From the IMG/VR virus record IMGVR_UViG_3300043410_001823, positions 1 through 64,000 of that record: a stretch of DNA of 64,000 nucleotides; one strand, written 5' to 3'. The stretch is from a virus. A program made the position numbers and the translations under genes. Under the pieces are notes generated by a model that was given only the letters and a program-made list of their open reading frames with translations, was not told the origin of the DNA and made no database searches. Positions within the stretch are counted from its first letter, which is position 1. Each line of letters begins with the position of its first letter. This document shows, piece after piece, positions 1-64,000 of the stretch.

Positions 1-28
1 ACCCTAATCACTAGTGGATTAGGTTCTT

Positions 29-99
29 ATCGCATAAGTGTTACGGTAGCACAACGGCTTCCAAACCCGTTGGACGAGGTTCGATTCCTTGATGCGGTG
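29..99 (+). tRNA. tRNA-Trp(CCA)
   Basis: Cloverleaf: acceptor ATCGCAT/ATGCGGT, loop TTCCAAA, T-loop TTCGATT, discriminator G; C-C mismatch at the base of the anticodon stem. Confidence 0.85.
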
Positions 100-104
100 C
101 AAAC

Positions 105-292
105 AAGACTACGACGGTAGGCTTGGAATATGGCTGAACGAATCTCTTTGTCAGCAAGGGGAGAGTAAAGCATACTGGGGGATTAGCGTCCTGATCTTAG
201 CGGGTCTAACTGGTAGTCGGATGAAAGCGTATATCACATACAATGGTATTGTTGACTTATCCGTGGTGGTAAAAGGCAATCCACCTATTCAC
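105..292 (+). ncRNA. Candidate structured ncRNA following tRNA-Trp
   Basis: Nested helices GACTAC/GTAGTC, CGGTAGGCTT/AAGCATACTG, GGATGA/TTATCC, GGTGG/CCACC; two hairpins with identical TTAGCG loops; the overlapping ORF starts inside the tRNA and has no RBS. Confidence 0.55.
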
Positions 293-296
293 AATT

Positions 297-347
297 AAAA
301 AACTATTGCAGGGGTTCCCTAAGTTGAAGCGAATGCAATAGTTTTTT
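297..347 (+). terminator. 14-bp inverted repeat ending in a T-run (terminator-like)
   Basis: AAAAAACTATTGCA(297-310)/TGCAATAGTTTTTT(334-347) around a 23-nt interior. Confidence 0.5.
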
Positions 348-370
348 TACCTTTTGTAGTATAATTATAT

Positions 371-445
371 GGCAGTGTAGAGCAGTTCGGAGTGCTCGTC
401 AGTCTCATAAACTGAAGGTCATTGGTTCAAATCCAATCACTGCCA
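371..445 (+). tRNA. tRNA-Met(CAT)
   Basis: GGCAGTG/CACTGCC acceptor, loop CTCATAA, initiator-like D arm but no GGG/CCC anticodon stem; TATAAT just upstream. Confidence 0.85.
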
Positions 446-446
446 C

Positions 447-519
447 GCCTTGTTAGCTCAGTGGCCAGAGCATCCGCCTTGTAAGCGGAGGGTCGTCAGT
501 TCAACTCTGACACGAGGCT
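447..519 (+). tRNA. tRNA-Thr(TGT)
   Basis: Cloverleaf, TCCGC-CTTGTAA-GCGGA. Confidence 0.9.
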
Positions 520-520
520 C

Positions 521-635
521 GAAGATATATCTGATGGAGGACTGGGTAGCTTCCAGTAAAGTTGTGGTAGGTTCTAAGACTAATACAATCACTGTGTGCA
601 CACACATTGGACATCTTGGAAGTAAGATATATCTC
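521..635 (+). ncRNA. Candidate multibranch ncRNA between tRNA-Thr and tRNA-Ile
   Basis: Closed by palindromic AGATATATCT at 523-532 and 625-634, with three internal hairpins; no T-loop. Confidence 0.5.
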
Positions 636-637
636 AT

Positions 638-711
638 AGTGGTATAGCTCAATTGGTTAGAGCACTTGTCTGATACACAAGAGGTTTCTGGTTCAATTCC
701 AGATATCACTA
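638..711 (+). tRNA. tRNA-Ile(GAT)
   Basis: Cloverleaf, CTTGT-CTGATAC-ACAAG. Confidence 0.9.
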
Positions 712-712
712 C

Positions 713-742
713 TTGACATACAAAACAAAAGTATGTTATAAT
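713..742 (+). promoter_or_regulatory. Sigma70/SigA-type promoter of the leader plus tRNA operon
   Basis: TTGACA(713-718)-18 nt-TATAAT(737-742), with TG one base upstream of the -10. Confidence 0.85.
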
Positions 743-770
743 TAATTATCGTTATATGAAGGGACGAAAA

Positions 771-833
771 ATGATACAGCATAGCTTGTCTTATCAATCG
801 CAACTGCGTTTATTTTTCGTGCCTAAAATATAA
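771..833 (+). CDS. Leader peptide MIQHSLSYQSQLRLFFVPKI (attenuator uORF)
   Basis: SD-like GAAGGGA upstream, ATG 771, TAA 831-833 overlapping the antiterminator strand; codons mirror the downstream tRNAs; in-frame alternative ATG at 756. Confidence 0.8.
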   Translation: MIQHSLSYQSQLRLFFVPKI

Positions 834-885
834 CGGGATTCACTTTTAATTAAATCCCGTTCTTTGACTAGGACGGGATTTTTTT
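832..885 (+). terminator. Attenuator: antiterminator (832-840/853-861) versus intrinsic terminator (852-863/870-881 plus U-tract)
   Basis: AACGGGATT pairs with AATCCCGTT; AAATCCCGTTCT pairs with AGGACGGGATTT running into TTTT; the shared middle strand makes them mutually exclusive. Confidence 0.85.
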
Positions 886-889
886 ATTT

Positions 890-962
890 GCTATCGTAGC
901 TCAATTGGAAGAGCATGTGTCTGAAGAACACAGGGTTAATGGTTCGATTCCATTCGTTAGCA
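890..962 (+). tRNA. tRNA-Phe(GAA)
   Basis: Cloverleaf, TGTGT-CTGAAGA-ACACA. Confidence 0.9.
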
Positions 963-966
963 CTAA

Positions 967-1039
967 GGACGCATAACTCAATTGGAAGAGTGCTTGCTTT
1001 ACACGCAAGAAGTTGTAGGTTCAAGTCCTACTGTGTCTA
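967..1039 (+). tRNA. tRNA-Val(TAC)
   Basis: Cloverleaf, CTTGC-TTTACAC-GCAAG. Confidence 0.9.
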
Positions 1040-1040
1040 C

Positions 1041-1126
1041 GGAAGATTGGCTGAGTGGTCTAAAGCAATCGGTTGCTAACTGATCGTACGAAAGTACCAT
1101 AGGTTCGAATCCTATATCTTCCGCCA
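1041..1126 (+). tRNA. tRNA-Ser(GCT)
   Basis: Long variable arm, ATCGG-TTGCTAA-CTGAT, encoded CCA. Confidence 0.92.
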
Positions 1127-1127
1127 A

Positions 1128-1199
1128 CCGAATGTAGTGAAATGGTATCACGCCTGTTTTGGGTACAGGAGACTGGGAGTTCGATTCTCTCTATTCGGA
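1128..1199 (+). tRNA. tRNA-Pro(TGG)
   Basis: Cloverleaf, CCTGT-TTTGGGT-ACAGG. Confidence 0.9.
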
Positions 1200-1203
1200 C
1201 GAA

Positions 1204-1288
1204 GGAAGGGCAAACCAATTGGCGATGGTAGCTGTCTTGAAAACAGTCGAGTGTAAAAGCCTTAGGAGTTCGATTCTCCTCCCTTCCG
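1204..1288 (+). tRNA. tRNA-Ser(TGA)
   Basis: Long variable arm, GCTGT-CTTGAAA-ACAGT. Confidence 0.88.
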
Positions 1289-1292
1289 CTAG

Positions 1293-1365
1293 ATCCTCAT
1301 AGCTCAGCGAATAGAGTGTTTGGCTACGAACCAAAAGGTCGCAGGTTTGAATCCTGCTGAGGATA
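1293..1365 (+). tRNA. tRNA-Arg(ACG)
   Basis: Cloverleaf, TTTGG-CTACGAA-CCAAA; T-loop variant TTTGAAT. Confidence 0.85.
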
Positions 1366-1369
1366 CGAA

Positions 1370-1449
1370 GTACCACACGCTTCAAGGTGGAGCAGCGGAC
1401 TGTAAATCCGTCGTCTTAGACATGCTTGGTTCGATTCCAAGGTGGTGCA
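1370..1449 (+). tRNA. tRNA-Tyr(GTA)
   Basis: GCGGA-CTGTAAA-TCCGT, extended variable arm. Confidence 0.88.
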
Positions 1450-1450
1450 C

Positions 1451-1522
1451 GGTGACATTAGCTCAATGGTAGAGCATTCGGTTGTGGTCCGAAGTACGTA
1501 GGTTCGATTCCTACATGTCACA
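1451..1522 (+). tRNA. tRNA-His(GTG)
   Basis: G-1 encoded, TTCGG-TTGTGGT-CCGAA. Confidence 0.88.
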
Positions 1523-1526
1523 CTAA

Positions 1527-1598
1527 TTCTCCTTCGTCCAATCGGTAGGACGCCAGGTTTTGGCCCTGGAAATGTTGGTTCGAACCCAGCGGGAGAAG
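1527..1598 (+). tRNA. tRNA-Gln(TTG)
   Basis: CCAGG-TTTTGGC-CCTGG. Confidence 0.88.
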
Positions 1599-1602
1599 CA
1601 AA

Positions 1603-1675
1603 GCTTCATTAGCCCAACGGAAGAGGCATCGGATTCAAAGCCCGATCAGTATAGGTTCAAATCCTATATGAAGCA
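1603..1675 (+). tRNA. tRNA-Leu(CAA), short variable arm
   Basis: TCGGA-TTCAAAG-CCCGA, Leu-type D arm, A73. Confidence 0.82.
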
Positions 1676-1676
1676 C

Positions 1677-1748
1677 GTCCCTATAGCTCAGTGGTAGAGC
1701 AGCAGACTTTTAATCTGCGGGTCCTTGGTTCGAGACCAAGTGGGGACA
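1677..1748 (+). tRNA. tRNA-Lys(TTT)
   Basis: GCAGA-CTTTTAA-TCTGC. Confidence 0.92.
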
Positions 1749-1749
1749 C

Positions 1750-1823
1750 GCTCCATTAGTCCAATTGGTAGAGGCGCTAGACTTAGAATCTAGATGTTGT
1801 AAGTTCGAGTCTTACATGGAGCA
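1750..1823 (+). tRNA. tRNA-Leu(TAG), short variable arm
   Basis: CTAGA-CTTAGAA-TCTAG. Confidence 0.85.
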
Positions 1824-1852
1824 CAGACTATTTAAATGATATACTTGATTTT

Positions 1853-2482
1853 ATGAAAGATACAATGTTTTTAATGGGTGATTGTCATTTGCGTCCCCTT
1901 AGTCTTGCAGTTTTTAATGTAGCAAATGATTATGATCATGAGTATAGATATAATTTAATTGAAAATGGAGAAATAGAAGCTTTTTTATCTGTTTCTAATC
2001 AAACAAAAATGCTAAATATATATTCAAAGCCAAGCAAAGCATATAGCATTAAATTAGATAATGAAAAGTTTAAAGAATTTAATAGTGATAAGGTGTCAAT
2101 GTTATTTATGTGGGGATACTCTGACATATTTGATTATAAAAAAAATAGAAGCTTAAAGCCAGCCGTAGATAATTATTTAAATCAAATTACATTTAATTTT
2201 AATTTAACAGATATTACTCTTGCATATCCAATAAGAATGTGGAAGTTTTGGAATGGAGAGCAATCTGATATATATGAAGAATGGTGTGATCTTTTAACAT
2301 CAAAAGCTAAAGAGCTAGGATTAAAAAAACCTATGAATATTTTTGATAAAAAATATGATGATATTTTTGCAAACAAAGATAACTACGACCTTGATCATTT
2401 AAAGTGGTGGGTATATTATGACGTTTGGTTTGATATACTTAATAATTTTATAGATTTGCCAAATACCAAAACAATACAATAG
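1853..2482 (+). CDS. Hypothetical SGNH/GDSL-hydrolase-like protein
   Basis: N-terminal FLMGDCH and C-terminal DHL resemble SGNH blocks I and V; similar layout to 7409..8140. Confidence 0.5.
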   Translation: MKDTMFLMGDCHLRPLSLAVFNVANDYDHEYRYNLIENGEIEAFLSVSNQTKMLNIYSKPSKAYSIKLDNEKFKEFNSDKVSMLFMWGYSDIFDYKKNRSLKPAVDNYLNQITFNFNLTDITLAYPIRMWKFWNGEQSDIYEEWCDLLTSKAKELGLKKPMNIFDKKYDDIFANKDNYDLDHLKWWVYYDVWFDILNNFIDLPNTKTIQ

Positions 2483-2497
2483 AATAATTAATAAGAG

Positions 2498-2570
2498 GCC
2501 CTTCTAGCCCAGCGGTAGAGGCGGTGGACTTAAAATCCATACAGCACTGGTTCGAATCCAGTGAGGGGCA
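2498..2570 (+). tRNA. tRNA-Leu(TAA), short variable arm
   Basis: GTGGA-CTTAAAA-TCCAT, T-loop TTCGAAT. Confidence 0.88.
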
Positions 2571-2571
2571 C

Positions 2572-2600
2572 TTGACTTTTTATAACAAACAAAGTAGAAT
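2572..2600 (+). promoter_or_regulatory. Promoter TTGACT-17-TAGAAT
   Basis: Near-consensus boxes; ATG of the next gene lies 6 nt after the -10. Confidence 0.6.
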
Positions 2601-2606
2601 AGAGAT

Positions 2607-3104
2607 ATGCAAACATTCTTACCACACTATAATCTGATCGAGTCTGCAAAAGCTTTAGATAATAAAAGGCTTAATAAACAAATTTTAGAAGGTTATCAGA
2701 TTCTTAAGGTTCTTTCTAATGCTACCCCGTCAGGTGCATGGCGTAACCATCCCGCTGTACTGATGTGGAAAGGTCATGAGTTTTCATTGCGTACATATGT
2801 GCGTAGTATGGCTTTTGAAGCTAAATTTCGTGGCATCAAAACAGAAAACAACATGCGTAACCTAGAAGAATTAGAGGCTCAGTACGGCGATTCGTGGGGC
2901 TCTGGAATGCCACGGTGGTTTACATCCGACGAAATGCTACGTATTACAGCTACGCATAAAGCTCGTTTATACGTTAAAGATCCAGAGTATTATTTTGAGT
3001 TTGCAGAATATGTAAATAGTGAGTATAACAAACCATGTTGTGACGGATGCAATTACTACTGGCCTACTCATAAATTCAAGAATAAGGAGAAAAAAAATGG
3101 ATAA
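2607..3104 (+). CDS. Pyrimidine dimer DNA glycosylase-like protein (MSMEG_6728 type)
   Basis: MQTFLP start, LDNKRLNKQILE, W-x-NHPAVLMW, KDPEYY, YYWP motifs. Confidence 0.8.
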   Translation: MQTFLPHYNLIESAKALDNKRLNKQILEGYQILKVLSNATPSGAWRNHPAVLMWKGHEFSLRTYVRSMAFEAKFRGIKTENNMRNLEELEAQYGDSWGSGMPRWFTSDEMLRITATHKARLYVKDPEYYFEFAEYVNSEYNKPCCDGCNYYWPTHKFKNKEKKNG

Positions 3105-3273
3105 AAGCTTTATGATTAGAAAAATTATTATTGATGCAATGGAAAAAGGTTATCGTGAGTATGCAGAACGTACTGGTCAGGATGCAGAACAACTTATTGC
3201 AGACAATCATAAGGGGCTTTTGGGCTTTGCCGATGATGTAACTACAAAGATTATGTTGGTTATTAATAATTAA
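3097..3273 (+). CDS. Hypothetical protein
   Basis: ORF with AGGAG RBS, overlapping the upstream stop. Confidence 0.7.
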   Translation: MDKSFMIRKIIIDAMEKGYREYAERTGQDAEQLIADNHKGLLGFADDVTTKIMLVINN

Positions 3274-3881
3274 GGCATAAAATAATGAGGATTGTATATA
3301 GCCATATCTTGATACGCATACCTTGTTCCTTTTAAAACGGTATCAGTGTAGTGATCATAATTTTGATGAATTTTAAATATCACTAAATCATTTGGTTCTG
3401 GCTTATACCTTAAAGATTGATCTGGAAAACATATTTCTCCACCTTCAAAATTGCCAAAATATAAGCCAATCTTATAGTGTCCTATAATTCTTCTTCTATT
3501 TTCTGCAAAAAAGCTATCACTAACTTGTAAATCCGATCTTTGTCCTTCTTTTAATCTAACAAAACTAGTGTTTTGAAAGATCCAAAAATTGGGTGATAAA
3601 AAATCAAGAATTGGTTTATGTAAATCAGATTCAATTACATCTGGACTTATTTTATCATCCCAATAAGTACCATGAGGAGTAGGATCGTTCCAATCTTTTT
3701 CACTTAAATTATTGATAATGTCATTATATTTATTGAAAATATTTGCATTTAAAAAATTTTTATATACAAATGCCCATTCTTTTAATTGAATAATATTTTT
3801 ATTGATATGAAAATCAACAAAGCCATCATAAGGTTTATCTTTTTTATCAAATTCTACATACAGATGGTCTCTTGGAGACAT
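3270..3881 (-). CDS. 2OG-Fe(II) oxygenase-like protein
   Basis: LYFGNFEGGEICF...P...H...V..G.RY motif; the first HxD motif appears degenerate. Confidence 0.7.
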   Translation of the reverse strand: MSPRDHLYVEFDKKDKPYDGFVDFHINKNIIQLKEWAFVYKNFLNANIFNKYNDIINNLSEKDWNDPTPHGTYWDDKISPDVIESDLHKPILDFLSPNFWIFQNTSFVRLKEGQRSDLQVSDSFFAENRRRIIGHYKIGLYFGNFEGGEICFPDQSLRYKPEPNDLVIFKIHQNYDHYTDTVLKGTRYAYQDMAIYNPHYFMP

Positions 3882-3926
3882 GTCTTAGCCCCTATTCTAA
3901 ATGCTATTAATGATTATATCATTGGT

Positions 3927-3955
3927 TTGACAGTAGGGGAATATTGATGTATAAT
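3927..3955 (+). promoter_or_regulatory. Promoter TTGACA-17-TATAAT
   Basis: Perfect consensus; a divergent TGATATAAT lies on the - strand at about 3913-3921. Confidence 0.75.
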
Positions 3956-3979
3956 AATATTAGTTATAGGTAGGAGATT

Positions 3980-4798
3980 GTGGTGGAAAAAATAGTAGTT
4001 GCCCCTCAAATTGTTATATACAGGGGAATATTTAAAGACAGCTCAGGATTAATCAATACACTGTCTCAGGACAACCCAAACTCTTTGTTTTCTCCTATGC
4101 GAAAATGGTATGAGCAGGGATTGCGTAAAGAGGCAGAAATGACTGACTCGTTATACTCTAAAGATATTTTAGATCCATTTGCTTTGATAGAACAAAATTA
4201 TTTAAAAGAATTTATGGATATTGTTCATTTTATTCAAAAAGATTATTTTAATCAGTTTTCAGGAACTAACGGCATATGGCCAGATTTTATAGAAGACTGG
4301 GATCAACTAACAAACCCAAAGTCATTACTGTACGTAGATTTTTTTAAATATGATTATACTAAAATAAGCAATAATGAAACAACTGGTATCTTGATGGACT
4401 ATCATGTTGATGAATTCTTGATGCCAAACGATAAAAAATCTAAGCGCCATGTAATTACTATTAATCTATATCTTAATGATGATTATTCTGGTGGAGAAAT
4501 TTGTGCTTATGATTCAGTGTCTAACAAGATTTATTCTTTCAAGCCATCTCCTGGCGATATAGTAGTTATGCCATCCTTAGATCCTTTTTATCACGCTGTA
4601 AACAACACGTATAATGCGGATAGATATTTTTTAAGAACATTTATTGATTATGATTTAGTTCAAAAAGATACATACAGCAAAGAAGAGTTAGACGGTATGG
4701 TTGATGGTATGGACAAAGTCGAACAAGACTATGTAAAGAGTCACCTTCAAAGTATTAAACTAATGCTCAACAATGGAATAGAGGTAAGACATGTATAA
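3980..4798 (+). CDS. 2OG-Fe(II) oxygenase, prolyl-4-hydroxylase-like
   Basis: HVD...NLYLNDDYSGGEI...YHAV...RY. Confidence 0.85.
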   Translation: MVEKIVVAPQIVIYRGIFKDSSGLINTLSQDNPNSLFSPMRKWYEQGLRKEAEMTDSLYSKDILDPFALIEQNYLKEFMDIVHFIQKDYFNQFSGTNGIWPDFIEDWDQLTNPKSLLYVDFFKYDYTKISNNETTGILMDYHVDEFLMPNDKKSKRHVITINLYLNDDYSGGEICAYDSVSNKIYSFKPSPGDIVVMPSLDPFYHAVNNTYNADRYFLRTFIDYDLVQKDTYSKEELDGMVDGMDKVEQDYVKSHLQSIKLMLNNGIEVRHV

Positions 4799-5489
4799 CA
4801 TAGATGCTTATGTAGGTAACCCTAACAAAAAATCTGCTCAGATTAAACAGCTTCCTCTGAAGCGTGACTGGATTCATTCAACCACCTATAATTGTTTCCC
4901 CGTTGGCTTTGCAAATACATTTGGGTATGGGGTATATTTTGATGAAGATATCTCTTTTATATGGGATGGAGATGTTGCTAATCCAGCCAAAGCAGTGCTA
5001 GGTAAAGACTATGTTTGGGAAGGACGTGGAGAGGGCACTGTTAGTTTTGTTACAAACTTAGTATTTAAGTCAGATCCAGATGTTAGTCTTATTACCTTGC
5101 CAGTGCCAAATCACTTTATACAGGGTGCATCCGTGATTACGACAATTCTGTCTACATCATTTTTTACTTCAGAGTTTTCTATTGTTCTAAAGATTGATGA
5201 AAATTTTGCAGGGAAAGAAATAACAATTCCTGCTGGAACACCAGTAGCTTGCATCCTTCCAATATCTATTGCACAATTCAATAACTCTACTATAAATATA
5301 AAGCCTGGCCCATTTCCTTTTGAAAGAACTCATGATCGTGATGATTATATTAAAGCCATTAAAGATTTTATGGCAAAGGGAATCAATCCTAGATTCTACA
5401 AAAAGGGTATTGACGAAAAGGGAAACAAAATTGGATCCCATGAAGTTGACAAGTTTGTATTGAATGTACTTGACAAAAGAACTGAATAG
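4791..5489 (+). CDS. DUF6065-like protein
   Basis: RDWI...YNCFPVGFANTFG and GTPVACILP motifs; this family is often found beside phage oxygenases. Confidence 0.6.
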   Translation: MYNIDAYVGNPNKKSAQIKQLPLKRDWIHSTTYNCFPVGFANTFGYGVYFDEDISFIWDGDVANPAKAVLGKDYVWEGRGEGTVSFVTNLVFKSDPDVSLITLPVPNHFIQGASVITTILSTSFFTSEFSIVLKIDENFAGKEITIPAGTPVACILPISIAQFNNSTINIKPGPFPFERTHDRDDYIKAIKDFMAKGINPRFYKKGIDEKGNKIGSHEVDKFVLNVLDKRTE

Positions 5490-5499
5490 GGTATATAAT
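5470..5499 (+). promoter_or_regulatory. Promoter TTGACA-18-TATAAT
   Basis: Perfect hexamers upstream of a micro-ORF chain. Confidence 0.75.
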
Positions 5500-5527
5500 T
5501 TAAGTTATTACTAATAAGGGGTAGAAA

Positions 5528-5599
5528 ATGTATATTGATTTAGTACAAAGCTTTGCTATCATTTTTCTTGGTTTAGCTATTTTAAAGGGGCAGCAGTGA
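5528..5599 (+). CDS. 23-aa hydrophobic microprotein
   Basis: AAGGGGG RBS; MYIDLVQSFAIIFLGLAILKGQQ; GTGA overlap with the next ORF. Confidence 0.55.
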   Translation: MYIDLVQSFAIIFLGLAILKGQQ

Positions 5600-5721
5600 T
5601 TAAATGTAATATTTGTAACGAAGATAATCTTCCTCCAGATCACTTCATTAGCATCCTGCACATGCAAAAACAAGTTGAGTATGAACGTGAAAAGATTAAG
5701 GAACTAGATAGCAATGCTTAA
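5596..5721 (+). CDS. 41-aa CxxC/His microprotein
   Basis: GTG start after AAGGGG; CNIC...H...H. Confidence 0.55.
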   Translation: MIKCNICNEDNLPPDHFISILHMQKQVEYEREKIKELDSNA

Positions 5722-5830
5722 ATTCTTATGGGGTATGTTTTTTGGTTATATTATTGCTTCTATTGAAGTATCTATATGGCTTATTAAAAAAGGTTACCGC
5801 TCTACCTTGGAGGTTCCAGACAATGATTGA
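5714..5830 (+). CDS. 38-aa membrane microprotein
   Basis: AAGGA RBS; MLKFLWGMFFGYIIASIEVSIWLIKKG... Confidence 0.55.
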   Translation: MLKFLWGMFFGYIIASIEVSIWLIKKGYRSTLEVPDND

Positions 5831-5909
5831 TCCACTTTGGCTTATTGCTGCTTTCTTTTGTGGTTGGTTTGTTTCTTATATGCAGAATAAAGATTATGAC
5901 AAACATTGA
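5823..5909 (+). CDS. 28-aa membrane microprotein
   Basis: GGAGG RBS; MIDPLWLIAAFFCGWFVSYMQNKDYDKH. Confidence 0.55.
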   Translation: MIDPLWLIAAFFCGWFVSYMQNKDYDKH

Positions 5910-6243
5910 AAAAATAACTAAACTTGCCGAAAAATGGTATATATATGTTAATCTAGACCATCACAAGTCTCGTGATTGTATCTGGAGTATTGACATTAGT
6001 TATTCCTACGGTGAAAAGCCTAAATATTATGCTTATCACAATGGATATATTCTTGATGATTGGAGAAGTCCAGAGTGTGATACACTGGAAGACGCTGAAG
6101 CTTGGATGATAAATAAACTTGAGCGTGAACTAAAACTAGCTCACGAGCATTTGCTTGATGTTATTAATGGACCAGCTGATGAAATATGGTTTGACCAAGA
6201 CCGTGCAAAAGAAATTATAAAGGAGATATTTGATGAATCTTGA
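5896..6243 (+). CDS. Hypothetical protein
   Basis: ORF; start reassigned to ATG 5896. Confidence 0.7.
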   Translation: MTNIEKITKLAEKWYIYVNLDHHKSRDCIWSIDISYSYGEKPKYYAYHNGYILDDWRSPECDTLEDAEAWMINKLERELKLAHEHLLDVINGPADEIWFDQDRAKEIIKEIFDES

Positions 6244-6463
6244 TGATTTAACTGATGAACAAAAAGAAGATGTTATGAATCTTATTGTAATGACTGTTAA
6301 GGAAATTCGTGAACAGATTGATCAAGATATCTTATTTACCCAGCAAATATGGGAGCGTAAGGGTTTTGTAAAAAGTCGTAGAACACGCAAGGCTTTTGAG
6401 GCTTGTCGAATGATTGTACAAGGAAAGAACGAAGTCTATGATGAGTTTTCAAGCGGAGAGTAA
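6233..6463 (+). CDS. Hypothetical protein
   Basis: ORF with AGGAG RBS. Confidence 0.7.
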   Translation: MNLDDLTDEQKEDVMNLIVMTVKEIREQIDQDILFTQQIWERKGFVKSRRTRKAFEACRMIVQGKNEVYDEFSSGE

Positions 6464-6917
6464 AAAGGTTGGAGACGAGTTTGAGGCACTTGTTTATCAA
6501 GATTTACAGCGCCGTGGTTTTGATGTTATAGATAAAGACTTTTATTTAGCTGGCACTGGATGTGAAGTTGATTTTAGGGCACATGGAGAACGTTTTGAAT
6601 ATGTTGAATGTAAAGGTGGTAATGAAGGGGTTGGCAAACGTCCTGGAGCTAAACGAACAGACAATGTAAAAAAAGCTATTGCAAACGGGGCTCTAATTAA
6701 AAGCATTCATGATTTATATTATGTTGTTTATTTCAGTGCCAAAGCAGATGTTGGATCTTACTCAGATGAAATGATTAAAACTGCTTTAAAATATAAAATT
6801 ATTGATGAGGTTAGATATTTGGAACAGACTCCAGAAAAAACTATTAGCGATATAATTAAAGAACTAAAAGAAACTAATCCTGAAATGTTTATTGCTTTGG
6901 AAGAAAACAATGGCTGA
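6438..6917 (+). CDS. PD-(D/E)XK nuclease-like protein
   Basis: GDEFE...EVDF...YVECKG motif. Confidence 0.7.
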   Translation: MMSFQAESKKVGDEFEALVYQDLQRRGFDVIDKDFYLAGTGCEVDFRAHGERFEYVECKGGNEGVGKRPGAKRTDNVKKAIANGALIKSIHDLYYVVYFSAKADVGSYSDEMIKTALKYKIIDEVRYLEQTPEKTISDIIKELKETNPEMFIALEENNG

Positions 6918-7182
6918 TCCAAATCAAACCCCTGGTCCAGAACGTTTTCACTGGGCTTGTCCATGTGCTGGTTGTACAAAATCAGTTAAGTATGAGCGTG
7001 AGCAACTCATTGATTTATTTGAACAGCACAAAAAAGAATATTTAATATATCGTGGAGGTTCATTTAATGAAGATGGAACATTATTTTGGGCAAAAGATGA
7101 TGCTATGGCATATGCAGAAGGCATTGATGCTGTTATAGAAATTATAAAATCAAGAATACCTAAGCCTAAAAAGCGAAATTAA
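6910..7182 (+). CDS. Hypothetical protein
   Basis: ORF with CPCAGC motif. Confidence 0.65.
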   Translation: MADPNQTPGPERFHWACPCAGCTKSVKYEREQLIDLFEQHKKEYLIYRGGSFNEDGTLFWAKDDAMAYAEGIDAVIEIIKSRIPKPKKRN

Positions 7183-7213
7183 AAAACTGATATAATGATA
7201 AAAAGGGGACTTT

Positions 7214-7396
7214 ATGAGCATTTATCGTGTTTTTAATAAAGCAGTAGTTTTAACAGTAAAAACCAAAAGACCTGAAAAATGGTTGCTCGTTGATCGTGAA
7301 ACTGGTGAGGTTTACCAAGGTAGTCCAAATGGATGGTGGGATAAGATGAAGCCATACATTAAAGATGAAGATGATAATGACCAAAGATTGTTCTGA
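7214..7396 (+). CDS. Hypothetical protein
   Basis: TGATATAAT promoter motif and AAGGGG RBS upstream. Confidence 0.65.
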   Translation: MSIYRVFNKAVVLTVKTKRPEKWLLVDRETGEVYQGSPNGWWDKMKPYIKDEDDNDQRLF

Positions 7397-7408
7397 TAGG
7401 AGACTAAG

Positions 7409-8140
7409 ATGATCTTAATTGTTGGTGATAGCCATGTTATCAGAATGCGTAAAACATTGAATGGTGACAAAAGAATTAAAGAGTGTGCTTGGTATGGAGA
7501 TAAAACCCCACCAGCTGACTATGTAAAGCCAGAGTGTCCCGAAGAGCACATACTATCCTCTGGTAATTTTCCTGAGCCAGTATATTTTGCTTTTCATAAA
7601 GGCAGACATGCTTGGGGTAGTGATAAGCTTATCAATGAAGTGTACCCTTGCATTAAAAAAGTAGTAAAAGATGACACTATTATTTTGCCAGAATTTGGAT
7701 ATATAGATTCTAAAGTTCAATTAGTAAAGCATCAAAACCCTGAAGAAGCAGTAACAAAATACATGGATACGTTTTTAAATGCATTTCCAAATAATAAGAT
7801 TAGGTTTATTGAACCAATTCCCCAGTTTATTAATAATCTAGGTAGTGGTCCAGACATCTACGACTTTAAGGATAGATATCCTATGCATAAAGCTTTTGTT
7901 TATCACCTAAGAAAACAGTCTAAAGAGCGTGGGCTAGAAAAACCTTTCAGCCCTGAAGAAATATTTGGTGTAGATAAGTTCGATGAGTCTTATGAATGTC
8001 ATGAATGTGATTATTGTAAAGAGCCTCAAAGCATTGGTATGAAATGGGATCATCTAAAAGCAGAATATAATAAGCAACTTTTAGATCACATCCTTTCTCA
8101 TTATTTTGAACTTGACAAAATCGACTATAGATCTGTATAA
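7409..8140 (+). CDS. SGNH/GDSL-hydrolase-like protein
   Basis: ILIVGDSH, FGYID and WDHL motifs. Confidence 0.6.
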   Translation: MILIVGDSHVIRMRKTLNGDKRIKECAWYGDKTPPADYVKPECPEEHILSSGNFPEPVYFAFHKGRHAWGSDKLINEVYPCIKKVVKDDTIILPEFGYIDSKVQLVKHQNPEEAVTKYMDTFLNAFPNNKIRFIEPIPQFINNLGSGPDIYDFKDRYPMHKAFVYHLRKQSKERGLEKPFSPEEIFGVDKFDESYECHECDYCKEPQSIGMKWDHLKAEYNKQLLDHILSHYFELDKIDYRSV

Positions 8141-8141
8141 T
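8112..8141 (+). promoter_or_regulatory. Promoter TTGACA-18-TATAAT
   Basis: Perfect hexamers just before the tRNA at 8150. Confidence 0.75.
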
Positions 8142-8149
8142 ATTCAAAT

Positions 8150-8223
8150 GGAGCAATAGCCAAGTTGGTCAAGGCCCCGAACTCATAATTCGGTTATCGT
8201 AGGTTCAAGTCCTACTTGCTCTA
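8150..8223 (+). tRNA. tRNA with CAT anticodon, probably Ile2 (lysidine), or Met
   Basis: CCGAA-CTCATAA-TTCGG cloverleaf; Ile2 versus Met identity is an inference. Confidence 0.8.
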
Positions 8224-8264
8224 CAATGGCTTTTGCCATTTTTGTATACAAACAAGGAGAAAAA

Positions 8265-8801
8265 ATGAAAACAGTAGGGGATAAATTAGGAAACTTTGCT
8301 GTCATGGGGGTAAAGCCTGGAGCTTTAACTTATGATGATAGCTCGTTTGAAACAATTACTCAAGATTCTTTTGCAGGTAAGTGGAAGATTATTGCATTCT
8401 ATCCAAAGGACTTTACTTTTGTATGTCCTACAGAGATTGTTGCGTATGACGCTCTTGTAAATGATTTTAATGATAGAGATGCAGTTCTTATGACAGGTTC
8501 TGTAGATAATGAATTTTGTAAGATTGCATGGCGTAATGCACACGAAGATCTAAAGAAAACAAATTCTTGGTCTTTTGCAGACACCGCTCATCAACTTGCA
8601 AATGAATTGGGTGTTCATCATCCATCTGGAGTTACATACAGAGCAACATTTATTATTGATCCAGAAAACGTAATTCAGCACGTTACTGTAAATAATCTAG
8701 ATGTCGGACGTAATGCAGATGAAGCACTTCGTATTCTTGATGCATTGCAGACTGGTGAGCTTTGTGCATGCAATCGTCCACTTGGTGGAGATACGCTGTA
8801 A
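8265..8801 (+). CDS. ahpC: Peroxiredoxin AhpC
   Basis: FYPKDFTFVCPTE, GRNADEALR, LCAC. Confidence 0.95.
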   Translation: MKTVGDKLGNFAVMGVKPGALTYDDSSFETITQDSFAGKWKIIAFYPKDFTFVCPTEIVAYDALVNDFNDRDAVLMTGSVDNEFCKIAWRNAHEDLKKTNSWSFADTAHQLANELGVHHPSGVTYRATFIIDPENVIQHVTVNNLDVGRNADEALRILDALQTGELCACNRPLGGDTL

Positions 8802-8998
8802 TGGCAACTGGTGAATGGATCGTTTTGAAGGGGGAGAATTCTCACAAGTGTTCTCTTCCAGATTTTGTAGAAAATAAACCATATAGCACTATGCTTCAAA
8901 AAAGACATGCTGGATCGGTATGGAAGTGTGAGTGTAATTTAATGTATGAGTGGTCAGGTAAAAAATGGAGGGATGTAGATTATGCAATGGGTAGATAG
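8801..8998 (+). CDS. Hypothetical Cys-containing protein
   Basis: TAATG coupling to ahpC; HKC...WKCEC. Confidence 0.6.
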   Translation: MATGEWIVLKGENSHKCSLPDFVENKPYSTMLQKRHAGSVWKCECNLMYEWSGKKWRDVDYAMGR

Positions 8999-9494
8999 TT
9001 TAAAAGAATCACTACCAGAGTATGCAAAAGATATCAAGCTAAATCTTGATGCTGTAATTAATCGCAGCACTTTTGATCCAGATTACGCATCTGCGCTTGC
9101 ACTTGCAGCATCTATGCAAACAGGAAATGGAAAGCTTGTTGCTTTTATTGCAGCAGGAATTACAGATGAGGTTGAAAAGAATGCAGCAATGACTGCAGGA
9201 ACTTTGATGGCTCAAAATAATGTTTGGTATCCATACTTAGAAATGCTTGGAGATCCAAATGTTAGTGGCTTGCCAGCACAGTTACGAATGAATGCAATTG
9301 CTTCACACGGTGGAACAACAAAGGCTAAGTTTGAATCTTATGCTCTTATTGCTTCTATTATTGGTAAGTGTCATTTCTGTGTGACTGGTCATGCCGATAC
9401 CCTGCGTTCTGAGGGTTATACAGCCGAACAACTTAGAGATCTTGGACGCATTGCAGCAACTGTAAATGCTTTATCTAAGGTTTTATCCAATTAA
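8982..9494 (+). CDS. ahpD: Alkylhydroperoxidase AhpD
   Basis: LPEYAKDIKLNL, MAQNNVWY, CHFCVTGH. Confidence 0.93.
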   Translation: MQWVDSLKESLPEYAKDIKLNLDAVINRSTFDPDYASALALAASMQTGNGKLVAFIAAGITDEVEKNAAMTAGTLMAQNNVWYPYLEMLGDPNVSGLPAQLRMNAIASHGGTTKAKFESYALIASIIGKCHFCVTGHADTLRSEGYTAEQLRDLGRIAATVNALSKVLSN

Positions 9495-9530
9495 CAACCT
9501 ATCCTGGGTACGATATTAAACTACCCACTT

Positions 9531-9604
9531 GCCCCTATAGCTCAGCGGATAGAGCAGCAGGTTTCTACCCTGCGTTGTCGGAGGTTCGATTCCTTCTAGG
9601 GGCG
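9531..9604 (+). tRNA. tRNA-Arg(TCT)
   Basis: GCAGG-TTTCTAC-CCTGC cloverleaf. Confidence 0.88.
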
Positions 9605-9629
9605 CTTAACTTTCTGGTATAATCTTTAT

Positions 9630-10082
9630 ATGAGCGATTTAATTTCTACACTAAAGACACTGCTTGGTAGCACTGTCGCAATTAAATTTAAGGCACAAGG
9701 GTACCATTGGAATTGTGAAACAGATGATTTTCCACAATGGCATGATAAGTTTGGTGCAATTTATGAATCATTAGAAGACCCTATTGATGGGTTGGCAGAG
9801 TGGATCCGTATGCTTGGTGATTATGCTCCATTTAAGCTATCACGTTTTGCATCATTAAGTACAATTCCAGAAACAGAAATTTCATCTGATCCAGAGATGA
9901 TGGCTGCTGATCTATTAAAAGACCATATCGCTTCTGTAGAAGCTTTCAAAGCAGCATGTATTGCAGCTGGAGAAGCTGGAGAAAAAGGTTTAGAGAATTT
10001 CCTTGCAGATTGCATGACAACTCATCAAAAGTGGGCTTGGCAACTTCGTGCATCTACAACAGATATCGAATCTGGTGAATAA
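9630..10082 (+). CDS. dps: Dps / ferritin-like DNA protection protein
   Basis: HWN...F..WH..F...Y...D.LAE.IR and H.K.AWQL. Confidence 0.9.
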   Translation: MSDLISTLKTLLGSTVAIKFKAQGYHWNCETDDFPQWHDKFGAIYESLEDPIDGLAEWIRMLGDYAPFKLSRFASLSTIPETEISSDPEMMAADLLKDHIASVEAFKAACIAAGEAGEKGLENFLADCMTTHQKWAWQLRASTTDIESGE

Positions 10083-10084
10083 TA

Positions 10085-10747
10085 TTATCTTTCATATTTT
10101 GAAGGTGTATTAAATTTATCTTTTAGCAATTTTGTGTAAACTACATCAAAAGTATTATCTTCTGTTGATATAAAATACTCAAATATTTTATCTTCAGGGG
10201 TATTTCTGTATACTTTGACATCTTGAATTTCTCTGCCACCAACATTAAAAATATTTCCATATAAAGACCTTGGGGCATATGATAAATCTACTATTTTTGC
10301 AAGCTTTTCTTTATTCATTTTAATAGGGGTATGAATGTCATAATTAAGTGGTTGGTTTATACCCATGGAAATAAGTGCTTTATTTGCCTGGGTCAATACA
10401 CGAAAATACTCTGTTGTACCATGCAAAGATCCATGTAATTCAGCTTTGTCAATTAATAAGCCATCATAGAGATATGGTATATCAGACATTTGTTCAAGAA
10501 TAAAAAAGTCATCATTCATTGCTATAAAATCAGACACTTCTGCTATATTACAAATTGCCTTATAACATTCTGTAATGTTTTTAAACTTGTTTCCAACATT
10601 TTCAACTGGAACAAAATTTCCAACATACCAGTCTGGTTTACCTCCTACGACCCAAATATTGGCATCTAAGACGTTATCAACTACCGATCTAATAGAATAC
10701 CTTAGCTCTTCGTTTTCACCATCACGATTTATATATATAAAATCCAC
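10085..10747 (-). CDS. Stealth-like / glycosyl-phosphotransferase-like protein
   Basis: EELRYSIRSV and FIAMNDDFF motifs. Confidence 0.6.
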   Translation of the reverse strand: MDFIYINRDGENEELRYSIRSVVDNVLDANIWVVGGKPDWYVGNFVPVENVGNKFKNITECYKAICNIAEVSDFIAMNDDFFILEQMSDIPYLYDGLLIDKAELHGSLHGTTEYFRVLTQANKALISMGINQPLNYDIHTPIKMNKEKLAKIVDLSYAPRSLYGNIFNVGGREIQDVKVYRNTPEDKIFEYFISTEDNTFDVVYTKLLKDKFNTPSKYER

Positions 10748-10775
10748 ATAACTATTTTAGCAGATGGTATAATTA

Positions 10776-11480
10776 TTGTATGCTTGGGGGTATGAATTGA
10801 GTCAAAGTTGGATTAATCCAGTTATAGAATACTATAAGATATTTTTTGGTGATAAAGCAGATATCATTATAGATGTTGGAACTAGAGATGGCGATGATGC
10901 TTTCCAAATCGCTACCGCTCTTGATTCCAAAGAAATTTATGCTATTGAGGCAAGACAAGAAGCAGCCCAAGAAGCAATGACTAAGTATCCTAGCTTTGAT
11001 GTATCTAACATTGCTATTTCTAATTTTTCTGGTGTAACAGATTTTTATTCAATTATCTCTGACGATAAAGACTACGCTGGATCGTCTTCGTTTTATAACA
11101 ATAAGTTTACAAGACAAGAATATCCTCACAAAATTATTCAGGTGAATACTGTTACAATGGATCAATTTATTGAAGGTAAGGGGCTAGAGGGAAGGTTTCT
11201 AGATGTTGTAAAAGTTGATATAGAGGGTTACACATGGGAACTTTTAGATGGTTTTACTAAACATATGAACAATGTTAAACTATTTCACCTAGAAACAGAA
11301 AAGGTATCGACCCACAGCAATCATCGAAATAGTGAAGAGATAAAAGATTTTATGTTTTCAAAAAACTTTATTCTTGCAGGCACACAGTATGAATGGGATA
11401 AAGAAATCGAAGATCAAGTTTGGATTAACAAGTATCTTATTAACAATGAAAGAGAAAGACAAAAATGGCTAATATCTTAA
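10776..11480 (+). CDS. FkbM-family methyltransferase
   Basis: IIDVGTRDG, YAIEA, VVKVDIEG; true start may be TTG 10797. Confidence 0.85.
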   Translation: MYAWGYELSQSWINPVIEYYKIFFGDKADIIIDVGTRDGDDAFQIATALDSKEIYAIEARQEAAQEAMTKYPSFDVSNIAISNFSGVTDFYSIISDDKDYAGSSSFYNNKFTRQEYPHKIIQVNTVTMDQFIEGKGLEGRFLDVVKVDIEGYTWELLDGFTKHMNNVKLFHLETEKVSTHSNHRNSEEIKDFMFSKNFILAGTQYEWDKEIEDQVWINKYLINNERERQKWLIS

Positions 11481-13384
11481 TAGTTAGTGCTAATCTTCGT
11501 GATTGGACAAAAGACAGCGGTGGCAAAGAAAGAACTGCGACTTTAGCAGAAGCGCTACCAGAGCATAAAATAACATTCCTATCATTCTCCTGGAGTGGTG
11601 AGGTGTTTGAAAAATATATTAGTAAAAACATTCATCAAATCCAACTGCCAACCCCTGCTACAGCCATAAGAAAATATAGAGAATTAATTAAAGATGTTGC
11701 AAAGGTTAACTACGATTTAGCATTTGAAATGTTAAAGGATGAACTTAACTTTTTTACGCAAAAAATTGTTGAATTATCTGAAAGCTCTGACCTAGTCATT
11801 GTAGATCATGCCTCAATCTCTCCGCTTGTTCCTAGACTTGATGTACCCATAGTATTTAACTCTCACAACTGTGAATTAACCATGGCAAAACAGCTATACC
11901 CAGAACAAAAAAGCTTAATTGGAATTGTTGAAAAAATTGAAAAAGAGATTATTGCAAAAAGCTCTGCAGTAACATATTGCTCAAAGCAAGATATTAAAGA
12001 AATTCAAGATACATATGGAAAGATAAACAAGTCAATTTATATTCCTAATGGAGCAATAAAGCAACCAGTAGTTGACTATAAGCTTAGAATGCAGTCAAAG
12101 AACATTATGTTTGTTGGTAGTGGGCATCCACCTAATGTTGCAGCAGCTAAGAAGATGATCCCATTGGCAAAACTAATGCCCGATTATAATTTTTTAATTG
12201 TTGGCAGCGCTGGTGTAAATCTATCTTTTGATTCATATCCAAAAAATGTTAAAATTTTGGGGCACGTAAATGATAAAGAGCTTGATAAATATTTTAAGAC
12301 ATCCTTAGCCTTTATTAATCCAATGGATGCTGGATCAGGTACGCACTTAAAGATGATGAAAGCTTTAAGTTATGGAATTCCAATTATTACTTCTAAGGTT
12401 GGGGCAAGAGGTTTTTCTAGTACAGAAATAGAAGAGTCAATGCTAATTGCAGAATCACTACAAGACATGCAAAAGGCAATCTTAAAATTATCTAATGAAA
12501 AAACTGTTGAACGCCTAGTGCAAGGATCTCAAGAGGTGTTTAAAGAGTATGACTGGGATACTATCAAACAGACATATTCGGAGTTTATCGATAGTATGTT
12601 GTCATCATCAAAAAAAGTAAAGAAAAAAAAGGATGCAGAAGATAAACCTAAACAAAAACAAAAGGTCTTAGTTTATTCTATCATCAGAAATAGAGAAGCG
12701 AATATGAAGAGGTTTTATGATCAACTAAAGAAATTGGTCATTGCCTCTCCAGAATACGAGTTCTATCTTTCTATTTATGAGAATGACTCAGTTGATCAAA
12801 CTAAACAAGAATTGTTTAGCAAGGATTGGTCATTTTTTAAGGGTGTATCTATCATATCTGAAAATATAGATACAGAATATTTTGAATCTGTTAAAGATGC
12901 TCAAAGAGTGGAAAACCTTGCTAAAGCTAGAAACCGTGCTATTGAAGCAGGTGGCTTTTTAGAAAACATGGATTATGTTCTTATGGTTGAGGGTGATGTA
13001 GTTTACTCTACTGACCATGCCCGTCAACTTTTAACCTTTAAAGATAAAGAGCCAGAATTCGATGTAGTATCTACAATTTCATTACGCAAAAATGGAAGGC
13101 ATTATGATTGGTGGGCTACAAGAACCTCTGCAGTTTATAACCCTAATAAGTCTGAGATTGAGCCAGACTACGAAACTAAGAAGTATGGCAAATATTACTC
13201 TACCTCCAATGGTCTTTGTTTATATAAGGCAAAAATGTTTAAAGATGGAGCAAGACATGGGTGGATCAATAAGGTCACTAAAGAGTTTGATTGTGAAATG
13301 GTAGTTGTTTGCCAAGAATTTCATAAGCTTGGCTATAATAACATTTATATTTTATACACTGCTGAAGCCCATCATATGGGGTAA
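11465..13384 (+). CDS. Two-domain glycosyltransferase (GT4 plus GT-A-like domain)
   Basis: SGG, FVGS.HPPN, GSGTHLK...ALSYGIPIITS; C-terminal IYENDSVD, LAKARN, VEGD. Confidence 0.85.
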   Translation: MANILIVSANLRDWTKDSGGKERTATLAEALPEHKITFLSFSWSGEVFEKYISKNIHQIQLPTPATAIRKYRELIKDVAKVNYDLAFEMLKDELNFFTQKIVELSESSDLVIVDHASISPLVPRLDVPIVFNSHNCELTMAKQLYPEQKSLIGIVEKIEKEIIAKSSAVTYCSKQDIKEIQDTYGKINKSIYIPNGAIKQPVVDYKLRMQSKNIMFVGSGHPPNVAAAKKMIPLAKLMPDYNFLIVGSAGVNLSFDSYPKNVKILGHVNDKELDKYFKTSLAFINPMDAGSGTHLKMMKALSYGIPIITSKVGARGFSSTEIEESMLIAESLQDMQKAILKLSNEKTVERLVQGSQEVFKEYDWDTIKQTYSEFIDSMLSSSKKVKKKKDAEDKPKQKQKVLVYSIIRNREANMKRFYDQLKKLVIASPEYEFYLSIYENDSVDQTKQELFSKDWSFFKGVSIISENIDTEYFESVKDAQRVENLAKARNRAIEAGGFLENMDYVLMVEGDVVYSTDHARQLLTFKDKEPEFDVVSTISLRKNGRHYDWWATRTSAVYNPNKSEIEPDYETKKYGKYYSTSNGLCLYKAKMFKDGARHGWINKVTKEFDCEMVVVCQEFHKLGYNNIYILYTAEAHHMG

Positions 13385-13389
13385 AATAA

Positions 13390-13429
13390 AAATTGGGGGA
13401 AGGTTTTATCCTATCCCCCAATATTTTTT
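13390..13429. terminator. Bidirectional intrinsic terminator at the strand convergence
   Basis: TTGGGGGAAGG/CCTATCCCCCAA stem flanked by A- and T-runs, between convergent genes. Confidence 0.65.
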
Positions 13430-13433
13430 ATCT

Positions 13434-13718
13434 CTACTTTTTGTCAGTCTTCTTTGCTGGAGCCTTCTTAGCAACCTTCTTAACAGGCTTTTTAGCTGCC
13501 TTCAGAGCCTCTGTAACAACAGAAACCTCTGGTAGTCGACCAAATGCCTTGTCGTTTGGATTGAGGGCTCTAAGAGCCACTGGAGCCAATGCAGCCACTA
13601 AAGCTGTCCATAGGTCTGCTGGATCTGTTACACCAGACATGTAGAGTGCAATCGCAGCTCCAAGGACAGATCGTCCATAAGAAGCAAGCATTGCTTTATG
13701 TTCATTGCTTAAGTTCAT
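13434..13718 (-). CDS. Holin-like membrane protein with Lys/Ala-rich tail
   Basis: Two hydrophobic segments, RALNP.D..FG motif, basic C-terminus. Confidence 0.55.
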   Translation of the reverse strand: MNLSNEHKAMLASYGRSVLGAAIALYMSGVTDPADLWTALVAALAPVALRALNPNDKAFGRLPEVSVVTEALKAAKKPVKKVAKKAPAKKTDKK

Positions 13719-13763
13719 ATTTCCTCCTAGGATAGAACTAGTATAATCATATCACAAAGGATA

Positions 13764-14159
13764 TTATTCTTCAGGTAGAACTGAAGCTAACTGCTTATAT
13801 GCCTTTGAGATTTTTGATAGAGCTTCGTAATGTGGGCTAGATGAAGCCACAATTCCGTACTCATCAAAATATTCAATATCTGGACCTACAGTATCACAAA
13901 ACTCTTTGATGGCAACTTGTACCTCATCAATATACTGAAAAGCCCAATCTCTAGATTCAGAAAGGAACTTGATAAAATTTTCCTTGTGAATGTCTGATTG
14001 TTCTTCTGTCAAAGATGTTGTTTTGTTCAAATATTCATTAATTAAAACTAATTGTTCTATTGTAGCCTGTGCTATTCTAAACTGTTTTAATGTTACAATA
14101 AAAGAAAATGCAAATGATGCTGTTAAAAGACTTAAAATAATAACTACAATGTCTTTCAT
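13764..14159 (-). CDS. Membrane-anchored hypothetical protein
   Basis: N-terminal TM segment; FIKFLSESRDWAFQYI. Confidence 0.7.
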   Translation of the reverse strand: MKDIVVIILSLLTASFAFSFIVTLKQFRIAQATIEQLVLINEYLNKTTSLTEEQSDIHKENFIKFLSESRDWAFQYIDEVQVAIKEFCDTVGPDIEYFDEYGIVASSSPHYEALSKISKAYKQLASVLPEE

Positions 14160-14389
14160 TTTTCCAATGCCTCTCTAGTAACCAAAATAATTGCTCCCTC
14201 CATCTCTAATGCTTTTTTTACCTGTGTTATATATTGCACTGCCTCAATTTTTTCATCGTGATTTAAAGGAATAAAGGCTTTTTCATCTAACTTAATAGTC
14301 ATAAAATGATCATTATCAATAAGACTAATAGAGAAGTTTTTAGGAGGAACAATGCTATGAAAAGCTCTTTTCATGCCATCTGTATACAT
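14156..14389 (-). CDS. Hypothetical protein
   Basis: ORF coupled to its neighbours. Confidence 0.7.
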   Translation of the reverse strand: MYTDGMKRAFHSIVPPKNFSISLIDNDHFMTIKLDEKAFIPLNHDEKIEAVQYITQVKKALEMEGAIILVTREALEK

Positions 14390-14390
14390 G

Positions 14391-14678
14391 TTATTTTGCT
14401 ACCTTTAGCTGTGTTCTTTTTGGATTTGCTAACTCTATATTACCAGATACCTGCTTTGGTTGGCTATCTTCTTTTGACCATCGAATATACGATCTTACGT
14501 ATACTGCCATATAAGCTATAGAACCTAGATAAAATCCATATTGTTTTGTTTGTGTGGCATATATTAACCATAAACACTCATTTACAAATAAAATAATCCA
14601 ACCCCAGATTGTTTTACGTCCAATAAAAAATGTTCCAGTTATGCCAACTAAAGCAAGGATCCATGACCAATATTGCAT
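14391..14678 (-). CDS. PnuC-like small membrane protein
   Basis: Three TM helices, WGW...N..LW..Y...YGF. Confidence 0.55.
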   Translation of the reverse strand: MQYWSWILALVGITGTFFIGRKTIWGWIILFVNECLWLIYATQTKQYGFYLGSIAYMAVYVRSYIRWSKEDSQPKQVSGNIELANPKRTQLKVAK

Positions 14679-14881
14679 TATCCTCTACCCCACTGAATTT
14701 TATCCCAAACACGTTCATGCCAGTAGTAAACACCAATCTTAACTATTGTTTCCCAAAATGCAATAAGTGTTGCTAATGATCCTTTACCAGTAACTACATA
14801 TACTACGGCAAAAGATGTTAGTGTGCCAAAAACACGATATGTCCATGCTTTTAAAAATGATCTTTGTTTTGTAACTTTCAT
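14678..14881 (-). CDS. DUF2061 membrane protein
   Basis: RSFLKAWTYR...YYWHERVW. Confidence 0.85.
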   Translation of the reverse strand: MKVTKQRSFLKAWTYRVFGTLTSFAVVYVVTGKGSLATLIAFWETIVKIGVYYWHERVWDKIQWGRG

Positions 14882-14941
14882 AAAAACCCCCAAGACTATA
14901 AGTATATCATAGGGCATGATATAATTCAAATAGGGGATTTT

Positions 14942-15934
14942 ATGGAAAAGTTAAAAATAGAGTGGATGTTTGAGCGTGGACACGACTTGGACAACAATAT
15001 TGAATTATTGCATAAGCTAGATGACAATGGGTTTTATTGCATTTTAATTAGGACTATTTCTTTTTATCCCGATCCTTGGGGTGTTGCATATAAATACGCT
15101 TCAGTAACTAAAAATATTAAGTTTATGTTGGCCATTAATCCAGCACAGATGTCACCAACATATTGTGCCATGAAGATATCAACCTTTCAAAAAATTTTTG
15201 GAAATAGAATTCTTATTAATATTGTGTCTGGTGCCCATAAAGGTGAACTAGCTAGCTATGGAGATATTACACCTATTGAAAGTAGATATAAGCGATCAAA
15301 AGAATATGCGGAGATCATTAAACGCTTGGTCGTGTCTGGTCGCATTGAAAACTATAATGGTGAGTTCTATAAGCTTAGTGATGTAGATATAATGCCTGGA
15401 GAAGACTTTGAGATTGTTTTTGCTGGATCATCTGATGAAACTATTGAAAATGCAAATACCGCTGGGAATGCACATTATTATTCCATGGAAACCCTTGATC
15501 AATATATTAAAAATAGGCACAAGATATTGGTAGACTCTGCAATTAAGGCAACTATTATTGTAGAGCCTAATAGTAATCAAGCTTGGAAAGTAACAGAAGA
15601 CATATTAAGCAGCAGTTCTGACGAATTAGTTCAAAAATTAAAAGAAGAGTCTCTGCAGCATGAATCTCAAAATCAAAAACACCAACAGGCATTACACAAT
15701 TTTTCTAAAGATAATCTTGTCATTGAGCCAAATATTTGGTCTGGATTTGGATTAGTAAGGGCTGGAGGAATAACTGCAATGGTTGGAGATTATCAAGAGG
15801 TTGCTCATCTAATAAAAAAATTTCATAATGCTGGATTAAATAGGCTGTTGTTAGGCGGGACCCCTGAATTATATTATGTAGATAACTTTGTTAATGGAGT
15901 AATGCCAATATTAAAAGAAATGGATGTGATCTAA
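14942..15934 (+). CDS. LLM-class flavin monooxygenase, alkanesulfonate monooxygenase SsuD-like
   Basis: DPW, KFMLAINP, RILINIVSG, FAGSS, PNIWSGFGLVRAGGITAMVG. Confidence 0.8.
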   Translation: MEKLKIEWMFERGHDLDNNIELLHKLDDNGFYCILIRTISFYPDPWGVAYKYASVTKNIKFMLAINPAQMSPTYCAMKISTFQKIFGNRILINIVSGAHKGELASYGDITPIESRYKRSKEYAEIIKRLVVSGRIENYNGEFYKLSDVDIMPGEDFEIVFAGSSDETIENANTAGNAHYYSMETLDQYIKNRHKILVDSAIKATIIVEPNSNQAWKVTEDILSSSSDELVQKLKEESLQHESQNQKHQQALHNFSKDNLVIEPNIWSGFGLVRAGGITAMVGDYQEVAHLIKKFHNAGLNRLLLGGTPELYYVDNFVNGVMPILKEMDVI

Positions 15935-16680
15935 TGCATAGATCTTTTTATCATTTACACATACCAAGGACTGGTGGTACACATTTTGAGTATAATATGT
16001 TTTCATCAATTAAGCCTATTTTAAATCAATACAACGTAAAAATGCAAAATCTTAATGAAGATGCTACTGCTCATTGGTGCTGGTTTACACCACTGATTAA
16101 CAGTGATACGTTTATGTATGCAGCATTTAGAGATCCAGTTTTACGCACAATAAGCCAATTTGCAAATCAAGCAAAACAAGCCATAAAATATTCGCCAACG
16201 CCGTATAAAATATCAGACATAAATAAAAAAAGTTTTCACAATTGGCTATATACAGATTTTAATAAATATAAAAATGTTCAGTCTAAATGTTTACTATATT
16301 ACAATCCAGACCATTCTTCATATCTATCTTCAACAGGGATAACTTGGAAGCAAGATGAGGTTCCTGAAAAATCACATTATATGTTTGATGATGTTTTTAT
16401 TAATCAAGAAATAAATAAAGATTTATTAATGTCTAATTTTAACAGAATCAATTTAAAAGTTAATACTGTTGATCTTTCAAATATCAGTAAGCAAAAAAAA
16501 ATATTAAAAAACATATTAAATGCATTTGAAATAAAAGAAAAAATAAATATATCTAATATCAAAAATGTAGACTATTCTACAGGAATGACACTAGATATAT
16601 TTAATAGCTTAACCTCAAAAGAAAAACAAAGCCTATACGAACATCAAGATTCAGATTCCGAGCTTTTCTTTTCTTTATAA
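15934..16680 (+). CDS. Sulfotransferase-family protein
   Basis: HLHIPRTGGT (5'-PSB) and FRDPVLRTISQF (3'-PB). Confidence 0.8.
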   Translation: MHRSFYHLHIPRTGGTHFEYNMFSSIKPILNQYNVKMQNLNEDATAHWCWFTPLINSDTFMYAAFRDPVLRTISQFANQAKQAIKYSPTPYKISDINKKSFHNWLYTDFNKYKNVQSKCLLYYNPDHSSYLSSTGITWKQDEVPEKSHYMFDDVFINQEINKDLLMSNFNRINLKVNTVDLSNISKQKKILKNILNAFEIKEKINISNIKNVDYSTGMTLDIFNSLTSKEKQSLYEHQDSDSELFFSL

Positions 16681-16731
16681 GGCATATAAAGTTTAGCCTC
16701 GTTATCAGCTATATTGTTGTTAGCAAAAATA

Positions 16732-17490
16732 TTAAATACCCAATTCACGACGTTTTTGAGTAGCACTAATAGCTTCAATTTCATCTCCTAACTTAACTTG
16801 TTCAATTTTATATCCAACATCACGACCATAAACAATATTAGTAATGTTAGGCATCTTAACTATCATTGCATTCTTCATGTGCTCATCTTGATCAATAAAT
16901 ACCTTTACCTGCTCAAATGTGAGTGGGTCTTTAGGGGATGTATTATACGTACTTCTGACCCCTAGCATTACCTGCTCTGTTCTATTTCCAGCTTCATCAT
17001 AAAGAGCATGGTGTCCAGCATGCCATGGCTGATATCGACCTAACATTAATGTAGTTGGTTCATACCAATCGTGCAAATTAAACCCTGCGATGATAGTTTT
17101 TGCCTTCTCATCTGGATTTAAAGTATGGCTATTAAATACCACATCTGCATTTTCTGGTTTCTCAAACATATCGTTTGTATCTTTAAATCTTCCAGATTCA
17201 ATTGTATCCATGAAAATCAACACGTCTGGTGTACCAAATGAATTACGTGTAACTTTAGTTGGACATACAAAATCTACTACCACATGGTGTCCTTGCTTAC
17301 CAATAAGTCTTGCTAGTTCACCAAGTCTACGAGCTTGCTCAATTCTACTTTCAATACTAAACCCTAAATCTGAATTAACGGTAGCACGAGTTTCATCTCC
17401 ATTAAGATGAATTGCATTAATTCTATCTGCTAATCTTTTTGCTAATGCGGTTTTACCAGATCCTGGCAAACCTATAATCTGAATAATCAT
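16732..17490 (-). CDS. cysC: Adenylylsulfate kinase fused to a HIGH-type nucleotidyltransferase domain
   Basis: GLPGSGKT, LNGD.TR, DLGFS..R; C-terminal GRYQPWHAGH and ISAT. Confidence 0.8.
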   Translation of the reverse strand: MIIQIIGLPGSGKTALAKRLADRINAIHLNGDETRATVNSDLGFSIESRIEQARRLGELARLIGKQGHHVVVDFVCPTKVTRNSFGTPDVLIFMDTIESGRFKDTNDMFEKPENADVVFNSHTLNPDEKAKTIIAGFNLHDWYEPTTLMLGRYQPWHAGHHALYDEAGNRTEQVMLGVRSTYNTSPKDPLTFEQVKVFIDQDEHMKNAMIVKMPNITNIVYGRDVGYKIEQVKLGDEIEAISATQKRRELGI

Positions 17491-18152
17491 TGTTGCTCCT
17501 TACCAAATTCATAAATATACACAAATCCTTCTGAAAATACTGAAGGTATCACAAATCTTTTTTCTACATCATACGCATCTACCATTATACAAGCCATATA
17601 ACTATTAGTTTTTTGTAACTTGGACCAATTTTTATCTAAAAATTTTTGAAACAAGTCAATAGAAAATGGTTGAAATAAACAATACATATTATCATTTTGA
17701 CTATAATCAAAATCAAATGCATCCATTTCTAAAACAGTAACAGGCTTGTCTATATTAATATTTGTTGTTACTAAATTTTGTTTGCAAATATCCGCATATA
17801 CCTTATCTGCCTCTATGCATATATATTCTGAATATGGAGCATTATTTAGTAAGGAATAAAGCATTGGCTTTCCCTTACCAGATCCAATATCAACAAAACG
17901 TAAATTTTTGTCTCGATGTTGTTCAAAAAATCTGTTAATAATGTCAATCCAGTGAAGTGGAATAGGCTGATAGCCTTCTGATCCAGGAACAACATCGGTG
18001 TTATCGTATGCTGAAGGTCTCATGATATCAGGTTCGCTATCCACTGGAACTATTGGACTAGCTGTATCAACATTATACTTTTTATCAAAGTTTTCAAAAT
18101 TTAAACAATCTGATCTATATACATGTTGAAGTTGTTCTTTTGAGTATTTCAT
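17487..18152 (-). CDS. Class I SAM-dependent methyltransferase
   Basis: FVDIGSGKGK, CIE, MDA, LFQPF. Confidence 0.85.
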   Translation of the reverse strand: MKYSKEQLQHVYRSDCLNFENFDKKYNVDTASPIVPVDSEPDIMRPSAYDNTDVVPGSEGYQPIPLHWIDIINRFFEQHRDKNLRFVDIGSGKGKPMLYSLLNNAPYSEYICIEADKVYADICKQNLVTTNINIDKPVTVLEMDAFDFDYSQNDNMYCLFQPFSIDLFQKFLDKNWSKLQKTNSYMACIMVDAYDVEKRFVIPSVFSEGFVYIYEFGKEQQ

Positions 18153-18436
18153 TTTGTCTCCATTGTTAATGCCTGCCAAGTGTTGGCCCACTCTTGCTTA
18201 GTCTTATGGCTAGTAAACTCTTTAGATATTTCGCCACCTTCTAAGTATATACCGCCCCAGATACCCCATTCCTTTGACGATACTCCCACAGCAAAACATT
18301 GCCTCATAACGGGGCAACCCTTGCATAAAGAATCAACCATTAGTCTAGATTGCATATCTTCTTCATACTTATCAAAGAAAATATTTGTATCTAACCCAAG
18401 ACAGTCTGCATTATCTTTCCACAGATGCTGTCTCAA
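18149..18436 (-). CDS. whiB: WhiB-family Fe-S transcription regulator
   Basis: C...FF...CxxCPV..QC...GIWGG. Confidence 0.9.
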   Translation of the reverse strand: MRQHLWKDNADCLGLDTNIFFDKYEEDMQSRLMVDSLCKGCPVMRQCFAVGVSSKEWGIWGGIYLEGGEISKEFTSHKTKQEWANTWQALTMETK

Positions 18437-18438
18437 TT

Positions 18439-18648
18439 TTATCCCCTATACTTATTGGGAATATCCCAACCATTTCGACTAGGGGAATATGTGCGATGAA
18501 GAAACCATTCTCCATTGATACGGATACCGTTTGGCGATGTACGTGCAATGTCTGACTTCTTCAAGTCAATAACATTCCAACCATTCCAGATCAAGTTGTT
18601 GTTCTTTTGAACAATCTTTTCCATTGTGTTTAAGCTTTTGATAATCAT
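18439..18648 (-). CDS. Hypothetical protein
   Basis: ORF with AGGAG RBS. Confidence 0.7.
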   Translation of the reverse strand: MIIKSLNTMEKIVQKNNNLIWNGWNVIDLKKSDIARTSPNGIRINGEWFLHRTYSPSRNGWDIPNKYRG

Positions 18649-18655
18649 GTTTCTC

Positions 18656-19015
18656 CTAGTATGCGAATATGCCTAATTCAATATTGTGTTCTTCAGCTTC
18701 TTTAGCTAACTTAGATAATGGCTGACGTGGATTAGATAAAAATGCAAAGTAATTCACATACTCAATATTTTCACTAACCCATTGTGGTGGCACCTTATAA
18801 TTTTTAATTTTCATGCCACGCTTTTTCATGCTGTTTTCAGAAATATTTGTAAATTCTGAAACCATAGAATTAATTCTAACAGGACCTGCAGAATAAATCA
18901 AGAACTCATGATCGTCTTGTGGCATAACTGATAGAGCTACGCCCATAGATCTTAGAAAGACTTGATAATTGTCAAAGTCATTCGTTCCCTGAACCACTAC
19001 TATCATTTGCCCCAC
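18656..19015 (-). CDS. Hypothetical protein (SLOG-like fold possible)
   Basis: IVVVQGT..F.NY..F start. Confidence 0.6.
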   Translation of the reverse strand: MGQMIVVVQGTNDFDNYQVFLRSMGVALSVMPQDDHEFLIYSAGPVRINSMVSEFTNISENSMKKRGMKIKNYKVPPQWVSENIEYVNYFAFLSNPRQPLSKLAKEAEEHNIELGIFAY

Positions 19016-19418
19016 TCCCCATTTTTAAACTATCTAATATGTCTAACATTTTATTTAAATCTTTTTCAGGCATATTAATTATGTCCAATGGTTCTGCTGT
19101 CTCAGGATCTATTCTCCCATCGATAGTCTGAGCAACAAAAAACGTATTGTCCATAACCCAATATGCCTCATTCCCTACCATAACTACTTTAATCATGTTT
19201 TTATGTACATGATTCCGTGATTGTGATACTGGAACTTTTTTTTCAGTAGAGCGTCTAGGAATATAATCTTTGATGATTTCATGAATATCGCTTTGCTTAT
19301 ATTCAATTTCACCTAAGAAATTAAACCTGCTTCTACTTACTACCTTAAGTATAGTCCAAATTGTCTCAATTGTCAATACCGTTGTAGCAATAAATAATAA
19401 ATTTTTGTAATTCATCAA
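18978..19418 (-). CDS. Membrane-anchored hypothetical protein
   Basis: N-terminal TM segment. Confidence 0.65.
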   Translation of the reverse strand: MMNYKNLLFIATTVLTIETIWTILKVVSRSRFNFLGEIEYKQSDIHEIIKDYIPRRSTEKKVPVSQSRNHVHKNMIKVVMVGNEAYWVMDNTFFVAQTIDGRIDPETAEPLDIINMPEKDLNKMLDILDSLKMGSGANDSSGSGNE

Positions 19419-19424
19419 AAATCT

Positions 19425-19652
19425 CTATTCAGATTTTTGAATGTTATTATAAAAAAATCCAGTCCAGGTTGATTCTGCAGACTTTTTAGCTTCTCTTGCT
19501 TGTGAAGCATAGATAGCTGCTTGCTGCTGTATTGCAGCCTCTCTAGTTGGATGGCATCCGTGAACTTTGCCTTCGCCACCCACTACTGGAAATCCCTTAC
19601 AACCATGTGTTCCTTTAGCGCCTATAATAAAACGCCCTTTACCTGCTGGCAT
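19425..19652 (-). CDS. Hypothetical phage protein
   Basis: AGGAGG RBS; GCHPTREAA motif. Confidence 0.65.
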   Translation of the reverse strand: MPAGKGRFIIGAKGTHGCKGFPVVGGEGKVHGCHPTREAAIQQQAAIYASQAREAKKSAESTWTGFFYNNIQKSE

Positions 19653-19695
19653 AAACACCTCCTAGTGTGTAATTAGATTATACCACTTTAGACTA

Positions 19696-19956
19696 TTACT
19701 CAGAAGGCTGATTAATAAATGCTTCTAACTGTTCACGAGTCTGTGCGCCAGTAGTTCTTGCTATTTCTTTATTGTCTTCAATTAATACAAATGTTGGAAC
19801 AGATTGAATTTGATAAGATTTTACTAATTCAAAGTTTGAATCAACATCTATTAACTGAAACTTAATATCACCATCTCGATCTAAATCTGCAACTATTGGC
19901 TTTACTCTTTTACAAGGCCCACACCAATCTGCTGTAAAATAAAATACATGTCTCAT
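19696..19956 (-). CDS. Thioredoxin
   Basis: FTADWCGPCK, VPT. Confidence 0.92.
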   Translation of the reverse strand: MRHVFYFTADWCGPCKRVKPIVADLDRDGDIKFQLIDVDSNFELVKSYQIQSVPTFVLIEDNKEIARTTGAQTREQLEAFINQPSE

Positions 19957-20360
19957 TTTCCACTCTTCTTTCTTTGTGCTGCCAGTGCTTCAAAATCTTT
20001 AATTTTAGTATCTCCAAGATATCCCCATGCGTATCCATCGTTAATCATTTTATTGTTAATTGATTCTGAGTCTCCATCAAGATATACCCAGCCAAGAATA
20101 CGACCATACTTTTCAGACGAATCCATCTTTTCTGTGCGAATGACAACAGACTTTGCAGACTTTATGTGCTTTTTTAGATATTCTTTAGCTTCAAGACCAA
20201 GAGCTTTTTCCATCTTATCTGAAGTTCGTGACTCTGGTGTATCTATGCCAGCAAGTCTTACTCTTGATTGAAATAAGATATCAAAACCAAGATCAATAAC
20301 TACATCAATGGTGTCTCCGTCAACAACATTTGTTACATCTTTAACAAAATACTCATACAT
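19953..20360 (-). CDS. Thermonuclease (SNase-like)
   Basis: VVDGDT, RVRLAGIDTPE, KYGRILG. Confidence 0.9.
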   Translation of the reverse strand: MYEYFVKDVTNVVDGDTIDVVIDLGFDILFQSRVRLAGIDTPESRTSDKMEKALGLEAKEYLKKHIKSAKSVVIRTEKMDSSEKYGRILGWVYLDGDSESINNKMINDGYAWGYLGDTKIKDFEALAAQRKKSGK

Positions 20361-20583
20361 TTTCAATCAGCCTATCTCTTTCATCAATCACAGACACCAT
20401 AAACTTCATCATCTTATCATAGCCAACTGCATTATCCATTACTGCATTGTAATGGTGTGAGCAAAACAATAATTCTCCTGTCTTGCCCATCACCTTTACA
20501 TAAGCCTGTGCAGAACATCTATCGCAACGATCTGTTGCATCTAGTACCCAAACCTGTTGCTGTTCAATTGTATCCACACTCAT
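20353..20583 (-). CDS. Actinobacterial-type Zn-binding small protein
   Basis: DRCDRCSAQAYV...LLFCSHH; start may be GTG 20577. Confidence 0.7.
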   Translation of the reverse strand: MSVDTIEQQQVWVLDATDRCDRCSAQAYVKVMGKTGELLFCSHHYNAVMDNAVGYDKMMKFMVSVIDERDRLIENV

Positions 20584-20592
20584 ATTATACTG

Positions 20593-20778
20593 CTACTTTC
20601 TATTATCGGTTTTATAAAAACCAGGTCCATTAAAAACTACTCCGAAACTAGAGTATACCTGTTTTAAAGGTGCTTTGCAAGTTTCGCAGCAATACCCTGG
20701 ATCATCTTCTTTAATAGATCGTTGCTTTGGAATAATTCCTTCACAACCATTGGTGCAAGTATATTCATACAGAGGCAT
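20593..20778 (-). CDS. FmdB-family zinc ribbon protein
   Basis: MPLYEYTC...C..C...F.G.GFYKTD. Confidence 0.85.
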   Translation of the reverse strand: MPLYEYTCTNGCEGIIPKQRSIKEDDPGYCCETCKAPLKQVYSSFGVVFNGPGFYKTDNRK

Positions 20779-20996
20779 CAGTTAATCTTGCTTCCAAACT
20801 TAGCCCATGCACGTTCGTGTAAGAAGAAGCCAAGCATCTCACATAGTGTATATATGATTGCAAATGTTCCAGCATATTCCCAGTGTGCTTCTCCAGTAAT
20901 AGCCTTTTCAAAAAAATAAACCAATGTTCCTACAAAGCTAATATGAATAACTGGCCATGTGATAGCTTTATAAAGACTTCTCTTTTTTGATTCCAT
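20778..20996 (-). CDS. DUF2061 membrane protein
   Basis: ESKKRSLYKAITW...FLHERAW. Confidence 0.8.
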   Translation of the reverse strand: MESKKRSLYKAITWPVIHISFVGTLVYFFEKAITGEAHWEYAGTFAIIYTLCEMLGFFLHERAWAKFGSKIN

Positions 20997-20997
20997 T

Positions 20998-21786
20998 TTA
21001 TTTTACGCCTTTTAGTCTACGGAATGTTTCTTCATCAACAATACCCGTTGCCTTGATCTTCTCTTTTGTTTGAAAAGCTTTAACAGCTTTTTCAGTTCCT
21101 GGACCAAAGTCACCGTCAGAATTAATCTTAAGTAAAGCCTGAACATTCTTAACGGCTTGACCCTTTGCACCCTTTTTAATTGGCTTAAATAGTTTAACTG
21201 CTGGGACTTCAACTCCCTGTGACTTTGCAACTTCAGCAAGTGCCACCTTCTTTTCTTCTAAAGTCTTTACTGGTGCAGTACCTGCATCTGGGAAAGGAAT
21301 AACTGCCCATCCATCAATAAATACTGGAAGACCCTTTTTATTTGGTCCGTATGCACGAAGCTTTAGACAAGCTTCTCCACCATTTGCCTGTGAGCCCTTT
21401 TTCTTATCAGGCGTTGTATTTCCTTCACCTGTCCAACAAGTACCATCCCCGTTGTCTTCAAGAATAACACCAACGTGATCAATATCTCTGCCACCTGGAA
21501 AATTAAAAAATACTGGTGATCCAGGAAGTGGACGAGCACCCTTACCCGCCTTAACATACTGACCACTCTTCTTAAATGCTGCTACACCTGCGGGTGTATA
21601 AACAACACTTGGAATCTTAATTCCTGCTTGATTAAAACACCACATAACGAATGAACCACACCATGGCAAGAAGTTTGCCTTTGTGAATGCTCCATACTTT
21701 GTTTCGTTATCTTTTGGACCCTCTACGTATCCAATTTCTTTTCTAATAACTTCTAGCAATAATGCTAGTGTACCTTTTTCTGCCAT
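20998..21786 (-). CDS. Endolysin (CHAP/NlpC-like domain plus peptidoglycan-binding domain)
   Basis: PWCGSFVMW, DHVG, EGNT; DGDFGPGTEKAVKAFQ. Confidence 0.88.
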   Translation of the reverse strand: MAEKGTLALLLEVIRKEIGYVEGPKDNETKYGAFTKANFLPWCGSFVMWCFNQAGIKIPSVVYTPAGVAAFKKSGQYVKAGKGARPLPGSPVFFNFPGGRDIDHVGVILEDNGDGTCWTGEGNTTPDKKKGSQANGGEACLKLRAYGPNKKGLPVFIDGWAVIPFPDAGTAPVKTLEEKKVALAEVAKSQGVEVPAVKLFKPIKKGAKGQAVKNVQALLKINSDGDFGPGTEKAVKAFQTKEKIKATGIVDEETFRRLKGVK

Positions 21787-21817
21787 AAATCCTCCTAAGA
21801 TTCATTTAATTATATCA

Positions 21818-22093
21818 TTAAGCAGTCTTTGCTGTCAACCTTATATGTGTTCTTATTCTATGACAATTAGCACAAACTACTTCACATTTTTCAATTTCTT
21901 TAGCAATTGCTTTCCAAGAAAATCCATCGTGAATCATTCTTGATATGTTATATTTTTTATTATGTAGATGATCAAAATCTAGGACAATGTGATTTGTTTC
22001 TCCACAGTCCGTACACCCACTGGCCTCTTTGATCTCTGCCAGCTTTTTCTTAAACTGCTGCTTTTGTCTATGTAACAACTGCTTATCAGTCAT
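21818..22093 (-). CDS. HNH endonuclease-like protein
   Basis: CTDCGE...LDFDH...CEVVCANCHRIRT. Confidence 0.8.
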   Translation of the reverse strand: MTDKQLLHRQKQQFKKKLAEIKEASGCTDCGETNHIVLDFDHLHNKKYNISRMIHDGFSWKAIAKEIEKCEVVCANCHRIRTHIRLTAKTA

Positions 22094-22114
22094 AAAAACA
22101 TTATATCAGGATAT

Positions 22115-22204
22115 AAAAAGCCCCACACAGGTAATTCAAGCACGATGGCCCGTTGGTCATAAATATGGGTAACTAATCCATCTCTAAGGTCCTGTGTGGG
22201 GACT
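22115..22204 (-). ncRNA. Candidate stand-alone sRNA of about 90 nt
   Basis: Own TGATATAAT promoter (22218-22210), 11-bp terminal stem CCCCACACAGG/CCTGTGTGGGG, internal GATGG/CCATC helix, ends in TTTTT. Confidence 0.55.
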
Positions 22205-22210
22205 ATATAA

Positions 22211-22678
22211 TTATATCAGATTGTCTAAAATAAAAGCATCAATCATTTTTGGGTCAGCTGCTGGTCCAAAATTGTAAACCTTGCCATCAAACCCAATAAG
22301 GAACTTTTCAAAATTCCAGCCAATGTCGTGACCATCTTTGTAAGCACTCTTTAAATGTTTATATAGTGGGTGAGCATTGTCACCGTTGACATCGATCTTA
22401 GATGCAATTGTAAAAGTTATCTTATAAGTACTACAAAATGATGAGATTTCTTCATCGGTACCTGGCTCCTGCTCTCCAAATTGATTGCATGGAAAAGCAA
22501 TAATTTCAAGCCCCTTACTCTTATACTTTTCATATAAGTCTTGCAGTCCTAAATATTGTGGTGTAAAACCACACTTACTTGCCGTATTAACTATCAGTAG
22601 CATTTTGCCAGCGTAGTCTGATAGGTTTTTTGTTTCCCCTGAATTTGTAACAAAATCAAATTCATCATAATTGAACAT
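22211..22678 (-). CDS. Glutathione peroxidase-family protein (Cys type)
   Basis: VNTASKCGFTPQY, FPCNQFG.QEP, WNFEKFL. Confidence 0.93.
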   Translation of the reverse strand: MFNYDEFDFVTNSGETKNLSDYAGKMLLIVNTASKCGFTPQYLGLQDLYEKYKSKGLEIIAFPCNQFGEQEPGTDEEISSFCSTYKITFTIASKIDVNGDNAHPLYKHLKSAYKDGHDIGWNFEKFLIGFDGKVYNFGPAADPKMIDAFILDNLI

Positions 22679-22700
22679 AGTTTTCTCCTTTTGTTATTTG

Positions 22701-22773
22701 CTGGTCCAGCAGGTCTCGATCCTGCGACATCCGAATTAACAGTTCGGCGCTCTACCAACTGAGCTATGGACCA
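22701..22773 (-). tRNA. tRNA-Asn(GTT)
   Basis: Reverse complement TGGTCCA...CCGAA-CTGTTAA-TTCGG...TGGACCA-G; T-loop variant ATCGAGA. Confidence 0.88.
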
Positions 22774-22780
22774 ATTCCAT

Positions 22781-23668
22781 TTACGATACGTATCCGTATC
22801 CAAGCACCTTTGGAAGTGATGCTATCAAGGCGTCTATCGTAGACGATCCTTTCTTTGCTACAAGCTTTGCTGCAACAACAGGAGTTGCAATAGATGTGCC
22901 AGTCACAGTGATCTTCCATCCTCCGTAAGAAATAATATTCATATCTCCACGAGCAACAAGATCAAGTCCTGGACCGACATTGCTATAGGTTGCAAATGTA
23001 TTGTCTGGCTTTAGTGCTGACACACTTTGTACACCAGGAACGCATGATGGAAATCCAATCATATTTTTCTTTCCATCGTTGCCAGTAGCTACAAATGTAG
23101 GGATGCTCTGCTGATTGAGAACTGCTACTGCACCCTCAAACACCTTATCTGTCGGACATATTCCTGCAGTAAAGTTTGAGCGAGATTGGCTAATAGATAC
23201 AGCATCAATTCCGTACTTTGATGCATTCTTTGATACCCAGTTAATTGCTAGGTCAAGTGAAACATCATCGTTGCGAATCATTGAAAATGTGGGATATTTC
23301 TTAATGCTTGAAATTCTAATGAACACAATTTTTATATTAGGATTAGACAATGATGCAACGGTGCTTACCTTATGTCCGTGGTCAATTCCAGTAATGTCAT
23401 ATGAGCTTGCTGCTGCAGACCCAGCGCCTTCTTGTTGGGTTAGTCCATTTGGACATCCTTCTGCGTAGTATTCTGTTTTACCAGTTCCCTTATTGATGAC
23501 TGGTCCAGTTTTTTCAATAGTAAAGCATGCTTCATAGATGACATTTGACATCTTTGCAGAGTCAATAGCTGTGTCAATAATGGCAATAACCTGTTGATCT
23601 TCTGCATGTGCTGTTTGTGATACTGACACTCCAAGTACTAGTGCTAGTGCAATAGCAATCTTTTTCAT
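22781..23668 (-). CDS. Secreted S8 (subtilisin-like) peptidase
   Basis: Signal peptide; IAIIDT, HG, ATGN, GTSIATP. Confidence 0.85.
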   Translation of the reverse strand: MKKIAIALALVLGVSVSQTAHAEDQQVIAIIDTAIDSAKMSNVIYEACFTIEKTGPVINKGTGKTEYYAEGCPNGLTQQEGAGSAAASSYDITGIDHGHKVSTVASLSNPNIKIVFIRISSIKKYPTFSMIRNDDVSLDLAINWVSKNASKYGIDAVSISQSRSNFTAGICPTDKVFEGAVAVLNQQSIPTFVATGNDGKKNMIGFPSCVPGVQSVSALKPDNTFATYSNVGPGLDLVARGDMNIISYGGWKITVTGTSIATPVVAAKLVAKKGSSTIDALIASLPKVLGYGYVS

Positions 23669-23686
23669 TTATTTCTACCCCTTGTT

Positions 23687-23884
23687 TTAGTTTGTTGTTA
23701 TATTGTCTTCTAATATTTTTAATACTGGGCAACATGGATCTCCACCATCTTCCCATTCTTGCATTTCTTCTTCAGACATATATGGGTCACCATCATGTGT
23801 GCTGCAAAACGGGTCAGACACCCACTTCTGCTCAACACCATACTCTAGCCACTCAATAAAGTCCATTTTTTCTCCCATAATCAC
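23687..23884 (-). CDS. Hypothetical protein
   Basis: FCSTHDG...DPCC. Confidence 0.65.
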   Translation of the reverse strand: MIMGEKMDFIEWLEYGVEQKWVSDPFCSTHDGDPYMSEEEMQEWEDGGDPCCPVLKILEDNITTN

Positions 23885-25590
23885 TTACCATCCCATTTTA
23901 GCAGTTCTTCCTTGAGCATGTCAAGTCCCATTGGGCCTAATTTTAATGCGTACATATGAAACTTTTTTAGATCAAATTTATTGCCAAGGCGCTTTTTAGC
24001 ATCTTCACGAGCATCAAGCCATACCTTTTCACCAAGCTTATAAGTAATTGCCTGTCCTGCCCAAGAAATATATCTATTTACTTCGCTAACAGCATAGCTA
24101 TGATTTAATAAAGCTTTTTCTTTCATATATTCTACAGCAAGTTCTGGTGTCCAAATTTGTCCATCACCATCTGGATATTTATATCCTAGATGAAGTCCAA
24201 CATCAACAACCATTCTTGCTGCCCTCATTGCTTGGCACATTAGATATCCCATTTTATATCCTGGCTTATCAAAATAACCAAGTTCATCCATTAATTTTTC
24301 AGAGTAAAGTGCCCAGCCTTCACCGTAACCACTATTCCATGCGTACTCTCTTTGATACACACTTAATGTTTCTTTATTTAGTGTAGAGGTTGCAATTTGC
24401 ATATGGTGCCCAGGAACGGATTCATGAAACCATGTAGAATAATTTTCCCAGGTTGTAAATTTAGTTCGACCTAAAGTAGGATAGTAAGTTTTACCTGGAC
24501 GCTGTAGATCATCTGATGGACCTTTATAATACGGAGACTCATCAATAGTATCCTCATCCATAACGACTTCACATTTTTTAATAGCAACGGGAATTGTAAA
24601 ATACTTTCCACTCATATCTTTAATAGCTTTAGAGGTAACACCCTCTAAAAAAGCTTTAAAGTTATCTACACCCTCTATGATATATTCTGGATCATTGTTT
24701 AGTATCTTAGAAAAATCACTTAGCTTTGTAGCATTTGGATCAATCTGCTTTCCAACTTCCCACATTTGCTCATTAATAAGAGATAGCTCATGCATACCGT
24801 CATAATAAACTTTTTTCGGATCAATAGTCAGTCCACTTTGATCTTTTACTGTCTTAATATATCTTTGCTTGCCAACTCTCCAGTTTTCTTCTGCAAGTGG
24901 CTTATACTTTGCTTCAAGCCAAGCTGATAGCTGTTCAAAAGCCATCTCAGCCTCTCTCGCAGCTTTCATTAATCTCTTATCATCTTTATCTACTGTTTCT
25001 GCATATTTTGATATTTTACCGTCTGATAAATTATTTAAAATAGCAATGACAAAATCAATTCTCATTTTAGCATTTGAGTGACCCTTAGACTGAATTATCT
25101 TTAAGGAATGTGCCCATTGGTTTAAGGCTACTGGCATCTTTTCCAAACGCTTTATAATGTTTAAAACATCTTTACGGGTGTCCTTAGGCATAACCTCAAA
25201 AACCTCAAAAAGGCTTTGCGCTTCAGAAAACACGGAACCAAAGTAAGTATAAGGCCAAAGATCATCTGCATCATTAATATAGTTATCCATATCTATTAGG
25301 ATAATCTTTTTAGCTAATTCATCGTAATAGTCCATAGGCTCTGCAGCCTCAATTTTCTTTTTATATGATTTTACAATTTTAAGAAAAGGGTCTACATCAT
25401 GATAGCTATAGTCATTCCAGCTATCATTTTGGTCTTTAATGTTTGCATAGGAAGATGCGATTGCATCATGTTCTAGACTTTTAGTATAGTACTCTTCGCA
25501 CAAACCAAAAATAACAGATCGTGATTTTGGCAACGGAAACCCCTCCTGGTCAAGTATATCTAGTATACCATCAACTAGGAGGGGCGTCAA
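23881..25590 (-). CDS. DUF885-family putative metallopeptidase
   Basis: HESVPGHHMQ, EGWALYSE, RAARMVVDVGLH, GQAITYKLG. Confidence 0.88.
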   Translation of the reverse strand: MTPLLVDGILDILDQEGFPLPKSRSVIFGLCEEYYTKSLEHDAIASSYANIKDQNDSWNDYSYHDVDPFLKIVKSYKKKIEAAEPMDYYDELAKKIILIDMDNYINDADDLWPYTYFGSVFSEAQSLFEVFEVMPKDTRKDVLNIIKRLEKMPVALNQWAHSLKIIQSKGHSNAKMRIDFVIAILNNLSDGKISKYAETVDKDDKRLMKAAREAEMAFEQLSAWLEAKYKPLAEENWRVGKQRYIKTVKDQSGLTIDPKKVYYDGMHELSLINEQMWEVGKQIDPNATKLSDFSKILNNDPEYIIEGVDNFKAFLEGVTSKAIKDMSGKYFTIPVAIKKCEVVMDEDTIDESPYYKGPSDDLQRPGKTYYPTLGRTKFTTWENYSTWFHESVPGHHMQIATSTLNKETLSVYQREYAWNSGYGEGWALYSEKLMDELGYFDKPGYKMGYLMCQAMRAARMVVDVGLHLGYKYPDGDGQIWTPELAVEYMKEKALLNHSYAVSEVNRYISWAGQAITYKLGEKVWLDAREDAKKRLGNKFDLKKFHMYALKLGPMGLDMLKEELLKWDGK

Positions 25591-25602
25591 TTAAGCTTAG
25601 AT

Positions 25603-25899
25603 TTAAGCCTTAGCCTTAGCTCTACGCTTTTCAACAACCATATCTTCTACAGTAACTGCATTTTTGTCTGTAGTAGAAAATGCTGAATTAATCTCATCCG
25701 CTGTTAGCTTTCCGTCATCCATAAATGCACGAGCAAGTTTCTCAACTACCGCTGCTACTGCTGTCAGTCCAGCAACTGTAATAGCTTTGACTGTAGAAAT
25801 GCCAGCAATTGCACCAGCGCCAATTACAGCAAGACCATTGGCAGCAAACACCGCAACAATACGCATTAGAATGTTCCAAATATTTTTGACACCATTCAT
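25603..25899 (-). CDS. Membrane protein (holin-like)
   Basis: Two TM segments, DDGKLT.DEIN. Confidence 0.6.
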   Translation of the reverse strand: MNGVKNIWNILMRIVAVFAANGLAVIGAGAIAGISTVKAITVAGLTAVAAVVEKLARAFMDDGKLTADEINSAFSTTDKNAVTVEDMVVEKRRAKAKA

Positions 25900-26069
25900 T
25901 ATTCGTCTCCTCTATTCCTAATTGGATAAGTTAATATCCAAGTTATAGTAGTTAAAATAATTCCATAACCAACAACTGCTTTGGCACTACCGTCCAAAAC
26001 AACCCAAGCAATAAACATGCCTAGGAGGGTCCACTGTTGATCAAGAATATCTTTTAGTAGTTTTACCAT
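25899..26069 (-). CDS. 56-aa membrane protein (not in ORF track)
   Basis: MVKLLKDILDQQWTLLGMFIAWVVLDGSAK...; GGAGG RBS, TAATG coupling. Confidence 0.7.
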   Translation of the reverse strand: MVKLLKDILDQQWTLLGMFIAWVVLDGSAKAVVGYGIILTTITWILTYPIRNRGDE

Positions 26070-28225
26070 CTTTCATTCCTCCTTGAACCGCCTGAGTTTG
26101 TACCCCCACTTGGTCCAGATGAACCACCACCTGTTGGTGCTGATCCACCAGTTGCAACACCTACAGCATTTAAAGCTGCTCCTGCTGCCACTACTGTTGC
26201 CACAACCATCTTGGTTGCTTCTTCTCTTTCTGCTGGAGACATATCTGCTCCAATGCTTCCAAGAGCTGCCAAAGCTGCTCCAGGATCTGATAATGCTGTT
26301 GATAATAATGCTGCTGGGTCTGAAACTAATTCAACCTGAGCAGCAACTTCAGCTGTTATAACGACTGCGCTTCCATTTTCATCAGTTCTAACATCTACTG
26401 GTGTTGCTGGTGGAAGGTCAGAATATGAAATACCAGAAGCTTTTATATCTGCTGAGGATATTGCTTGGCCTGGTTGTAAGCTTGCTATTAGATTTTCTAC
26501 TACTACTTCTTTTTGTGCCTCTGTTAACTTGCCATCTTCAGCTGCCTTTTTTAACGCATCTGCTTCTGCTTTAGCTTTAGCTGCTTCTTCAGCTTTTTTA
26601 GTTTCTAATGCTTTGGCTTCTTCCTCAGCTTTTGCCTTTGCTTCAGCTTCTGCTTTAATTTTTGCTTCTTCAATGGCTAATCTTTCTGCTTCTGCTTTTG
26701 CATCTGCTTCTGCCTTGGCTTTAGCTTCTGCTTCTGCTGCTAAGCGATCAGCCTCAGCTTTAGCTTCAGCATCAGCCTTGGCTTTGGCTTCTTCTTCTGC
26801 TTTCTTTGCAGCCTCTTCAGCAGCAATTCTCTCTGCCTCTAATCTTTGTGCCTCAGCTTCGGCAGCAAGTCTATCTGCCTCAGCCTTTGCTGCAGCTTCC
26901 GCTGCTGCTTTTGCCTCTGCTTCAGCTTTAATTCTTGCTTGTTCTGCTGCATATGCTTCTGCTGCAGCAACTCTTGCAGCTTCCGCTGCTATCGCTGCCT
27001 GTCTAGCAATCTCTGCTTGTCTTGCTTCTTCAGCAATCCTTGCTCTTTCTGCTTCTTCGGCAGCAAGTGTAGAGGCTACTAATGTTTGTGCTGTTGTAAC
27101 ATTATTATTCATTATTGTAACTGCAATATCTACTGCTAAAAGTGCAGATACTAGATTATTTTTTGCAGTTGTAAGATTGGTTTGTGCTTCTGTTAAATCT
27201 GCTTCTGCTACTTCAAGATCTGTTTCTAATACATCAAGCGTTGCCTGAGCAACTTGAAAATCTGTTTGTGCTGTTTGTAATGTAGCAATCTGTTCTGGTG
27301 TTGCAGATGTAGTAGAAAATTCAGATGCAGGAATTACTGACCACGATCCATCTCCGTTATATCTCATCAATGCAACCGATGCTCCACCGCCATTTTCATA
27401 AAACCAAAATTCAAAATCTTTACCAACTCCTGCTGTTGTTTGAACTGCAGCAGTTGATCCACCACCACCCTTGTCATACCAATCATTAATGACTAGTTGT
27501 CCATCTAAATATAATTTTGTTCCATCATCTGCTGGTGCATAAATCCACTGTGTCCCAGTATATTGTGGAGTCCAAATCCCTTCCCACTTAACTTGAAAAT
27601 CTTCAGGATACGTATTAGCAGGCCCTCCACCGCCCCAAGGCTCATTAATACCATTTGTATCAGTAGTTACAGATACAACAGTTCCTGCCCCTTGTGGAGG
27701 AGCATTGTTATATCCACGATCTTGATAAACCGTCATTGTCAATCCAGGAGATGTGTTTGCTTCTACAACTGCTGTTGCTGAATCAACTATCGATACTTTT
27801 ACTTCAACTACAGCTGTTTGTGAATCTACTGCTATTTGAGATATTTGTACATCTTGTTGAGCCACTTCTACAGATACCGTTGCAGAATCAACCTGAGCCA
27901 TAGCCACAGTAGCACTATCTACTACTGCTTGAGCCTGATCAATAGAAACCTGTGCCTGTGCGATAGTGGCTGTAATTGTTTCTGTAGGCTGTGTAATGGC
28001 TTGTGCTTGTGTTTCTATGGTTGCCGTTGTACTTTCAGCCTGAGTTATTGCAGATTGTGCTGACTCTATAATGGCTGTTGGTGTTATTGTTGCTGTAGAT
28101 GTATCTGATGTAGAAGGTGACACCTGTACGGTAATTTCATCAGCAATAGCTGTTTCAGAAGGTGAAAAGATTAGCCATAGTGTGACTAATAATCCAACTA
28201 AACTAAACTTAAACAGGGTCTTAAT
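26063..28225 (-). CDS. Exported PA14-domain protein with long Ala/Glu/Lys coiled coil; probable ATT start
   Basis: ADDGTKLYLDGQLVINDW...ENGGGA (PA14); AEAEAKAK repeats; a signal peptide appears only if the start is ATT 28225. Confidence 0.8.
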   Translation of the reverse strand: MKTLFKFSLVGLLVTLWLIFSPSETAIADEITVQVSPSTSDTSTATITPTAIIESAQSAITQAESTTATIETQAQAITQPTETITATIAQAQVSIDQAQAVVDSATVAMAQVDSATVSVEVAQQDVQISQIAVDSQTAVVEVKVSIVDSATAVVEANTSPGLTMTVYQDRGYNNAPPQGAGTVVSVTTDTNGINEPWGGGGPANTYPEDFQVKWEGIWTPQYTGTQWIYAPADDGTKLYLDGQLVINDWYDKGGGGSTAAVQTTAGVGKDFEFWFYENGGGASVALMRYNGDGSWSVIPASEFSTTSATPEQIATLQTAQTDFQVAQATLDVLETDLEVAEADLTEAQTNLTTAKNNLVSALLAVDIAVTIMNNNVTTAQTLVASTLAAEEAERARIAEEARQAEIARQAAIAAEAARVAAAEAYAAEQARIKAEAEAKAAAEAAAKAEADRLAAEAEAQRLEAERIAAEEAAKKAEEEAKAKADAEAKAEADRLAAEAEAKAKAEADAKAEAERLAIEEAKIKAEAEAKAKAEEEAKALETKKAEEAAKAKAEADALKKAAEDGKLTEAQKEVVVENLIASLQPGQAISSADIKASGISYSDLPPATPVDVRTDENGSAVVITAEVAAQVELVSDPAALLSTALSDPGAALAALGSIGADMSPAEREEATKMVVATVVAAGAALNAVGVATGGSAPTGGGSSGPSGGTNSGGSRRNERW

Positions 28226-28275
28226 TTTTCTCTCCTAAGGGGTCGTAAGAGTATTAAGATAATTATAACACAAAA

Positions 28276-28308
28276 TAAAAAGGGAGCCAGCGTTAACTGA
28301 CTCCCTTA
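28276..28308 (-). terminator. Intrinsic terminator
   Basis: AAGGGAGTCAG/CTGGCTCCCTT stem followed by TTATTTT on the - strand. Confidence 0.7.
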
Positions 28309-28320
28309 ATATAGTTAAGA

Positions 28321-29376
28321 TTACTTAAGAGTTGCAACCTTAGCCTTTGGATTCTTTGCATTCCACTTCTTAGCAAGTGCGTTGAAAGCATCCTTTACAG
28401 CCTTAAGAGCTGTAGCATTGTCAATGTTTGCCTTAGCAAGAGCAGCATTAGCTGCTGCTGTTTCTGCCTTAGACTTTGCAAGTTCTGCGTCTGCTAGTGC
28501 CTTAGCGTCTGCTAGTGCCTTTGCTCCTGCTGCCTTTTCTGCAGCAAGTTGGGCTACTGCCACTGCAAGTTCTGAGTTCTTTGCAGCAAGTTCTGCAGCA
28601 AGATCACGAACAGTTGCTGTCTTAACGATAACACCAAGTGGTGCTGCAAGACCAGTCACTACGGTAGCAACAGTTGCAGTTGCAACAAGAGTTACTGTAC
28701 CAGATGCAGGAAGTGTTACATCCTGTGTCTTTGTACCAAGTGTTGCTGTTGCTGTATCTGTTGTCAAAGAATATGTTGTTGATGCAGTTGGAGTGATGTA
28801 CTGAAGGCTAATTGATGCCCCACCCTTTACGTTACCAAATACGTCATAACCAATTACCTTTGGTGAAACAACTGTTCCTGCAGCGCCAGAAGATGGAGCA
28901 TCAAGAGCAATTGTATTAAGTGCACCAGCGGTACCGTTAAAGTAATATGTTGTTACGTTTCCACCAACTGTAACTGCTACAGATCCCTGTGCAGTTGTAG
29001 TAGTAAATACATAAAAATCAGCAGTTGTTCCTGTACCAGTGCTTACTGATGCAGATGTTGATCCTGCTGATGCTGCTACAGGTGCTGAAACAGTTGCAAG
29101 AGCTGTAACGATCTTACCTGCTGTAACGACTGCAGAAACAGTTGTTCCTGTGTCAAGACCTGTGATAGCAATCTTAAGAGCATCTGCTGAGTCTACAGAG
29201 TTATCTGCTGGAACTGGCAATGCAATTGAAGTTGCTACTGTTGTACCCGCTGTTGCTGGTGAGCTTCCACCTACTGTGAGTGTAGTTGCTACTGCAGCAC
29301 TTGCAGGTGTTGCTACTAGTGTGCCCAATGTCATGGCTGCAACCACGCCAAGAGCGACCTTCTTGAATGAATTCAT
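28321..29376 (-). CDS. Secreted Ig-like / surface-protein-like protein
   Basis: Signal peptide MNSFKKVALG...ASA; Thr/Ala-rich beta domains, DVFGN motif, C-terminal coil. Confidence 0.7.
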   Translation of the reverse strand: MNSFKKVALGVVAAMTLGTLVATPASAAVATTLTVGGSSPATAGTTVATSIALPVPADNSVDSADALKIAITGLDTGTTVSAVVTAGKIVTALATVSAPVAASAGSTSASVSTGTGTTADFYVFTTTTAQGSVAVTVGGNVTTYYFNGTAGALNTIALDAPSSGAAGTVVSPKVIGYDVFGNVKGGASISLQYITPTASTTYSLTTDTATATLGTKTQDVTLPASGTVTLVATATVATVVTGLAAPLGVIVKTATVRDLAAELAAKNSELAVAVAQLAAEKAAGAKALADAKALADAELAKSKAETAAANAALAKANIDNATALKAVKDAFNALAKKWNAKNPKAKVATLK

Positions 29377-29407
29377 TCTTTCTCCTTGTTTGTATTTGTT
29401 TGTTTAC

Positions 29408-31192
29408 TTAGATTAATCCAAGCCTATCCAGGTAATCCTGAACATCGCTTGGCATTTCCTTGTTCTCTAATTTTACCACAGCTTCCTGCTCTCTTGCAAA
29501 TCGGGCTGCAGTTGACCAATCATGAACCTCAACAACGACATTAGGGTTTTTAGGAGTATGAGAGATAGCATTAAATACTGATCCGCATACTGCATCCGCT
29601 AAGTCCTTAGATTTTTTACGTGGATGGTCTACACGCTTACCATTGTCTGTGATTTTTAACTCAGACATTTCTTCTAACAATAGTGGAATATTTGGCATTG
29701 CAACTCTTTCTTCATAAATCATCATTGCCAAATCTTCATAATGTTTTTTTGCTACAGATACTGTGTCGGTTTTCATTCCTACAGCCTGTAATTCTTGCTG
29801 AATATCAAATGACTGCCATCGGTCAAATGATACCAATCCTATGTTAAATCCTTGTCTTCTTAATCCTTGAATCCATTGTTTAACCTCAGATAGATTAACT
29901 GGGCCTTCTACTTTTGGTTCCCACCAAACAACAGCATCTACAACTACTATTGGGGCTACCTGCTCATAATCTTTGATAACCTGAATATTGACCCATCGAT
30001 CCACATGTGAAATTGCAACGGCACATTTGTCATGTTTTTGTGCAAGGTCAGCGTGAACATAGTAAACTTTATCTGGGTCTGGAGCAAAGGTGGTATCAAA
30101 TCTCTTAGCGGTATCAATTGGATTTCTTAAGCTCATACATTTTTCTAGCTTATCCTTTTGTTTAAAGAATGCGTCAGATGAGTACGTTGGTGTACACAAG
30201 AAACGCATCATTGCATCTCCTAGGTCTGTAATAAAGGCAATCTTAAAATCTTCAATTTTACGTGTTGGATTAACTTCCCAAGTAGGTCTTTTTAATGCAA
30301 ACATTCTTGGATACTTATATGAAATAATATGATCTTCATCCCACTCAATCTCAAACTCATTGTCTGGACCTTCTGGAAGTTCTTCATTAATAATAAACTT
30401 ATGTGTGCGATGAATAGTTTCTTTTTCCATGATTACATCTTCATACCGCTTTGAAATAAAGTCTCCTACGTAGCGGGGGAAGGAAAGCAACACAACCTTA
30501 CCAAGATCTGGAAAACGAGAATCTACAGTACCACGAAAAGCTTTATAGATGTTATCAGCAGTTTTGCCCTGCTCATTTCCAGTTCCTACCTCAGTAGCAA
30601 AACCAGAAATCTCGTCAAGAACTGCCATAAACAAGTTCAAACCCTCATGAGATTCTCTTTCAGAGTGTCCAGAATAAACAGTGATAGATTCATCAAAGCC
30701 AATCGAGTTTACCTTTGGATCATACTTTCCAGCAAACCATGGTGACTTTTCAATTTTTGTCTTGAAACCTTTAAAGAATACGTTCTTAGCCTGCTCAGCG
30801 TTAATAGCAACGTTGATAATATCTATAGCATCTCCAGGTGGTTTCCCGAAGTATCTCGCAGGGTCTTTAAGACATAAAAGTTTATAAACAACATAAGCAC
30901 AGCCAATAGTAGAAACGTGGTCTTTACCACTACCTTTACCAAGCTGAAGGATGATTTCATTCTTTGTATATTTTTTATAATGACGTGCCCCTTCCTCTGT
31001 ACCCAAAACTTCTTCTAGGTCTTCCTGTCTATAAATCTGACTCATTGCTTCTACAACATCATACTGAATGGTAGATAGAGAAGGTTGCCCCAAGTATTCT
31101 GGAGATTCGACAAATGTCTTTACATCTACTGGTATTTCCCTGAAAACATTTTCTTTTAATGCATCAAGAAAATCATTGAACATCGTGGACAA
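29408..31192 (-). CDS. terL: Terminase large subunit
   Basis: GKGSGKD Walker A, AVLDE Walker B, HADLA nuclease motif, KDLADAV. Confidence 0.9.
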   Translation of the reverse strand: MSTMFNDFLDALKENVFREIPVDVKTFVESPEYLGQPSLSTIQYDVVEAMSQIYRQEDLEEVLGTEEGARHYKKYTKNEIILQLGKGSGKDHVSTIGCAYVVYKLLCLKDPARYFGKPPGDAIDIINVAINAEQAKNVFFKGFKTKIEKSPWFAGKYDPKVNSIGFDESITVYSGHSERESHEGLNLFMAVLDEISGFATEVGTGNEQGKTADNIYKAFRGTVDSRFPDLGKVVLLSFPRYVGDFISKRYEDVIMEKETIHRTHKFIINEELPEGPDNEFEIEWDEDHIISYKYPRMFALKRPTWEVNPTRKIEDFKIAFITDLGDAMMRFLCTPTYSSDAFFKQKDKLEKCMSLRNPIDTAKRFDTTFAPDPDKVYYVHADLAQKHDKCAVAISHVDRWVNIQVIKDYEQVAPIVVVDAVVWWEPKVEGPVNLSEVKQWIQGLRRQGFNIGLVSFDRWQSFDIQQELQAVGMKTDTVSVAKKHYEDLAMMIYEERVAMPNIPLLLEEMSELKITDNGKRVDHPRKKSKDLADAVCGSVFNAISHTPKNPNVVVEVHDWSTAARFAREQEAVVKLENKEMPSDVQDYLDRLGLI

Positions 31193-31709
31193 CTGTAATC
31201 ACTTCGCCTTCTTTAGCAATAGAAGAAAGTCTCTTCATGATAAGATCACGTACCTCTGGATGAGTAGCAGCAATATCACGCAAGATTCCAACAAGAACTT
31301 CCTGTCGCTTTTCAATCTCAACCATTTCTTCAGCCAACTCTTTATTCTCTAACAATCCAGCCTTTTGAAGCATGTCAATACGCTTAGATTCAATATCCAT
31401 AACAAGTTTAATTGCTGCAGTCTTTGCTCCAAGATTTGCAGTTGTTGTTGCATCATCAATAACTTCATATGCCTGCTTGATTAGTTTTGTATAGTGTTCA
31501 TCAGCACCAACCAAAGCTTCTTTTGCACGAATACGAATAGCTGTATTATCAGATGCCATCCTCTTCCACTCATCTAAGTGAGCGACAACTCTTGTACGTG
31601 GGAGATTAAGCTGTTTTGAAATACGTGTTGGATCGCTACCTTTTAAATATTCAGCAACAACCGTATTTACTTCATCAAGGTGTTTGACGATCTCAATCTC
31701 TGCGTCCAT
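31173..31709 (-). CDS. HTH protein, probable terminase small subunit
   Basis: N-terminal HTH, coiled C-terminus, directly upstream of terL. Confidence 0.6.
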   Translation of the reverse strand: MDAEIEIVKHLDEVNTVVAEYLKGSDPTRISKQLNLPRTRVVAHLDEWKRMASDNTAIRIRAKEALVGADEHYTKLIKQAYEVIDDATTTANLGAKTAAIKLVMDIESKRIDMLQKAGLLENKELAEEMVEIEKRQEVLVGILRDIAATHPEVRDLIMKRLSSIAKEGEVITVVHDVQ

Positions 31710-31944
31710 TGTATTCACCCTTCAGTCGTTTAATCTCATCCTGAATATAGAAAATTGCCTTTTCCAAATCTTCGATGTGCTTATCTTCACTCTTGATTCC
31801 AGCTCTCCAGATATACTTCATTGCATTACCTAGATTAAAATTCATATGTCTTGTGACCTGCAAAGCTTCAATACCGCTTGGGTGGCTAGTATAGTGCGTA
31901 GGATGATTGACTTGGTCAACCTTAATATCAAACTTCTTATCCAT
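31693..31944 (-). CDS. DUF3310 protein
   Basis: VNHPTHY...GNAMKYIWRAG.K...EDLEKA.FY. Confidence 0.88.
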   Translation of the reverse strand: MDKKFDIKVDQVNHPTHYTSHPSGIEALQVTRHMNFNLGNAMKYIWRAGIKSEDKHIEDLEKAIFYIQDEIKRLKGEYNGRRD

Positions 31945-32101
31945 TTGTCTTATTAGTCCTAATCTTTTTTAAACAACGCTTGCAGTATGTGTATGTTAAT
32001 CCCGTGAATGGGCATGAAGAGCTGTAAGACTCTGGATGTTTGCAAAAGAGCATCTTTGATTTAGCTGATGCTACATGCAATAGGTGTTTTAAAATTCTCA
32101 T
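31937..32101 (-). CDS. 54-aa Cys/His protein (not in ORF track)
   Basis: FCKH...CPFTG..YTYCKRC; ATGA coupling. Confidence 0.6.
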   Translation of the reverse strand: MRILKHLLHVASAKSKMLFCKHPESYSSSCPFTGLTYTYCKRCLKKIRTNKTNG

Positions 32102-32253
32102 CGTTTTGATTTGCGGAGACCAAACTTAGCAAGATATACATAGATAGTCTCTACGCTTGCTCCACACTCCTTTGCAATTTCCTCTGGAGACTTTTTGTCT
32201 AGCGTAAATCGCTTACGAAGCCAAGTCTCGTTAGTATATAGTTTAGCAGCCAT
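32098..32253 (-). CDS. 51-aa HTH DNA-binding protein (not in ORF track)
   Basis: WLRKRF...KSPEEIAKECGASVETIYVYLAKFGL. Confidence 0.75.
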   Translation of the reverse strand: MAAKLYTNETWLRKRFTLDKKSPEEIAKECGASVETIYVYLAKFGLRKSKR

Positions 32254-32257
32254 AGCT

Positions 32258-32833
32258 TTATTTGTCAACCTTTACTACTTTAGACCAATTGTTAATAGCA
32301 TAATGCCCAATACCGCAAGCATCAGCCACGTCATTATCTTCAATCTTTTGATCATAAATTATCTCCAATAATCTCATGGTTCTCTCTTTACGTAGGTTAC
32401 GCTCATAGTTTTTGTACCATGCTACAGATTTTCCAGGTGTCTTGTTTCTAATCAAAAGCTGTTCATCTTTTGTAAGCTTTTTATTACCAAGAAATGTTTG
32501 CCATGTAATTGGTGGTACGGTGCCAAAAACAGTAATCCCAGACATCGCAGAACCACCTAGAATTGCCCCTTGAATCATAGATAAATCTATTAATGTTTTA
32601 GGACTATTCATAAAAACTGACTGCTCAATAACGACTGCATCTACCATACCGATCATATCGAGTAAAGCTTTTGTTTTCTTGACAGCATCACCTATTCTAT
32701 CAAATAATGTTGAGCCTTCAAAAGTTACTTTGCCGTAGGAATATAATTTTCCATGGGTGTAAACTGAAAAAGCTAAGCTTGTTGTATTAGCATCAATACA
32801 AAAGATCTTATCAGGACTAGTTGTCTTGTTCAT
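32258..32833 (-). CDS. RuvC-like Holliday junction resolvase
   Basis: CIDANT, VVIEQ, DNDVADACGI. Confidence 0.8.
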   Translation of the reverse strand: MNKTTSPDKIFCIDANTTSLAFSVYTHGKLYSYGKVTFEGSTLFDRIGDAVKKTKALLDMIGMVDAVVIEQSVFMNSPKTLIDLSMIQGAILGGSAMSGITVFGTVPPITWQTFLGNKKLTKDEQLLIRNKTPGKSVAWYKNYERNLRKERTMRLLEIIYDQKIEDNDVADACGIGHYAINNWSKVVKVDK

Positions 32834-33110
32834 AGTCAAAAAATCCTTTAATCTGCTTAAGCATCTTATCCACAGCCTTCTTGCTTACATTGCAATTAGA
32901 ACAGAATCCAGCATCGTTGTATATAGATATAGCCATTCCGCATCCACCCAAACAAAGTCTTTTCTTACCAATCCTATTCTGGCGACGAGTAACTCTATAC
33001 CGTTCCAGTATTTTTTCTTTTGTAGCTTCTTCTCTACAAATATCGCTACAATATATTTGGTAACTGACCTTAGGTGTAAACCTAGTGTCACATCTACTAC
33101 ATAGTTTCAC
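32817..33110 (-). CDS. Zn-finger hypothetical protein
   Basis: Multiple CxxC motifs. Confidence 0.7.
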   Translation of the reverse strand: MKLCSRCDTRFTPKVSYQIYCSDICREEATKEKILERYRVTRRQNRIGKKRLCLGGCGMAISIYNDAGFCSNCNVSKKAVDKMLKQIKGFFDYEQDN

Positions 33111-33927
33111 TCAATTCCTCCAGAGACGCTATCTTAATAGTCCCTGCCTCTGCTTCAGCACATGCTGCTTTAACTGGACAACTTTTGCACACTTTAGAAT
33201 TAGCTCTGTAATTCTTTGTGGGCAATGTTTGGTTGTCGGAAGCCTTTTTGACTTCTCTCATCCAGTCAAACGCATAGTCTACCCATTTTCTATATCCATC
33301 ATTTACCTCTACAGGAAAAGCAATCATGTCGTGATTGTTTTTATTTTCATAAATTAGCACACCCCTTGCCTTTTTAAGAATCTTCATGTAGATAAGTAAT
33401 TGAACCAAGTGCCCCTTCTTAGGAGTCTTGTTATTTTTGAAATACTCAAAAGCTTCGCTAGACATTGTTTTAATTTCTCCAGCTAACTCTTCACCATTCC
33501 ATTCGACTATAGCATCGCCATAGCCAAAAATACCAGGATCGTTGTTAATGATCTTGAATTCTGTTGTATCTTGCCCATTATCGTCCTTGAATACCTTTGC
33601 AACATTTGACTTCATCATTGCACTTTGAATTCTTTCATGAGACAATGTTCCGTTTTCCATATTTGCAACGTTATCTGGAGTTGCCTCATCTTCAAAAATA
33701 TTACCCTCAAAAGCTAAATACCAATATCTTGGACACACACCATGACCATATGCGATTGTAGATGGTGCAAATGTTTTTTTCTTTGTATGCTTTGGCCCTC
33801 TGTCAACTGTATATCCAGACTTGATTTGTTCTACCAGACCATCAACATCAAATGCCTGCACAAACTTCTTCTTTGCAGGCTTATCTGGCTGTTGAACCAT
33901 TACTTGTTTTAATAAATTTCTTGTCAT
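33097..33927 (-). CDS. Cas4-like / RecB-family exonuclease
   Basis: CPRYW, GT..HE, G.GD, EIKT, QLLIYM, CKSCPVKAAC. Confidence 0.85.
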   Translation of the reverse strand: MTRNLLKQVMVQQPDKPAKKKFVQAFDVDGLVEQIKSGYTVDRGPKHTKKKTFAPSTIAYGHGVCPRYWYLAFEGNIFEDEATPDNVANMENGTLSHERIQSAMMKSNVAKVFKDDNGQDTTEFKIINNDPGIFGYGDAIVEWNGEELAGEIKTMSSEAFEYFKNNKTPKKGHLVQLLIYMKILKKARGVLIYENKNNHDMIAFPVEVNDGYRKWVDYAFDWMREVKKASDNQTLPTKNYRANSKVCKSCPVKAACAEAEAGTIKIASLEELSETM

Positions 33928-33957
33928 TTTCCCTCTGCTCTTATCTCTATTATAGCA

Positions 33958-34269
33958 TTAACGCATGATGTACTTGAGAGCAGAAACAAGATTGTTGACA
34001 GCCTCTGCTGCTGTATAGTAAATATTCTTTTTTGATCTATCTGATTTGTCTACATTAGCCATCCAAGTAGCCTTTAAAGATAACTTTGCTGCAATTGCCT
34101 GAAGTCTAACAATTTCAAGACTAGCTGCTTGGATTGGTATATCTGGTTTAAGAATAAGCTTTGCAATGGTAGTTAAAGCCACTGTGAGCTCTTCATCGTT
34201 CATATAGTCAGCTATTTCTGCTAGACCATTAACCATATCAATCGTTGTTTTTTGTGATTCGTTTTCCAT
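33958..34269 (-). CDS. Hypothetical protein
   Basis: ORF in the recombination operon. Confidence 0.7.
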   Translation of the reverse strand: MENESQKTTIDMVNGLAEIADYMNDEELTVALTTIAKLILKPDIPIQAASLEIVRLQAIAAKLSLKATWMANVDKSDRSKKNIYYTAAEAVNNLVSALKYIMR

Positions 34270-34553
34270 TATTGCTCTCCTACAAGTTGTTCTAAAATTC
34301 CCGCTTCAATAATTGCCAAACGCACTTTTGCATTACCCTCCCCAAGGATAACAAATATAGCTGGATCGTTTTTATTTTTAAGAGCATCTGTTACCGCCTT
34401 GGCCCAGTTGTCCTTATTTACCGTAAATCCCTTTGGATACTCTTTGAAATCAACTGTAAAGTTATTCCAAACAGCGTCCCCCTTCTTGGTTCCACGCCCA
34501 CTATTTTTAACTTGCTTAGCACCAATTCTTTTTGCTTCTGATCTCTCACTCAT
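34269..34553 (-). CDS. Small PD-(D/E)XK nuclease / resolvase-like protein
   Basis: NSGRG..KGD...VDFKE. Confidence 0.65.
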   Translation of the reverse strand: MSERSEAKRIGAKQVKNSGRGTKKGDAVWNNFTVDFKEYPKGFTVNKDNWAKAVTDALKNKNDPAIFVILGEGNAKVRLAIIEAGILEQLVGEQ

Positions 34554-34731
34554 GAGCAAAATCCTTCTTCTTCTTCTTTTCTGCCTTAAGGCCTACTTTA
34601 GAAATATGCTTTTCAGAACATAGCCATGAGATTTCTCCAGAGCCATACCAGAATCTAGCTGCTCTACACTCAACCTTACATGTCTTACATATAAATTGTC
34701 CTTGAACAACCATAAAAAGTTGATCAGACAT
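34546..34731 (-). CDS. Zn-ribbon hypothetical protein
   Basis: CKTC...C..KH. Confidence 0.65.
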   Translation of the reverse strand: MSDQLFMVVQGQFICKTCKVECRAARFWYGSGEISWLCSEKHISKVGLKAEKKKKKDFAHE

Positions 34732-35740
34732 TAGATACCTTACTCATAATGTCTTCTTGAAGGTCTAGATCTTCTTTAACACGACTAATGAATCCGTCAC
34801 GACCCTGCACCTTAGTGCCATCTTCAAGTTGATACCATGCACCAGTTCTAGAAACAATACCCATTAACTCAGCAGTATCGACGAGATCTCCCACACTATC
34901 AACACCAGTATCAGGACCTCTAAAATAGAAATCATACTCGCCAGACTGAAAACCAGGAGAAGTTTTCGAAAACTGTAGTTCCCATCTGACTTTTCTGCCA
35001 ATCTTTTCTTCAATAAGCTTGTCGCCAACATGAATCTTTCCCTTCAATGCTTGATTATCTGATTCTGATGAAAATAACTTAACTACTGTTGATGAATAAA
35101 ACTTAGTTGCATTACCGCCAGTAGGTTCTGGCTTAGTATACATTGCACTAATATTATTGCGTTGCTGTGAAATTAATACCAACATAGTTGGTTTAACCTT
35201 GTTATTAGCATAATTCAACATCTTCCAAGCATTACTAAAATCTCTTGACTCAGCACCGATCTGCTTTGTATTCTCTAGTTGCTTAAGTTCGTCAGAATCT
35301 TTTTCAAAATATACAGCAGGAAGCATAGATGTAATAGAGTCAACTACAATCATATCAACTCCTGCTTCCATAAGCTGTACACCAACATCAACCATGTCAT
35401 TAATAGTTCTAGCCTGTGAATAAATAAGCTTTGATGTATCTACCCCAAGCTTCTCAGCCCAAGACTTGTCATATGACATTTCTGAGTCTATCCATGCACA
35501 CACCTTGCCCTCTTTTTGGGCCTTAGCGATGATCTGAAGGCAGAATGAGGACTTACCAGCAGACTTATTACCCCAGATAAGGATCTGGCGTCCATATGGC
35601 AATCCTCCGCCAAGTGCACGGTTTAGTCCATAGCTAGGAGTTTGTGCAAACTCTGTAGCTGGAACAGCATCTCCAACCATAATATTTTTGCGTAGTTTTG
35701 GATTTAGCTGTGATAAAACTTCTTCTACCGTGACTGTCAT
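34724..35740 (-). CDS. recA: RecA/UvsX-like recombinase
   Basis: GGGLPYGR, GNKSAGKS, IDSE, VVDSI, GGNATKFYSS. Confidence 0.92.
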   Translation of the reverse strand: MTVTVEEVLSQLNPKLRKNIMVGDAVPATEFAQTPSYGLNRALGGGLPYGRQILIWGNKSAGKSSFCLQIIAKAQKEGKVCAWIDSEMSYDKSWAEKLGVDTSKLIYSQARTINDMVDVGVQLMEAGVDMIVVDSITSMLPAVYFEKDSDELKQLENTKQIGAESRDFSNAWKMLNYANNKVKPTMLVLISQQRNNISAMYTKPEPTGGNATKFYSSTVVKLFSSESDNQALKGKIHVGDKLIEEKIGRKVRWELQFSKTSPGFQSGEYDFYFRGPDTGVDSVGDLVDTAELMGIVSRTGAWYQLEDGTKVQGRDGFISRVKEDLDLQEDIMSKVSNV

Positions 35741-36057
35741 TAGAATCTTACTCCGTGCTTCTCTGGTCTTGTCTTATTAAACTGTGTCTTTGTATCCATA
35801 GCGTAATCTAGTGATATCTTAGTATACCCTGCTTCGACCATTCCTGCATAGAGATCTAGGGTACGAATAATAATATCTGCAAATTCTTTTGCAATTTCCT
35901 CTTCACCCTTATCCTTGCGTACTGCTTCCATTACTTCTGTAACCTCAGATACGATCATCATACATTGTTTTGCAACAAAAATATCATCGATCTCTTCTGG
36001 CCAAAATCCTTTTTCTACTGCTGTTGTGTGTAGTTGTTCTGCTAGTTCATCAAACAT
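35740..36057 (-). CDS. MazG-like nucleotide pyrophosphohydrolase
   Basis: SEVTEVMEA...EFADIIIR.LD. Confidence 0.85.
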   Translation of the reverse strand: MFDELAEQLHTTAVEKGFWPEEIDDIFVAKQCMMIVSEVTEVMEAVRKDKGEEEIAKEFADIIIRTLDLYAGMVEAGYTKISLDYAMDTKTQFNKTRPEKHGVRF

Positions 36058-39000
36058 TTATATCCTCCAATATGACTGTTCCATCTTTTGTTTTACCAAA
36101 TGAAAACTTATATGTATTGCCTTCTTCAATCTTCATGTATGCTTTTGCAAATGCTGTTGGAAATACCGTTACAGGATGAAGATTTCTTGATGCATCAGCT
36201 AGCGTTAATGATGCCATTTTTTTACCTGCTTTAGTCATTCTAGGTTTAAATGATATCACAAACATATCATCATCCTTGAATGGAAGCATCTTGTAATTTA
36301 AGAATTTAACTAAAGCATCGGAAGAGTTTTTAATCTCATCAACAGGAATAGAAGAAACAATCCTATTGTCAGAAGCCAAGATCAAATATGTTCGTCCAGA
36401 CTCAATTGCCGTTTGCTCTTCATCAAAGATTCCTGCAGAACCAGTCTTATCTAGAATTTCTACTCTAGACCATCCTGTTCCTCGTTTAATACTCTTGACC
36501 ATGCCCATCAAAATAAACGATCCCTTTTCTTCAAAGTCATCGATATCATTAATATATGCATAGTAATGCTGTGGCACTGGCATATTAAATTCTGGCAAGT
36601 TTAAATACTCATATAGATTTTCTTTAATCTCTGACTCATTCATTGGATTATCAGGGAATGTTGCAGCGCCAATTACTCTTAAGGCTTGTAGTGCTCTGCT
36701 GTTAACTCCATTGCCTTTCGTAAAGGTGAACTCTTCAAGTTCTTTATACGAAGCAAAAGGACGTGCCTCAATATAACGGCTTGCAATCTTTTCTGAGATA
36801 AACTTAATCGCAGTGAGTCCAAACCTGATACCCTTACCCTCAATCTTAAAATCAATATCTGAATCATTAATATGTGGTAGTTTAACAGGGATGCCCATGC
36901 GTTTCGTTTCGATAAGATATTCTGTTCTTGCATCTTTATCACTTTCATTCTTTAATAGTGAATACATAAACTCTAGAGGATAGTGGTATTTTAACCATGC
37001 TGTCCAGTATGAGAGTGTTGAGTAGGCAACGGCGTGGGACTTGTTGAAAGAATATCCTGCGTGGGCCTCGAAATCATGCCATAAGTCAAGAGCGTCGTTA
37101 GGAGCAATATACTTGCTAGCACCACTAATGAAACGGTCTTTGAACTCATCAAATTCTTTTGCATCTTTCTTCTTTCCAATAATCTTACGAACCTTATCCG
37201 CATCTGCCATAGACATGCCACCAAGTTCAACGCAAGCTTGCATAACTTGTTCTTGATAGAGAACACATCCAAAGGTCTCTTCTGTAAATGGCTTCATGAC
37301 TTGATGAAGATAATTAATATTTTGACGTCCATGCTTGCGCTCAATATAATCTTTACCAATTGTATTCATAGCACCAGGACGAACCAAAGCATTAGAAGCA
37401 GCAAGTTCTGCCAAATTCTTAACGCCCATCTTAATAAGAAGGTTAGTATATGGTGCTGCTTCACATTGGAATACACCCTTAGTATATCCATCTGAAAGCA
37501 TTTGATAAACATTCTTATCATCCATATCTATAGATAAAAGATCAATCTTTTTATCATATCTATCTTCAATAATATCAAGAGTATCCTTTAGAACAGATAA
37601 AGTTTTTAGTCCTAAAGCATCAATCTTAATCAAGCCAATGTTTTCAGCCTCCCCCATGTCAACTGCAACAACTGGAATGCGAACGTCATTTCCAGTAACA
37701 GAGCGAGTCTCCAACGGCGCATACCTAAAGATTGGATCTTTACTAGTAACAACTCCTGCAGCGTGAATACCAGTACCCCTAATACGACCACGTAACTGCT
37801 CTCCATATCTTTCTACCTCTGGATATTTTTCACGGAATTCCCGTGTTGTTTTTGAAGTACAATACTCATCCCATGTATCTACTGTCTTTAAAACCTTGTT
37901 TACATCTGCCAACGGAATATTTAAAGCACGTGCTACATCTCGAACAACACCCTTGTCTTTAAATTCAAGGAATGTGGTAATTGATGCAACATGTCGATAT
38001 TGTCTAACAAGATAATCCTTTACCTCATCACGACGTGAATCCTGAATGTCTGAGTCAATATCTGGAAAGTCATTACGTTCTGGATTAATAAATCGGAAGA
38101 ACAACAATCCATGTTTGATTGGATCAATATCCGTAATCTCAAGAGCATAACAAAGTAAAGAACCTGCAGCAGAACCACGACCTGGACCAACCATAATTCC
38201 TTCTTTTTTAGCCCAGTTCAACATATTTCGAACAACTAGAAAGTATGGAGCAAACTTCTTATCATTAATAACCTTAAGCTCTTCGTCTAGTCTATCTAAG
38301 TATTCTTGATTATCTGCAAAACCACGCTTTTCCAAACCTTCTAGAGCAAGCTTTTTAAGTTCTTGTCCAGGATTCTTATACTGTGCTGGAAGTAGGTTTA
38401 AACCACTCTTAATGTCATATTCTTCTACCTTATTAGCAATCTCAATAGTAGACTCAAACATCTGTTCATTCTCAATACCCTGCTTTGCCATCGCATCTTT
38501 CATTTCTTCATATGAAAGTAGGTGAATATCAAACGATCTAAAACTCATCATGCGGTCAGCGCCATATAGATAATCTAGGCGCTCCATCATATCTGAATAC
38601 TTCTTAGACTTTTCGTATGTTGCATCTTTTTGCAATTTAGCATGAGTATTCAGAATAAGCATCATTTCCTGAATAACCTTTTGATCAACATCAGAGTGGT
38701 GGCAATCTGGAGTAATTACTGGCTTAACCCCCATAGACTCTGCTAAATCAAGAAGTCCTTTATTTACCTCTGCAGGATTATGTGGCATTACTTCAATGTA
38801 ATAGTCATTGCCAAACTCTTCTTTAAACCATGATATATACTTCTTAGCAGTTGCTAGTTCTCCTAGTTCTACTGCCTTTGCAATCCACCCACTTAAACAA
38901 GCAGATGTTACAATGATGCCTTCTTTATATTTCTTTAAAATTTCAAAATCAAAGCGTGGCTTACTGAAGAAACCGTCTGTCCACGCAATTTCATTAATCT

Positions 39001-39322
39001 TGTTTAGGTTTTCTAAACCCTGTTGGTTCTTGGCAAGAAGAACTATATGATGATAATTTAGATCAAGAGGATCAGTGCGGTCTGCCTTTGCTCTCTTGTC
39101 AGCCATATCTGTAGTCATATAGCCTTCTATGCCAAGTATTGGCTTAATACCTTTTGCTTTTGCAACACGGTGCAGTTCCCTGTGCCCAGATAAAGTACCA
39201 TGGTCGGTGATTGCGATTGCAGGCATCCCCAACTCAACTGCACGGTTCACGTATTCTTCTGGAGTAGCAACACCATCCATCAAGGAATAGTGTGTATGTA
39301 CATGTAAGCCAACGTAGTTCAT
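36050..39322 (-). CDS. dnaE: DNA polymerase III alpha subunit
   Basis: HVHTHYSLMDG PHP domain, GPGRGSAAGS, PDIDSD, YSFNKSHA. Confidence 0.97.
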   Translation of the reverse strand: MNYVGLHVHTHYSLMDGVATPEEYVNRAVELGMPAIAITDHGTLSGHRELHRVAKAKGIKPILGIEGYMTTDMADKRAKADRTDPLDLNYHHIVLLAKNQQGLENLNKINEIAWTDGFFSKPRFDFEILKKYKEGIIVTSACLSGWIAKAVELGELATAKKYISWFKEEFGNDYYIEVMPHNPAEVNKGLLDLAESMGVKPVITPDCHHSDVDQKVIQEMMLILNTHAKLQKDATYEKSKKYSDMMERLDYLYGADRMMSFRSFDIHLLSYEEMKDAMAKQGIENEQMFESTIEIANKVEEYDIKSGLNLLPAQYKNPGQELKKLALEGLEKRGFADNQEYLDRLDEELKVINDKKFAPYFLVVRNMLNWAKKEGIMVGPGRGSAAGSLLCYALEITDIDPIKHGLLFFRFINPERNDFPDIDSDIQDSRRDEVKDYLVRQYRHVASITTFLEFKDKGVVRDVARALNIPLADVNKVLKTVDTWDEYCTSKTTREFREKYPEVERYGEQLRGRIRGTGIHAAGVVTSKDPIFRYAPLETRSVTGNDVRIPVVAVDMGEAENIGLIKIDALGLKTLSVLKDTLDIIEDRYDKKIDLLSIDMDDKNVYQMLSDGYTKGVFQCEAAPYTNLLIKMGVKNLAELAASNALVRPGAMNTIGKDYIERKHGRQNINYLHQVMKPFTEETFGCVLYQEQVMQACVELGGMSMADADKVRKIIGKKKDAKEFDEFKDRFISGASKYIAPNDALDLWHDFEAHAGYSFNKSHAVAYSTLSYWTAWLKYHYPLEFMYSLLKNESDKDARTEYLIETKRMGIPVKLPHINDSDIDFKIEGKGIRFGLTAIKFISEKIASRYIEARPFASYKELEEFTFTKGNGVNSRALQALRVIGAATFPDNPMNESEIKENLYEYLNLPEFNMPVPQHYYAYINDIDDFEEKGSFILMGMVKSIKRGTGWSRVEILDKTGSAGIFDEEQTAIESGRTYLILASDNRIVSSIPVDEIKNSSDALVKFLNYKMLPFKDDDMFVISFKPRMTKAGKKMASLTLADASRNLHPVTVFPTAFAKAYMKIEEGNTYKFSFGKTKDGTVILEDINV

Positions 39323-39325
39323 TGA

Positions 39326-39979
39326 TTACCAGTCGATGTTAGTTGTAGTAACAGACGGTGTATCAAATCCAAAGTAGAACGTTTCCTGTTCTGCGTATGG
39401 AACTTCACGAACAACCTTTTCTAGGTTGAACGGTTCATGTGTGCCCCAGTTAAATGGCTCTGAATCTGGTGCAGATGGAATAAGTGTGTAATTAGTTTCA
39501 GTTCCCTGACCATTACGCTTTAGCTTCCACTGAATATTTGAGATGCTTCCTGTTTCAAGTGCATACTCACGAATTGTATTAAATGCAGACTGCTTGCTAA
39601 TGCCCTGTGACCAGACTGCGATATAAGGGTCTTCTAGACCGTCATCCATAAGAACGTTAGTGTAGAAGCGTAGACGTGCCTTCCAACCGCTCTTAGGCTC
39701 CTTACGAGCCATTTCACAACCAAAGCAACGACCTTCTGTATCCTGTGTACATGCAGCCTTGCGCTTGTAGTCCTTTGGGTTTGTGTGTTCTGAAACAACA
39801 ACAGCGAGTCCACGCTGTTCATTGTAGTGTGCTGAATCTGAATCTAGCTCATTTACAAAACGGATCTTTGCAGATTGACCATCGGCTAGCTTTACCCAGC
39901 GTACTTTGATTCCTGATGATTCTGTTTTTGGTTTTTCGACTAGGGCGTTGATATTTTTAAGTCCCTTTACAACAGTCAT
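39326..39979 (-). CDS. Single-stranded DNA-binding protein (gp32-like)
   Basis: KIRF, Zn ligands, KRNGQG.ETNY; position between primase and polymerase. Confidence 0.7.
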   Translation of the reverse strand: MTVVKGLKNINALVEKPKTESSGIKVRWVKLADGQSAKIRFVNELDSDSAHYNEQRGLAVVVSEHTNPKDYKRKAACTQDTEGRCFGCEMARKEPKSGWKARLRFYTNVLMDDGLEDPYIAVWSQGISKQSAFNTIREYALETGSISNIQWKLKRNGQGTETNYTLIPSAPDSEPFNWGTHEPFNLEKVVREVPYAEQETFYFGFDTPSVTTTNIDW

Positions 39980-40002
39980 TTTTTTCTCCTTGTGTGTTTT
40001 AT

Positions 40003-40926
40003 TTATTGTAGCATAGCTTCAATGGAATTGTCAAATGAAAACTCAAGTTTTCTAATTGCATCATCATCCATATCACCGATGTCTTTATATTGTTTATTTA
40101 GTTTTATTATTGTTAAGGCATTCCCCAATTTGTCTTTTAGTTTTTCAGACATAATCCTACCTGCCTCATCGTTATCCGCAACTAAGACAATGTTGTTAAA
40201 ATATTTTTCTAACAATTTTATCTGCGTTGCAGAAACATTTGCCCCTAGTGTTGCCACTGCAGGGAATCCTACTTGATCAAGTCTAATTGCATCAAAAGAT
40301 GATTCAACTACATATATTATACTTGAAGCCTTTACCCTATGCAAGTTAAAAAGAATTTTACTTTTCGGAAGTCCTGGAGTATTCTTAAATTCTTTTCCTT
40401 CTACAGTTCTTGCAACAAAACCAATGCATACACCATCTGGAGAATGCATAGGTACTATAACTGAATCCTGCTTTTCAGAATATCCTAAGTCAAACTTTTG
40501 CATTGAGTCTCTAGTGATGCTTCTACCTTCAAAATATCGCACAGCTCTTGGGGACTCTAAGGCTTGTCTTCCCAATCTTTTGATCATCAATTCATCATAA
40601 GGCACAAAATCTGGTGGAGCTAGCAATGCTTTATTGACAACAGATTCAATATTACTTTCTTGCTCTTTGCTTTTAATAAAACGCATTGCCTCAAAATAAC
40701 TACGACCTGATGTATGCATTACAAATTCTATAAGAGATTTAGTTGTTTGACATCCAAAACAAAAGAATAAGCCAGATTCTTTGGATACTTCTCCAGCTGG
40801 AGTTCTGCTATTGTTGTGATATGGACAATAAACTATATAATCAGTTCCATATTCAGCCTCAATATCAATTCCTGCACCTGTTAATACTCGTTTGATCTGT
40901 TCTTCTGTATAAATATCTTTAGCCAT
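40003..40926 (-). CDS. dnaG: DNA primase
   Basis: CPYH...CFGC zinc finger; TOPRIM VES.FD...DNDEAG...KD. Confidence 0.9.
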   Translation of the reverse strand: MAKDIYTEEQIKRVLTGAGIDIEAEYGTDYIVYCPYHNNSRTPAGEVSKESGLFFCFGCQTTKSLIEFVMHTSGRSYFEAMRFIKSKEQESNIESVVNKALLAPPDFVPYDELMIKRLGRQALESPRAVRYFEGRSITRDSMQKFDLGYSEKQDSVIVPMHSPDGVCIGFVARTVEGKEFKNTPGLPKSKILFNLHRVKASSIIYVVESSFDAIRLDQVGFPAVATLGANVSATQIKLLEKYFNNIVLVADNDEAGRIMSEKLKDKLGNALTIIKLNKQYKDIGDMDDDAIRKLEFSFDNSIEAMLQ

Positions 40927-42145
40927 TTTTATCTTCAAAGTCCTTATATCTGTAATAGCCCTTATCGAAATCTACCTCTACGAGGAAGTCTCCCATAAAA
41001 CCATTACGGTTTTTTCTGAATACACATTCAATGATATCACTATTCGTTGCTCTACCCAGCGCTAATACCCAGTCAGCATCGTATGCAATCTGCTTTGACC
41101 ATGCTGTTTGAGCTAGAGTTGGAGCACTACTCAAATCCTTGACATCATCTGGTGTAGCTGATGAGATAGCAATAATTGGAACTTCATCACCAATAGCCAT
41201 AAGCTTTAGCTCACGAGAAAGATTTTTCATCTTAACAACTTCGCTTTCAGACTTTTGGTTTGGACTCATCAACTGAAGATAATCTACAACAACAAAGTCT
41301 GGCTTATACTGATCAATCTTTCCACGAATAACTGATGGAGTTACTTCTCCACCACCATCATTAGATATAATGTTAAACTCTGGTCTACCTGCCAATTTAC
41401 TAGCATGCCATTTTTTCATCATATCTAATTCAACTTCACCATTGCTCAATTTGCGGTGAGACCATAATCCTTCTCCCATAATTGCGTATACACGATTACG
41501 GACTTCTGTTTCAGACATTTCAAGACTGATGATAAGTGGTGACTTACCCTGCTTCCATGCCTGTACCGCAAAATAAAGAGCAAGCCAGGACTTTCCAATT
41601 CCTGGATATGCTAGGAACACCCCTAGTTGACCTGGCATAATCCCAGATGGGAGATAATTGTCAAATCCTGGCAAGCCTGTTTTGATTCCTAGTACTCCAG
41701 CATCTTTCATCTTTTGTACCTGTTCATAATATGCAACTGCAGAATCAATATCTGTTGCATCAACATCTCTAATAGCAGCTGTATTTTTCTTTAACTCGGA
41801 TGTTTTTGTAATAAGTTCTTCAAGAGCCTTTGTTCCTTGCCCACTCTGAACTTCAGAAGCAGCATTTCTAATAATATCTTTTAGGCTATCTGTGAGATAC
41901 TCGCCTTGAAGTTCATCCAAGTGGTACTTGGTTGATCCAATACCCTCTACTGGATTAAAATCTCTAAACTTCTCTACAACAAGAGATACTGGAGGAACTG
42001 CGTTATTGTTTTCAAAGTAACGCTTAATGAATGTCCAAACATCTGTATGTGTTTTTAAAATAGACTCTACATTGGCTTGCAACAAAACATGCATCTGCTT
42101 GTCATTCAGCACAGCTGAAATAACTTTTGCCTCTGTATTATTCAC
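40919..42145 (-). CDS. dnaB: DnaB-like replicative helicase
   Basis: AYPGIGKS, SLEM, VDYLQL, KNRNG. Confidence 0.93.
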   Translation of the reverse strand: MNNTEAKVISAVLNDKQMHVLLQANVESILKTHTDVWTFIKRYFENNNAVPPVSLVVEKFRDFNPVEGIGSTKYHLDELQGEYLTDSLKDIIRNAASEVQSGQGTKALEELITKTSELKKNTAAIRDVDATDIDSAVAYYEQVQKMKDAGVLGIKTGLPGFDNYLPSGIMPGQLGVFLAYPGIGKSWLALYFAVQAWKQGKSPLIISLEMSETEVRNRVYAIMGEGLWSHRKLSNGEVELDMMKKWHASKLAGRPEFNIISNDGGGEVTPSVIRGKIDQYKPDFVVVDYLQLMSPNQKSESEVVKMKNLSRELKLMAIGDEVPIIAISSATPDDVKDLSSAPTLAQTAWSKQIAYDADWVLALGRATNSDIIECVFRKNRNGFMGDFLVEVDFDKGYYRYKDFEDKNG

Positions 42146-42446
42146 TTAACCACTTCCTCGCTAATTCTCGTCGCTCTTTGCGCTCTTTGATATCTTGTGT
42201 GACTTCATCCCTACCATTGATAATTCGCTCTGCATTATATGCAAAGAAATTCCAAGAAGGTTCTTGTGCTATTGAAAAGTAATATTCTAATAGGTCATAG
42301 CATGCAGGCAGGCCATAAGATTCAACTAAGGCATCTGCTGCCCATTGCTCAACATTTAGATTGAGATTAGACTTTTGCTCATATCTTTGTAGATAAAACT
42401 TATTGTATCGACTGAGCAAAGCCATACGGTCTTTGCGCTCAGCCAT
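42138..42446 (-). CDS. Hypothetical protein
   Basis: ORF coupled to dnaB. Confidence 0.7.
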   Translation of the reverse strand: MAERKDRMALLSRYNKFYLQRYEQKSNLNLNVEQWAADALVESYGLPACYDLLEYYFSIAQEPSWNFFAYNAERIINGRDEVTQDIKERKERRELARKWLSE

Positions 42447-42447
42447 T

Positions 42448-42657
42448 TTATTCCTCTACAAGAGCTTCTCGGCCCTGCTGAACCTTTTCTACTACTTGGT
42501 TCTCTACAAAGGCGTAAACACGGTCCATGGCGTCTTTAGTAGTCTCTCCATCACGAACGTGGTCTGTTACTCCAAGATCCACTCGTAGAGACTGAAAATT
42601 TCCTAGATTAAGTGTATAACCTAGTGTTGCTGTTACTTTTGTTGTTTCGTTTTCCAT
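42448..42657 (-). CDS. Hypothetical phage protein
   Basis: TLNLGNFQSLRVD motif; GGAGG RBS. Confidence 0.7.
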   Translation of the reverse strand: MENETTKVTATLGYTLNLGNFQSLRVDLGVTDHVRDGETTKDAMDRVYAFVENQVVEKVQQGREALVEE

Positions 42658-42677
42658 TGCTACCCCTCCCAAGGATA

Positions 42678-43220
42678 TTAAATGCTTTCTGACCAGACTG
42701 GAATAAATCTTCCATCTTCTGTCTTTGTATATGTAAGTATACCGTCTCCCATTCGCCTTGTCAACTCTTGGCTAGTGGGTGTTACATTGTTTGTTATTAA
42801 ATTATCTTTTCGTGCTTTGCCGTGATGAATACTTGCAAGTATATCACGAATCTCTTTTACTTGCGACTCTGAGTAATAAGCTCGTACTTGCCATCCACGT
42901 TTTCCATCAAGCTGTGATCCGACTGGTGGTGGAATTACTCCACGCTTAATTAATCTTGGTAAATATTTACGATGCCTATTGACAAGAACTGCAGTTTCTG
43001 CTACAGTATATGCTTTTTCTCTGTTTTTTCTAAAATCAGAACGTAAGCATGTTTCAATGCGATCTTTATTGATATTGTAGACAGAAACTAAACCTGTAGA
43101 TCTTGAGCTATGATGAAGTCTAACTAAATCACCATTTAAAAACCAAACTGTTTGATTACCACGAATTACAGGCTCGTTATTGTATATCTCGCCCTCAATA
43201 ATTCCTTTTCTAGTAACCAT
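42678..43220 (-). CDS. MerR-like HTH DNA-binding protein
   Basis: YTVAETA.LVNR...G.IP.P...R.YYSE. Confidence 0.65.
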   Translation of the reverse strand: MVTRKGIIEGEIYNNEPVIRGNQTVWFLNGDLVRLHHSSRSTGLVSVYNINKDRIETCLRSDFRKNREKAYTVAETAVLVNRHRKYLPRLIKRGVIPPPVGSQLDGKRGWQVRAYYSESQVKEIRDILASIHHGKARKDNLITNNVTPTSQELTRRMGDGILTYTKTEDGRFIPVWSESI

Positions 43221-43357
43221 AACCCGTCCCTGCTATTTTGTGGAGGATGATAAAACTTTCTTCCACCACACCTAACGCAATATACCTCAATGTGCTTAAT
43301 GGTTGTATACTGTCGATCAATAAAAACTCTACCACTGCATTTCTCACATTTCAGCAT
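43166..43357 (-). CDS. Zn-ribbon protein
   Basis: CEKC...CVRCG. Confidence 0.65.
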   Translation of the reverse strand: MLKCEKCSGRVFIDRQYTTIKHIEVYCVRCGGRKFYHPPQNSRDGLWLLEKELLRARYTITSL

Positions 43358-43369
43358 TTGATTATTCCG

Positions 43370-43561
43370 CTACATACTTTCACTCATTTTTGCAGCAAGT
43401 TCATTTGAATATTCTTCTGCTGCTATTGTCTTATTATTGTTATTTTCAACATACTGTGTTAATTCTGCTCTAAGCATTGCAACTGTAATTGCATGATCTG
43501 CAGACATTTCAGCAATTTGTTGCTTTAATGCAATAATAATTAATTCTTCTTTCGTAGCCAT
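43370..43561 (-). CDS. Hypothetical protein
   Basis: ORF with GGGG RBS. Confidence 0.6.
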   Translation of the reverse strand: MATKEELIIIALKQQIAEMSADHAITVAMLRAELTQYVENNNNKTIAAEEYSNELAAKMSESM

Positions 43562-43583
43562 TTATACCCCCAATTATAAATTA

Positions 43584-43820
43584 CTATACAGCAGAGTTTA
43601 TTTCTGCATTAATGTCATCAAGCTCAGACTGCAGCACAGCTTTTTGTGCCACAACATCTTGCATCTGTGAGTTTAAAGAGTCAATATTTGTTTGATTCTT
43701 TTCTGTCATTGCATTTGCCTCAATAAGGCTTAATGAAAGGTTGTACTCAGAAAAAGCAATTGTCTTCATGTGCTGCTCGACAATAGTCTTCTTTTCTTCT
43801 GGTGTTAAAGATATGGTCAT
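43584..43820 (-). CDS. Hypothetical coiled-coil protein
   Basis: AGGAGG RBS. Confidence 0.7.
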   Translation of the reverse strand: MTISLTPEEKKTIVEQHMKTIAFSEYNLSLSLIEANAMTEKNQTNIDSLNSQMQDVVAQKAVLQSELDDINAEINSAV

Positions 43821-43842
43821 GTTTTCCTCCTTATATATTATA

Positions 43843-44739
43843 TCATGTATGTATTTGCTTCAATGAAAAATCAATATTTGCATAAGATTCATACTCATTG
43901 AGTGTTCTGGAGGATCCAAGTGCCTGGGCTCCAACTTCTTTAGTAGTTATAATTCGCTCAAGCTCTAGCTTAGACTTTTTATCAAGGTAGTTTGATTCTG
44001 ATGGAAAATCAACTGATGTTTGACGTCTAAGATTCTTAAATCCTTTATCAGCGTCATAATATAAATGATAGACATTTTGTGCCTCTGGTAACATTAAATC
44101 ATACCCGTGAGTAAATAATCTAATTGCAGTTAATATCTCTTCACCCCAAAAGAAAATGTTTTTATTTGGTTCTACGGACGCTATTGAACCATCCGAAAAT
44201 ATAGATGCTGCCGACACAGACTTAGTAAAAATATTATTAGAAAAATTTCCAACAGCTCTTTGATGTGGTATCAAATCATTTAAAAAACTTAACTCTGGAA
44301 CAAAATCAGTATATGACACATGAGCCTTATTGTTTAATATATTTAAAGTTCCATCCGTATATTCATATGCTCCAGGGTAGCAAGATAGAACTGGATTTGC
44401 GCCACTGGATTTATTTTTAAGATAATTCATAATAAGGTTGTGATCCCAATTTTGTTCAAATCGTGAATGAGAATCTATTTGAAAATAATAATCTTCACCA
44501 TCATAAAAAGAATTTGCAATATACCTAGATATTCCTACACCAATATTTTCTGGGGCTAAACTTAGTTCGTACTTTACATTGGGAATATCTGGTAAATCAA
44601 AGTCTATTTTTTGATAATAAGATATGTGTACGCCAAACTTAATAACATGGTTACCTGAACTTTTATTTATAGCATCACGAATAGTTCTGACTAATTCATA
44701 ATCATGATACGATGGAATCTGTACAAATATGCTAGCCAT
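43843..44739 (-). CDS. GlcNAc-transferase-like glycosyltransferase (Skp1/Gnt1-type family)
   Basis: SIFVQIPSY.D, QIDSHSRF...WD, LS.YP, FFWGEE...RLFTHGYD. Confidence 0.85.
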   Translation of the reverse strand: MASIFVQIPSYHDYELVRTIRDAINKSSGNHVIKFGVHISYYQKIDFDLPDIPNVKYELSLAPENIGVGISRYIANSFYDGEDYYFQIDSHSRFEQNWDHNLIMNYLKNKSSGANPVLSCYPGAYEYTDGTLNILNNKAHVSYTDFVPELSFLNDLIPHQRAVGNFSNNIFTKSVSAASIFSDGSIASVEPNKNIFFWGEEILTAIRLFTHGYDLMLPEAQNVYHLYYDADKGFKNLRRQTSVDFPSESNYLDKKSKLELERIITTKEVGAQALGSSRTLNEYESYANIDFSLKQIHT

Positions 44740-44993
44740 TACCATTTACCAATTGGGCAGGTTGATTCTTTAAGCTTAGTTTTTAATGCCATAAAACATC
44801 CGCATTTTTTGCATTGCTTGGTTAAATCAAATAGCTCTGGACAAGCCTTACATATCTCAAATCTTTCTGTGGAAATAACTTGATCTACATATTCTGTATT
44901 TGGATTAATCAAGTCCCAGGGCTTTACAGACTTATTAGGATTTTTGTCCTTTTGTTTTTCCAAATATTCTTCCCACCTTGTTTTATTGCTCAT
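44739..44993 (-). CDS. Cys-rich small protein (DUF6171-like)
   Basis: R..ICKACP...QCKKCGCFM.LKT....CP.GKW. Confidence 0.75.
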   Translation of the reverse strand: MSNKTRWEEYLEKQKDKNPNKSVKPWDLINPNTEYVDQVISTERFEICKACPELFDLTKQCKKCGCFMALKTKLKESTCPIGKW

Positions 44994-45355
44994 GGATAAA
45001 ATACCCCATCAATATATTTTGAACCAATTTCTACCCACCTTGAATTTTCTGGCACTTCAATTAATAAAGGATTGCTAACTACGATAGCCCCCCGTCTTTC
45101 ATCAAAAACTACACCCTGAACTTCTCCAGAGTCCTTATTTGTAAAAGATACTAGAACTTCACCTGTTTCTAAGATAGAATCTTCTTTAATGATAGAATTG
45201 TGAAACATTTCAAAAAATTCTCTTGAAAATACATTATTATCGACTACAATATCGTTAATAACAAAACAGGCTAATAAATGTGTATCTGTACTAACGGAAT
45301 CAATTGCTCCATCATTTAAAATATGAATTATACCCTTACTCAACATACCTATCAT
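44990..45355 (-). CDS. Hypothetical protein
   Basis: ORF after the fibre gene; IG.KY.DGVF C-terminus; start may be ATG 45346. Confidence 0.6.
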   Translation of the reverse strand: MIGMLSKGIIHILNDGAIDSVSTDTHLLACFVINDIVVDNNVFSREFFEMFHNSIIKEDSILETGEVLVSFTNKDSGEVQGVVFDERRGAIVVSNPLLIEVPENSRWVEIGSKYIDGVFYP

Positions 45356-45378
45356 TATATCAAATACTAACCATTATG

Positions 45379-48348
45379 TCAACATCCAGCTGGATAATAT
45401 GTATTTCCATCATACAAACATTGACCAACATAGGTGCATGGATTAGAAGGATTTGCAACGTCAGCAGAATTACATTTCCAATATACTAATGCCCTAGTTG
45501 TTGTAGTAGTGGTTGCTGTCTTGTTATAATTTGGACAACATGAGCCAGATGTTGTAGATACTCCTGGAACACCAACTACAGCGGATCCCGTTGGACAGCA
45601 TTGTGGAGAATAATAGTATGTTCCATAATCCTGATAATAACATGTACAAGATGTAGTAGTAGTAGTTGTCGTAGTAGTTGTTGTTGCTGCACTTACTGAA
45701 ACGCTATTAGACCCTGCAGTAGTGCTTCCTACTGTATTGGTAGCAGTAACAACACAATAAATAGTATACAGGAATCCAGAAACACCTGCTAGAGATGCTG
45801 GAGGAGTCCAACTACTTGATGTTGCTCCACCATATGATGACCATCCTCCTGTTGTAAGATAATACCATTGATACGAATAACTAGATACCGCTGGATTTGC
45901 ATCCCAGCTTCCAGTAGAACAAGAAAATGATGTTGATCCAAGGGTTCCAGATGTAGGGGTAATTGCTGGCGATGTAACAATCTTTGGCTTATATGTTGCA
46001 GGTACAATTGGGCCTACCTCAGTTCCAGCCTGCCATGACGAGGATCCAGCAGAGTTGGAGGCTTGTGCATAAACTCTAAAATATCTTGCCCCAGAATCAT
46101 AATCAGCCTGTGTGGTTACATACGTAAGGCTAGTACTTGTTCCACTAGCAACAAGTGTTTCACTCATCAATACTCCAGCTGTTCCCCTATAAATTCTAAG
46201 ATCGTAGCTTGTTGGAGAATTATTCCATGTTCCAACTCCAGCGGTCAAAGTTCCTCCAACAGTAAGAGAAGAAGCACTTAAGGTTGGTGCTGATGCATTG
46301 GTAGGTGAAATTACTGGAGCAGAAACAGAAACATAGTTTGCTCTCTGCGTTGCAGAACTATTTGTTGTAGTATTTTTTGCCGTAACATCACATGTCAATG
46401 ATGTTCCGTAGACCTGAGTAAAATTAGGTGATGGGGTAAACTGTGAGGATATTGCTCCAGATATCGCTGGGTAAAGACTTCCTTGATCCCAGTACCTCCA
46501 TTGATATGTGTATAGATCTGGATTTCCATTCCATGTACCGTTTGTAACTGAAAATGTAACAGAACCTGCTACACCGCTTGTTGGACTAATTACGGGGGCT
46601 GTAACATTAGAAACAAAAACAGCTGTTGTAATTGAACCAGTCACAGGCGTTCCAGCATAACCAGTTCCATTTGCACCAGTATACGGAGTTACTTTCCAAT
46701 AGTATGTGGTTCCAGATGGGAAGGGGCCTGTTGGACTAATATTTCCTGGTGAATTAATCGTTCCACCATTAGCTGAATAAACACCTGCAGTACTGCTATA
46801 AGTCAGCACAACAGAACCAGTTCCTGTCGCAAAAGCAGAAACGTTTACCGACCATTGACTTGTTGTCGGAGAATTATTAGATACAGTAGGAGCATTAAGC
46901 GTACTTGTTGTATATGTATTAGAAACTGGTGGTCCTAATACCTGTGTACCATCTATAGATGTAGTAGCTCTTAATGTTAAAACATAGGATGTGTTTGGAG
47001 TTAGGCCTAAATATATATACGCATCTCCAGTTGTAGCTCCATCGAAACTTCCATCAATGTATGCTCTAGTTGCAGATGTGAGTGGGGCCTTAGAAAAATT
47101 TAATGTAATGTCTGTTAGAGATAAAGAAGATGATGTTACTGATGGAGATCCTAGTGCAATGGTAGATGATTGATATGTCCATGGTTCGCTATCTACTCCA
47201 TTATTTGCATAAACAACAATATCTAAATAACCACCAGCAGCACGAAGCGGTATAGTAAAATCAATATAGTTATCTGTTGTATATGTAGATGCACTTGCTG
47301 GCATACTGATAGTTTCATAAACATTATTAACATTTAAATAATCAATATAATATTGATATTGATATGGAGAGCCAGTCCATGTGCCCGCATATAGGCGATA
47401 AGTGTCTCCAACCGTCATCCCCGTACCAGATAATTTTGATAGGAATGGTCCTGGGTTTGCAGTTGGAGCAATTTGAACATATGTTGGTCCAGTAGTTACA
47501 GTAACTGGAGTACCAAACCAATCTGTGCCAGAATTGTATTGGGTTTCAACTACATAAAAGTATTTCCCGCTATTGTTAGGGTCTGTAGAAATATCATATG
47601 TAAATGATGTTGAATAGCTGGTTGTATGTGAGCTAGCATTATTTCCAGTATCTTGACTGTAAGTCGCTACTAATGTTCCTCCAGTAGTTGAGTTAGTTGT
47701 ATTTCTATATAACTTTGTTACTGATCTTGTTACGTCAGGAACTTCCTTGGTGGCTGCAGACCAATTAGAACTATATATCAGATCATTACCTGAAAGAGTT
47801 AAAATATGATAATTATTAACAGGATTTTTTCTGTGAATAAAATATCTATACCCATTACTATCGGTATTGTCATCTCCAGATATTCCGTCTGCTCTTGTTG
47901 CTTCTACCTGAAAAACCAGCCACGATCCGTCATACATTTCTAGTGACATATCTAAAACTTGGTATGCACCCATTGATCCATACTCTATTGGGTAGACAAA
48001 ATCTTGCCCAAGTATAGACGATGTAGCATTATATGTTTTATAAGAGTATGATGTTATTTGAGATGTTGTACTATTCGCATCCCAAATACCCCTTTGACCA
48101 TAAACATTGGTTCCAAACTCTAAATCAAAACCTGAAGGAAAATTATTTCCCGCTGCATCTAAAGTAATATACGGAGGAAGGATTGCATATGGTCCAGTTT
48201 TAGGCCAAAATAATTGCCAAGTTCCATTTGCTGTTTTTACCCAAAGCTTCTTGGCAGATTTCCAAGCAGTTGAGTACGTTGTTTTTACCCACAGTTTTTT
48301 TACAGATTTCCACTGCGTCGAATAGTCAGTTTTAGCCCAAAACCCCAT
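45379..48348 (-). CDS. Tail fibre / adhesin with Ig- and FN3-like repeats and a Thr/Cys-rich C-terminus
   Basis: Repeated GTW.G.P..Y.YQW Ig-like modules; poly-Thr runs; last large gene of the tail operon. Confidence 0.7.
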   Translation of the reverse strand: MGFWAKTDYSTQWKSVKKLWVKTTYSTAWKSAKKLWVKTANGTWQLFWPKTGPYAILPPYITLDAAGNNFPSGFDLEFGTNVYGQRGIWDANSTTSQITSYSYKTYNATSSILGQDFVYPIEYGSMGAYQVLDMSLEMYDGSWLVFQVEATRADGISGDDNTDSNGYRYFIHRKNPVNNYHILTLSGNDLIYSSNWSAATKEVPDVTRSVTKLYRNTTNSTTGGTLVATYSQDTGNNASSHTTSYSTSFTYDISTDPNNSGKYFYVVETQYNSGTDWFGTPVTVTTGPTYVQIAPTANPGPFLSKLSGTGMTVGDTYRLYAGTWTGSPYQYQYYIDYLNVNNVYETISMPASASTYTTDNYIDFTIPLRAAGGYLDIVVYANNGVDSEPWTYQSSTIALGSPSVTSSSLSLTDITLNFSKAPLTSATRAYIDGSFDGATTGDAYIYLGLTPNTSYVLTLRATTSIDGTQVLGPPVSNTYTTSTLNAPTVSNNSPTTSQWSVNVSAFATGTGSVVLTYSSTAGVYSANGGTINSPGNISPTGPFPSGTTYYWKVTPYTGANGTGYAGTPVTGSITTAVFVSNVTAPVISPTSGVAGSVTFSVTNGTWNGNPDLYTYQWRYWDQGSLYPAISGAISSQFTPSPNFTQVYGTSLTCDVTAKNTTTNSSATQRANYVSVSAPVISPTNASAPTLSASSLTVGGTLTAGVGTWNNSPTSYDLRIYRGTAGVLMSETLVASGTSTSLTYVTTQADYDSGARYFRVYAQASNSAGSSSWQAGTEVGPIVPATYKPKIVTSPAITPTSGTLGSTSFSCSTGSWDANPAVSSYSYQWYYLTTGGWSSYGGATSSSWTPPASLAGVSGFLYTIYCVVTATNTVGSTTAGSNSVSVSAATTTTTTTTTTTSCTCYYQDYGTYYYSPQCCPTGSAVVGVPGVSTTSGSCCPNYNKTATTTTTTRALVYWKCNSADVANPSNPCTYVGQCLYDGNTYYPAGC

Positions 48349-51300
48349 TAGTAATCAACCCACAAATCTCCAATAACTCCAGCAGTATTGCTTGGTGTGT
48401 TTGTTGAATCCACACTTGTATCTCTATAGTATACACCAAGTCCAAGCTTTACTTCTCCAGTATCTGGGGTCTGAACAAGCATTCTTTGTCGTGGATGAGG
48501 ACCAAGTGGGTACATATCCAAATAATATACCGATCCCTTTGTCATATTAATATTGCCTTGAGCACGAATACCTTTAATTGTTGTTCCACTTGAACCAAGA
48601 GTAATCATTGATGGACCATCATATGCGTTATTTCCATCTTGACTAGATGTGTATGATGTTATTAAGGAAATCTGATTTGACTCATACTTAATATAAGCAG
48701 AAGATCCTCCAAGGTTGAAAGTTCCACCATTATCCAAATAATACCCGTCAGCCGTACTTGCAACGCTTGTTTTAGAACCACCCGCAAGTGTTCCCTTAAT
48801 TGTTGCTGCTTGAGCATACATTGTTCCATCATGTTTAACCCAGAAGTTTGCATTAGAAGATGTTGGGCTTCCAGTTAGCAACCCTGCTTCAATAGCATAC
48901 TCAGAATCTGCTCCAGCAATAATTCTTACGCCCTTTGCAGAGTTTGCTGTTGATGAAACAACCTTTAAATAGTTGTTTGCAGAATCTAAGGTAATATAAT
49001 CTGATGTAATAGTTCCATCTGCTATGAGCCATCCAGATGCCTCGCTTGATCCAAACAAAGCTTTTTTGCTCCACAGGCTAATACCACTTACACCCTTATA
49101 TGAAATAGGATTAGAGTAAATTTTTGTAGTAGGTGAACTTGATGAATCAAGGGCCAATAAGCCTTCAGATCCAACCTTTACAGTTCCAGTTCCAGCAGAT
49201 ATCAGGTAGGACCCAGAGTTAATGTTAACATTTGCACCAAAATAAGATTGCTGATTTACTGTAATGCTTCCTGTAATTGTTGCAGAAGAAGCTGTTAAGG
49301 CACCAGTGTTTGTTACCTTAAAAACTCCTCCACCTGCATTAATAAGGTCTGAAGTTGTTCCATCACCTATAATGCTAATCTTTCTTGCAACCACTTGACC
49401 TGCTGGGGTTACAGAGAATTTTGCCATTCCGTCAGAATTTTTAGATGCATCTGCACCTGCCCAGAATGCATATGTTCCACTAGCAGACAATCCAGTATAT
49501 GTTGAACCACTGACATACCCATCATTTTCAATGGCTGTTGGAGAAATTGTCCAGTCTGCGATTACAGCTCTTTTTGTAATAAACGTAGGAGACCCTGCAG
49601 ACGCACTATTAATGATTTCTGTAGTCCAGTCTCCATTTGAATCGTATGCAAAAATACCATCCTTATTAAAAAATACCTGTGGATATTGTGTGCTATCACC
49701 CACACCAGCAAATATAGAACCATCGGTAGCAATTTTTATTGGGTTTTCAATTAATGTTACCAAACCTATGTCGATTGGGTTTACAGAAACACCACTCTCT
49801 TGCCCAACCTTTTCCATACTGTAATACGAGTTATTATTAAATTGATCATAATATCTTACAATCACATATCTTGTATCGTTATTTGGAGTAATAATAGTTG
49901 CAGGACTGAGTCCAGAGTAAACCATGTCTGCGTCATCAGTTGGGACACTTGTCCATGCAACTGATTTTTCATATACTTCTAATCTTGTTGCCCCTACTGG
50001 CATATCAAAGTCAACAACGTAACCATTAGAAATTGGACTAACTCTAAATATTCCTGATGGGGAATTTACATTGGGAGTTCCTAATGTTGGATATAAAGTA
50101 GCTAGAGGGTTTGCTCTAGTTACTGGACCAGAGGAAATTACTGCACCCAATGTTTCTACACCTTGTGCAGATACGGATGTTATATATGCCTTAAACTTAG
50201 AATAATATGTTCCAAACTGACCATACATGTCTAAAGACTTAATGGTAAATGATGTTTCAGAGCCTGTTATTAAGTGATAGAAGTATGCATATAATGATGT
50301 GCTTTCTACATCGTTTATATATGGTACTAATTTTACCTTTACCGTTGTTCCAGCATTGGATGATGGCTGAGTATAAGAAACATTAATGTCGTTACCGTTC
50401 CAAGAAATGCTTGCTGCTGTAAACTGTGTTGGAGGGTTGGTATTTACAGGCATAAAAGAATCTGGAGTGATATCTGCAATGTCTGAATAAACGGATGGCA
50501 AAGCTGCCTCTCCTACAAACTTAACTCTAACCCATCTATGAGCATCGTCTGGAGCATAAATGACAATTGGGCTAGTCGCAGTTATTGGTGAGGCTTGAAC
50601 CCATCCCTGTGTCAGACTAACATTTGCCTTTATAGTTTCAGTTGTTACTTGTTCTTCTACAATAATTCCATAAAATGATCCAACAGCTAGAGCTTGAGCT
50701 AAATTCTCAACTGTAACCGCATAATAATCTACACCCTTTGATAATGTGATGACAGGCTGAGGCAGTGGTGACACATATGCTGGAACAGTTGCACAAACAT
50801 ATTCTCCAACATTGATGTAGTCTGCTGAAGCTACACAAACTTGATTTATTGTTGAAATTAAGTTAATGCCTGTTGCATTTAATACCACAAAAGAAAGTCT
50901 TAATGTTTGTGAAACTGAGTTTGTATCTATAAAACTAGTTGCTGAATATCCATAGCCAGCTTGAAGAACATAATCTTTGTTTTTTGCTGAATCGTGAACT
51001 TTAATAAGAAATCTATCAATCCATTGATTCTCATCGGCAGCTGGGTCCCAATCAAATGTTAAAACAATATCATCGCCATCCCATGCAGCAACTAAGTTGG
51101 TGACACCTAGTGGCGCAGTTCCTTTTACTGGTCCACCAAAGACTCCTCCAGAATCTCCGCCATCACCTGGAGTTGGCTTTGGATTATCTCCAGTATATAG
51201 TGATGATGATGAGTTTGCTATAGTAGAAAGAAAAGCTCCTACTGGTTTGTTTAATCCAATATTTGCAACTTCAGCATTTTGTCTTGCTAACTTAAATGGT

Positions 51301-51401
51301 GCTGTTATAGATGATGATCTGGGGTCATCTAGATCAATATGCAACGTCTGTCTTTTAGCTGTTGATGAGCTTGAAATATATGACGGAGATATTTTTTTCA
51401 T
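48348..51401 (-). CDS. Minor tail protein
   Basis: FN3-like N-terminal half, beta-rich C-terminal half (FSVTPAG, FWVKHDG), GDLWVDY end. Confidence 0.7.
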   Translation of the reverse strand: MKKISPSYISSSSTAKRQTLHIDLDDPRSSSITAPFKLARQNAEVANIGLNKPVGAFLSTIANSSSSLYTGDNPKPTPGDGGDSGGVFGGPVKGTAPLGVTNLVAAWDGDDIVLTFDWDPAADENQWIDRFLIKVHDSAKNKDYVLQAGYGYSATSFIDTNSVSQTLRLSFVVLNATGINLISTINQVCVASADYINVGEYVCATVPAYVSPLPQPVITLSKGVDYYAVTVENLAQALAVGSFYGIIVEEQVTTETIKANVSLTQGWVQASPITATSPIVIYAPDDAHRWVRVKFVGEAALPSVYSDIADITPDSFMPVNTNPPTQFTAASISWNGNDINVSYTQPSSNAGTTVKVKLVPYINDVESTSLYAYFYHLITGSETSFTIKSLDMYGQFGTYYSKFKAYITSVSAQGVETLGAVISSGPVTRANPLATLYPTLGTPNVNSPSGIFRVSPISNGYVVDFDMPVGATRLEVYEKSVAWTSVPTDDADMVYSGLSPATIITPNNDTRYVIVRYYDQFNNNSYYSMEKVGQESGVSVNPIDIGLVTLIENPIKIATDGSIFAGVGDSTQYPQVFFNKDGIFAYDSNGDWTTEIINSASAGSPTFITKRAVIADWTISPTAIENDGYVSGSTYTGLSASGTYAFWAGADASKNSDGMAKFSVTPAGQVVARKISIIGDGTTSDLINAGGGVFKVTNTGALTASSATITGSITVNQQSYFGANVNINSGSYLISAGTGTVKVGSEGLLALDSSSSPTTKIYSNPISYKGVSGISLWSKKALFGSSEASGWLIADGTITSDYITLDSANNYLKVVSSTANSAKGVRIIAGADSEYAIEAGLLTGSPTSSNANFWVKHDGTMYAQAATIKGTLAGGSKTSVASTADGYYLDNGGTFNLGGSSAYIKYESNQISLITSYTSSQDGNNAYDGPSMITLGSSGTTIKGIRAQGNINMTKGSVYYLDMYPLGPHPRQRMLVQTPDTGEVKLGLGVYYRDTSVDSTNTPSNTAGVIGDLWVDY

Positions 51402-51414
51402 CTATATCCTAGTA

Positions 51415-51894
51415 TTACTTATGTCCTATAGCAATCCAGTTTACGTTAACAGTACCAGTTAACCAGTCTGAATTTTTTGCTGCATGTCTTAAAACAATAT
51501 TAAAGCTTGATGGTGTTACATCTCTAACATTTGCAATAATGTCTAAATAGTTAGTTGAGCTAGATGATACCTGAGCTTGAGCAACAATAAATGGAGATGA
51601 TGAAAATGGTTGACCAATAAATGTTACGGGCATTGTGTATGTATACATGGTTCCATTAAATGTGAATCCTGGTGATGATGGGTTAAACTTTGTTTGTCCA
51701 TATAGGATCTGTTGAGATGCCATATCGTACTGATATTCTGTGCTTGCGCCACTAACAGAAGAGCCACTGTAGACATTTCCATAGTTATTTGTCAAAGCAG
51801 AAATATTATCACTGTGCTGATTAACAACATTAACAATTTGATTAATTGTTGATAGGTCAATGATTTTTGGATCTGATATTTTTATATATGCCAT
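51415..51894 (-). CDS. Minor tail protein (H-type lectin-like)
   Basis: F...FSSSPFIV...VNWIAIG. Confidence 0.65.
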   Translation of the reverse strand: MAYIKISDPKIIDLSTINQIVNVVNQHSDNISALTNNYGNVYSGSSVSGASTEYQYDMASQQILYGQTKFNPSSPGFTFNGTMYTYTMPVTFIGQPFSSSPFIVAQAQVSSSSTNYLDIIANVRDVTPSSFNIVLRHAAKNSDWLTGTVNVNWIAIGHK

Positions 51895-51923
51895 TTTTTC
51901 TCCTTAAATAAAATTATACCATG

Positions 51924-54900
51924 TTAGACGCTTATTCCAGCATCAAGCATTTTTAGTGATATCTGCGTTTGTAAGCCATTATTAAATGAGTTGTTTACAG
52001 AGTGAACCACATACTTTTGCTGATTAACTCCAGCAACTGGGTATGTTAGCTTGACAACATCTCCTACCTCAATAAGTGGATTTCCGAATATGTTCAAGGA
52101 CACATCCTTAGAGAAGTTTTCAAGAGAGGTAGAAACTAGCTTTAGAAGCTTATTAGCATCTTGCTTAGACTGGATAAATTCGCTATCTAATTGAACGACT
52201 TCTTGCATATTTCCTGGATTGGTTACAACCTCAATAATTTCAGGATCTGACGGAACAATAATCTCGTGTGTCCATAGATTAAAATTAACTGCAAACTGAT
52301 TAATATCATCGGAGTCTTTTTTGAGGTATACCATATGTGAGCTATTGTTGGCTACCGCAAACTTACCTCTAAATCCTGTATTAACTGGTGTTGAATATGC
52401 TACAGAATATTCATCAACAACCTGCCTTTGTAGATATTTTTGATCTAACAATGTATTTCCAGGGAAGTAGTACCATGCATACTCTACTGGCAATACATCT
52501 ACCGATACCGCAGAACCGTTGGTATACTGAACATCATATACGTTAATTCCAGTTACACATGGTTGAGTTTGCATTATAAACTCGTCATAGTTAGAGGCTA
52601 GATTGTGTCCCTGAACTAAACCATTTAAAAACTCTGGATCTTGAAAATAATAATTTACGCTTCTATTTTTTAGAATTTTTTCAGATGCGTAGATCTCTCT
52701 GACATAACCAATAAGCCCATTAGAGCTAGTCTCTGGGTAGTGTAATGGTTCTTTCCATTCACCGTCTATATAGCTAGAAGGAAGGACGGTTGGAGCATTA
52801 GATAGAAATACTCCGAACTTTGTATCTGTCCCCTTTGCATATTCAAGCAATGCAACCTTTTTCCTTAAACCATTAACAGTATTAACATCTGTGCTTTTCC
52901 ATGCATCATTTTCATAAACTTGCCAACCACTAATCTCAAAATTATTTAAAAATGCTGTGAATGTATGTCCCGTTGGGTTATCTGCAGAACCCTCACCACT
53001 TTCATGATAATCAAACTCTTCCATAGCAATTCTTAAATTAAATGCTTCATGTGGATCGACATAAAGGATATAAGCATCTGACCCATCTTTTTTAGTCGGT
53101 GACGGATTTTTAACCCATATCTTTTCAAAATTACTCATAATAGAATTGACTACGCCAGACACGTTAGCATAAGCTATCGGAGAAAGATCACCAGAATAGG
53201 CATCTTGCTTAGAGAAAATTAATGCATACATATAATCTGCTGCTGCAGTTTGTGGTGGATTATATCTAACCAGTTCTAAGAAATATGTATCAGCTAAATT
53301 AGATTCATACATATTAAAAAATATACCGCCAGAACATAGCTCTACTGGTCTATTTGACTCAATTGGCATAAAGAATTTTCCTGAGTAAGAATTATACACG
53401 CTATCTGATGCTGACCCAGAATATATGAGCGTTCTGCCAGTTGCGCCTGGCTCTACCTGAATATAATAATATGGATCCGAATTCTGTGTAGTTACTACGC
53501 TTGCATTATTGCTTGTAGAGAGGGTAGTTCCATTATGGTCTTTAGCATATAGGTCTTTTTTAGTATTTACCCCTGTTGAAAAATCTCCAGATATAACTTC
53601 ATGCTTTGCTGCACTTGTACCAAACATTCCACGCTGAATATTAGTAATAGTGCCTAATGGTTCAATAGTTATATCATAACTTGTTGCTTTTTCAAATCTG
53701 CCTGACGTCCAACCTGACTGCATTGTGTCTGATGTTGGAGATATTACAGTAAATGAGTTAGATGTTACGTTTTGCACTACATAAGATCCATTGAGAGCTT
53801 CTGGCTTCATACCTCTAATAGATACAAGGTCTCCAACTTTTACCGTAGTTAATGGGTTTTTGACATCTGCTGTTGGTGTACTTGAGAATGAATATGTTGC
53901 AAAATTTTGTCCACCCGATTCTGATTGAGATACACCAGAAATAATTCCTACATTTTCTACAAGACCAATTCTTTTTTCTTTAATAAATTGATTAATTGCT
54001 GCACCAAGCTCGATGTCATTTTTAACAGATATTTCTGAGTATGTGGCAGAATCCGATGTCTTTGAAATCTTATATTTTTTATATACAAAAGATACAATTT
54101 CATTTTCAATAGCAGCATATCCATTAGTTGATAGGTTAAAAGTATGGAATATATCTAGTAAGTCTGACTTGTGCAATGTAAATTGATGATCTGTTTCAGA
54201 CATGTCTTCTACTAAGTAATTTAATCCTAGAGAATCAATGCTCTGCTGTTCCCACACAACGTCGTTACTTGTTGTATATATGTACGACGGTCCATTCTTG
54301 ATTTGTGGGTCTATAACATTTTGCAATGATAAAGACTGCTTAATTCTAGGAGTTGTATATCTTAAAGAAATCTTTCCTGGCTTTGCCTTGGTAGAAACAG
54401 AATAACCACCATTAAGGATATCTGAATCATCCAATGAAAAATCTTGAGTAGCCGAAGCTTTTCCAAGAATATTGGATAAGCTCATAAACTTCATTACACC
54501 AAAATTATCTATATAGGCTGCTATTTGATATGGCAAAAAGATTTGATTTAGCGCTTCTGCTAACGTAGTGTCTTTTGAGTTGCAGTAGTAATAACTAATA
54601 CTTAATGGAGTGTGTGAATCCATACATGCAGCATATAAAGAATCTACATCATAATCTGTAAACCCACTTAAATCCAAGATATTTGTTATGGTTTCAAACG
54701 CAGTTTTAAAATGAGAAACATAGTCTGAGGCTGGGACATTTTGAAGGTATCTAGTGATATCATAGCATTGTACAGAAACTCTATCAATATCATCTTGTTG
54801 CCAAGAATCAGAATAATAGACTCCTCCAGGAATAATCGTGTTGGAGACTGTTTCCCCTCCAGAAGACCAGTTTGCATAACTCTTAAGGTTATAGTTAATG

Positions 54901-56378
54901 TAGAACTTTACATTCTTTTTAAACATACCCTTTAGTTGTGTTGACGTATAATTACTAATATCTGAAAAAACTGGCACTGGGCTATTAATATCTCCAAGAG
55001 GCATTCCACTAAAAGAAATATTTGCATCGTCAGTGACTAGAGAAGAAATCGGCATAACCGTATCTTTTCCATCTAAGGATTTATTGGTAGATGTTTCTAG
55101 TACAAAATCGCTTAGGTCAATTTCAAGTCTTGGTGATACCTCAATTAGCTGCATACTATCAGCATCTTGAGATACATATGGATTGTCTAAATCAAACTCT
55201 GGCAATACTGTTGCGCTGTTTTGAGTCACTGTAATTTTTTTAATATATACATAGCTAGTAATAGATCCATTAGTTCCAATTGTTGGCATTGATGCCTGTG
55301 GCCATCTAGAAGTTGTTAAAGAATTACCGTCTAAATATACGATTAAAACACCAGTTGAGTTAGGGGCTCCCTGAAATGATATGGTTGAATTATCTGATTT
55401 TGTAACCGTAACTGTGACAGACGGAGATGATAAAAATGTGTTGAACTTTAAAACAATCTTATTCATGATAATAGGAATGTTATAAATAGCAGAAACTGAG
55501 TTGTCTACATTTTGTCCAGATACGTAGTATTTATATGAAGAAATGTCTGTTAGTAATGCGCTTTTATATATTGGGGCATCTGATGAAAGCGCAAAGAAAT
55601 TTGGAGTAGATACAATCGGACTTACTGGCATCTTAAATGGTGAAGAATATCCTTGTAGTATGCTTGTGTTGTTTACTTTTCTATAATTGTCTGCAAATGG
55701 TGCTCCTCCAGTGCCTAGGGCATACCCTGCATTTCCTGTGCAAACGTAAGATTCCCCTGGTCTAAATGATGAAAAAACAACATCTGTTGGCCAAGTAGTT
55801 CCATATTGATAATCAAAATATGAGGTCTCATAGACCTGTGGAGTTGTAAAATATAGGTATGACTGGCTGCTTTGTGATGCATCTCCAATTGGAGAATATG
55901 TCATTCTGTATGTAAGTGAATCTATTGCAGACTGTGATCCAACATATGTCTCTATCTTGGTCCAGCTAAAGGAATTGATTTCTTCGCTACTGGATCCAAA
56001 CTGATTTTCTGTTCCATTTGCACTAATGTTTACCAAAACTGGCTTATCTAAGTCAGTTGTTACATATGTGACAATCTTAAAAGCTTTATACCCATTTGTA
56101 GGAAAGTCTGGAGTGCTATCTGGAACTAATGAAAATGAAGCAGTAGCAACAGAGTTATTGCTATTAATTTCTTTTTTTAGCGCAGACAGTCCTTGGTATG
56201 TTTTAGTAGACGAAGTTATTCCGCTACCAGCTGTGACTGCAACAGTATTCTTAGCATTACCAGCAACAGTGTATGATGGTGGATTAAAAATATTCTGATT
56301 CCACTCAGCAGAAACTACTGGTGTTAAGGTAATTGACTCAGATTCAGTGAATATGGATGAGCTAACATTTGTTAACAT
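51924..56378 (-). CDS. Large minor tail / tail tip protein
   Basis: Second gene after the tape measure; GNPLIEVGDVV C-terminal motif. Confidence 0.75.
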   Translation of the reverse strand: MLTNVSSSIFTESESITLTPVVSAEWNQNIFNPPSYTVAGNAKNTVAVTAGSGITSSTKTYQGLSALKKEINSNNSVATASFSLVPDSTPDFPTNGYKAFKIVTYVTTDLDKPVLVNISANGTENQFGSSSEEINSFSWTKIETYVGSQSAIDSLTYRMTYSPIGDASQSSQSYLYFTTPQVYETSYFDYQYGTTWPTDVVFSSFRPGESYVCTGNAGYALGTGGAPFADNYRKVNNTSILQGYSSPFKMPVSPIVSTPNFFALSSDAPIYKSALLTDISSYKYYVSGQNVDNSVSAIYNIPIIMNKIVLKFNTFLSSPSVTVTVTKSDNSTISFQGAPNSTGVLIVYLDGNSLTTSRWPQASMPTIGTNGSITSYVYIKKITVTQNSATVLPEFDLDNPYVSQDADSMQLIEVSPRLEIDLSDFVLETSTNKSLDGKDTVMPISSLVTDDANISFSGMPLGDINSPVPVFSDISNYTSTQLKGMFKKNVKFYINYNLKSYANWSSGGETVSNTIIPGGVYYSDSWQQDDIDRVSVQCYDITRYLQNVPASDYVSHFKTAFETITNILDLSGFTDYDVDSLYAACMDSHTPLSISYYYCNSKDTTLAEALNQIFLPYQIAAYIDNFGVMKFMSLSNILGKASATQDFSLDDSDILNGGYSVSTKAKPGKISLRYTTPRIKQSLSLQNVIDPQIKNGPSYIYTTSNDVVWEQQSIDSLGLNYLVEDMSETDHQFTLHKSDLLDIFHTFNLSTNGYAAIENEIVSFVYKKYKISKTSDSATYSEISVKNDIELGAAINQFIKEKRIGLVENVGIISGVSQSESGGQNFATYSFSSTPTADVKNPLTTVKVGDLVSIRGMKPEALNGSYVVQNVTSNSFTVISPTSDTMQSGWTSGRFEKATSYDITIEPLGTITNIQRGMFGTSAAKHEVISGDFSTGVNTKKDLYAKDHNGTTLSTSNNASVVTTQNSDPYYYIQVEPGATGRTLIYSGSASDSVYNSYSGKFFMPIESNRPVELCSGGIFFNMYESNLADTYFLELVRYNPPQTAAADYMYALIFSKQDAYSGDLSPIAYANVSGVVNSIMSNFEKIWVKNPSPTKKDGSDAYILYVDPHEAFNLRIAMEEFDYHESGEGSADNPTGHTFTAFLNNFEISGWQVYENDAWKSTDVNTVNGLRKKVALLEYAKGTDTKFGVFLSNAPTVLPSSYIDGEWKEPLHYPETSSNGLIGYVREIYASEKILKNRSVNYYFQDPEFLNGLVQGHNLASNYDEFIMQTQPCVTGINVYDVQYTNGSAVSVDVLPVEYAWYYFPGNTLLDQKYLQRQVVDEYSVAYSTPVNTGFRGKFAVANNSSHMVYLKKDSDDINQFAVNFNLWTHEIIVPSDPEIIEVVTNPGNMQEVVQLDSEFIQSKQDANKLLKLVSTSLENFSKDVSLNIFGNPLIEVGDVVKLTYPVAGVNQQKYVVHSVNNSFNNGLQTQISLKMLDAGISV

Positions 56379-56851
56379 TAGATCTCCGTAAATTCAATAT
56401 TCATTGAAACATAGTCACAATCTGTTGTTCTATGCATAATAGTATTATTAAAATCAGTGATGAATACACGGTATGTTTGATATGTACTTTGTGCTGTTGC
56501 AAATGTTGAGTCTGATGGAGCTACTCCTGCAGCTGGTGTAGTTACAGATGAACTTGTTACCTTTACATATACTGGAATTCCAGCATTGGCTTCGTAGAAG
56601 GCCTCTAGCCATGCCCCGCCTTTGTTAGCATCTACAGTTAATTCACTCTTTGTTGGAACATAAGACCAATTAGTGGAAATTTTATTTTTCTTTGCAATAA
56701 CAAATCTACGCATTTTGCCATTAGCCATTCTTTGTTCATTCTGAATAAGCTCTGGAGTTACGTTAATTTCTTTTCTATTATGGTCTGTCAGCTTGTGCCA
56801 AGTTACCCCATCAAAGGATACAGCTAGACCAGTATTAATTGCATATGCCAT
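56378..56851 (-). CDS. Distal tail-like protein
   Basis: Directly after the tape measure; RMANGKMR motif. Confidence 0.6.
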   Translation of the reverse strand: MAYAINTGLAVSFDGVTWHKLTDHNRKEINVTPELIQNEQRMANGKMRRFVIAKKNKISTNWSYVPTKSELTVDANKGGAWLEAFYEANAGIPVYVKVTSSSVTTPAAGVAPSDSTFATAQSTYQTYRVFITDFNNTIMHRTTDCDYVSMNIEFTEI

Positions 56852-59800
56852 TACATCACCATATTACTTCTGTTGGCTCTTGACGATAAAACATTTAGCT
56901 TCTTGATGACTTGATCAGCTATCTCATTTGCGCTTGAAGTTCCACCATTAATTGTCATTGTTACATTATACACTGAGCTATTGTTTGTTGCGCCATCATT
57001 TACACCAACTTTGCCATCATTTATAGCATTCATAAATGATGTTCCATATGTTCTAACAGCTGCTTGACGCATTACATACTCACCATTTGATAGATTAATC
57101 ATGCCACCTGCAGCGTATCCAACCCTAGCCTTTACAGAGTCCGACATAGCGGTTCCAGGGCCTCTTACAAGCCCTCCGAAAGCTAATCCAGACTTAGCCT
57201 TAGCCAATGCCTTTTCAGCTGCTGTAACCTTCTCTCCAGCCTGTAATGCAGAGATTCTGTTCTCAAGTCGTGTAATAGTTTTATCTAATGCAAGATTAGC
57301 TGTTTCCTTATTAAAGTCTGCAGTTGTTTTATACTGCTGTTGTTGAAGCATGGCTGCTTGAATATAGTTACCCTGTGCCTTTGCTTGCAATGCACTTTGT
57401 TGAAGATCTGCAAGTTTTTGCTGATATTCATATTGACGATTAAGTTCATCATTAGTTTCTTTTATAAGGTCTCTTTTTGTCTTTAAAGCATCTAGTTCTT
57501 TTTGTAGTCTAGCAATTGTAAGTTTTGCTTCTTTAGATAGCGTATCAGTTCCTGTGCCAGTCCCAGTTCCAGTTCCAGTGCCTGTTTCTTGTTTGGTCAT
57601 TTCTGCTATTTGCTTTTGAAGTGCTAAACCTCTTTTTACCGCTGCAGATAATTGCATCTGGGCTCTTCCAACAACTTTTGGATCATATTTATCTCTATTT
57701 GCTAATACTTTAAGAATCTGACTATCAACATCGAGGCCACCGTAAGACAAGGCTAAGAATGCATTCAGCTGGTCGTGAGCTCCCTTGATTCCAGCAGTTG
57801 CTTTTACTGCTGCAGGACCTAGCTTTTCAAACATACTACTAATAAATTGTAGCTGAGTTGCTTGAGGCATTGATTGAATTTGCCCATTCAATACAGCTAT
57901 TTGCTTATTAAATGATGTGGCATTAATCGTTCCCTGCTGGAATTGTCCAATAAGACCTTGATATATTCCAAACATAGAGGATGCTGCAGCATTCATTAGT
58001 GATTTTTGAGATTTTGAAAATTCAGTAATAACCTTAACTATTGGTGCTGATCTTGGACCTGTATATTCAACTAAGGTCTTTTGAACACCCTTACCAAATG
58101 TTTCTGAAAACTTTTGAGAAATATTAGTTGCTTGTGATTGAATATTTTTATCATTAATTACACCAACACTCTTAAAATCAAGCTTAAGGGCTGTCTTGCC
58201 AGATTCTACTTGGAGTGCTTGAATAATTGTTTGAATTTGATCTTGAGCAAAACCTCTTGCACCCAATTGTAACCCTAGTGACTGTAAAACCATTTTAGCA
58301 TTAGAACCACTTGTTTTCTTTAATGAAGCAATGTCATTTTTAAAATTCTTTTTAAAGTTTGGGTCTTCTCTTAGCTGGTCTACCTTTGTTTTTTGCTGGG
58401 CAGACATAGCCATCTGATTACCGCCAAGACTTTCATATGGTAGTTTTGTAGTAACAACACCAAAGAAATCTCCTAGTGTCTTTAATTTATCACCAGACAT
58501 GGTGGCAGCATCAGCTAATCCTTGAATTGCCACTCTTTCTTTTTCTCTCCACCAATTAACTACTTTAATTATTCCATATGTAGCTAGTAAACCACCCGAA
58601 ACCAACTTCAATGGTCCAGGCAACATCTTTAATGCTTGTAACAAGAATCCAACTGTTGAGGCTTGTCCAGCAATTTCTCCAGCTTTACCTGGAAGCATTG
58701 ATCCCATCATGAGCGCTGAAGATAGTCCAAATCCAACCTTTGGATTACTTAACTTACTCATTGCAGTTCCAGCAACACCTCTCATGCGGGACAACATTGA
58801 TGCCTTTGGAGCTACTCCTCCAGCGACAATACCTCTCTTAGCAAGTTTTCTTTCATGACGAGCAATAGATTTTTGAACAGCAATATCTGCAGAATCAGCT
58901 GTTCCATTAACCATTGTTCTAGATGCTGTTTTTGCTTGTGCTGTTTTTTCTTCAATTCCATTGACATAGCCTTGACCAAAATCATTACCAAGTTCACGAC
59001 CAACTTCTGATGGAGATGCAGACTTTTGTGCTTGCTTAACTCCTCGTTCAACAATAACAACTAAACCTTTTGCCTGTCTTGTTAATGCATCACGTAATTG
59101 TTTTGTTGGTGTTGAAATTTTTGTTAAGTCAAGCATTTGTCTATCTGCAACGTGAGCTTTAACTAATCCCTCTGTGCTTGATAGTCCTAATGCTTTAGAT
59201 ACCTTGTCATATACAGAACTCTTATTTCTATATGAAGATACTCCTGCTGTTGTTTGTGCACGGCCTATTGATTCTAAAAGACCACTAGATCTTCTTCTCT
59301 TCATTGAAGTATCTTCAAATGTAGTGATCTCGGTAAAAAACTTTTCTACAGCATTTGAATAAACGCTTCCATAGTTTTGTGCCTGCTGCCTTGCAACCTT
59401 CTGATAAATCTGTGTTAATTGTTGATCCGCAACTTTATTATTTCCAAGAGTTAAAAGTTCTTGAGCAATGCCCTGTGAAATAGAAGAACCAAACTTAGCA
59501 AGATTAGGATCTTTTCCGAGCATCTTAACAATATCTGGAGAACGCTTTGCACCAAGGGCTTCTGCAATTGCAGTAATAATTGGAGACTGAATTCCTGCGC
59601 CGCCCTGTGCAAATTCTGCAGCTAGGTCAGATGCTGCAATTCCTGATCCGCCCTTACGTGTATTAAGAGCATAGTTAGTTGATTTCTTTAATAGTGTAAC
59701 GGCGTTGGTGTATGCAGGGAATAATCCATTTTGAAAACCTGGAATATTTCCAGCTACAAGTCCTGCAGTTAGGTGTGGATATTTTTGTACATTTTTTGCT

Positions 59801-61884
59801 GGAATAACTGCTTCACCATTTGAAAGCATTGCTGGTACGCTATCTGAAGTTCCATTTCCTGGACCAACTACCATTCCACCAGTTGCCATCTTCTTGCCTC
59901 TAAATCTTGGAACCATCATTCCAGGATTGTTCTGTGCAAATGCAGCGCTTGCTCTAGTAGCTGCTTGGTATGCTGAAATTAATTGGTTTAAAGCATTTTT
60001 TTCAACATTAAATGTTTGTGTTAGTGTAGCGTGAGACTGATTAAGCGAGTGAGCAGCTGCAGCTGCATCTAACTGTTCGCTATTCAAATATCGTGTTTGC
60101 TCTCCAAGAACTTGTGATTGTCCTGTAAGTCTTAAATACCCATTTCTCAATGTTAAGAATAGTTTAATAATATTAGCAATACCGTTAGCTAAAAGACCAA
60201 ATGCCATAAGAACAATAGGTCCAATTCCTGCAACTCCGACAGTCATAATTGTTATAAACTTTTTAACACCATCAGAGAGACCATTAAATCTATCTAAAAT
60301 ACCAGAAACAAAATCAATAATTGGTGTTACGGCTTTTAAGAATGTTTCTCCGACTGGAACCAATGTCATCTTAAGATCTTCAATAGACTTCTTAAACTTA
60401 TTCATTGCAGAGTCTGCAGTTACACCTAATTCTTGTGATGATAGATTTGCAAGTTCTTCAGTTGATGCACTAGCTAAATCAAGTACTCTTGCTGCCTGTG
60501 TACCAGTTTTTGTAACATTTTGAAATAATGCTGATAGACGAGCAAACTGGAACTTACCAAACATCTGCTCAATTGCACGTGCTCTTGCAAGTGGATCAAG
60601 TGTGTCTAGAGCTTTTGCAAATTCAACAACGGTAGATCTTAGATCACCCTTGTTCTTTGAAACAATTTGTTGAATATTAATACCCATGCTTTGAAGCATT
60701 GCTGTTGCTTTTGTGCTTGGATTAATCAAAGATGCAAGACCAGACTTAAGTGCGTTAGCACCTTCTGATGCGTTAACTCCTCCTTCTTTCATTGCTGTTA
60801 AGAAGAATGCTAAGTCTTTTACGTTACCGCCAAGTTGTTTGATAACTGGAGCAACCTTAGGAATAGCAGTAGTGATATCATCAAGGGATGTTACAGTTTG
60901 GTTTTCTACTGCGTTTAAAAAGTCAATACTATTTGCAAGGTCTGCTGAAGATGTTCCAAATGCATTTTGTAAAGAAATAGTTGTTTGTAGAGCTTGCTGT
61001 GCATCAATTTGTCCAAGGACAGAAAGCCTTGTTGCTTCAGTTGTTTGTCGCTGTAGATCAAGTCCTTGGAAACCTGCTGCTGCTGCATCTGCTGCAAGAC
61101 CTACGGTTTGTGAAACAGCAATACCATATCTAGTAAACTGCTTTCCTAATTCTTGAATATTTGCAAGAGCTTGCTGTGTTTCGGCTTGTGGAGTAAATAA
61201 GTCTCCATAGACCTTTTTAAATTTAAGTGCTTGTGTTTCCATGTCCATAAATGTCTTTGTTGCCATCGAACCAACTGACATTAATGGAAGCGTAAAACCA
61301 ACCATGAGCTGACGACCAGCCCACTGTGTATTCTTACCAAAGTTCAAAAGATTTGTTGAACCTTGCTTCATTAATTGATTAAATATTGCTTGCTTTTGTG
61401 CAGCTATTTGTGCTTTTGTAGAATAGCTAGAAAGATCTAATTTATCAGGGATAACAGCTATAGCCTTCATAGCTCCAGAAGTATCTCTTCCAAGCTTTAT
61501 ATACTGTGTCTGTAGTTTCTTTACACGATCTTCTGCTACCTTGCCGATTGTGTCAAACTCCGATTGGAATAGCTTGCCGAATGTTTTTGTAGAAGCTCCA
61601 GCATATCTGAAGTACTCACGCATTGAAAACTTATTCTTTTCAAGCGATGTTGTAAATGATTCGGCTGTTGTTTTTACGGTACGTAGTTCTGCAGAAAAAG
61701 CACCAATAGAATTGATATTGTTAAGAAGATTTTTCTGTAAAGACTTTTGTGCAAGCGCTGCAGCCTCAGATGATTTTGCTATAGAAGAATGGAATCTAGA
61801 GATCTGAGATTGTAGATTTTTAAGTTGGCTGAGGGCGTCTGACGTATTAATGTTAACGTCAATATTAGCATTTACATCAGACAC
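56851..61884 (-). CDS. Tape measure protein
   Basis: 1677 aa, helical; TP901-type region (LNAVENQT...); GG.V.GPG...SDS motif twice and LSNGE twice. Confidence 0.92.
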   Translation of the reverse strand: MSDVNANIDVNINTSDALSQLKNLQSQISRFHSSIAKSSEAAALAQKSLQKNLLNNINSIGAFSAELRTVKTTAESFTTSLEKNKFSMREYFRYAGASTKTFGKLFQSEFDTIGKVAEDRVKKLQTQYIKLGRDTSGAMKAIAVIPDKLDLSSYSTKAQIAAQKQAIFNQLMKQGSTNLLNFGKNTQWAGRQLMVGFTLPLMSVGSMATKTFMDMETQALKFKKVYGDLFTPQAETQQALANIQELGKQFTRYGIAVSQTVGLAADAAAAGFQGLDLQRQTTEATRLSVLGQIDAQQALQTTISLQNAFGTSSADLANSIDFLNAVENQTVTSLDDITTAIPKVAPVIKQLGGNVKDLAFFLTAMKEGGVNASEGANALKSGLASLINPSTKATAMLQSMGINIQQIVSKNKGDLRSTVVEFAKALDTLDPLARARAIEQMFGKFQFARLSALFQNVTKTGTQAARVLDLASASTEELANLSSQELGVTADSAMNKFKKSIEDLKMTLVPVGETFLKAVTPIIDFVSGILDRFNGLSDGVKKFITIMTVGVAGIGPIVLMAFGLLANGIANIIKLFLTLRNGYLRLTGQSQVLGEQTRYLNSEQLDAAAAAHSLNQSHATLTQTFNVEKNALNQLISAYQAATRASAAFAQNNPGMMVPRFRGKKMATGGMVVGPGNGTSDSVPAMLSNGEAVIPAKNVQKYPHLTAGLVAGNIPGFQNGLFPAYTNAVTLLKKSTNYALNTRKGGSGIAASDLAAEFAQGGAGIQSPIITAIAEALGAKRSPDIVKMLGKDPNLAKFGSSISQGIAQELLTLGNNKVADQQLTQIYQKVARQQAQNYGSVYSNAVEKFFTEITTFEDTSMKRRRSSGLLESIGRAQTTAGVSSYRNKSSVYDKVSKALGLSSTEGLVKAHVADRQMLDLTKISTPTKQLRDALTRQAKGLVVIVERGVKQAQKSASPSEVGRELGNDFGQGYVNGIEEKTAQAKTASRTMVNGTADSADIAVQKSIARHERKLAKRGIVAGGVAPKASMLSRMRGVAGTAMSKLSNPKVGFGLSSALMMGSMLPGKAGEIAGQASTVGFLLQALKMLPGPLKLVSGGLLATYGIIKVVNWWREKERVAIQGLADAATMSGDKLKTLGDFFGVVTTKLPYESLGGNQMAMSAQQKTKVDQLREDPNFKKNFKNDIASLKKTSGSNAKMVLQSLGLQLGARGFAQDQIQTIIQALQVESGKTALKLDFKSVGVINDKNIQSQATNISQKFSETFGKGVQKTLVEYTGPRSAPIVKVITEFSKSQKSLMNAAASSMFGIYQGLIGQFQQGTINATSFNKQIAVLNGQIQSMPQATQLQFISSMFEKLGPAAVKATAGIKGAHDQLNAFLALSYGGLDVDSQILKVLANRDKYDPKVVGRAQMQLSAAVKRGLALQKQIAEMTKQETGTGTGTGTGTGTDTLSKEAKLTIARLQKELDALKTKRDLIKETNDELNRQYEYQQKLADLQQSALQAKAQGNYIQAAMLQQQQYKTTADFNKETANLALDKTITRLENRISALQAGEKVTAAEKALAKAKSGLAFGGLVRGPGTAMSDSVKARVGYAAGGMINLSNGEYVMRQAAVRTYGTSFMNAINDGKVGVNDGATNNSSVYNVTMTINGGTSSANEIADQVIKKLNVLSSRANRSNMVM

Positions 61885-61907
61885 TCACTCACCTCTTTTA
61901 AGTTTTA

Positions 61908-62228
61908 TTATGCATTGAGTTCAAAATTTGGTAGGCCAGCGAAACTTGTTCCTGCTGCAACCTCAACAATTTTATAAACTGTTGGAAGATCTACAATTTC
62001 TTCTAGGGCTGCTTTGTCACCAGAAAAATCTGGCTTGTATTGCTTAAGAGCAATCAAAACACAATCCATAAGAACGTCAATTGACTTATCGTTATCTTCT
62101 GCCACCTTTTCAACCTCACCAAACTTCTTCAAAAATTCACGAAGAAGAGAGATTTTTAAAGGACGAAGACTAAGCTCTGAGTTGTCCATAAGCTTAATTG
62201 TTTCTTCCTTGTACTCGGTTGTTGCCAT
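61908..62228 (-). CDS. Tail assembly chaperone (short, G-like)
   Basis: Position before the tape measure; paralog of the N-terminal half of 62272..62967. Confidence 0.7.
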   Translation of the reverse strand: MATTEYKEETIKLMDNSELSLRPLKISLLREFLKKFGEVEKVAEDNDKSIDVLMDCVLIALKQYKPDFSGDKAALEEIVDLPTVYKIVEVAAGTSFAGLPNFELNA

Positions 62229-62271
62229 CTATACCCTCCTAGATATTAAGTTAATTATATCATAATCGAAT

Positions 62272-62967
62272 CTAATTTCTTAGATCTTCATAATCTAATC
62301 CCATGCCGATACCAAATCCAGCATTTACTGCATTTTGTCCTTGTAATGAAACAACATCGTTTGAATCTGATGTTTGTCCCTTACTAAACACCCTAGCCTT
62401 TAGGTCTTCCCATTCCTTTTGGCCCTTTTCTTCTTCAGCACCTTCATCAAGATCTACACCTTGAATTGCTGCTAAAAACTTATTTTGTGCATACTCTGTT
62501 TCTCTTTTAGCTTCAAGAGTAGATATTAACTCTGGTAAAGAAAGAGATGTTTCTAGGTCTTCGTAGTCTTTCCAGATGCCCAACAAAAATAGTTCTGCCT
62601 CTAACTTGGCTAAATCTAGAGTTTCCCATGTAGCCCCGCCTTCTTCTGCCTGCTCCTTAACAGAATCATCTGATTTAGGATTAATAATGATATTTGCAGA
62701 TAGTTCTAAGATCTCGTTAATCATTGGCATATTCATAATATTTTCAACATCCTCTTGCGTAAACTTTTTACCTGGAAAATATTGACGCATTGAGATAGCA
62801 ACACATTCTGACAAAATTGACATAGACTCTACATCATCACGGGATTCATGAATCTGCTTAAAAACTTCCATAAAATCTCTTAAATATTTTATTTTTAATG
62901 GAGTTATATAAGCCTCTGATCCATCCAGAAATGTGATAGTTTTGCTTTTATAGACTGATGTAGGCAT
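62272..62967 (-). CDS. Tail assembly chaperone (long, GT-like)
   Basis: Between major tail and tape measure; G-like N-terminal half plus W..Y..LE.SL..PEL T-like half. Confidence 0.7.
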   Translation of the reverse strand: MPTSVYKSKTITFLDGSEAYITPLKIKYLRDFMEVFKQIHESRDDVESMSILSECVAISMRQYFPGKKFTQEDVENIMNMPMINEILELSANIIINPKSDDSVKEQAEEGGATWETLDLAKLEAELFLLGIWKDYEDLETSLSLPELISTLEAKRETEYAQNKFLAAIQGVDLDEGAEEEKGQKEWEDLKARVFSKGQTSDSNDVVSLQGQNAVNAGFGIGMGLDYEDLRN

Positions 62968-62985
62968 AGATATCAATTTTATCAT

Positions 62986-63023
62986 AAAACAACAAAGCCC
63001 ACTACCAAAAAGGTAATGGGCTC
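62986..63023 (-). terminator. Intrinsic terminator after the major tail gene
   Basis: AGCCCATTACC/GGTAGTGGGCT stem followed by TTGTTGTTTT on the - strand. Confidence 0.65.
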
Positions 63024-63038
63024 GTCGTCTATATTAAA

Positions 63039-63674
63039 TTATGAAGCTGGTGTAAAAGTACGATCTACGATCTTACCATATGAACCAGATGTGTCTTCTG
63101 GGAGAAGACGGAATGAAACTTCGAACATTGAAGCTTCGTCACGCTTTGCAGAAACTGTAACATTTTCGATTGAAAGTGCACGGTATGCTGTGTAAACACG
63201 CTCTACTGAGTCTGAATTTACGCAGTCACCTGTTCCTGGTCCGACTGCAACGAGGCCACGTTCAACTGGACATTCACCAATCTTACCTGCAGACATGTTT
63301 AGAACACGTCCAGCGGAAGTTGACTTTGATCCAGTAAGCTCTGTATCCTTGTATGCTAAAGCCAATAGAAGATTTTCTAGTGTAGCTTCAGCGAAAGCAG
63401 TTGCAAGATTTACCTTCATGCCCTGCTTATAAAGTTTAGCAACGTCAAGAACCTGATCAACCTGTACTTCACCGAAGTCTGGTTGGAACTGGAGCTCAAG
63501 ACCGTTACGAGTGTATCCAACGTTCTCGTATGTTGATGCTGCTGAAAGTGTATCCTTGAACGATTCTGATGAAACAAAAGACTGAGTTGTTGACGGAGTC
63601 AGTGTTGTATCAGCAACGAAAAGGGCAGCTGCACCAACGATAATGTTGGTTGACGTACCACGGCTGTATGCCAT
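63039..63674 (-). CDS. Major tail protein
   Basis: NIIVGAA.LFV, VGYT..G, EATLENL; GAGG RBS; position upstream of chaperones and tape measure. Confidence 0.85.
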   Translation of the reverse strand: MAYSRGTSTNIIVGAAALFVADTTLTPSTTQSFVSSESFKDTLSAASTYENVGYTRNGLELQFQPDFGEVQVDQVLDVAKLYKQGMKVNLATAFAEATLENLLLALAYKDTELTGSKSTSAGRVLNMSAGKIGECPVERGLVAVGPGTGDCVNSDSVERVYTAYRALSIENVTVSAKRDEASMFEVSFRLLPEDTSGSYGKIVDRTFTPAS

Positions 63675-63748
63675 ATTTTTTCACCTCTACTTTCAGAATG
63701 AGATTTTAGTATTGGCGTGTTTCCTCAAAATACAGTATATCAGCCTTT

Positions 63749-64000
63749 TTAATTATATTTGTAGTTGGCTGGGGTTACTATATGATAGTCGTACTCAACA
63801 ATAATCTTATTAACAAACAGGGTTCTGGCTGAGGCTAGCTCTGCTACGTCCCTGCTTTCATCTGCCTGATAAACCTTCACATTATGGAAAAATGTATTAA
63901 ACCCTGTCATATTCTTGGAGCACCATGAGTTGATATCTTGGGCTGCTGCATCTTCTCGATCTAGAACATCTGTGATGACCCTAACTGTATTAATAAGCTT
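63749..64000 (-). CDS. Partial head-tail / tail terminator-like protein (5' end outside window)
   Basis: Open frame ...LDREDAAAQDIN...IIVEYDYH...; upstream of the major tail gene. Confidence 0.55.
   Translation of the reverse strand, partial: KLINTVRVITDVLDREDAAAQDINSWCSKNMTGFNTFFHNVKVYQADESRDVAELASARTLFVNKIIVEYDYHIVTPANYKYN

Follow-up and report, generated by a model that had tools for sequence, protein, structure and literature searches.

Leader-peptide attenuators of the enterobacterial amino-acid operons, such as trpL, hisL, pheL and the multivalent thrL and ilvL, combine a promoter, a Shine-Dalgarno (SD) sequence followed by a short ORF enriched in codons linked to the product of the operon, mutually exclusive antiterminator and terminator hairpins, a U-tract, a stop codon at which the ribosome hides the 5′ arm of the antiterminator and, further upstream, a partner with which that arm can pair. 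T-box riboswitches, whose targets are synthetase and amino-acid genes, do without an ORF and bind uncharged tRNA directly. The tRNA genes of phages tend to be seen as constitutive aids to codon usage, or else as a reserve against tRNA-cleaving host defences; to our knowledge, little has been described of how their expression is controlled. The phage considered here, which comes from a lake, carries a WhiB gene, situated 17 kb from the leader described below and on the other strand, and its host is therefore taken to be an actinobacterium. Actinobacteria, mycobacteria among them, use the uORF attenuator of whiB7 (wblC), which is reported to respond to the knockdown of numerous amino-acid, tRNA and aminoacyl-tRNA synthetase genes; ribosome stalling in this uORF is believed to cause antitermination, and it is the uORF's coding sequence that sets what is sensed (PMC10274678).

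Here we propose that the window, by which we mean the whole 64,000-nucleotide stretch analysed (positions 1 to 64,000 of IMG/VR virus record IMGVR_UViG_3300043410_001823), contains a ribosome-mediated (leader-peptide) transcription attenuator controlling a block of phage tRNA genes, a reading to which we assign a probability of roughly 60%. If the model holds, these tRNAs are probably produced for the most part while ribosomes move slowly over the leader codons. The locus lies on the plus strand directly after tRNA-Ile(GAU) (638–712; ARAGORN; Rfam tRNA 72.6 bits), the last gene of an upstream tRNA unit, whose 3′ end abuts the −35 hexamer of a sigma-70-type promoter (713–742), the hexamer beginning one base past the tRNA. 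TTGACA (713–718) and TATAAT (737–742), separated by an 18-nt spacer with an extended −10 TG, match the consensus at 12 of 12 positions. The window has six perfect TTGACA-N17-19-TATAAT sites where 0.16 would be expected, and 0/100 shuffles reach six; all six are intergenic and point at genes, and one of them stands directly 5′ of tRNA-Met 8150. The promoter is thus real by statistics, and from its position transcription is predicted to start at about 749–750.

The putative target is a block of 12 tRNA genes (890–1824, plus strand, from tRNA calls) in the order Phe, Val, Ser-GCU, Pro, Ser-UGA, Arg-ACG, Tyr, His, Gln, Leu-CAA, Lys and Leu-UAG, with spacers of 0–3 nt between them. Apart from 713–742, no plus-strand promoter-like site was found between 743 and 2294, hence none inside the block, and since a U7 terminator stands one base before it, the block should be expressible by read-through only. 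Read-through transcripts probably continue over 1853–2571, where they would take in an orphan ORF (1853–2482, plus strand) and then tRNA-Leu(UAA) (2498–2571, plus strand), the next tRNA past the block, which also has a promoter-like site of its own at 2456–2485. A relative of the orphan ORF was not found in IMG/VR, and among 5.8 billion proteins it matched only itself, on 2 contigs (longest 109225 b). The tRNA array holds further structured RNAs that are not tRNAs, namely a manA RNA (107–295) and a 117-nt element (521–637), and elsewhere in the array a terminator (300–348) is followed by a −10 element and then by tRNA-Met 371.

Between promoter and block, an SD-like AAGGG (759–763) precedes by 7 nt the ATG of a leader ORF (771–833, plus strand) that reads MIQHSLSYQSQLRLFFVPKI-stop, that is, 20 sense codons and TAA (831–833). 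SD sequences are in use in this phage, a 4-mer SD core being present at 34/71 gene starts (crudely called) against a background of 9.6%, and a GAAGGGT-like site is used by some of its genes. A nested in-frame ATG at 756 allows a possible 25-amino-acid version of the ORF. Three strands follow, all in plus orientation. Strand A (832–840), the putative 5′ arm of an antiterminator, overlaps not only the stop codon but also the 3′ base of a hairpin that we call P1; strand B (852–863) is common to the antiterminator, with A, and to the terminator, with C; and strand C (870–881) together with the U-tract UUUUUUUAUUU (879–889) makes up the 3′ arm and tail (870–889) of an intrinsic terminator. The A:B helix has 9 bp and −10.0 kcal/mol; a 9-nt exact complement of B within the 61 nt upstream arose in 36/200000 shuffles (1.8e-4) and in 2/12183 genome windows. 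B:C is a 12-bp stem with 5 G-C pairs and a 6-nt loop (−16.9 kcal/mol), followed by T7 at 879–885 and then ATTT, and in a crude scan it was the sole strong plus-strand terminator in 85 kb. The entire leader (750–892) folds at −47.5 kcal/mol with a z score of −7.3.

These parts are the ones that the earlier note had drawn from the letters of the sequence. Its promoter, its RBS-like site with a 20-codon uORF, and its strands A, B and C with the U-tract were all recovered where it had placed them, each beyond what chance would give, and its claim that A:B and B:C cannot form together is borne out, given that both need strand B (9 bp versus 12 bp). One measure needs adjusting: tRNA-Phe, which it had starting 5 nt after the U-tract, does adjoin the tract, but begins at 890, 4 nt after T7 and directly after UUUUUUUAUUU, the tract ending one base before the gene.

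Upstream of the A/B/C switch, the leader ORF itself is folded into P1 (749–836, plus strand), which has −29.1 kcal/mol and a z score of −6.01, with 0/200 shuffles as good. In P1, 749–757 pair with 828–836, A760–G762 of the SD pair with C822–U824, and 764–774, which include the AUG, pair with 810–820, such that in folds of the growing transcript both SD and AUG are paired with the 3′ end of the uORF; they are paired in earlier folding intermediates as well. This means that leader translation may be inefficient, or confined to a short co-transcriptional window. P1 overlaps strand A by 5 nt, and a U-rich stretch then comes 3′ of it. The folding suggests that P1 could act as an anti-antiterminator and so supply a '1:2'-type element, though an incomplete one, because A:B continues to form over its inner 6 bp in folds that lack a ribosome. 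P1 is also a possible pause element.

To represent translation, a 28-nt ribosome footprint was blocked and the transcript was folded up to position 866, at which B has been made but C has not. With the ribosomal A site on codons 1–17, the modelled probability of A:B is 0.72–0.95; it is 0.64 for codon 18, and drops to 0.00 once the A site lies on codon 19, codon 20 or the stop. Codons 18–20 (Pro, Lys, Ile) are thus too near strand A to signal in this simple model. The finished transcript, in contrast, always settles into B:C with a probability of 0.99 (−16.9 versus −10.0 kcal/mol); since B:C wins at equilibrium, read-through would need kinetic control. Folding with a blocked footprint, a kind of check that the earlier note had suggested, reproduces in computation the trp-type logic that it had put forward, in which a ribosome at the stop covers A and leaves the terminator to form, and a ribosome stalled earlier frees A for pairing with B. 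Its broader idea, that the tRNA block is transcribed on demand when translation stalls, gains support from this model and from the codon correspondence described below.

We envisage the following course of events. Host RNA polymerase would start at about 749 from the consensus promoter. If decoding were fast, the ribosome would reach the last codons or the TAA and cover A, B:C would form, and transcription would end in the U-tract at about 885–889, leaving a leader transcript some 140 nt long. If no ribosome were loaded, P1 would keep SD and AUG paired along with the outer portion of A, and B:C would win again. If, however, a matching charged tRNA were scarce, the ribosome would stall on any of codons 1–17, P1 would be opened and A set free, A:B would form first and block the terminator, and the polymerase would enter the tRNA genes, after which RNase P would cut the read-through transcript at 889/890. 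Shortage of any tRNA in the set would in this way raise the synthesis of the whole set, closing a feedback loop. The direction of this regulation, like the translation of the ORF on which it would depend, is something we infer from the geometry of the leader.

The strongest argument that the leader senses translation is its codon inventory, a tie between the uORF and the tRNAs behind the terminator that was absent from the first reading of the sequence. Codons 2–20 cover 12/12 tRNAs of the block if U34 is allowed to read four-codon boxes, and 11/12 under strict wobble. This match was noticed post hoc, and some discount has to be applied to its P values to allow for the latitude in choosing the hypothesis; with that proviso, such coverage was reached in 0/200000 draws from a codon-usage null with liberal wobble (1e-5 with strict), in 0/19298 and 3/19298 of the 19-codon windows of 47 long ORFs (liberal and strict, respectively), and by nucleotide shuffles of the uORF itself at rates of 3e-4 (liberal) and 4.5e-4 (strict). 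Among 718 short ORFs of the genome, coverage of 12 was reached by the leader ORF alone, in its two nested starts. TTA, the codon of tRNA-Leu(UAA), occurs in the leader too, and when this tRNA is added to the 12 of the block, 13/13 downstream tRNAs are represented in the leader codons against 0/6 of the other phage tRNAs (Trp, Thr-UGU, Ile-GAU, Arg-UCU, Thr-GGU and Asn), with a Fisher p of 3.7e-5, or 2.6e-4 under strict wobble, subject to the same discount. Each of the 13 has one to three codons in the leader. The peptide is without A, C, D, E, G, N, T and W, residues that make up 41.7% of the phage total (P 3.5e-5, likewise before any discount). Its codons 2 and 20 are both ATA, the reading of which needs an Ile2-type tRNA(CAU); both CAU tRNAs of the phage look like elongators.

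Several other explanations of the locus have to be weighed against attenuation. The region could produce a stand-alone structured small RNA of about 140 nt, acting for example in trans, in which case the ORF would not be translated and the block would be supplied by constitutive leakage past the terminator or by transcription arriving from upstream. A long hairpin followed by a terminator is the typical shape of such RNAs, P1 (z −6.0) buries the SD and AUG, the array holds the manA RNA and the 117-nt element as other structured RNAs, and all three polymorphisms known in the element are neutral for the RNA fold. Furthermore, attenuator-derived leader RNAs can themselves act in trans, as is reported for rnTrpL (PMC6614838), and the two readings are therefore not exclusive. 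We nevertheless hold a stand-alone small RNA to be unlikely, because it leaves unexplained an open frame with a well-spaced SD, the post hoc codon match of 13/13 downstream tRNAs versus 0/6 others (shuffle null 3e-4), the duplication of C by A through which A:B excludes B:C, and the placing of 12 promoterless tRNA genes after a terminator that ranks among the strongest in the genome. Leaky terminators are often tolerated in phage operons, and B:C might be no different, being then the plain terminator of the upstream Met-Thr-Ile tRNA unit, with the uORF and A:B as chance or vestigial features and with partial read-through feeding the block. B:C does lie 3′ of tRNA-Ile with no other terminator in between; a perfect promoter between the two, however, makes no sense at the end of an operon, this phage elsewhere sets its promoter after the terminator (300–348, then the −10 element and tRNA-Met 371), and the codon match, A:B and P1 are jointly improbable, all of which renders a plain terminator distinctly improbable in our judgement.

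The peptide itself could also be the product, encoded by a small gene of 20 or 25 amino acids that would have arrived with its own promoter and terminator as a moron-like insertion. SD, ATG and stop do come in order, the in-frame ATG at 756 would give the longer form, and the tRNA region of phage T5 likewise has small annotated ORFs interspersed in it. The T5 ORFs, however, encode 27–96 amino acids and are not of this design, the leader peptide shows no hydrophobic helix or recognisable motif, and neither the tRNA-specific codon inventory nor the A/B/C switch would be accounted for; we regard a peptide gene as very unlikely. One of the T5 ORFs, T5.070, is Cys-rich, lies 5′ of tRNA-Cys and looks like a zinc ribbon. 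Finally, A, B and C could be read as three copies of an 8-mer, ACGGGATT, to which a regulatory protein of the phage or the host would bind; the first and third copies are direct and the second inverted, and the spacing is about 20 bp, or about two turns of the helix. Against this stand their location at +85 to +130 of the promoter, the U-tract 3′ of C, as in an RNA terminator, and the finding of one further ACGGGATT copy and two complements in 85 kb, none of them in a regulatory position, so that we give this idea hardly any credence. Two further candidates were rejected: a pyrBI-type mechanism would have the coupled ribosome physically obstruct the terminator, but the stop codon 19 nt before B leaves B:C out of its reach, and a promoter hidden in the terminator would have TTGACT in the loop but no usable −10 element before tRNA-Phe.

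The element is kept in two other strains, with only three polymorphic sites: 821 G>A, which changes GTG to the synonymous GTA and falls in a bulge of P1, and 843/844, in the loop of A:B; the sites are neutral under an RNA-only model also, and the ones confined to run X4 come from a contig with a depth of 4. One of the two strains is 12% diverged at 2498–2698. Beyond these strains, eighty relatives were found through DnaE (78–87% amino-acid identity), and neither the array nor a homologous element was present in the 78 of their records that were searched; two 22-nt matches in related records lie inside coding DNA and are due to chance. The arrays of the relatives are smaller, and what lies in the gaps is structured RNAs or ordinary small ORFs and not uORF-terminator units. 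A blastn search of 600–1000 and 890–1830 against GenBank phages returned single-tRNA matches only, pattern scans of IMG/VR for the element gave 0 matches, and a pattern scan of JGI metagenomes gave 3, all in unrelated repeat-rich DNA without tRNAs. The earlier note had known of no attenuator whose regulated product is a phage tRNA array, and our full-text literature search likewise found no published account of an attenuator before tRNA genes. Attenuator-like leaders for E. coli pheU/pheV were not supported, the K-12 pheV promoter standing directly before the tRNA with no leader ORF.

A comparable layout is found in Cellulophaga phage phi17:2 (NC_021798.1), which has three uORF-plus-terminator cassettes before its three tRNA blocks. 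In each, a short ORF lies directly 5′ of a terminator hairpin and U-tract abutting the first tRNA, and the leader ORFs cover their own blocks at 7/7, 8/8 and 5/5, as against 0–5 of 5–8 tRNAs of the other blocks. The present leader shares this arrangement, covering its own block and not the others, and would thus belong to a class of codon-matched leader cassettes that is without formal definition and whose members are known from sequence alone. The likeness extends to an unrelated phage of another host phylum, Bacteroidota, which differs in promoter type and shows no similarity in sequence; the leaders of phi17:2, unlike the present one, have unmatched C-terminal tails, and its alternative hairpins were read by eye. 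Nothing in print on these cassettes was found in the literature search. Elsewhere, the tRNAs of Streptomyces phage BillNye are scattered among genes, and mycobacteriophage Bxz1 has a 23-codon GTG ORF with Pro, Trp and Tyr codons before a Pro-Trp-Tyr block, a hint that is not significant alone.

A leader that lists the tRNAs it controls would indicate that the phage gauges decoding speed codon by codon, with feedback on tRNA supply, and classical attenuation would thereby be extended from amino-acid supply to tRNA supply. The layout offers a sequence rule by which such sensors could be found and the tRNAs treated as one regulatory unit predicted, and its recurrence in the cultured phi17:2 provides a tractable system. 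We can take the idea one speculative step further, to a proposal that we hold tentatively and think somewhat doubtful, namely that the leader is a multiplexed alarm with at least one test codon for each of 13 tRNAs, in which the loss of any single host tRNA would switch on the whole spare set and the making of the set would switch the alarm off, that it is one instance of a widespread and so far undescribed control of phage tRNAs, and that the 140-nt leader RNA may in addition act as a small RNA. Were this true, tRNA loss could stem from a mismatch between the AT-rich codons of the phage and the tRNA pool of the host, from shut-off brought about by the phage, or from anticodon nucleases with which the host defends itself against phages.

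How, then, does the locus relate to the systems described at the outset? With T-box riboswitches it would share the coupling of the state of the tRNA pool to terminator read-through via an antiterminator/terminator switch; no Rfam family, T-box included, matched 713–889 at E values up to 1, and an identity as T-box riboswitch is ruled out for want of a covariance-model match. With the whiB7 attenuator it has the host phylum in common and, if our model is correct, antitermination through a stalled uORF, whereas the whiB7 uORF is reported to be alanine-enriched and to control a transcription factor (PMC10274678). The phage leader has no Ala codon and is followed by tRNAs, and membership of the whiB7 type is on these grounds ruled out. 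The likeness to the enterobacterial leaders lies in the parts, for the phage locus has counterparts of those listed above, with P1 as the candidate upstream partner of arm A. The differences are that the phage element is viral, that P1 also buries the SD and AUG, that a run of codons for one or a few amino acids is replaced by codons for 13 tRNAs, and that the regulated products are tRNA genes and not biosynthetic or synthetase mRNAs; with 12 tRNA genes behind the terminator, the locus falls outside the classical scope of biosynthesis enzymes or aminoacyl-tRNA synthetases. Taken together, these comparisons make the locus a variant of the leader-peptide attenuators that stands outside any named leader family.

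The 177-nt stretch 713-889 between tRNA-Ile and tRNA-Phe is a putative codon-matched leader-peptide attenuator that would gate 12 phage tRNA genes, a reading to which we give a probability of roughly 0.6. Every feature that the earlier note had listed was found at its coordinates. The promoter TTGACA-18-TATAAT is present and also carries an extended-10 TG, the RBS-like AAGGG lies 7 nt 5' of ATG 771, the uORF (771-833) has 20 sense codons and a TAA at 831-833, and strands A, B and C are all there together with the U-tract, UUUUUUUAUUU following strand C and giving way to G1 of tRNA-Phe at 890. The window holds six perfect TTGACA-N17-19-TATAAT sites where 0.16 would be expected, and all six face genes, the five beyond the leader's own being intergenic (3927-3955, 5470-5499 and 8112-8141 on the + strand, the last ending 8 nt before tRNA-Met 8150, and 21809-21838 and 45354-45382 on the - strand); promoters of this type are thus plainly in use in the phage. 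SD use was seen at 34 of 71 crudely called gene starts versus a 9.6% background. Strand A (832-840) pairs with B (852-863) over 9 bp (-10.0 kcal/mol) and B with C (870-881) over 12 bp (-16.9 kcal/mol); a 9-nt complement to B within 61 nt upstream has a chance of 1.8e-4 in shuffles and was met in 2 of 12183 genome windows. In a crude scan of the whole genome no second strong terminator turned up on the + strand, and because the promoter scan listed no + strand promoter-like site between 743 and 2294, the 12 closely packed tRNA genes (890-1824, +) are reachable only via the leader's terminator.

The uORF reads ATG ATA CAG CAT AGC TTG TCT TAT CAA TCG CAA CTG CGT TTA TTT TTC GTG CCT AAA ATA. If U34 is allowed to read four-codon boxes (liberal wobble), at least one of these codons is readable by each of the 12 block tRNAs (Phe, Val, Ser-GCU, Pro, Ser-UGA, Arg-ACG, Tyr, His, Gln, Leu-CAA, Lys, Leu-UAG); under strict wobble 11 of the 12 are matched, because CCT is then not read by UGG. 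TTA fits the next downstream tRNA, Leu-UAA at 2498. The codon match was noticed post hoc, so that some discount is due on its P values, although the uORF itself had been chosen beforehand, in the earlier note, on other grounds: the match was reached by 0/200000 random 19-codon strings of phage codon usage (strict, 1e-5), by 0/19298 19-codon windows of 47 long ORFs (strict, 3/19298) and at a frequency of 3e-4 by shuffled nucleotides of the uORF itself (strict, 4.5e-4), downstream tRNAs are represented 13/13 against 0/6 for the phage's six others (Trp, Thr-UGU, Ile-GAU, Arg-UCU, Thr-GGU, Asn; Fisher p 3.7e-5), and eight amino acids that account for 41.7% of the phage's residues (A, C, D, E, G, N, T and W) are absent from the peptide (P 3.5e-5). 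Among the genome's 718 short ORFs, the leader ORF (nested starts 756 and 771) alone covers all 12.

The transcript from about 749 folds as a long hairpin, P1 (749-836; -29.1 kcal/mol, z -6.0, 0/200 shuffles as good), with 749-757 paired to 828-836 at its base, the SD (A760-G762) paired to C822-U824 and the AUG-containing 764-774 to 810-820. P1 shares five bases with strand A; as modeled, it would serve as the 1:2-type partner known from classical attenuators, and it would restrict leader translation to ribosomes loading during RNA synthesis. The trp-type logic proposed earlier, in which a stall frees A and a ribosome at the stop masks it, was examined by folding the transcript to 866 (B made, C not yet) with 28 nt blocked as the ribosome. 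The probability of A:B was 0.72-0.95 with the A site on codons 1-17, 0.64 on codon 18 and 0.00 on codons 19, 20 or the stop, and the logic is therefore geometrically sound. Without a ribosome A:B is limited in folding to its inner 6 bp, and the full-length transcript always settles in B:C (0.99). Fast decoding, or no translation, would thus end in termination at about 885-889, and a stall in the leader body would allow read-through into the tRNA block and on into ORF 1853-2482. As the leader is spelled in codons that the gated tRNAs read, the supply of every one of these tRNAs would be under negative feedback.

The main rival holds that the element is an untranslated small RNA and that the block is supplied through leaky termination. 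Two points make the attenuator reading genuinely uncertain: the SD lies buried in P1, and read-through would need kinetic control. The codon inventory, P1 and the footprint folding support and sharpen this reading. The element is also present in contigs from two other metagenome runs. One contig (768-1128) differs at 843 and 844, in the A:B loop, and at 909 in tRNA-Phe; the other (709-859, depth 4) differs at 843 and at 821 (GTG to GTA, synonymous, in an unpaired P1 bulge). Stems and peptide are unchanged, and the three variable sites in the element are, in these two strains, neutral under the coding and the RNA-only readings alike; at the sequence level, the variants show conservation without discriminating between the two. 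Diverged homologues were not found among GenBank phages, in IMG/VR and JGI pattern scans or in 78 related phage records, and the arrays of related lake phages are smaller, different and without uORF-terminator units.

Of the 85-kb record, the window takes in the first 64 kb; its G+C content is 37%. WhiB genes typify actinobacteria and the phages that infect them; a DnaE-type polymerase with 55% identity to Streptomyces phage versions and a WhiB-family gene (18248-18421, - strand, 47.2 bits), the latter supporting the assignment, point to an actinobacterial host. The runs containing the phage are from freshwater and wastewater. At the record start the order is tRNA-Trp, manA RNA (107-295; RF01745, 62.6 bits versus a gathering score of 55.2), a hairpin terminator (about 300-348), tRNA-Met, tRNA-Thr, a 117-nt structured spacer (521-637), tRNA-Ile (638-712, +), the 177-nt element and the 12 tRNAs. 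The ends of the spacer are complementary (GAAGATATATC ... GATATATCTC), and it has no Rfam match; gaps in relatives' arrays hold structured RNAs of 169-180 nt. The three tRNAs that carry a Leu anticodon (CAA 1603-1676, UAG 1750-1824, UAA 2498-2571) all belong to class I: they measure 74-75 nt, and their variable loop has 5 nt and their D stem 3 bp. A long variable arm is normal for bacterial tRNA-Leu and is present in the array's Ser and Tyr tRNAs; short 'Leu' tRNAs likewise occur in related lake phages. Directly 3' of the block, ORF 1853-2482 (209 aa) matched only itself among 5.8 billion proteins, and in the first of the two other strains, 12% diverged at 2498-2698, it is replaced or mostly missing (contig joints 1851>2102, 2142>2498).

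The same rule is seen in the cultured Cellulophaga phage phi17:2, an unrelated phage with a host of a different phylum, and this raises the prior that the window's unit is functional. In phi17:2, 22 tRNA genes are grouped in three blocks. Before each block a short ORF extends to a U-tract terminator hairpin abutting the first tRNA, and these ORFs cover the tRNAs of their own blocks 7/7, 8/8 (7 under strict wobble) and 5/5, against 0-5 of 5-8 for other blocks. Among T5, BillNye and Bxz1 there was no clear case. In Mycobacterium phage Bxz1 a 23-codon GTG ORF (NC_004687.1, about 93956-94027; VFKSSGIGRPESPRWRYQPSLGR) lies directly 5' of a Pro-Trp-Tyr tRNA block, with a promoter-like site before it, an 11-bp hairpin after it and Pro, Trp and Tyr codons inside, and may be a further case. 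In phage T5, the ORF T5.070 lies between promoter P14b and tRNA-Cys; its 42-aa product has six Cys (CxxC ... CxxC) and resembles a zinc ribbon more than a leader peptide.

The unit belongs to no named leader family: tRNAs are its products, Ala codons are absent from the leader, and the element has no match in Rfam. Full-text literature searches returned no published attenuation before tRNA genes, phage or cellular, and the sequence of E. coli pheV gave no support for an attenuator-like leader there. The element is most likely a codon-matched attenuator for tRNA genes, a variant of known leader-peptide attenuation. In its predicted working it resembles the attenuators that control amino-acid operons through a leader peptide, above all the multivalent thr and ilv leaders. 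It also resembles the actinobacterial whiB7 uORF attenuator, which is described as responding when any of a large number of amino-acid, tRNA and synthetase genes are knocked down, what is sensed being set by the uORF coding sequence (PMC10274678).

What the first reader, a model, noticed from the sequence alone, without database searches (positions are those of the whole stretch)
771..2570. Leader codons are a checklist of the downstream tRNAs: a multi-tRNA depletion sensor
Seen: leader codons are ATG ATA CAG CAT AGC TTG TCT TAT CAA TCG CAA CTG CGT TTA TTT TTC GTG CCT AAA ATA TAA. Downstream tRNAs and their matching codons: Phe-GAA (TTT, TTC), Val-TAC (GTG), Ser-GCT (AGC), Pro-TGG (CCT, same box), Ser-TGA (TCT, TCG), Arg-ACG (CGT), Tyr-GTA (TAT), His-GTG (CAT), Gln-TTG (CAG, CAA x2), Leu-CAA (TTG), Lys-TTT (AAA), Leu-TAG (CTG), Leu-TAA (TTA). 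All 13 tRNAs are represented, down to the isoacceptor level for the three Leu and two Ser tRNAs. 17 of 19 non-start codons fall in their codon boxes, which cover 34 of the 61 sense codons. The other two are ATA, and a CAT-anticodon, Ile2-like tRNA sits at 8150. The leader has no Ala, Cys, Asp, Glu, Gly, Asn, Thr, Trp or AGR codons. Classical leaders repeat one amino acid, whereas this one samples each tRNA about once. Inference: it is an OR-gate detecting loss of any listed host tRNA, for example through anticodon nucleases (PrrC, RloC, VapC, PARIS AriB type) or starvation, and it induces replacements. That would make it an inducible counter-defence circuit. Stalls at the last two or three codons may be too close to strand A to antiterminate.
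Basis: partly seen in the sequence, partly recalled or inferred. Interest (0 to 1): 0.92.

Follow-up and report, generated by a model that had tools for sequence, protein, structure and literature searches.

The report
Codon-checklist attenuator before phage tRNAs
A freshwater phage puts a 20-codon test gene, spelled with at least one codon for each of the 13 tRNA genes behind it and joined to a switchable transcription stop, in front of those genes, so it probably makes these tRNAs only when ribosomes read those codons slowly.

Summary
Exact chance is 3.7e-6. It is the only one of 67,067 stop-free 19-codon windows in the genome to do this.

The anatomy is that of a classical leader-peptide attenuator: a 12/12 promoter, a Shine-Dalgarno-like site, an antiterminator strand overlapping the stop codon, a terminator, and the first tRNA 5 nt after the T-run.

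Six homologous leaders in uncultured phages keep the match while the peptide diverges. Codons appear or vanish as tRNAs cross the leader boundary: Cys; Thr, Trp, Ile; Lys, Leu; Tyr, Leu-TAG. Third-position substitutions dominate, which argues for translation.

Best reading (0.7): a ribosome-mediated attenuator acting as a multi-tRNA supply sensor. The proposed trigger by host defence is untested. There is no expression evidence, and some leader codons lie outside the set.

I found no paper describing this (seven searches). Earlier unchecked notes of this scan describe the same kind of element on other DNA, in at least 61 genomes.

The parts
713..742 (+). Sigma-70-type promoter: TTGACA, 18-nt spacer, TATAAT, with TG at 734-735 (extended -10)
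   Evidence: 12 of 12 hexamer matches with TG before the second hexamer. L156 and L009 show the same TTGACA-17-TGnTATTAT arrangement at the same place after tRNA-Ile-GAT (read from the sequences).
749..770 (+). 5' untranslated leader (strand 1) with the Shine-Dalgarno-like GAAGGGA at 758-764, 6 nt before the ATG. It pairs with the 3' part of the ORF.
   Evidence: the MFE fold pairs 749-775 with about 809-836, z = -6.14, and 0 of 200 shuffles fold as well. Analogous helices that sequester this site are predicted in L156 and L009. The transcription start near 749 is inferred from the promoter.
771..833 (+). Leader ORF: 20 codons plus TAA, MIQHSLSYQSQLRLFFVPKI*
   Evidence: It reads 13 of 13 downstream tRNAs and 0 of 8 others, and this is unique in the genome. 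An in-frame ATG at 756 could extend it by 5 codons, but it has no Shine-Dalgarno-like site and is not conserved.
832..840 (+). Strand A of the antiterminator, overlapping the stop codon (831-833)
   Evidence: A pairs with 853-861 (9 bp, dG -10.0 kcal/mol); 0 of 1000 shuffles of the upstream segment sequester strand B as well.
852..863 (+). Strand B, shared by the antiterminator (with A) and the terminator (with C)
870..885 (+). Strand C of the intrinsic terminator (870-881) and the run of 7 T (879-885)
   Evidence: 12-pair stem at 852-881 with a 6-nt loop, followed by a T-run; dG -16.4 kcal/mol. tRNA-Phe starts at 890, which leaves no room for another promoter.
890..1824 (+). Twelve contiguous tRNA genes: Phe-GAA, Val-TAC, Ser-GCT, Pro-TGG, Ser-TGA, Arg-ACG, Tyr-GTA, His-GTG, Gln-TTG, Leu-CAA, Lys-TTT, Leu-TAG
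   Evidence: ARAGORN; Rfam tRNA hits
1853..2482 (+). 209-aa AT-rich ORF inserted into the array. It is not part of the ancestral operon.
   Evidence: no Pfam or PHROG family; contigs of runs X5 and X6 join 1824/1825 directly to 2498; the array of L156 runs without a gap from Leu-TAG through Lys-TTT to Leu-TAA.
2498..2571 (+). tRNA-Leu-TAA, the thirteenth tRNA of the list. It may now have its own weak promoter at 2456-2485.
   Evidence: TTGCCA-18-TAGAAT, 10 of 12.

Best explanation
The element is a ribosome-mediated (leader-peptide) transcription attenuator that gates a phage tRNA operon.

Proposed sequence of events:
1. Transcription starts at the promoter at 713-742. A ribosome loads on the 20-codon leader.
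2. If it translates without delay, it reaches the TAA. There its footprint covers strand A (832-840), so B pairs with C, the terminator forms, and RNA polymerase stops at the T-run 5 nt before tRNA-Phe.
3. If it stalls earlier, because the charged tRNA for one of the leader's codons is scarce, A stays free and pairs with B as B emerges. The terminator cannot form, and polymerase reads on into the 12 (ancestrally 13) tRNA genes.

The leader holds at least one codon for every tRNA of the operon and none for the phage's other tRNAs. It therefore works as an OR-gate over exactly the operon's products, giving product feedback on tRNA supply.

Shown: the anatomy, the codon/tRNA match, its co-variation among homologues, and coding-type substitution.
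Inferred: the transcription start, translation itself, the kinetic switch, and the direction of regulation.
For: (1) Codon match. All 13 downstream tRNAs are read and 0 of 8 others. Exact P = 3.7e-6. The leader is unique among 67,067 genome windows. The other two frames cover 8 and 5 of 13.

(2) Anatomy.
- The promoter scores 12 of 12 with TG. A Shine-Dalgarno-like GAAGGGA lies 6 nt before the ATG.
- The terminator (dG -16.4) lies 5 nt before the first tRNA. An alternative A:B hairpin (dG -10.0) has its 5' strand overlapping the stop codon.
- All 7 homologues have such an antiterminator (dG -10 to -13) against terminators of -14.3 to -16.4.
- When the segment upstream of B is shuffled, 0-2 of 1000 shuffles per homologue match it.
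- In transcripts cut before strand C, the pairing of B falls from 0.37-0.74 without a ribosome to 0.18-0.27 when the ribosome mask sits on the stop codon. This holds in 5 of 7.
- Strands A, B and C change together in the window, L156 and L009 (sequences).

(3) Homologues. The seven leaders are the window, L156, L009, L159, L167, L191 and L174. They read 13/13, 13/13, 14/15, 12/12, 12/12, 12/13 and 10/10 of their own downstream tRNAs. With the non-homologous L162 added:
- 101 of 104 downstream tRNAs are read;
- 24 of 67 tRNAs found elsewhere in the same loci are read;
- 30 of 69 cells are read for anticodons that the locus lacks.

(4) Tracking.
- A Cys codon occurs only where tRNA-Cys is downstream.
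- Thr and Trp codons occur in the five leaders whose tRNA-Trp lies downstream; tRNA-Thr is downstream in four of them and 3.4 kb on in L162.
- Lys and TTR codons occur mainly where those tRNAs are downstream.
- In L174, Tyr-GTA and Leu-TAG lie upstream of the leader, and its Tyr and CTN codons are gone.
- Pairing each of 5 representative leaders with its own array gives the single best fit of 120 permutations.

(5) Translation. Among three close leaders, differences fall 6, 2 and 17 on codon positions 1, 2 and 3 (binomial P = 4e-4). 13 of 21 pairwise codon differences are synonymous, against 26% expected.

(6) Order is not conserved. His sits at codon 4, 8 or 11 and Lys at codon 19, 3 or 15+22 in the three closest leaders (peptides). 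So presence is conserved, not peptide order.

(7) Placement of the odd codons. The window's two codons outside the list are codon 2 and the last codon, where a stall should have least effect.
Against: - There is no expression data. No RNA holder was listed, and the contigs laid cannot show RNA ends.
- At equilibrium the full-length leader folds the terminator (P 0.92-0.98) wherever the ribosome mask is placed. The switch must therefore be kinetic, as in trp, and that was not tested.
- In the window itself, the truncated-transcript contrast is weak: 0.59 against 0.56.
- The list is not exclusive. Between 2 and 10 leader codons per leader lie outside the downstream set. These include Gly, Ala and AGT codons in clade II, Asn at codon 2 in 5 of 8 leaders, and GCG in L156, which has no recognised tRNA-Ala.
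- Three downstream tRNAs have no codon: Leu-CAA in L009, Glu-TTC in L191 and Ser-CGA in L162.
- CCT and TCT count only if U34 reads U.
- The Pro and Lys codons (18, 19) lie so close to A that a stall there would partly mask it.
- Host tRNAs also read these codons.
- The seven homologues represent about four independent lineages.
- An out-of-frame ORF in L159 reaches 11 of 12 by chance.
- For the longer clade II leaders, the chance probabilities are only 5e-4 to 1.3e-2.
Confidence: 0.7

Rival explanations
1. The attenuator is the same, but its physiological trigger is host defence. tRNA-cleaving nucleases (PrrC, RloC, VapC or PARIS-AriB type) deplete host tRNAs, ribosomes stall on the leader, and the phage switches on replacement tRNAs. 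This is the first reader's inducible counter-defence circuit, and it is a special case of the best explanation.
For: - The OR-gate geometry would respond to loss of any single listed tRNA.
- Published work shows that phage tRNAs can rescue infection from tRNA-targeting defences. I saw only the search listing and the starts of the abstracts of PMC10264068, PMC11464382 and PMC11555353.
- Lys-TTT, a classic nuclease target (recalled), is in the list.
Against: - Nothing tested here separates this trigger from ordinary supply feedback.
- The host is unknown, because the phage comes from a freshwater metagenome.
- The Lys codon sits at position 19 of 20, where a stall is predicted to be least effective.
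- The list follows operon membership, not any known nuclease target set.
Confidence: 0.15
2. The short ORF is translated, but termination is fixed and leaky. In this reading the region is a small gene or a stable small RNA with its own promoter and terminator. The tRNAs are made by constant read-through, and the codon composition reflects something other than regulation.
For: - At equilibrium the terminator always wins.
- The transcript from 749 to 885 would be a compact, strongly folded RNA of about 137 nt (z = -6.14).
- Small stable RNAs are known in the T4 tRNA region (recalled).
Against: - It does not explain why the codons list exactly the downstream tRNAs, or why the list changes with the array.
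- It does not explain why an antiterminator strand sits on the stop codon in all 7 homologues.
- The peptide sequence is poorly conserved while its composition is kept.
Confidence: 0.1
3. There is no translation. The open frame is accidental within a structured non-coding leader, for example a processing or stability element for the tRNA precursor.
For: The leader region is strongly structured. Parts of the ORF lie in conserved helices, so some codons are constrained by RNA pairing.
Against: - The frame is open in all 7 homologues despite divergence.
- A Shine-Dalgarno-like site lies at a fixed 6-nt spacing in clade I. In clade II the ATG lies 6-7 nt after the -10 box.
- Substitutions have third-position periodicity, 17 of 25.
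- The other frames cover only 8 and 5 of 13 tRNAs.
Confidence: 0.05

Closest known systems
Multivalent leader-peptide attenuators of enterobacterial amino-acid operons (thrL: Thr and Ile; ilvL of ilvGMEDA: Ile, Leu, Val), and the single-amino-acid ones (trpL, hisL, leuL, pheL)
   Same: Both have a promoter-proximal short ORF and a terminator just before the regulated genes. Both have a competing antiterminator whose 5' strand is masked by a ribosome at the stop codon. In both, the regulatory codons match the product of the operon. This comparison is recalled textbook knowledge. For pheL I saw only the search listing and the start of the abstract of PMC3082878.
   Different: - The regulated genes here are tRNAs, not biosynthetic enzymes.
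- The leader lists 13 tRNA species (10 amino acids) about once each, rather than repeating one to three amino acids.
- It resolves isoacceptors (three Leu, two Ser).
- There is no sequence relationship: no Rfam leader family matched 1-12000 at E <= 1.
whiB7 (wblC) uORF attenuator of mycobacteria
   Same: In both, a uORF plus antitermination responds to many different translation defects. According to the abstract of PMC10274678 (read), inhibition of amino-acid biosynthesis genes, tRNAs and tRNA synthetases activates whiB7. The abstract also says the uORF coding sequence decides which amino-acid starvation is sensed.
   Different: whiB7 controls a transcription factor. Its uORF is enriched in alanine and is not matched to a gene list. 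Here the leader's content is matched to the tRNA genes it gates, and it changes with them.
pheST (pheM leader) attenuation and T-box riboswitches
   Same: Both couple expression of translation-supply genes (aminoacyl-tRNA synthetases) to the charging state of a tRNA (recalled).
   Different: The pheM leader senses one amino acid. T-boxes bind one uncharged tRNA directly and need no ribosome. No T-box family matched here. Neither is known to me to control tRNA genes.
Phage-encoded tRNAs as counter-defence or codon compensation
   Same: The gated genes are a phage tRNA array of the kind discussed in PMC10264068, PMC11464382 and PMC11555353 (search listing and starts of abstracts only).
   Different: As far as I saw them, those works concern what the tRNAs do, not how their transcription is controlled. 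My seven searches found no mention of a leader peptide or attenuator for phage tRNA genes.

Membership tests
Leader-peptide (ribosome-mediated) transcription attenuators, as a mechanistic class | A short ORF with a usable start, close behind a promoter | tested here: met
   The promoter scores 12 of 12. The ATG is at 771 with GAAGGGA 6 nt upstream. The ORF is open in 7 of 7 homologues.
Leader-peptide (ribosome-mediated) transcription attenuators, as a mechanistic class | An intrinsic terminator between the leader and the regulated genes | tested here: met
   A 12-bp stem at 852-881 plus 7 T, with tRNA-Phe at 890. dG is -16.4.
Leader-peptide (ribosome-mediated) transcription attenuators, as a mechanistic class | A mutually exclusive antiterminator that a ribosome at the stop codon would mask | tested here: met
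   Strand A (832-840) overlaps the TAA and pairs with B. The pairing is non-random in 7 of 7 homologues, with 0-2 of 1000 shuffles matching it. This was tested in silico only. The equilibrium folds do not switch.
Leader-peptide (ribosome-mediated) transcription attenuators, as a mechanistic class | Leader codons that correspond to the operon's product | tested here: met
   13 of 13 downstream tRNAs are read and 0 of 8 others. P = 3.7e-6.
Leader-peptide (ribosome-mediated) transcription attenuators, as a mechanistic class | Read-through rises when the cognate charged tRNA is scarce | not testable with these tools
   This needs a reporter or an in-vitro coupled assay. No RNA data exist.
Rfam leader families (Trp, His, Leu, Thr, Phe and similar leaders) | A match to the family's covariance model | tested here: not met
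   cmscan of 1-12000 at E <= 1 lists only tRNA-related hits, manA, a Y RNA-like hit and plastid UTR models. There is no leader family.
T-box riboswitch | A match to the T-box model (specifier loop and T-box sequence) | tested here: not met
   There is no T-box hit at E <= 1 in 1-12000.
Codon-checklist leaders before phage tRNA arrays (the class noted earlier by this scan; unpublished as far as searched) | A leader ORF plus switchable terminator at the head of a tRNA block, with codons for the tRNAs of that block | tested here: met
   for this window and six homologues. The earlier notes are unchecked AI notes and are not counted as evidence.

The most novel reading that the evidence does not exclude
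Phage tRNA operons carry programmable multi-input sensors. The leader is a list that evolution rewrites codon by codon whenever a tRNA gene enters or leaves the operon. Each phage therefore measures, in one pass of one ribosome, the supply of exactly the tRNAs it can replace. This supply-sensing circuit doubles as an inducible answer to tRNA-cleaving host defences. If true, reading the leaders would predict the co-regulated tRNA sets, and the host tRNA weaknesses, of uncultured phages.
Probability: 0.25. Interest if true: 0.9.

Novelty: new variant of a known kind. Interest (0 to 1): 0.8.

Why it matters
Why phages carry tRNA genes has been argued for decades, and how those genes are controlled is barely studied.

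A leader that lists the operon's own tRNAs would be the first attenuator known to gate tRNA genes. It would also have far more inputs than any described leader: 13 tRNA species, against at most three amino acids in thr or ilv.

It makes a clear prediction. Withholding any one listed tRNA raises read-through, and withholding unlisted ones does not. A defined in-vitro translation system can test this.

The co-variation among homologues shows selection acting on codon presence rather than on peptide sequence, which is an unusual kind of constraint on an ORF.

It also offers a compact, re-writable multi-input sensor design for synthetic biology. And it gives a way to ask whether phage tRNA expression answers codon demand, host shut-off or tRNA-targeting immunity.

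Tried and rejected
Searches for relatives that gave nothing useful:
- GenBank phage searches found no relative of the leader or array: megablast of 600-2700, blastn of 700-900 (only chance hits at E 1e-3 to 8), tblastn of the 639-aa glycosyltransferase, and megablast of L159's array.
- The exact pattern from the leader's 3' end found 67 stretches in viral contigs. Only L009's own contig had tRNAs nearby.
- The tRNA-Thr 42-mer found 7 arrays, with none new carrying a leader.
- The clade II terminator 21-mer found no new member.
- The genome-contig scan found 0 matches.

Gaps that turned out not to hold leaders:
- In L187, L188 and L190 the Glu-to-Trp gaps hold another RNA-like spacer.
- In L164, L166, L169, L171 and L173 the gaps hold small protein genes.
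- L163's contig carries a 100% identical copy of the L162 leader, so it adds nothing.

Folding and expression:
- The equilibrium stall scan showed no switch. I kept it as evidence against a thermodynamic switch and used truncated transcripts instead.
- No RNA holder was listed.
- The laid runs are contigs and say nothing about transcript ends.

Other checks:
- The Ile2 identity of the tRNA at 8150 could not be settled.
- The spacer at 521-637 does not fold better than shuffles (z = -1.4).
- ORF 1853-2482 has no Pfam or PHROG family.
- I considered and dropped a preference for rare wobble codons in the leader. 0 of 5 four-box codons end in A, but by my own rough arithmetic this is about P = 0.04, and the homologues do not share it.
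- L162 and S-PM2 form a second, unrelated leader type. They give only modest statistics (2.5e-4 and 1.3e-2) and mixed tracking, so they are reported only in passing.
- Supplementary files of papers were not consulted.


Full report
WHAT IS THERE

The window is the first 64 kb of a single 85,337-bp phage contig with 37% G+C. The contig encodes a large terminase, a DNA polymerase, a DnaB-like helicase and a UvsX-like recombinase. The runs that hold it are freshwater metagenomes. The whole genome has 21 tRNA genes.

Between tRNA-Ile-GAT (638-712) and tRNA-Phe-GAA (890-963) lie the following, in order:
- a consensus promoter, TTGACA-18-TATAAT, preceded by TG (713-742; 12 of 12);
- a Shine-Dalgarno-like GAAGGGA (758-764);
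- a 20-codon ORF at 771-833, MIQHSLSYQSQLRLFFVPKI*;
- a hairpin whose 5' strand A (832-840) overlaps the TAA and pairs with B (853-861);
- an intrinsic terminator in which B (852-863) pairs with C (870-881), followed by seven T.

tRNA-Phe begins 5 nt after the T-run. The twelve contiguous tRNAs at 890-1824 therefore have no promoter of their own and must be reached by reading through this terminator.

THE OBSERVATION

Wobble rules used. G34 reads C and U. C34 reads G. A34 is taken as inosine and reads U, C and A. U34 reads A and G, plus U in four-codon boxes.

- Under these rules, every one of the 13 downstream tRNAs is read by at least one of the 19 non-start codons. None of the 8 other tRNAs of the genome is read (Trp, two CAT, Thr-TGT, Ile-GAT, Arg-TCT, Thr-GGT, Asn).
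- The exact probability for 19 codons drawn from this genome's codon usage is 3.7e-6, or 2.4e-5 for uniform codons.
- With strict wobble the score is 12 of 13, P = 1.8e-5.
- As a control free of any model, I scored all 67,067 stop-free 19-codon windows in the six frames of the genome. Three reach 13 of 13, and all three are the leader's own frame. 31 reach 12.
- The other two frames over the same span reach 8 and 5.

RELATIVES

No GenBank phage is close. Using exact words from conserved tRNAs as anchors, I found six further leaders in uncultured phage contigs.

Clade I sits after Ile-GAT, as in the window:
- L156, MNKVSYQHLLQAQLRSFVLPRS*;
- L009, MNSCLRSYQLHQAIKPSFFVPKM*. L136, L158 and L160 are the same phage.

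Clade II sits before Arg-ACG:
- L159, MNATLRSYQTTQQGGHFVLPSTVWFIGSVV*;
- L167, MNATLRSYQTTSQRGHFVLPSSVWFIGSVV*;
- L191, MKATLRSYQTTSQRGHFVLPSTVWFIGSVV*;
- L174, MNATSRSLQTTTRGFIVVPSQVWHIGDVA*.

Shared motifs (SYQ, FV.P) show common descent. Rfam added no tRNA to ARAGORN's lists in the clade II loci. In L156 and L009, ARAGORN missed a Ser-TGA gene. I recognised it from its near-identity to the window's gene and from its anticodon loop.

THE MATCH IS KEPT AND RE-ADJUSTED

Each leader reads its own downstream set:

| Leader | Downstream tRNAs read | Not read |
|---|---|---|
| Window | 13 of 13 | none |
| L156 | 13 of 13 | none |
| L009 | 14 of 15 | Leu-CAA |
| L159 | 12 of 12 | none |
| L167 | 12 of 12 | none |
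| L191 | 12 of 13 | Glu-TTC |
| L174 | 10 of 10 | none |

The differences between arrays are mirrored in the leaders (table).
- tRNA-Cys is downstream in L009 alone among the seven, and only L009 has a Cys codon. L159 has tRNA-Cys upstream and no Cys codon.
- tRNA-Thr-TGT, Trp and Ile-GAT are downstream in clade II and upstream in clade I. Thr and Trp codons occur in all four clade II leaders and in none of clade I. ATY codons occur in all of clade II and in one of three clade I leaders.
- Lys-TTT, Leu-CAA and Leu-TAA are downstream only in clade I. Their codons occur there. In clade II they are absent, except for an AAA at codon 2 of L191 and a TTA in L174.
- In L174, Tyr-GTA and Leu-TAG have moved upstream of the leader. 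Its Tyr codon and both CTN codons are replaced.
- L167 has Gln-CTG in place of Gln-TTG and has only CAG codons.

Counts over these seven leaders plus the non-homologous L162 (described under "A second leader type" below):
- downstream tRNAs read: 101 of 104;
- tRNAs elsewhere in the same locus read: 24 of 67;
- cells read for anticodons that the locus lacks: 30 of 69.

I paired five representative leaders (window, L009, L159, L174, L162) with the five arrays in all 120 ways. The true pairing alone gives the lowest mismatch.

These cells are not independent. I count roughly four lineages and four or five gain, loss or move events.

Discordant cases must also be told:
- Ser-GCT is upstream in clade II, yet AGT is kept in three of the four leaders.
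- Gly codons (1-3 per leader) occur in clade II although Gly-TCC is never downstream.
- Ala codons occur in L156 and in clade II without a downstream tRNA-Ala.
- Asn is codon 2 in five of eight leaders.
- Glu-TTC is downstream in L191 without a Glu codon.

Several of these odd codons lie in helices, which may explain them. In clade II, codons 3-6 pair with codons 26-29, with a compensatory change in L174. Others lie at the two ends of the ORF.

IS IT TRANSLATED?

- Among L159, L167 and L191, nucleotide differences fall 6, 2 and 17 on codon positions 1, 2 and 3 (binomial P = 4e-4).
- 13 of 21 pairwise codon differences are synonymous, where about 26% is expected.
- Clade I keeps an AAGG(A/G)A site 6 nt before the ATG.
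- In clade II the ATG lies 6-7 nt after the -10 hexamer in 4 of 4. This suggests a leaderless mRNA, which is an inference.
- The positions of individual amino acids shift between homologues while their presence is kept. This fits selection on codon content rather than on a functional peptide.

IS IT A SWITCH?

- In all seven, a hairpin of -10.0 to -13.0 kcal/mol starts at or just before the stop codon and uses 6-9 nt of the terminator's 5' strand. The terminators are -14.3 to -16.4 kcal/mol.
- Shuffling the segment upstream of B gives as good a B-sequestering fold in 0-2 of 1000 trials per homologue.
- In clade I the three strands change together: the core is ACGGGAUU / AAUCCCGU / ACGGGAUU in the window, ACGGGUU-type in L156 and GCGGG-type in L009.
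- With the transcript cut before strand C, masking a ribosome footprint at the stop codon lowers the pairing of B to 0.18-0.27 in five of seven. In the window it changes little (0.59 to 0.56), and L191 behaves oddly.
- With the full transcript at equilibrium, the terminator always dominates. As in trp, any switch must be kinetic, and I could not test that.

MOST LIKELY MECHANISM (confidence 0.7)

This is a classical ribosome-mediated attenuator in which the "end product" is the set of tRNAs itself.
- A ribosome that runs to the TAA covers A, the terminator forms, and the operon is off.
- A ribosome that waits for a scarce charged tRNA at any of about codons 3-17 leaves A free, the antiterminator forms, and the twelve tRNAs are transcribed. 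Ancestrally there were thirteen.

That Leu-TAA belonged to the operon is shown in two ways. L156 has an uninterrupted array. Contigs from two runs join 1824/1825 directly to 2498. The 209-aa ORF at 1853-2482 is therefore an insertion.

The simplest physiological reading is supply feedback. Fixed leaky termination (0.1) and a non-coding accident (0.05) do not explain the list or its tracking.

COMPARISON WITH WHAT IS KNOWN

- The element works like the thr and ilv multivalent attenuators (recalled).
- In breadth of sensing it resembles the whiB7 uORF (PMC10274678, abstract read).
- It is not a sequence member of any Rfam leader or T-box family.
- Seven full-text searches found no description of a leader peptide or attenuator for phage tRNA genes. 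For the hits I saw only listings and the starts of abstracts. Supplements were closed.
- This scan's own earlier notes describe the same kind of element in at least 61 other genomes. They are unchecked AI notes, and I did not count them as evidence.

What this window adds is a partial list of 13 tRNAs (10 amino acids) whose boundary can be watched moving among homologues.

A SECOND LEADER TYPE

The same design also occurs in an unrelated leader.
- L162 has 33 codons, MSYPMPTKQFSILDCRYWHIEGAPLFADMDRHM*. It reads 15 of 16 downstream tRNAs (P = 2.5e-4).
- Its homologue in the cultured cyanophage S-PM2 reads 12 of 13 (P = 1.3e-2).
- There the statistics are modest and the tracking is mixed.

VERDICT

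- Observation: confirmed.
- Novelty: a new variant of a known kind.
- Interest: 0.8.

Noticed in passing
window 107-295: A manA RNA (Rfam RF01745; 62.6 bits against a gathering score of 55.2) lies between tRNA-Trp and tRNA-Met. It is followed by a hairpin with a T-run (about 301-349) and a TATAAT at 361-366, just before tRNA-Met. The same family scores 62.1 bits in L174 at 4965-5148, again inside the tRNA array.
   Followed up: partly
window 1853-2482: A 209-aa AT-rich ORF with no Pfam or PHROG family sits inside the tRNA array. Relatives lack it: contigs of runs X5 and X6 join 1824/1825 to 2498, and L156 has no gap there. A close relative in run X3 carries a different insert of about 660 nt at the same spot. 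It behaves like a mobile insertion, comparable to the homing endonuclease gene segB in the T4 tRNA cluster (PMC2330249, search listing only).
   Followed up: partly
L162 3080-3300, and L225 2860-3085 (= Synechococcus phage S-PM2, AJ630128.1, within 118235-118775): A second, unrelated leader type sits before cyanomyovirus tRNA arrays. It has a promoter, a 33-34-codon ORF (the two share DCRYWHI) and a strong terminator, followed by about 115-125 nt and then the array. L162 reads 15 of 16 downstream tRNAs and S-PM2 reads 12 of 13. A C-rich stretch inside the ORF is complementary to the terminator's 5' strand, and the two differ together between the two phages. The ORF is not annotated in S-PM2; a minus-strand hypothetical gene is called there instead.
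   Followed up: partly
L224 3247-3375: A 42-codon ORF containing all 20 amino acids lies behind a TTGACT...TATAAT promoter. It is followed by a hairpin with a T-run, about 90 nt before a tRNA block that starts with Gln-TTG. It reads 9 of 9 tRNAs of that block.
   Followed up: no
window 521-637; L157 gap between Thr-TGT and Ile-GAT: A spacer of about 117 nt between tRNA-Thr and tRNA-Ile is bounded by copies of a palindromic GATATATC-containing word. It is also present in L157. There is no Rfam hit, and the fold is no better than shuffles (z = -1.4).
   Followed up: partly
L156 2905-2984; L009 7020-7091: tRNA-sized inserts with acceptor-like and T-arm-like pairings lie inside the gated arrays. 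Neither ARAGORN nor Rfam calls them. In L156 such an insert could be a decayed tRNA, which is of interest because the L156 leader keeps a GCG (Ala) codon without any recognised tRNA-Ala.
   Followed up: no
L159 4001-4111: An out-of-frame ORF overlaps the L159 leader and starts inside the promoter. It reads 11 of 12 downstream tRNAs by chance. This is a caution for coverage statistics on ORFs of 30 or more codons.
   Followed up: no
window 2607-10082: A run of auxiliary genes lies next to the tRNAs: a DenV-like pyrimidine-dimer glycosylase, a 2OG-Fe(II) oxygenase, DUF6065, a peroxiredoxin (AhpC/TSA), a CMD-family protein and a ferritin-like protein. Single tRNAs are interspersed (CAT at 8150 behind its own 12/12 promoter; Arg-TCT at 9531).
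   Followed up: no
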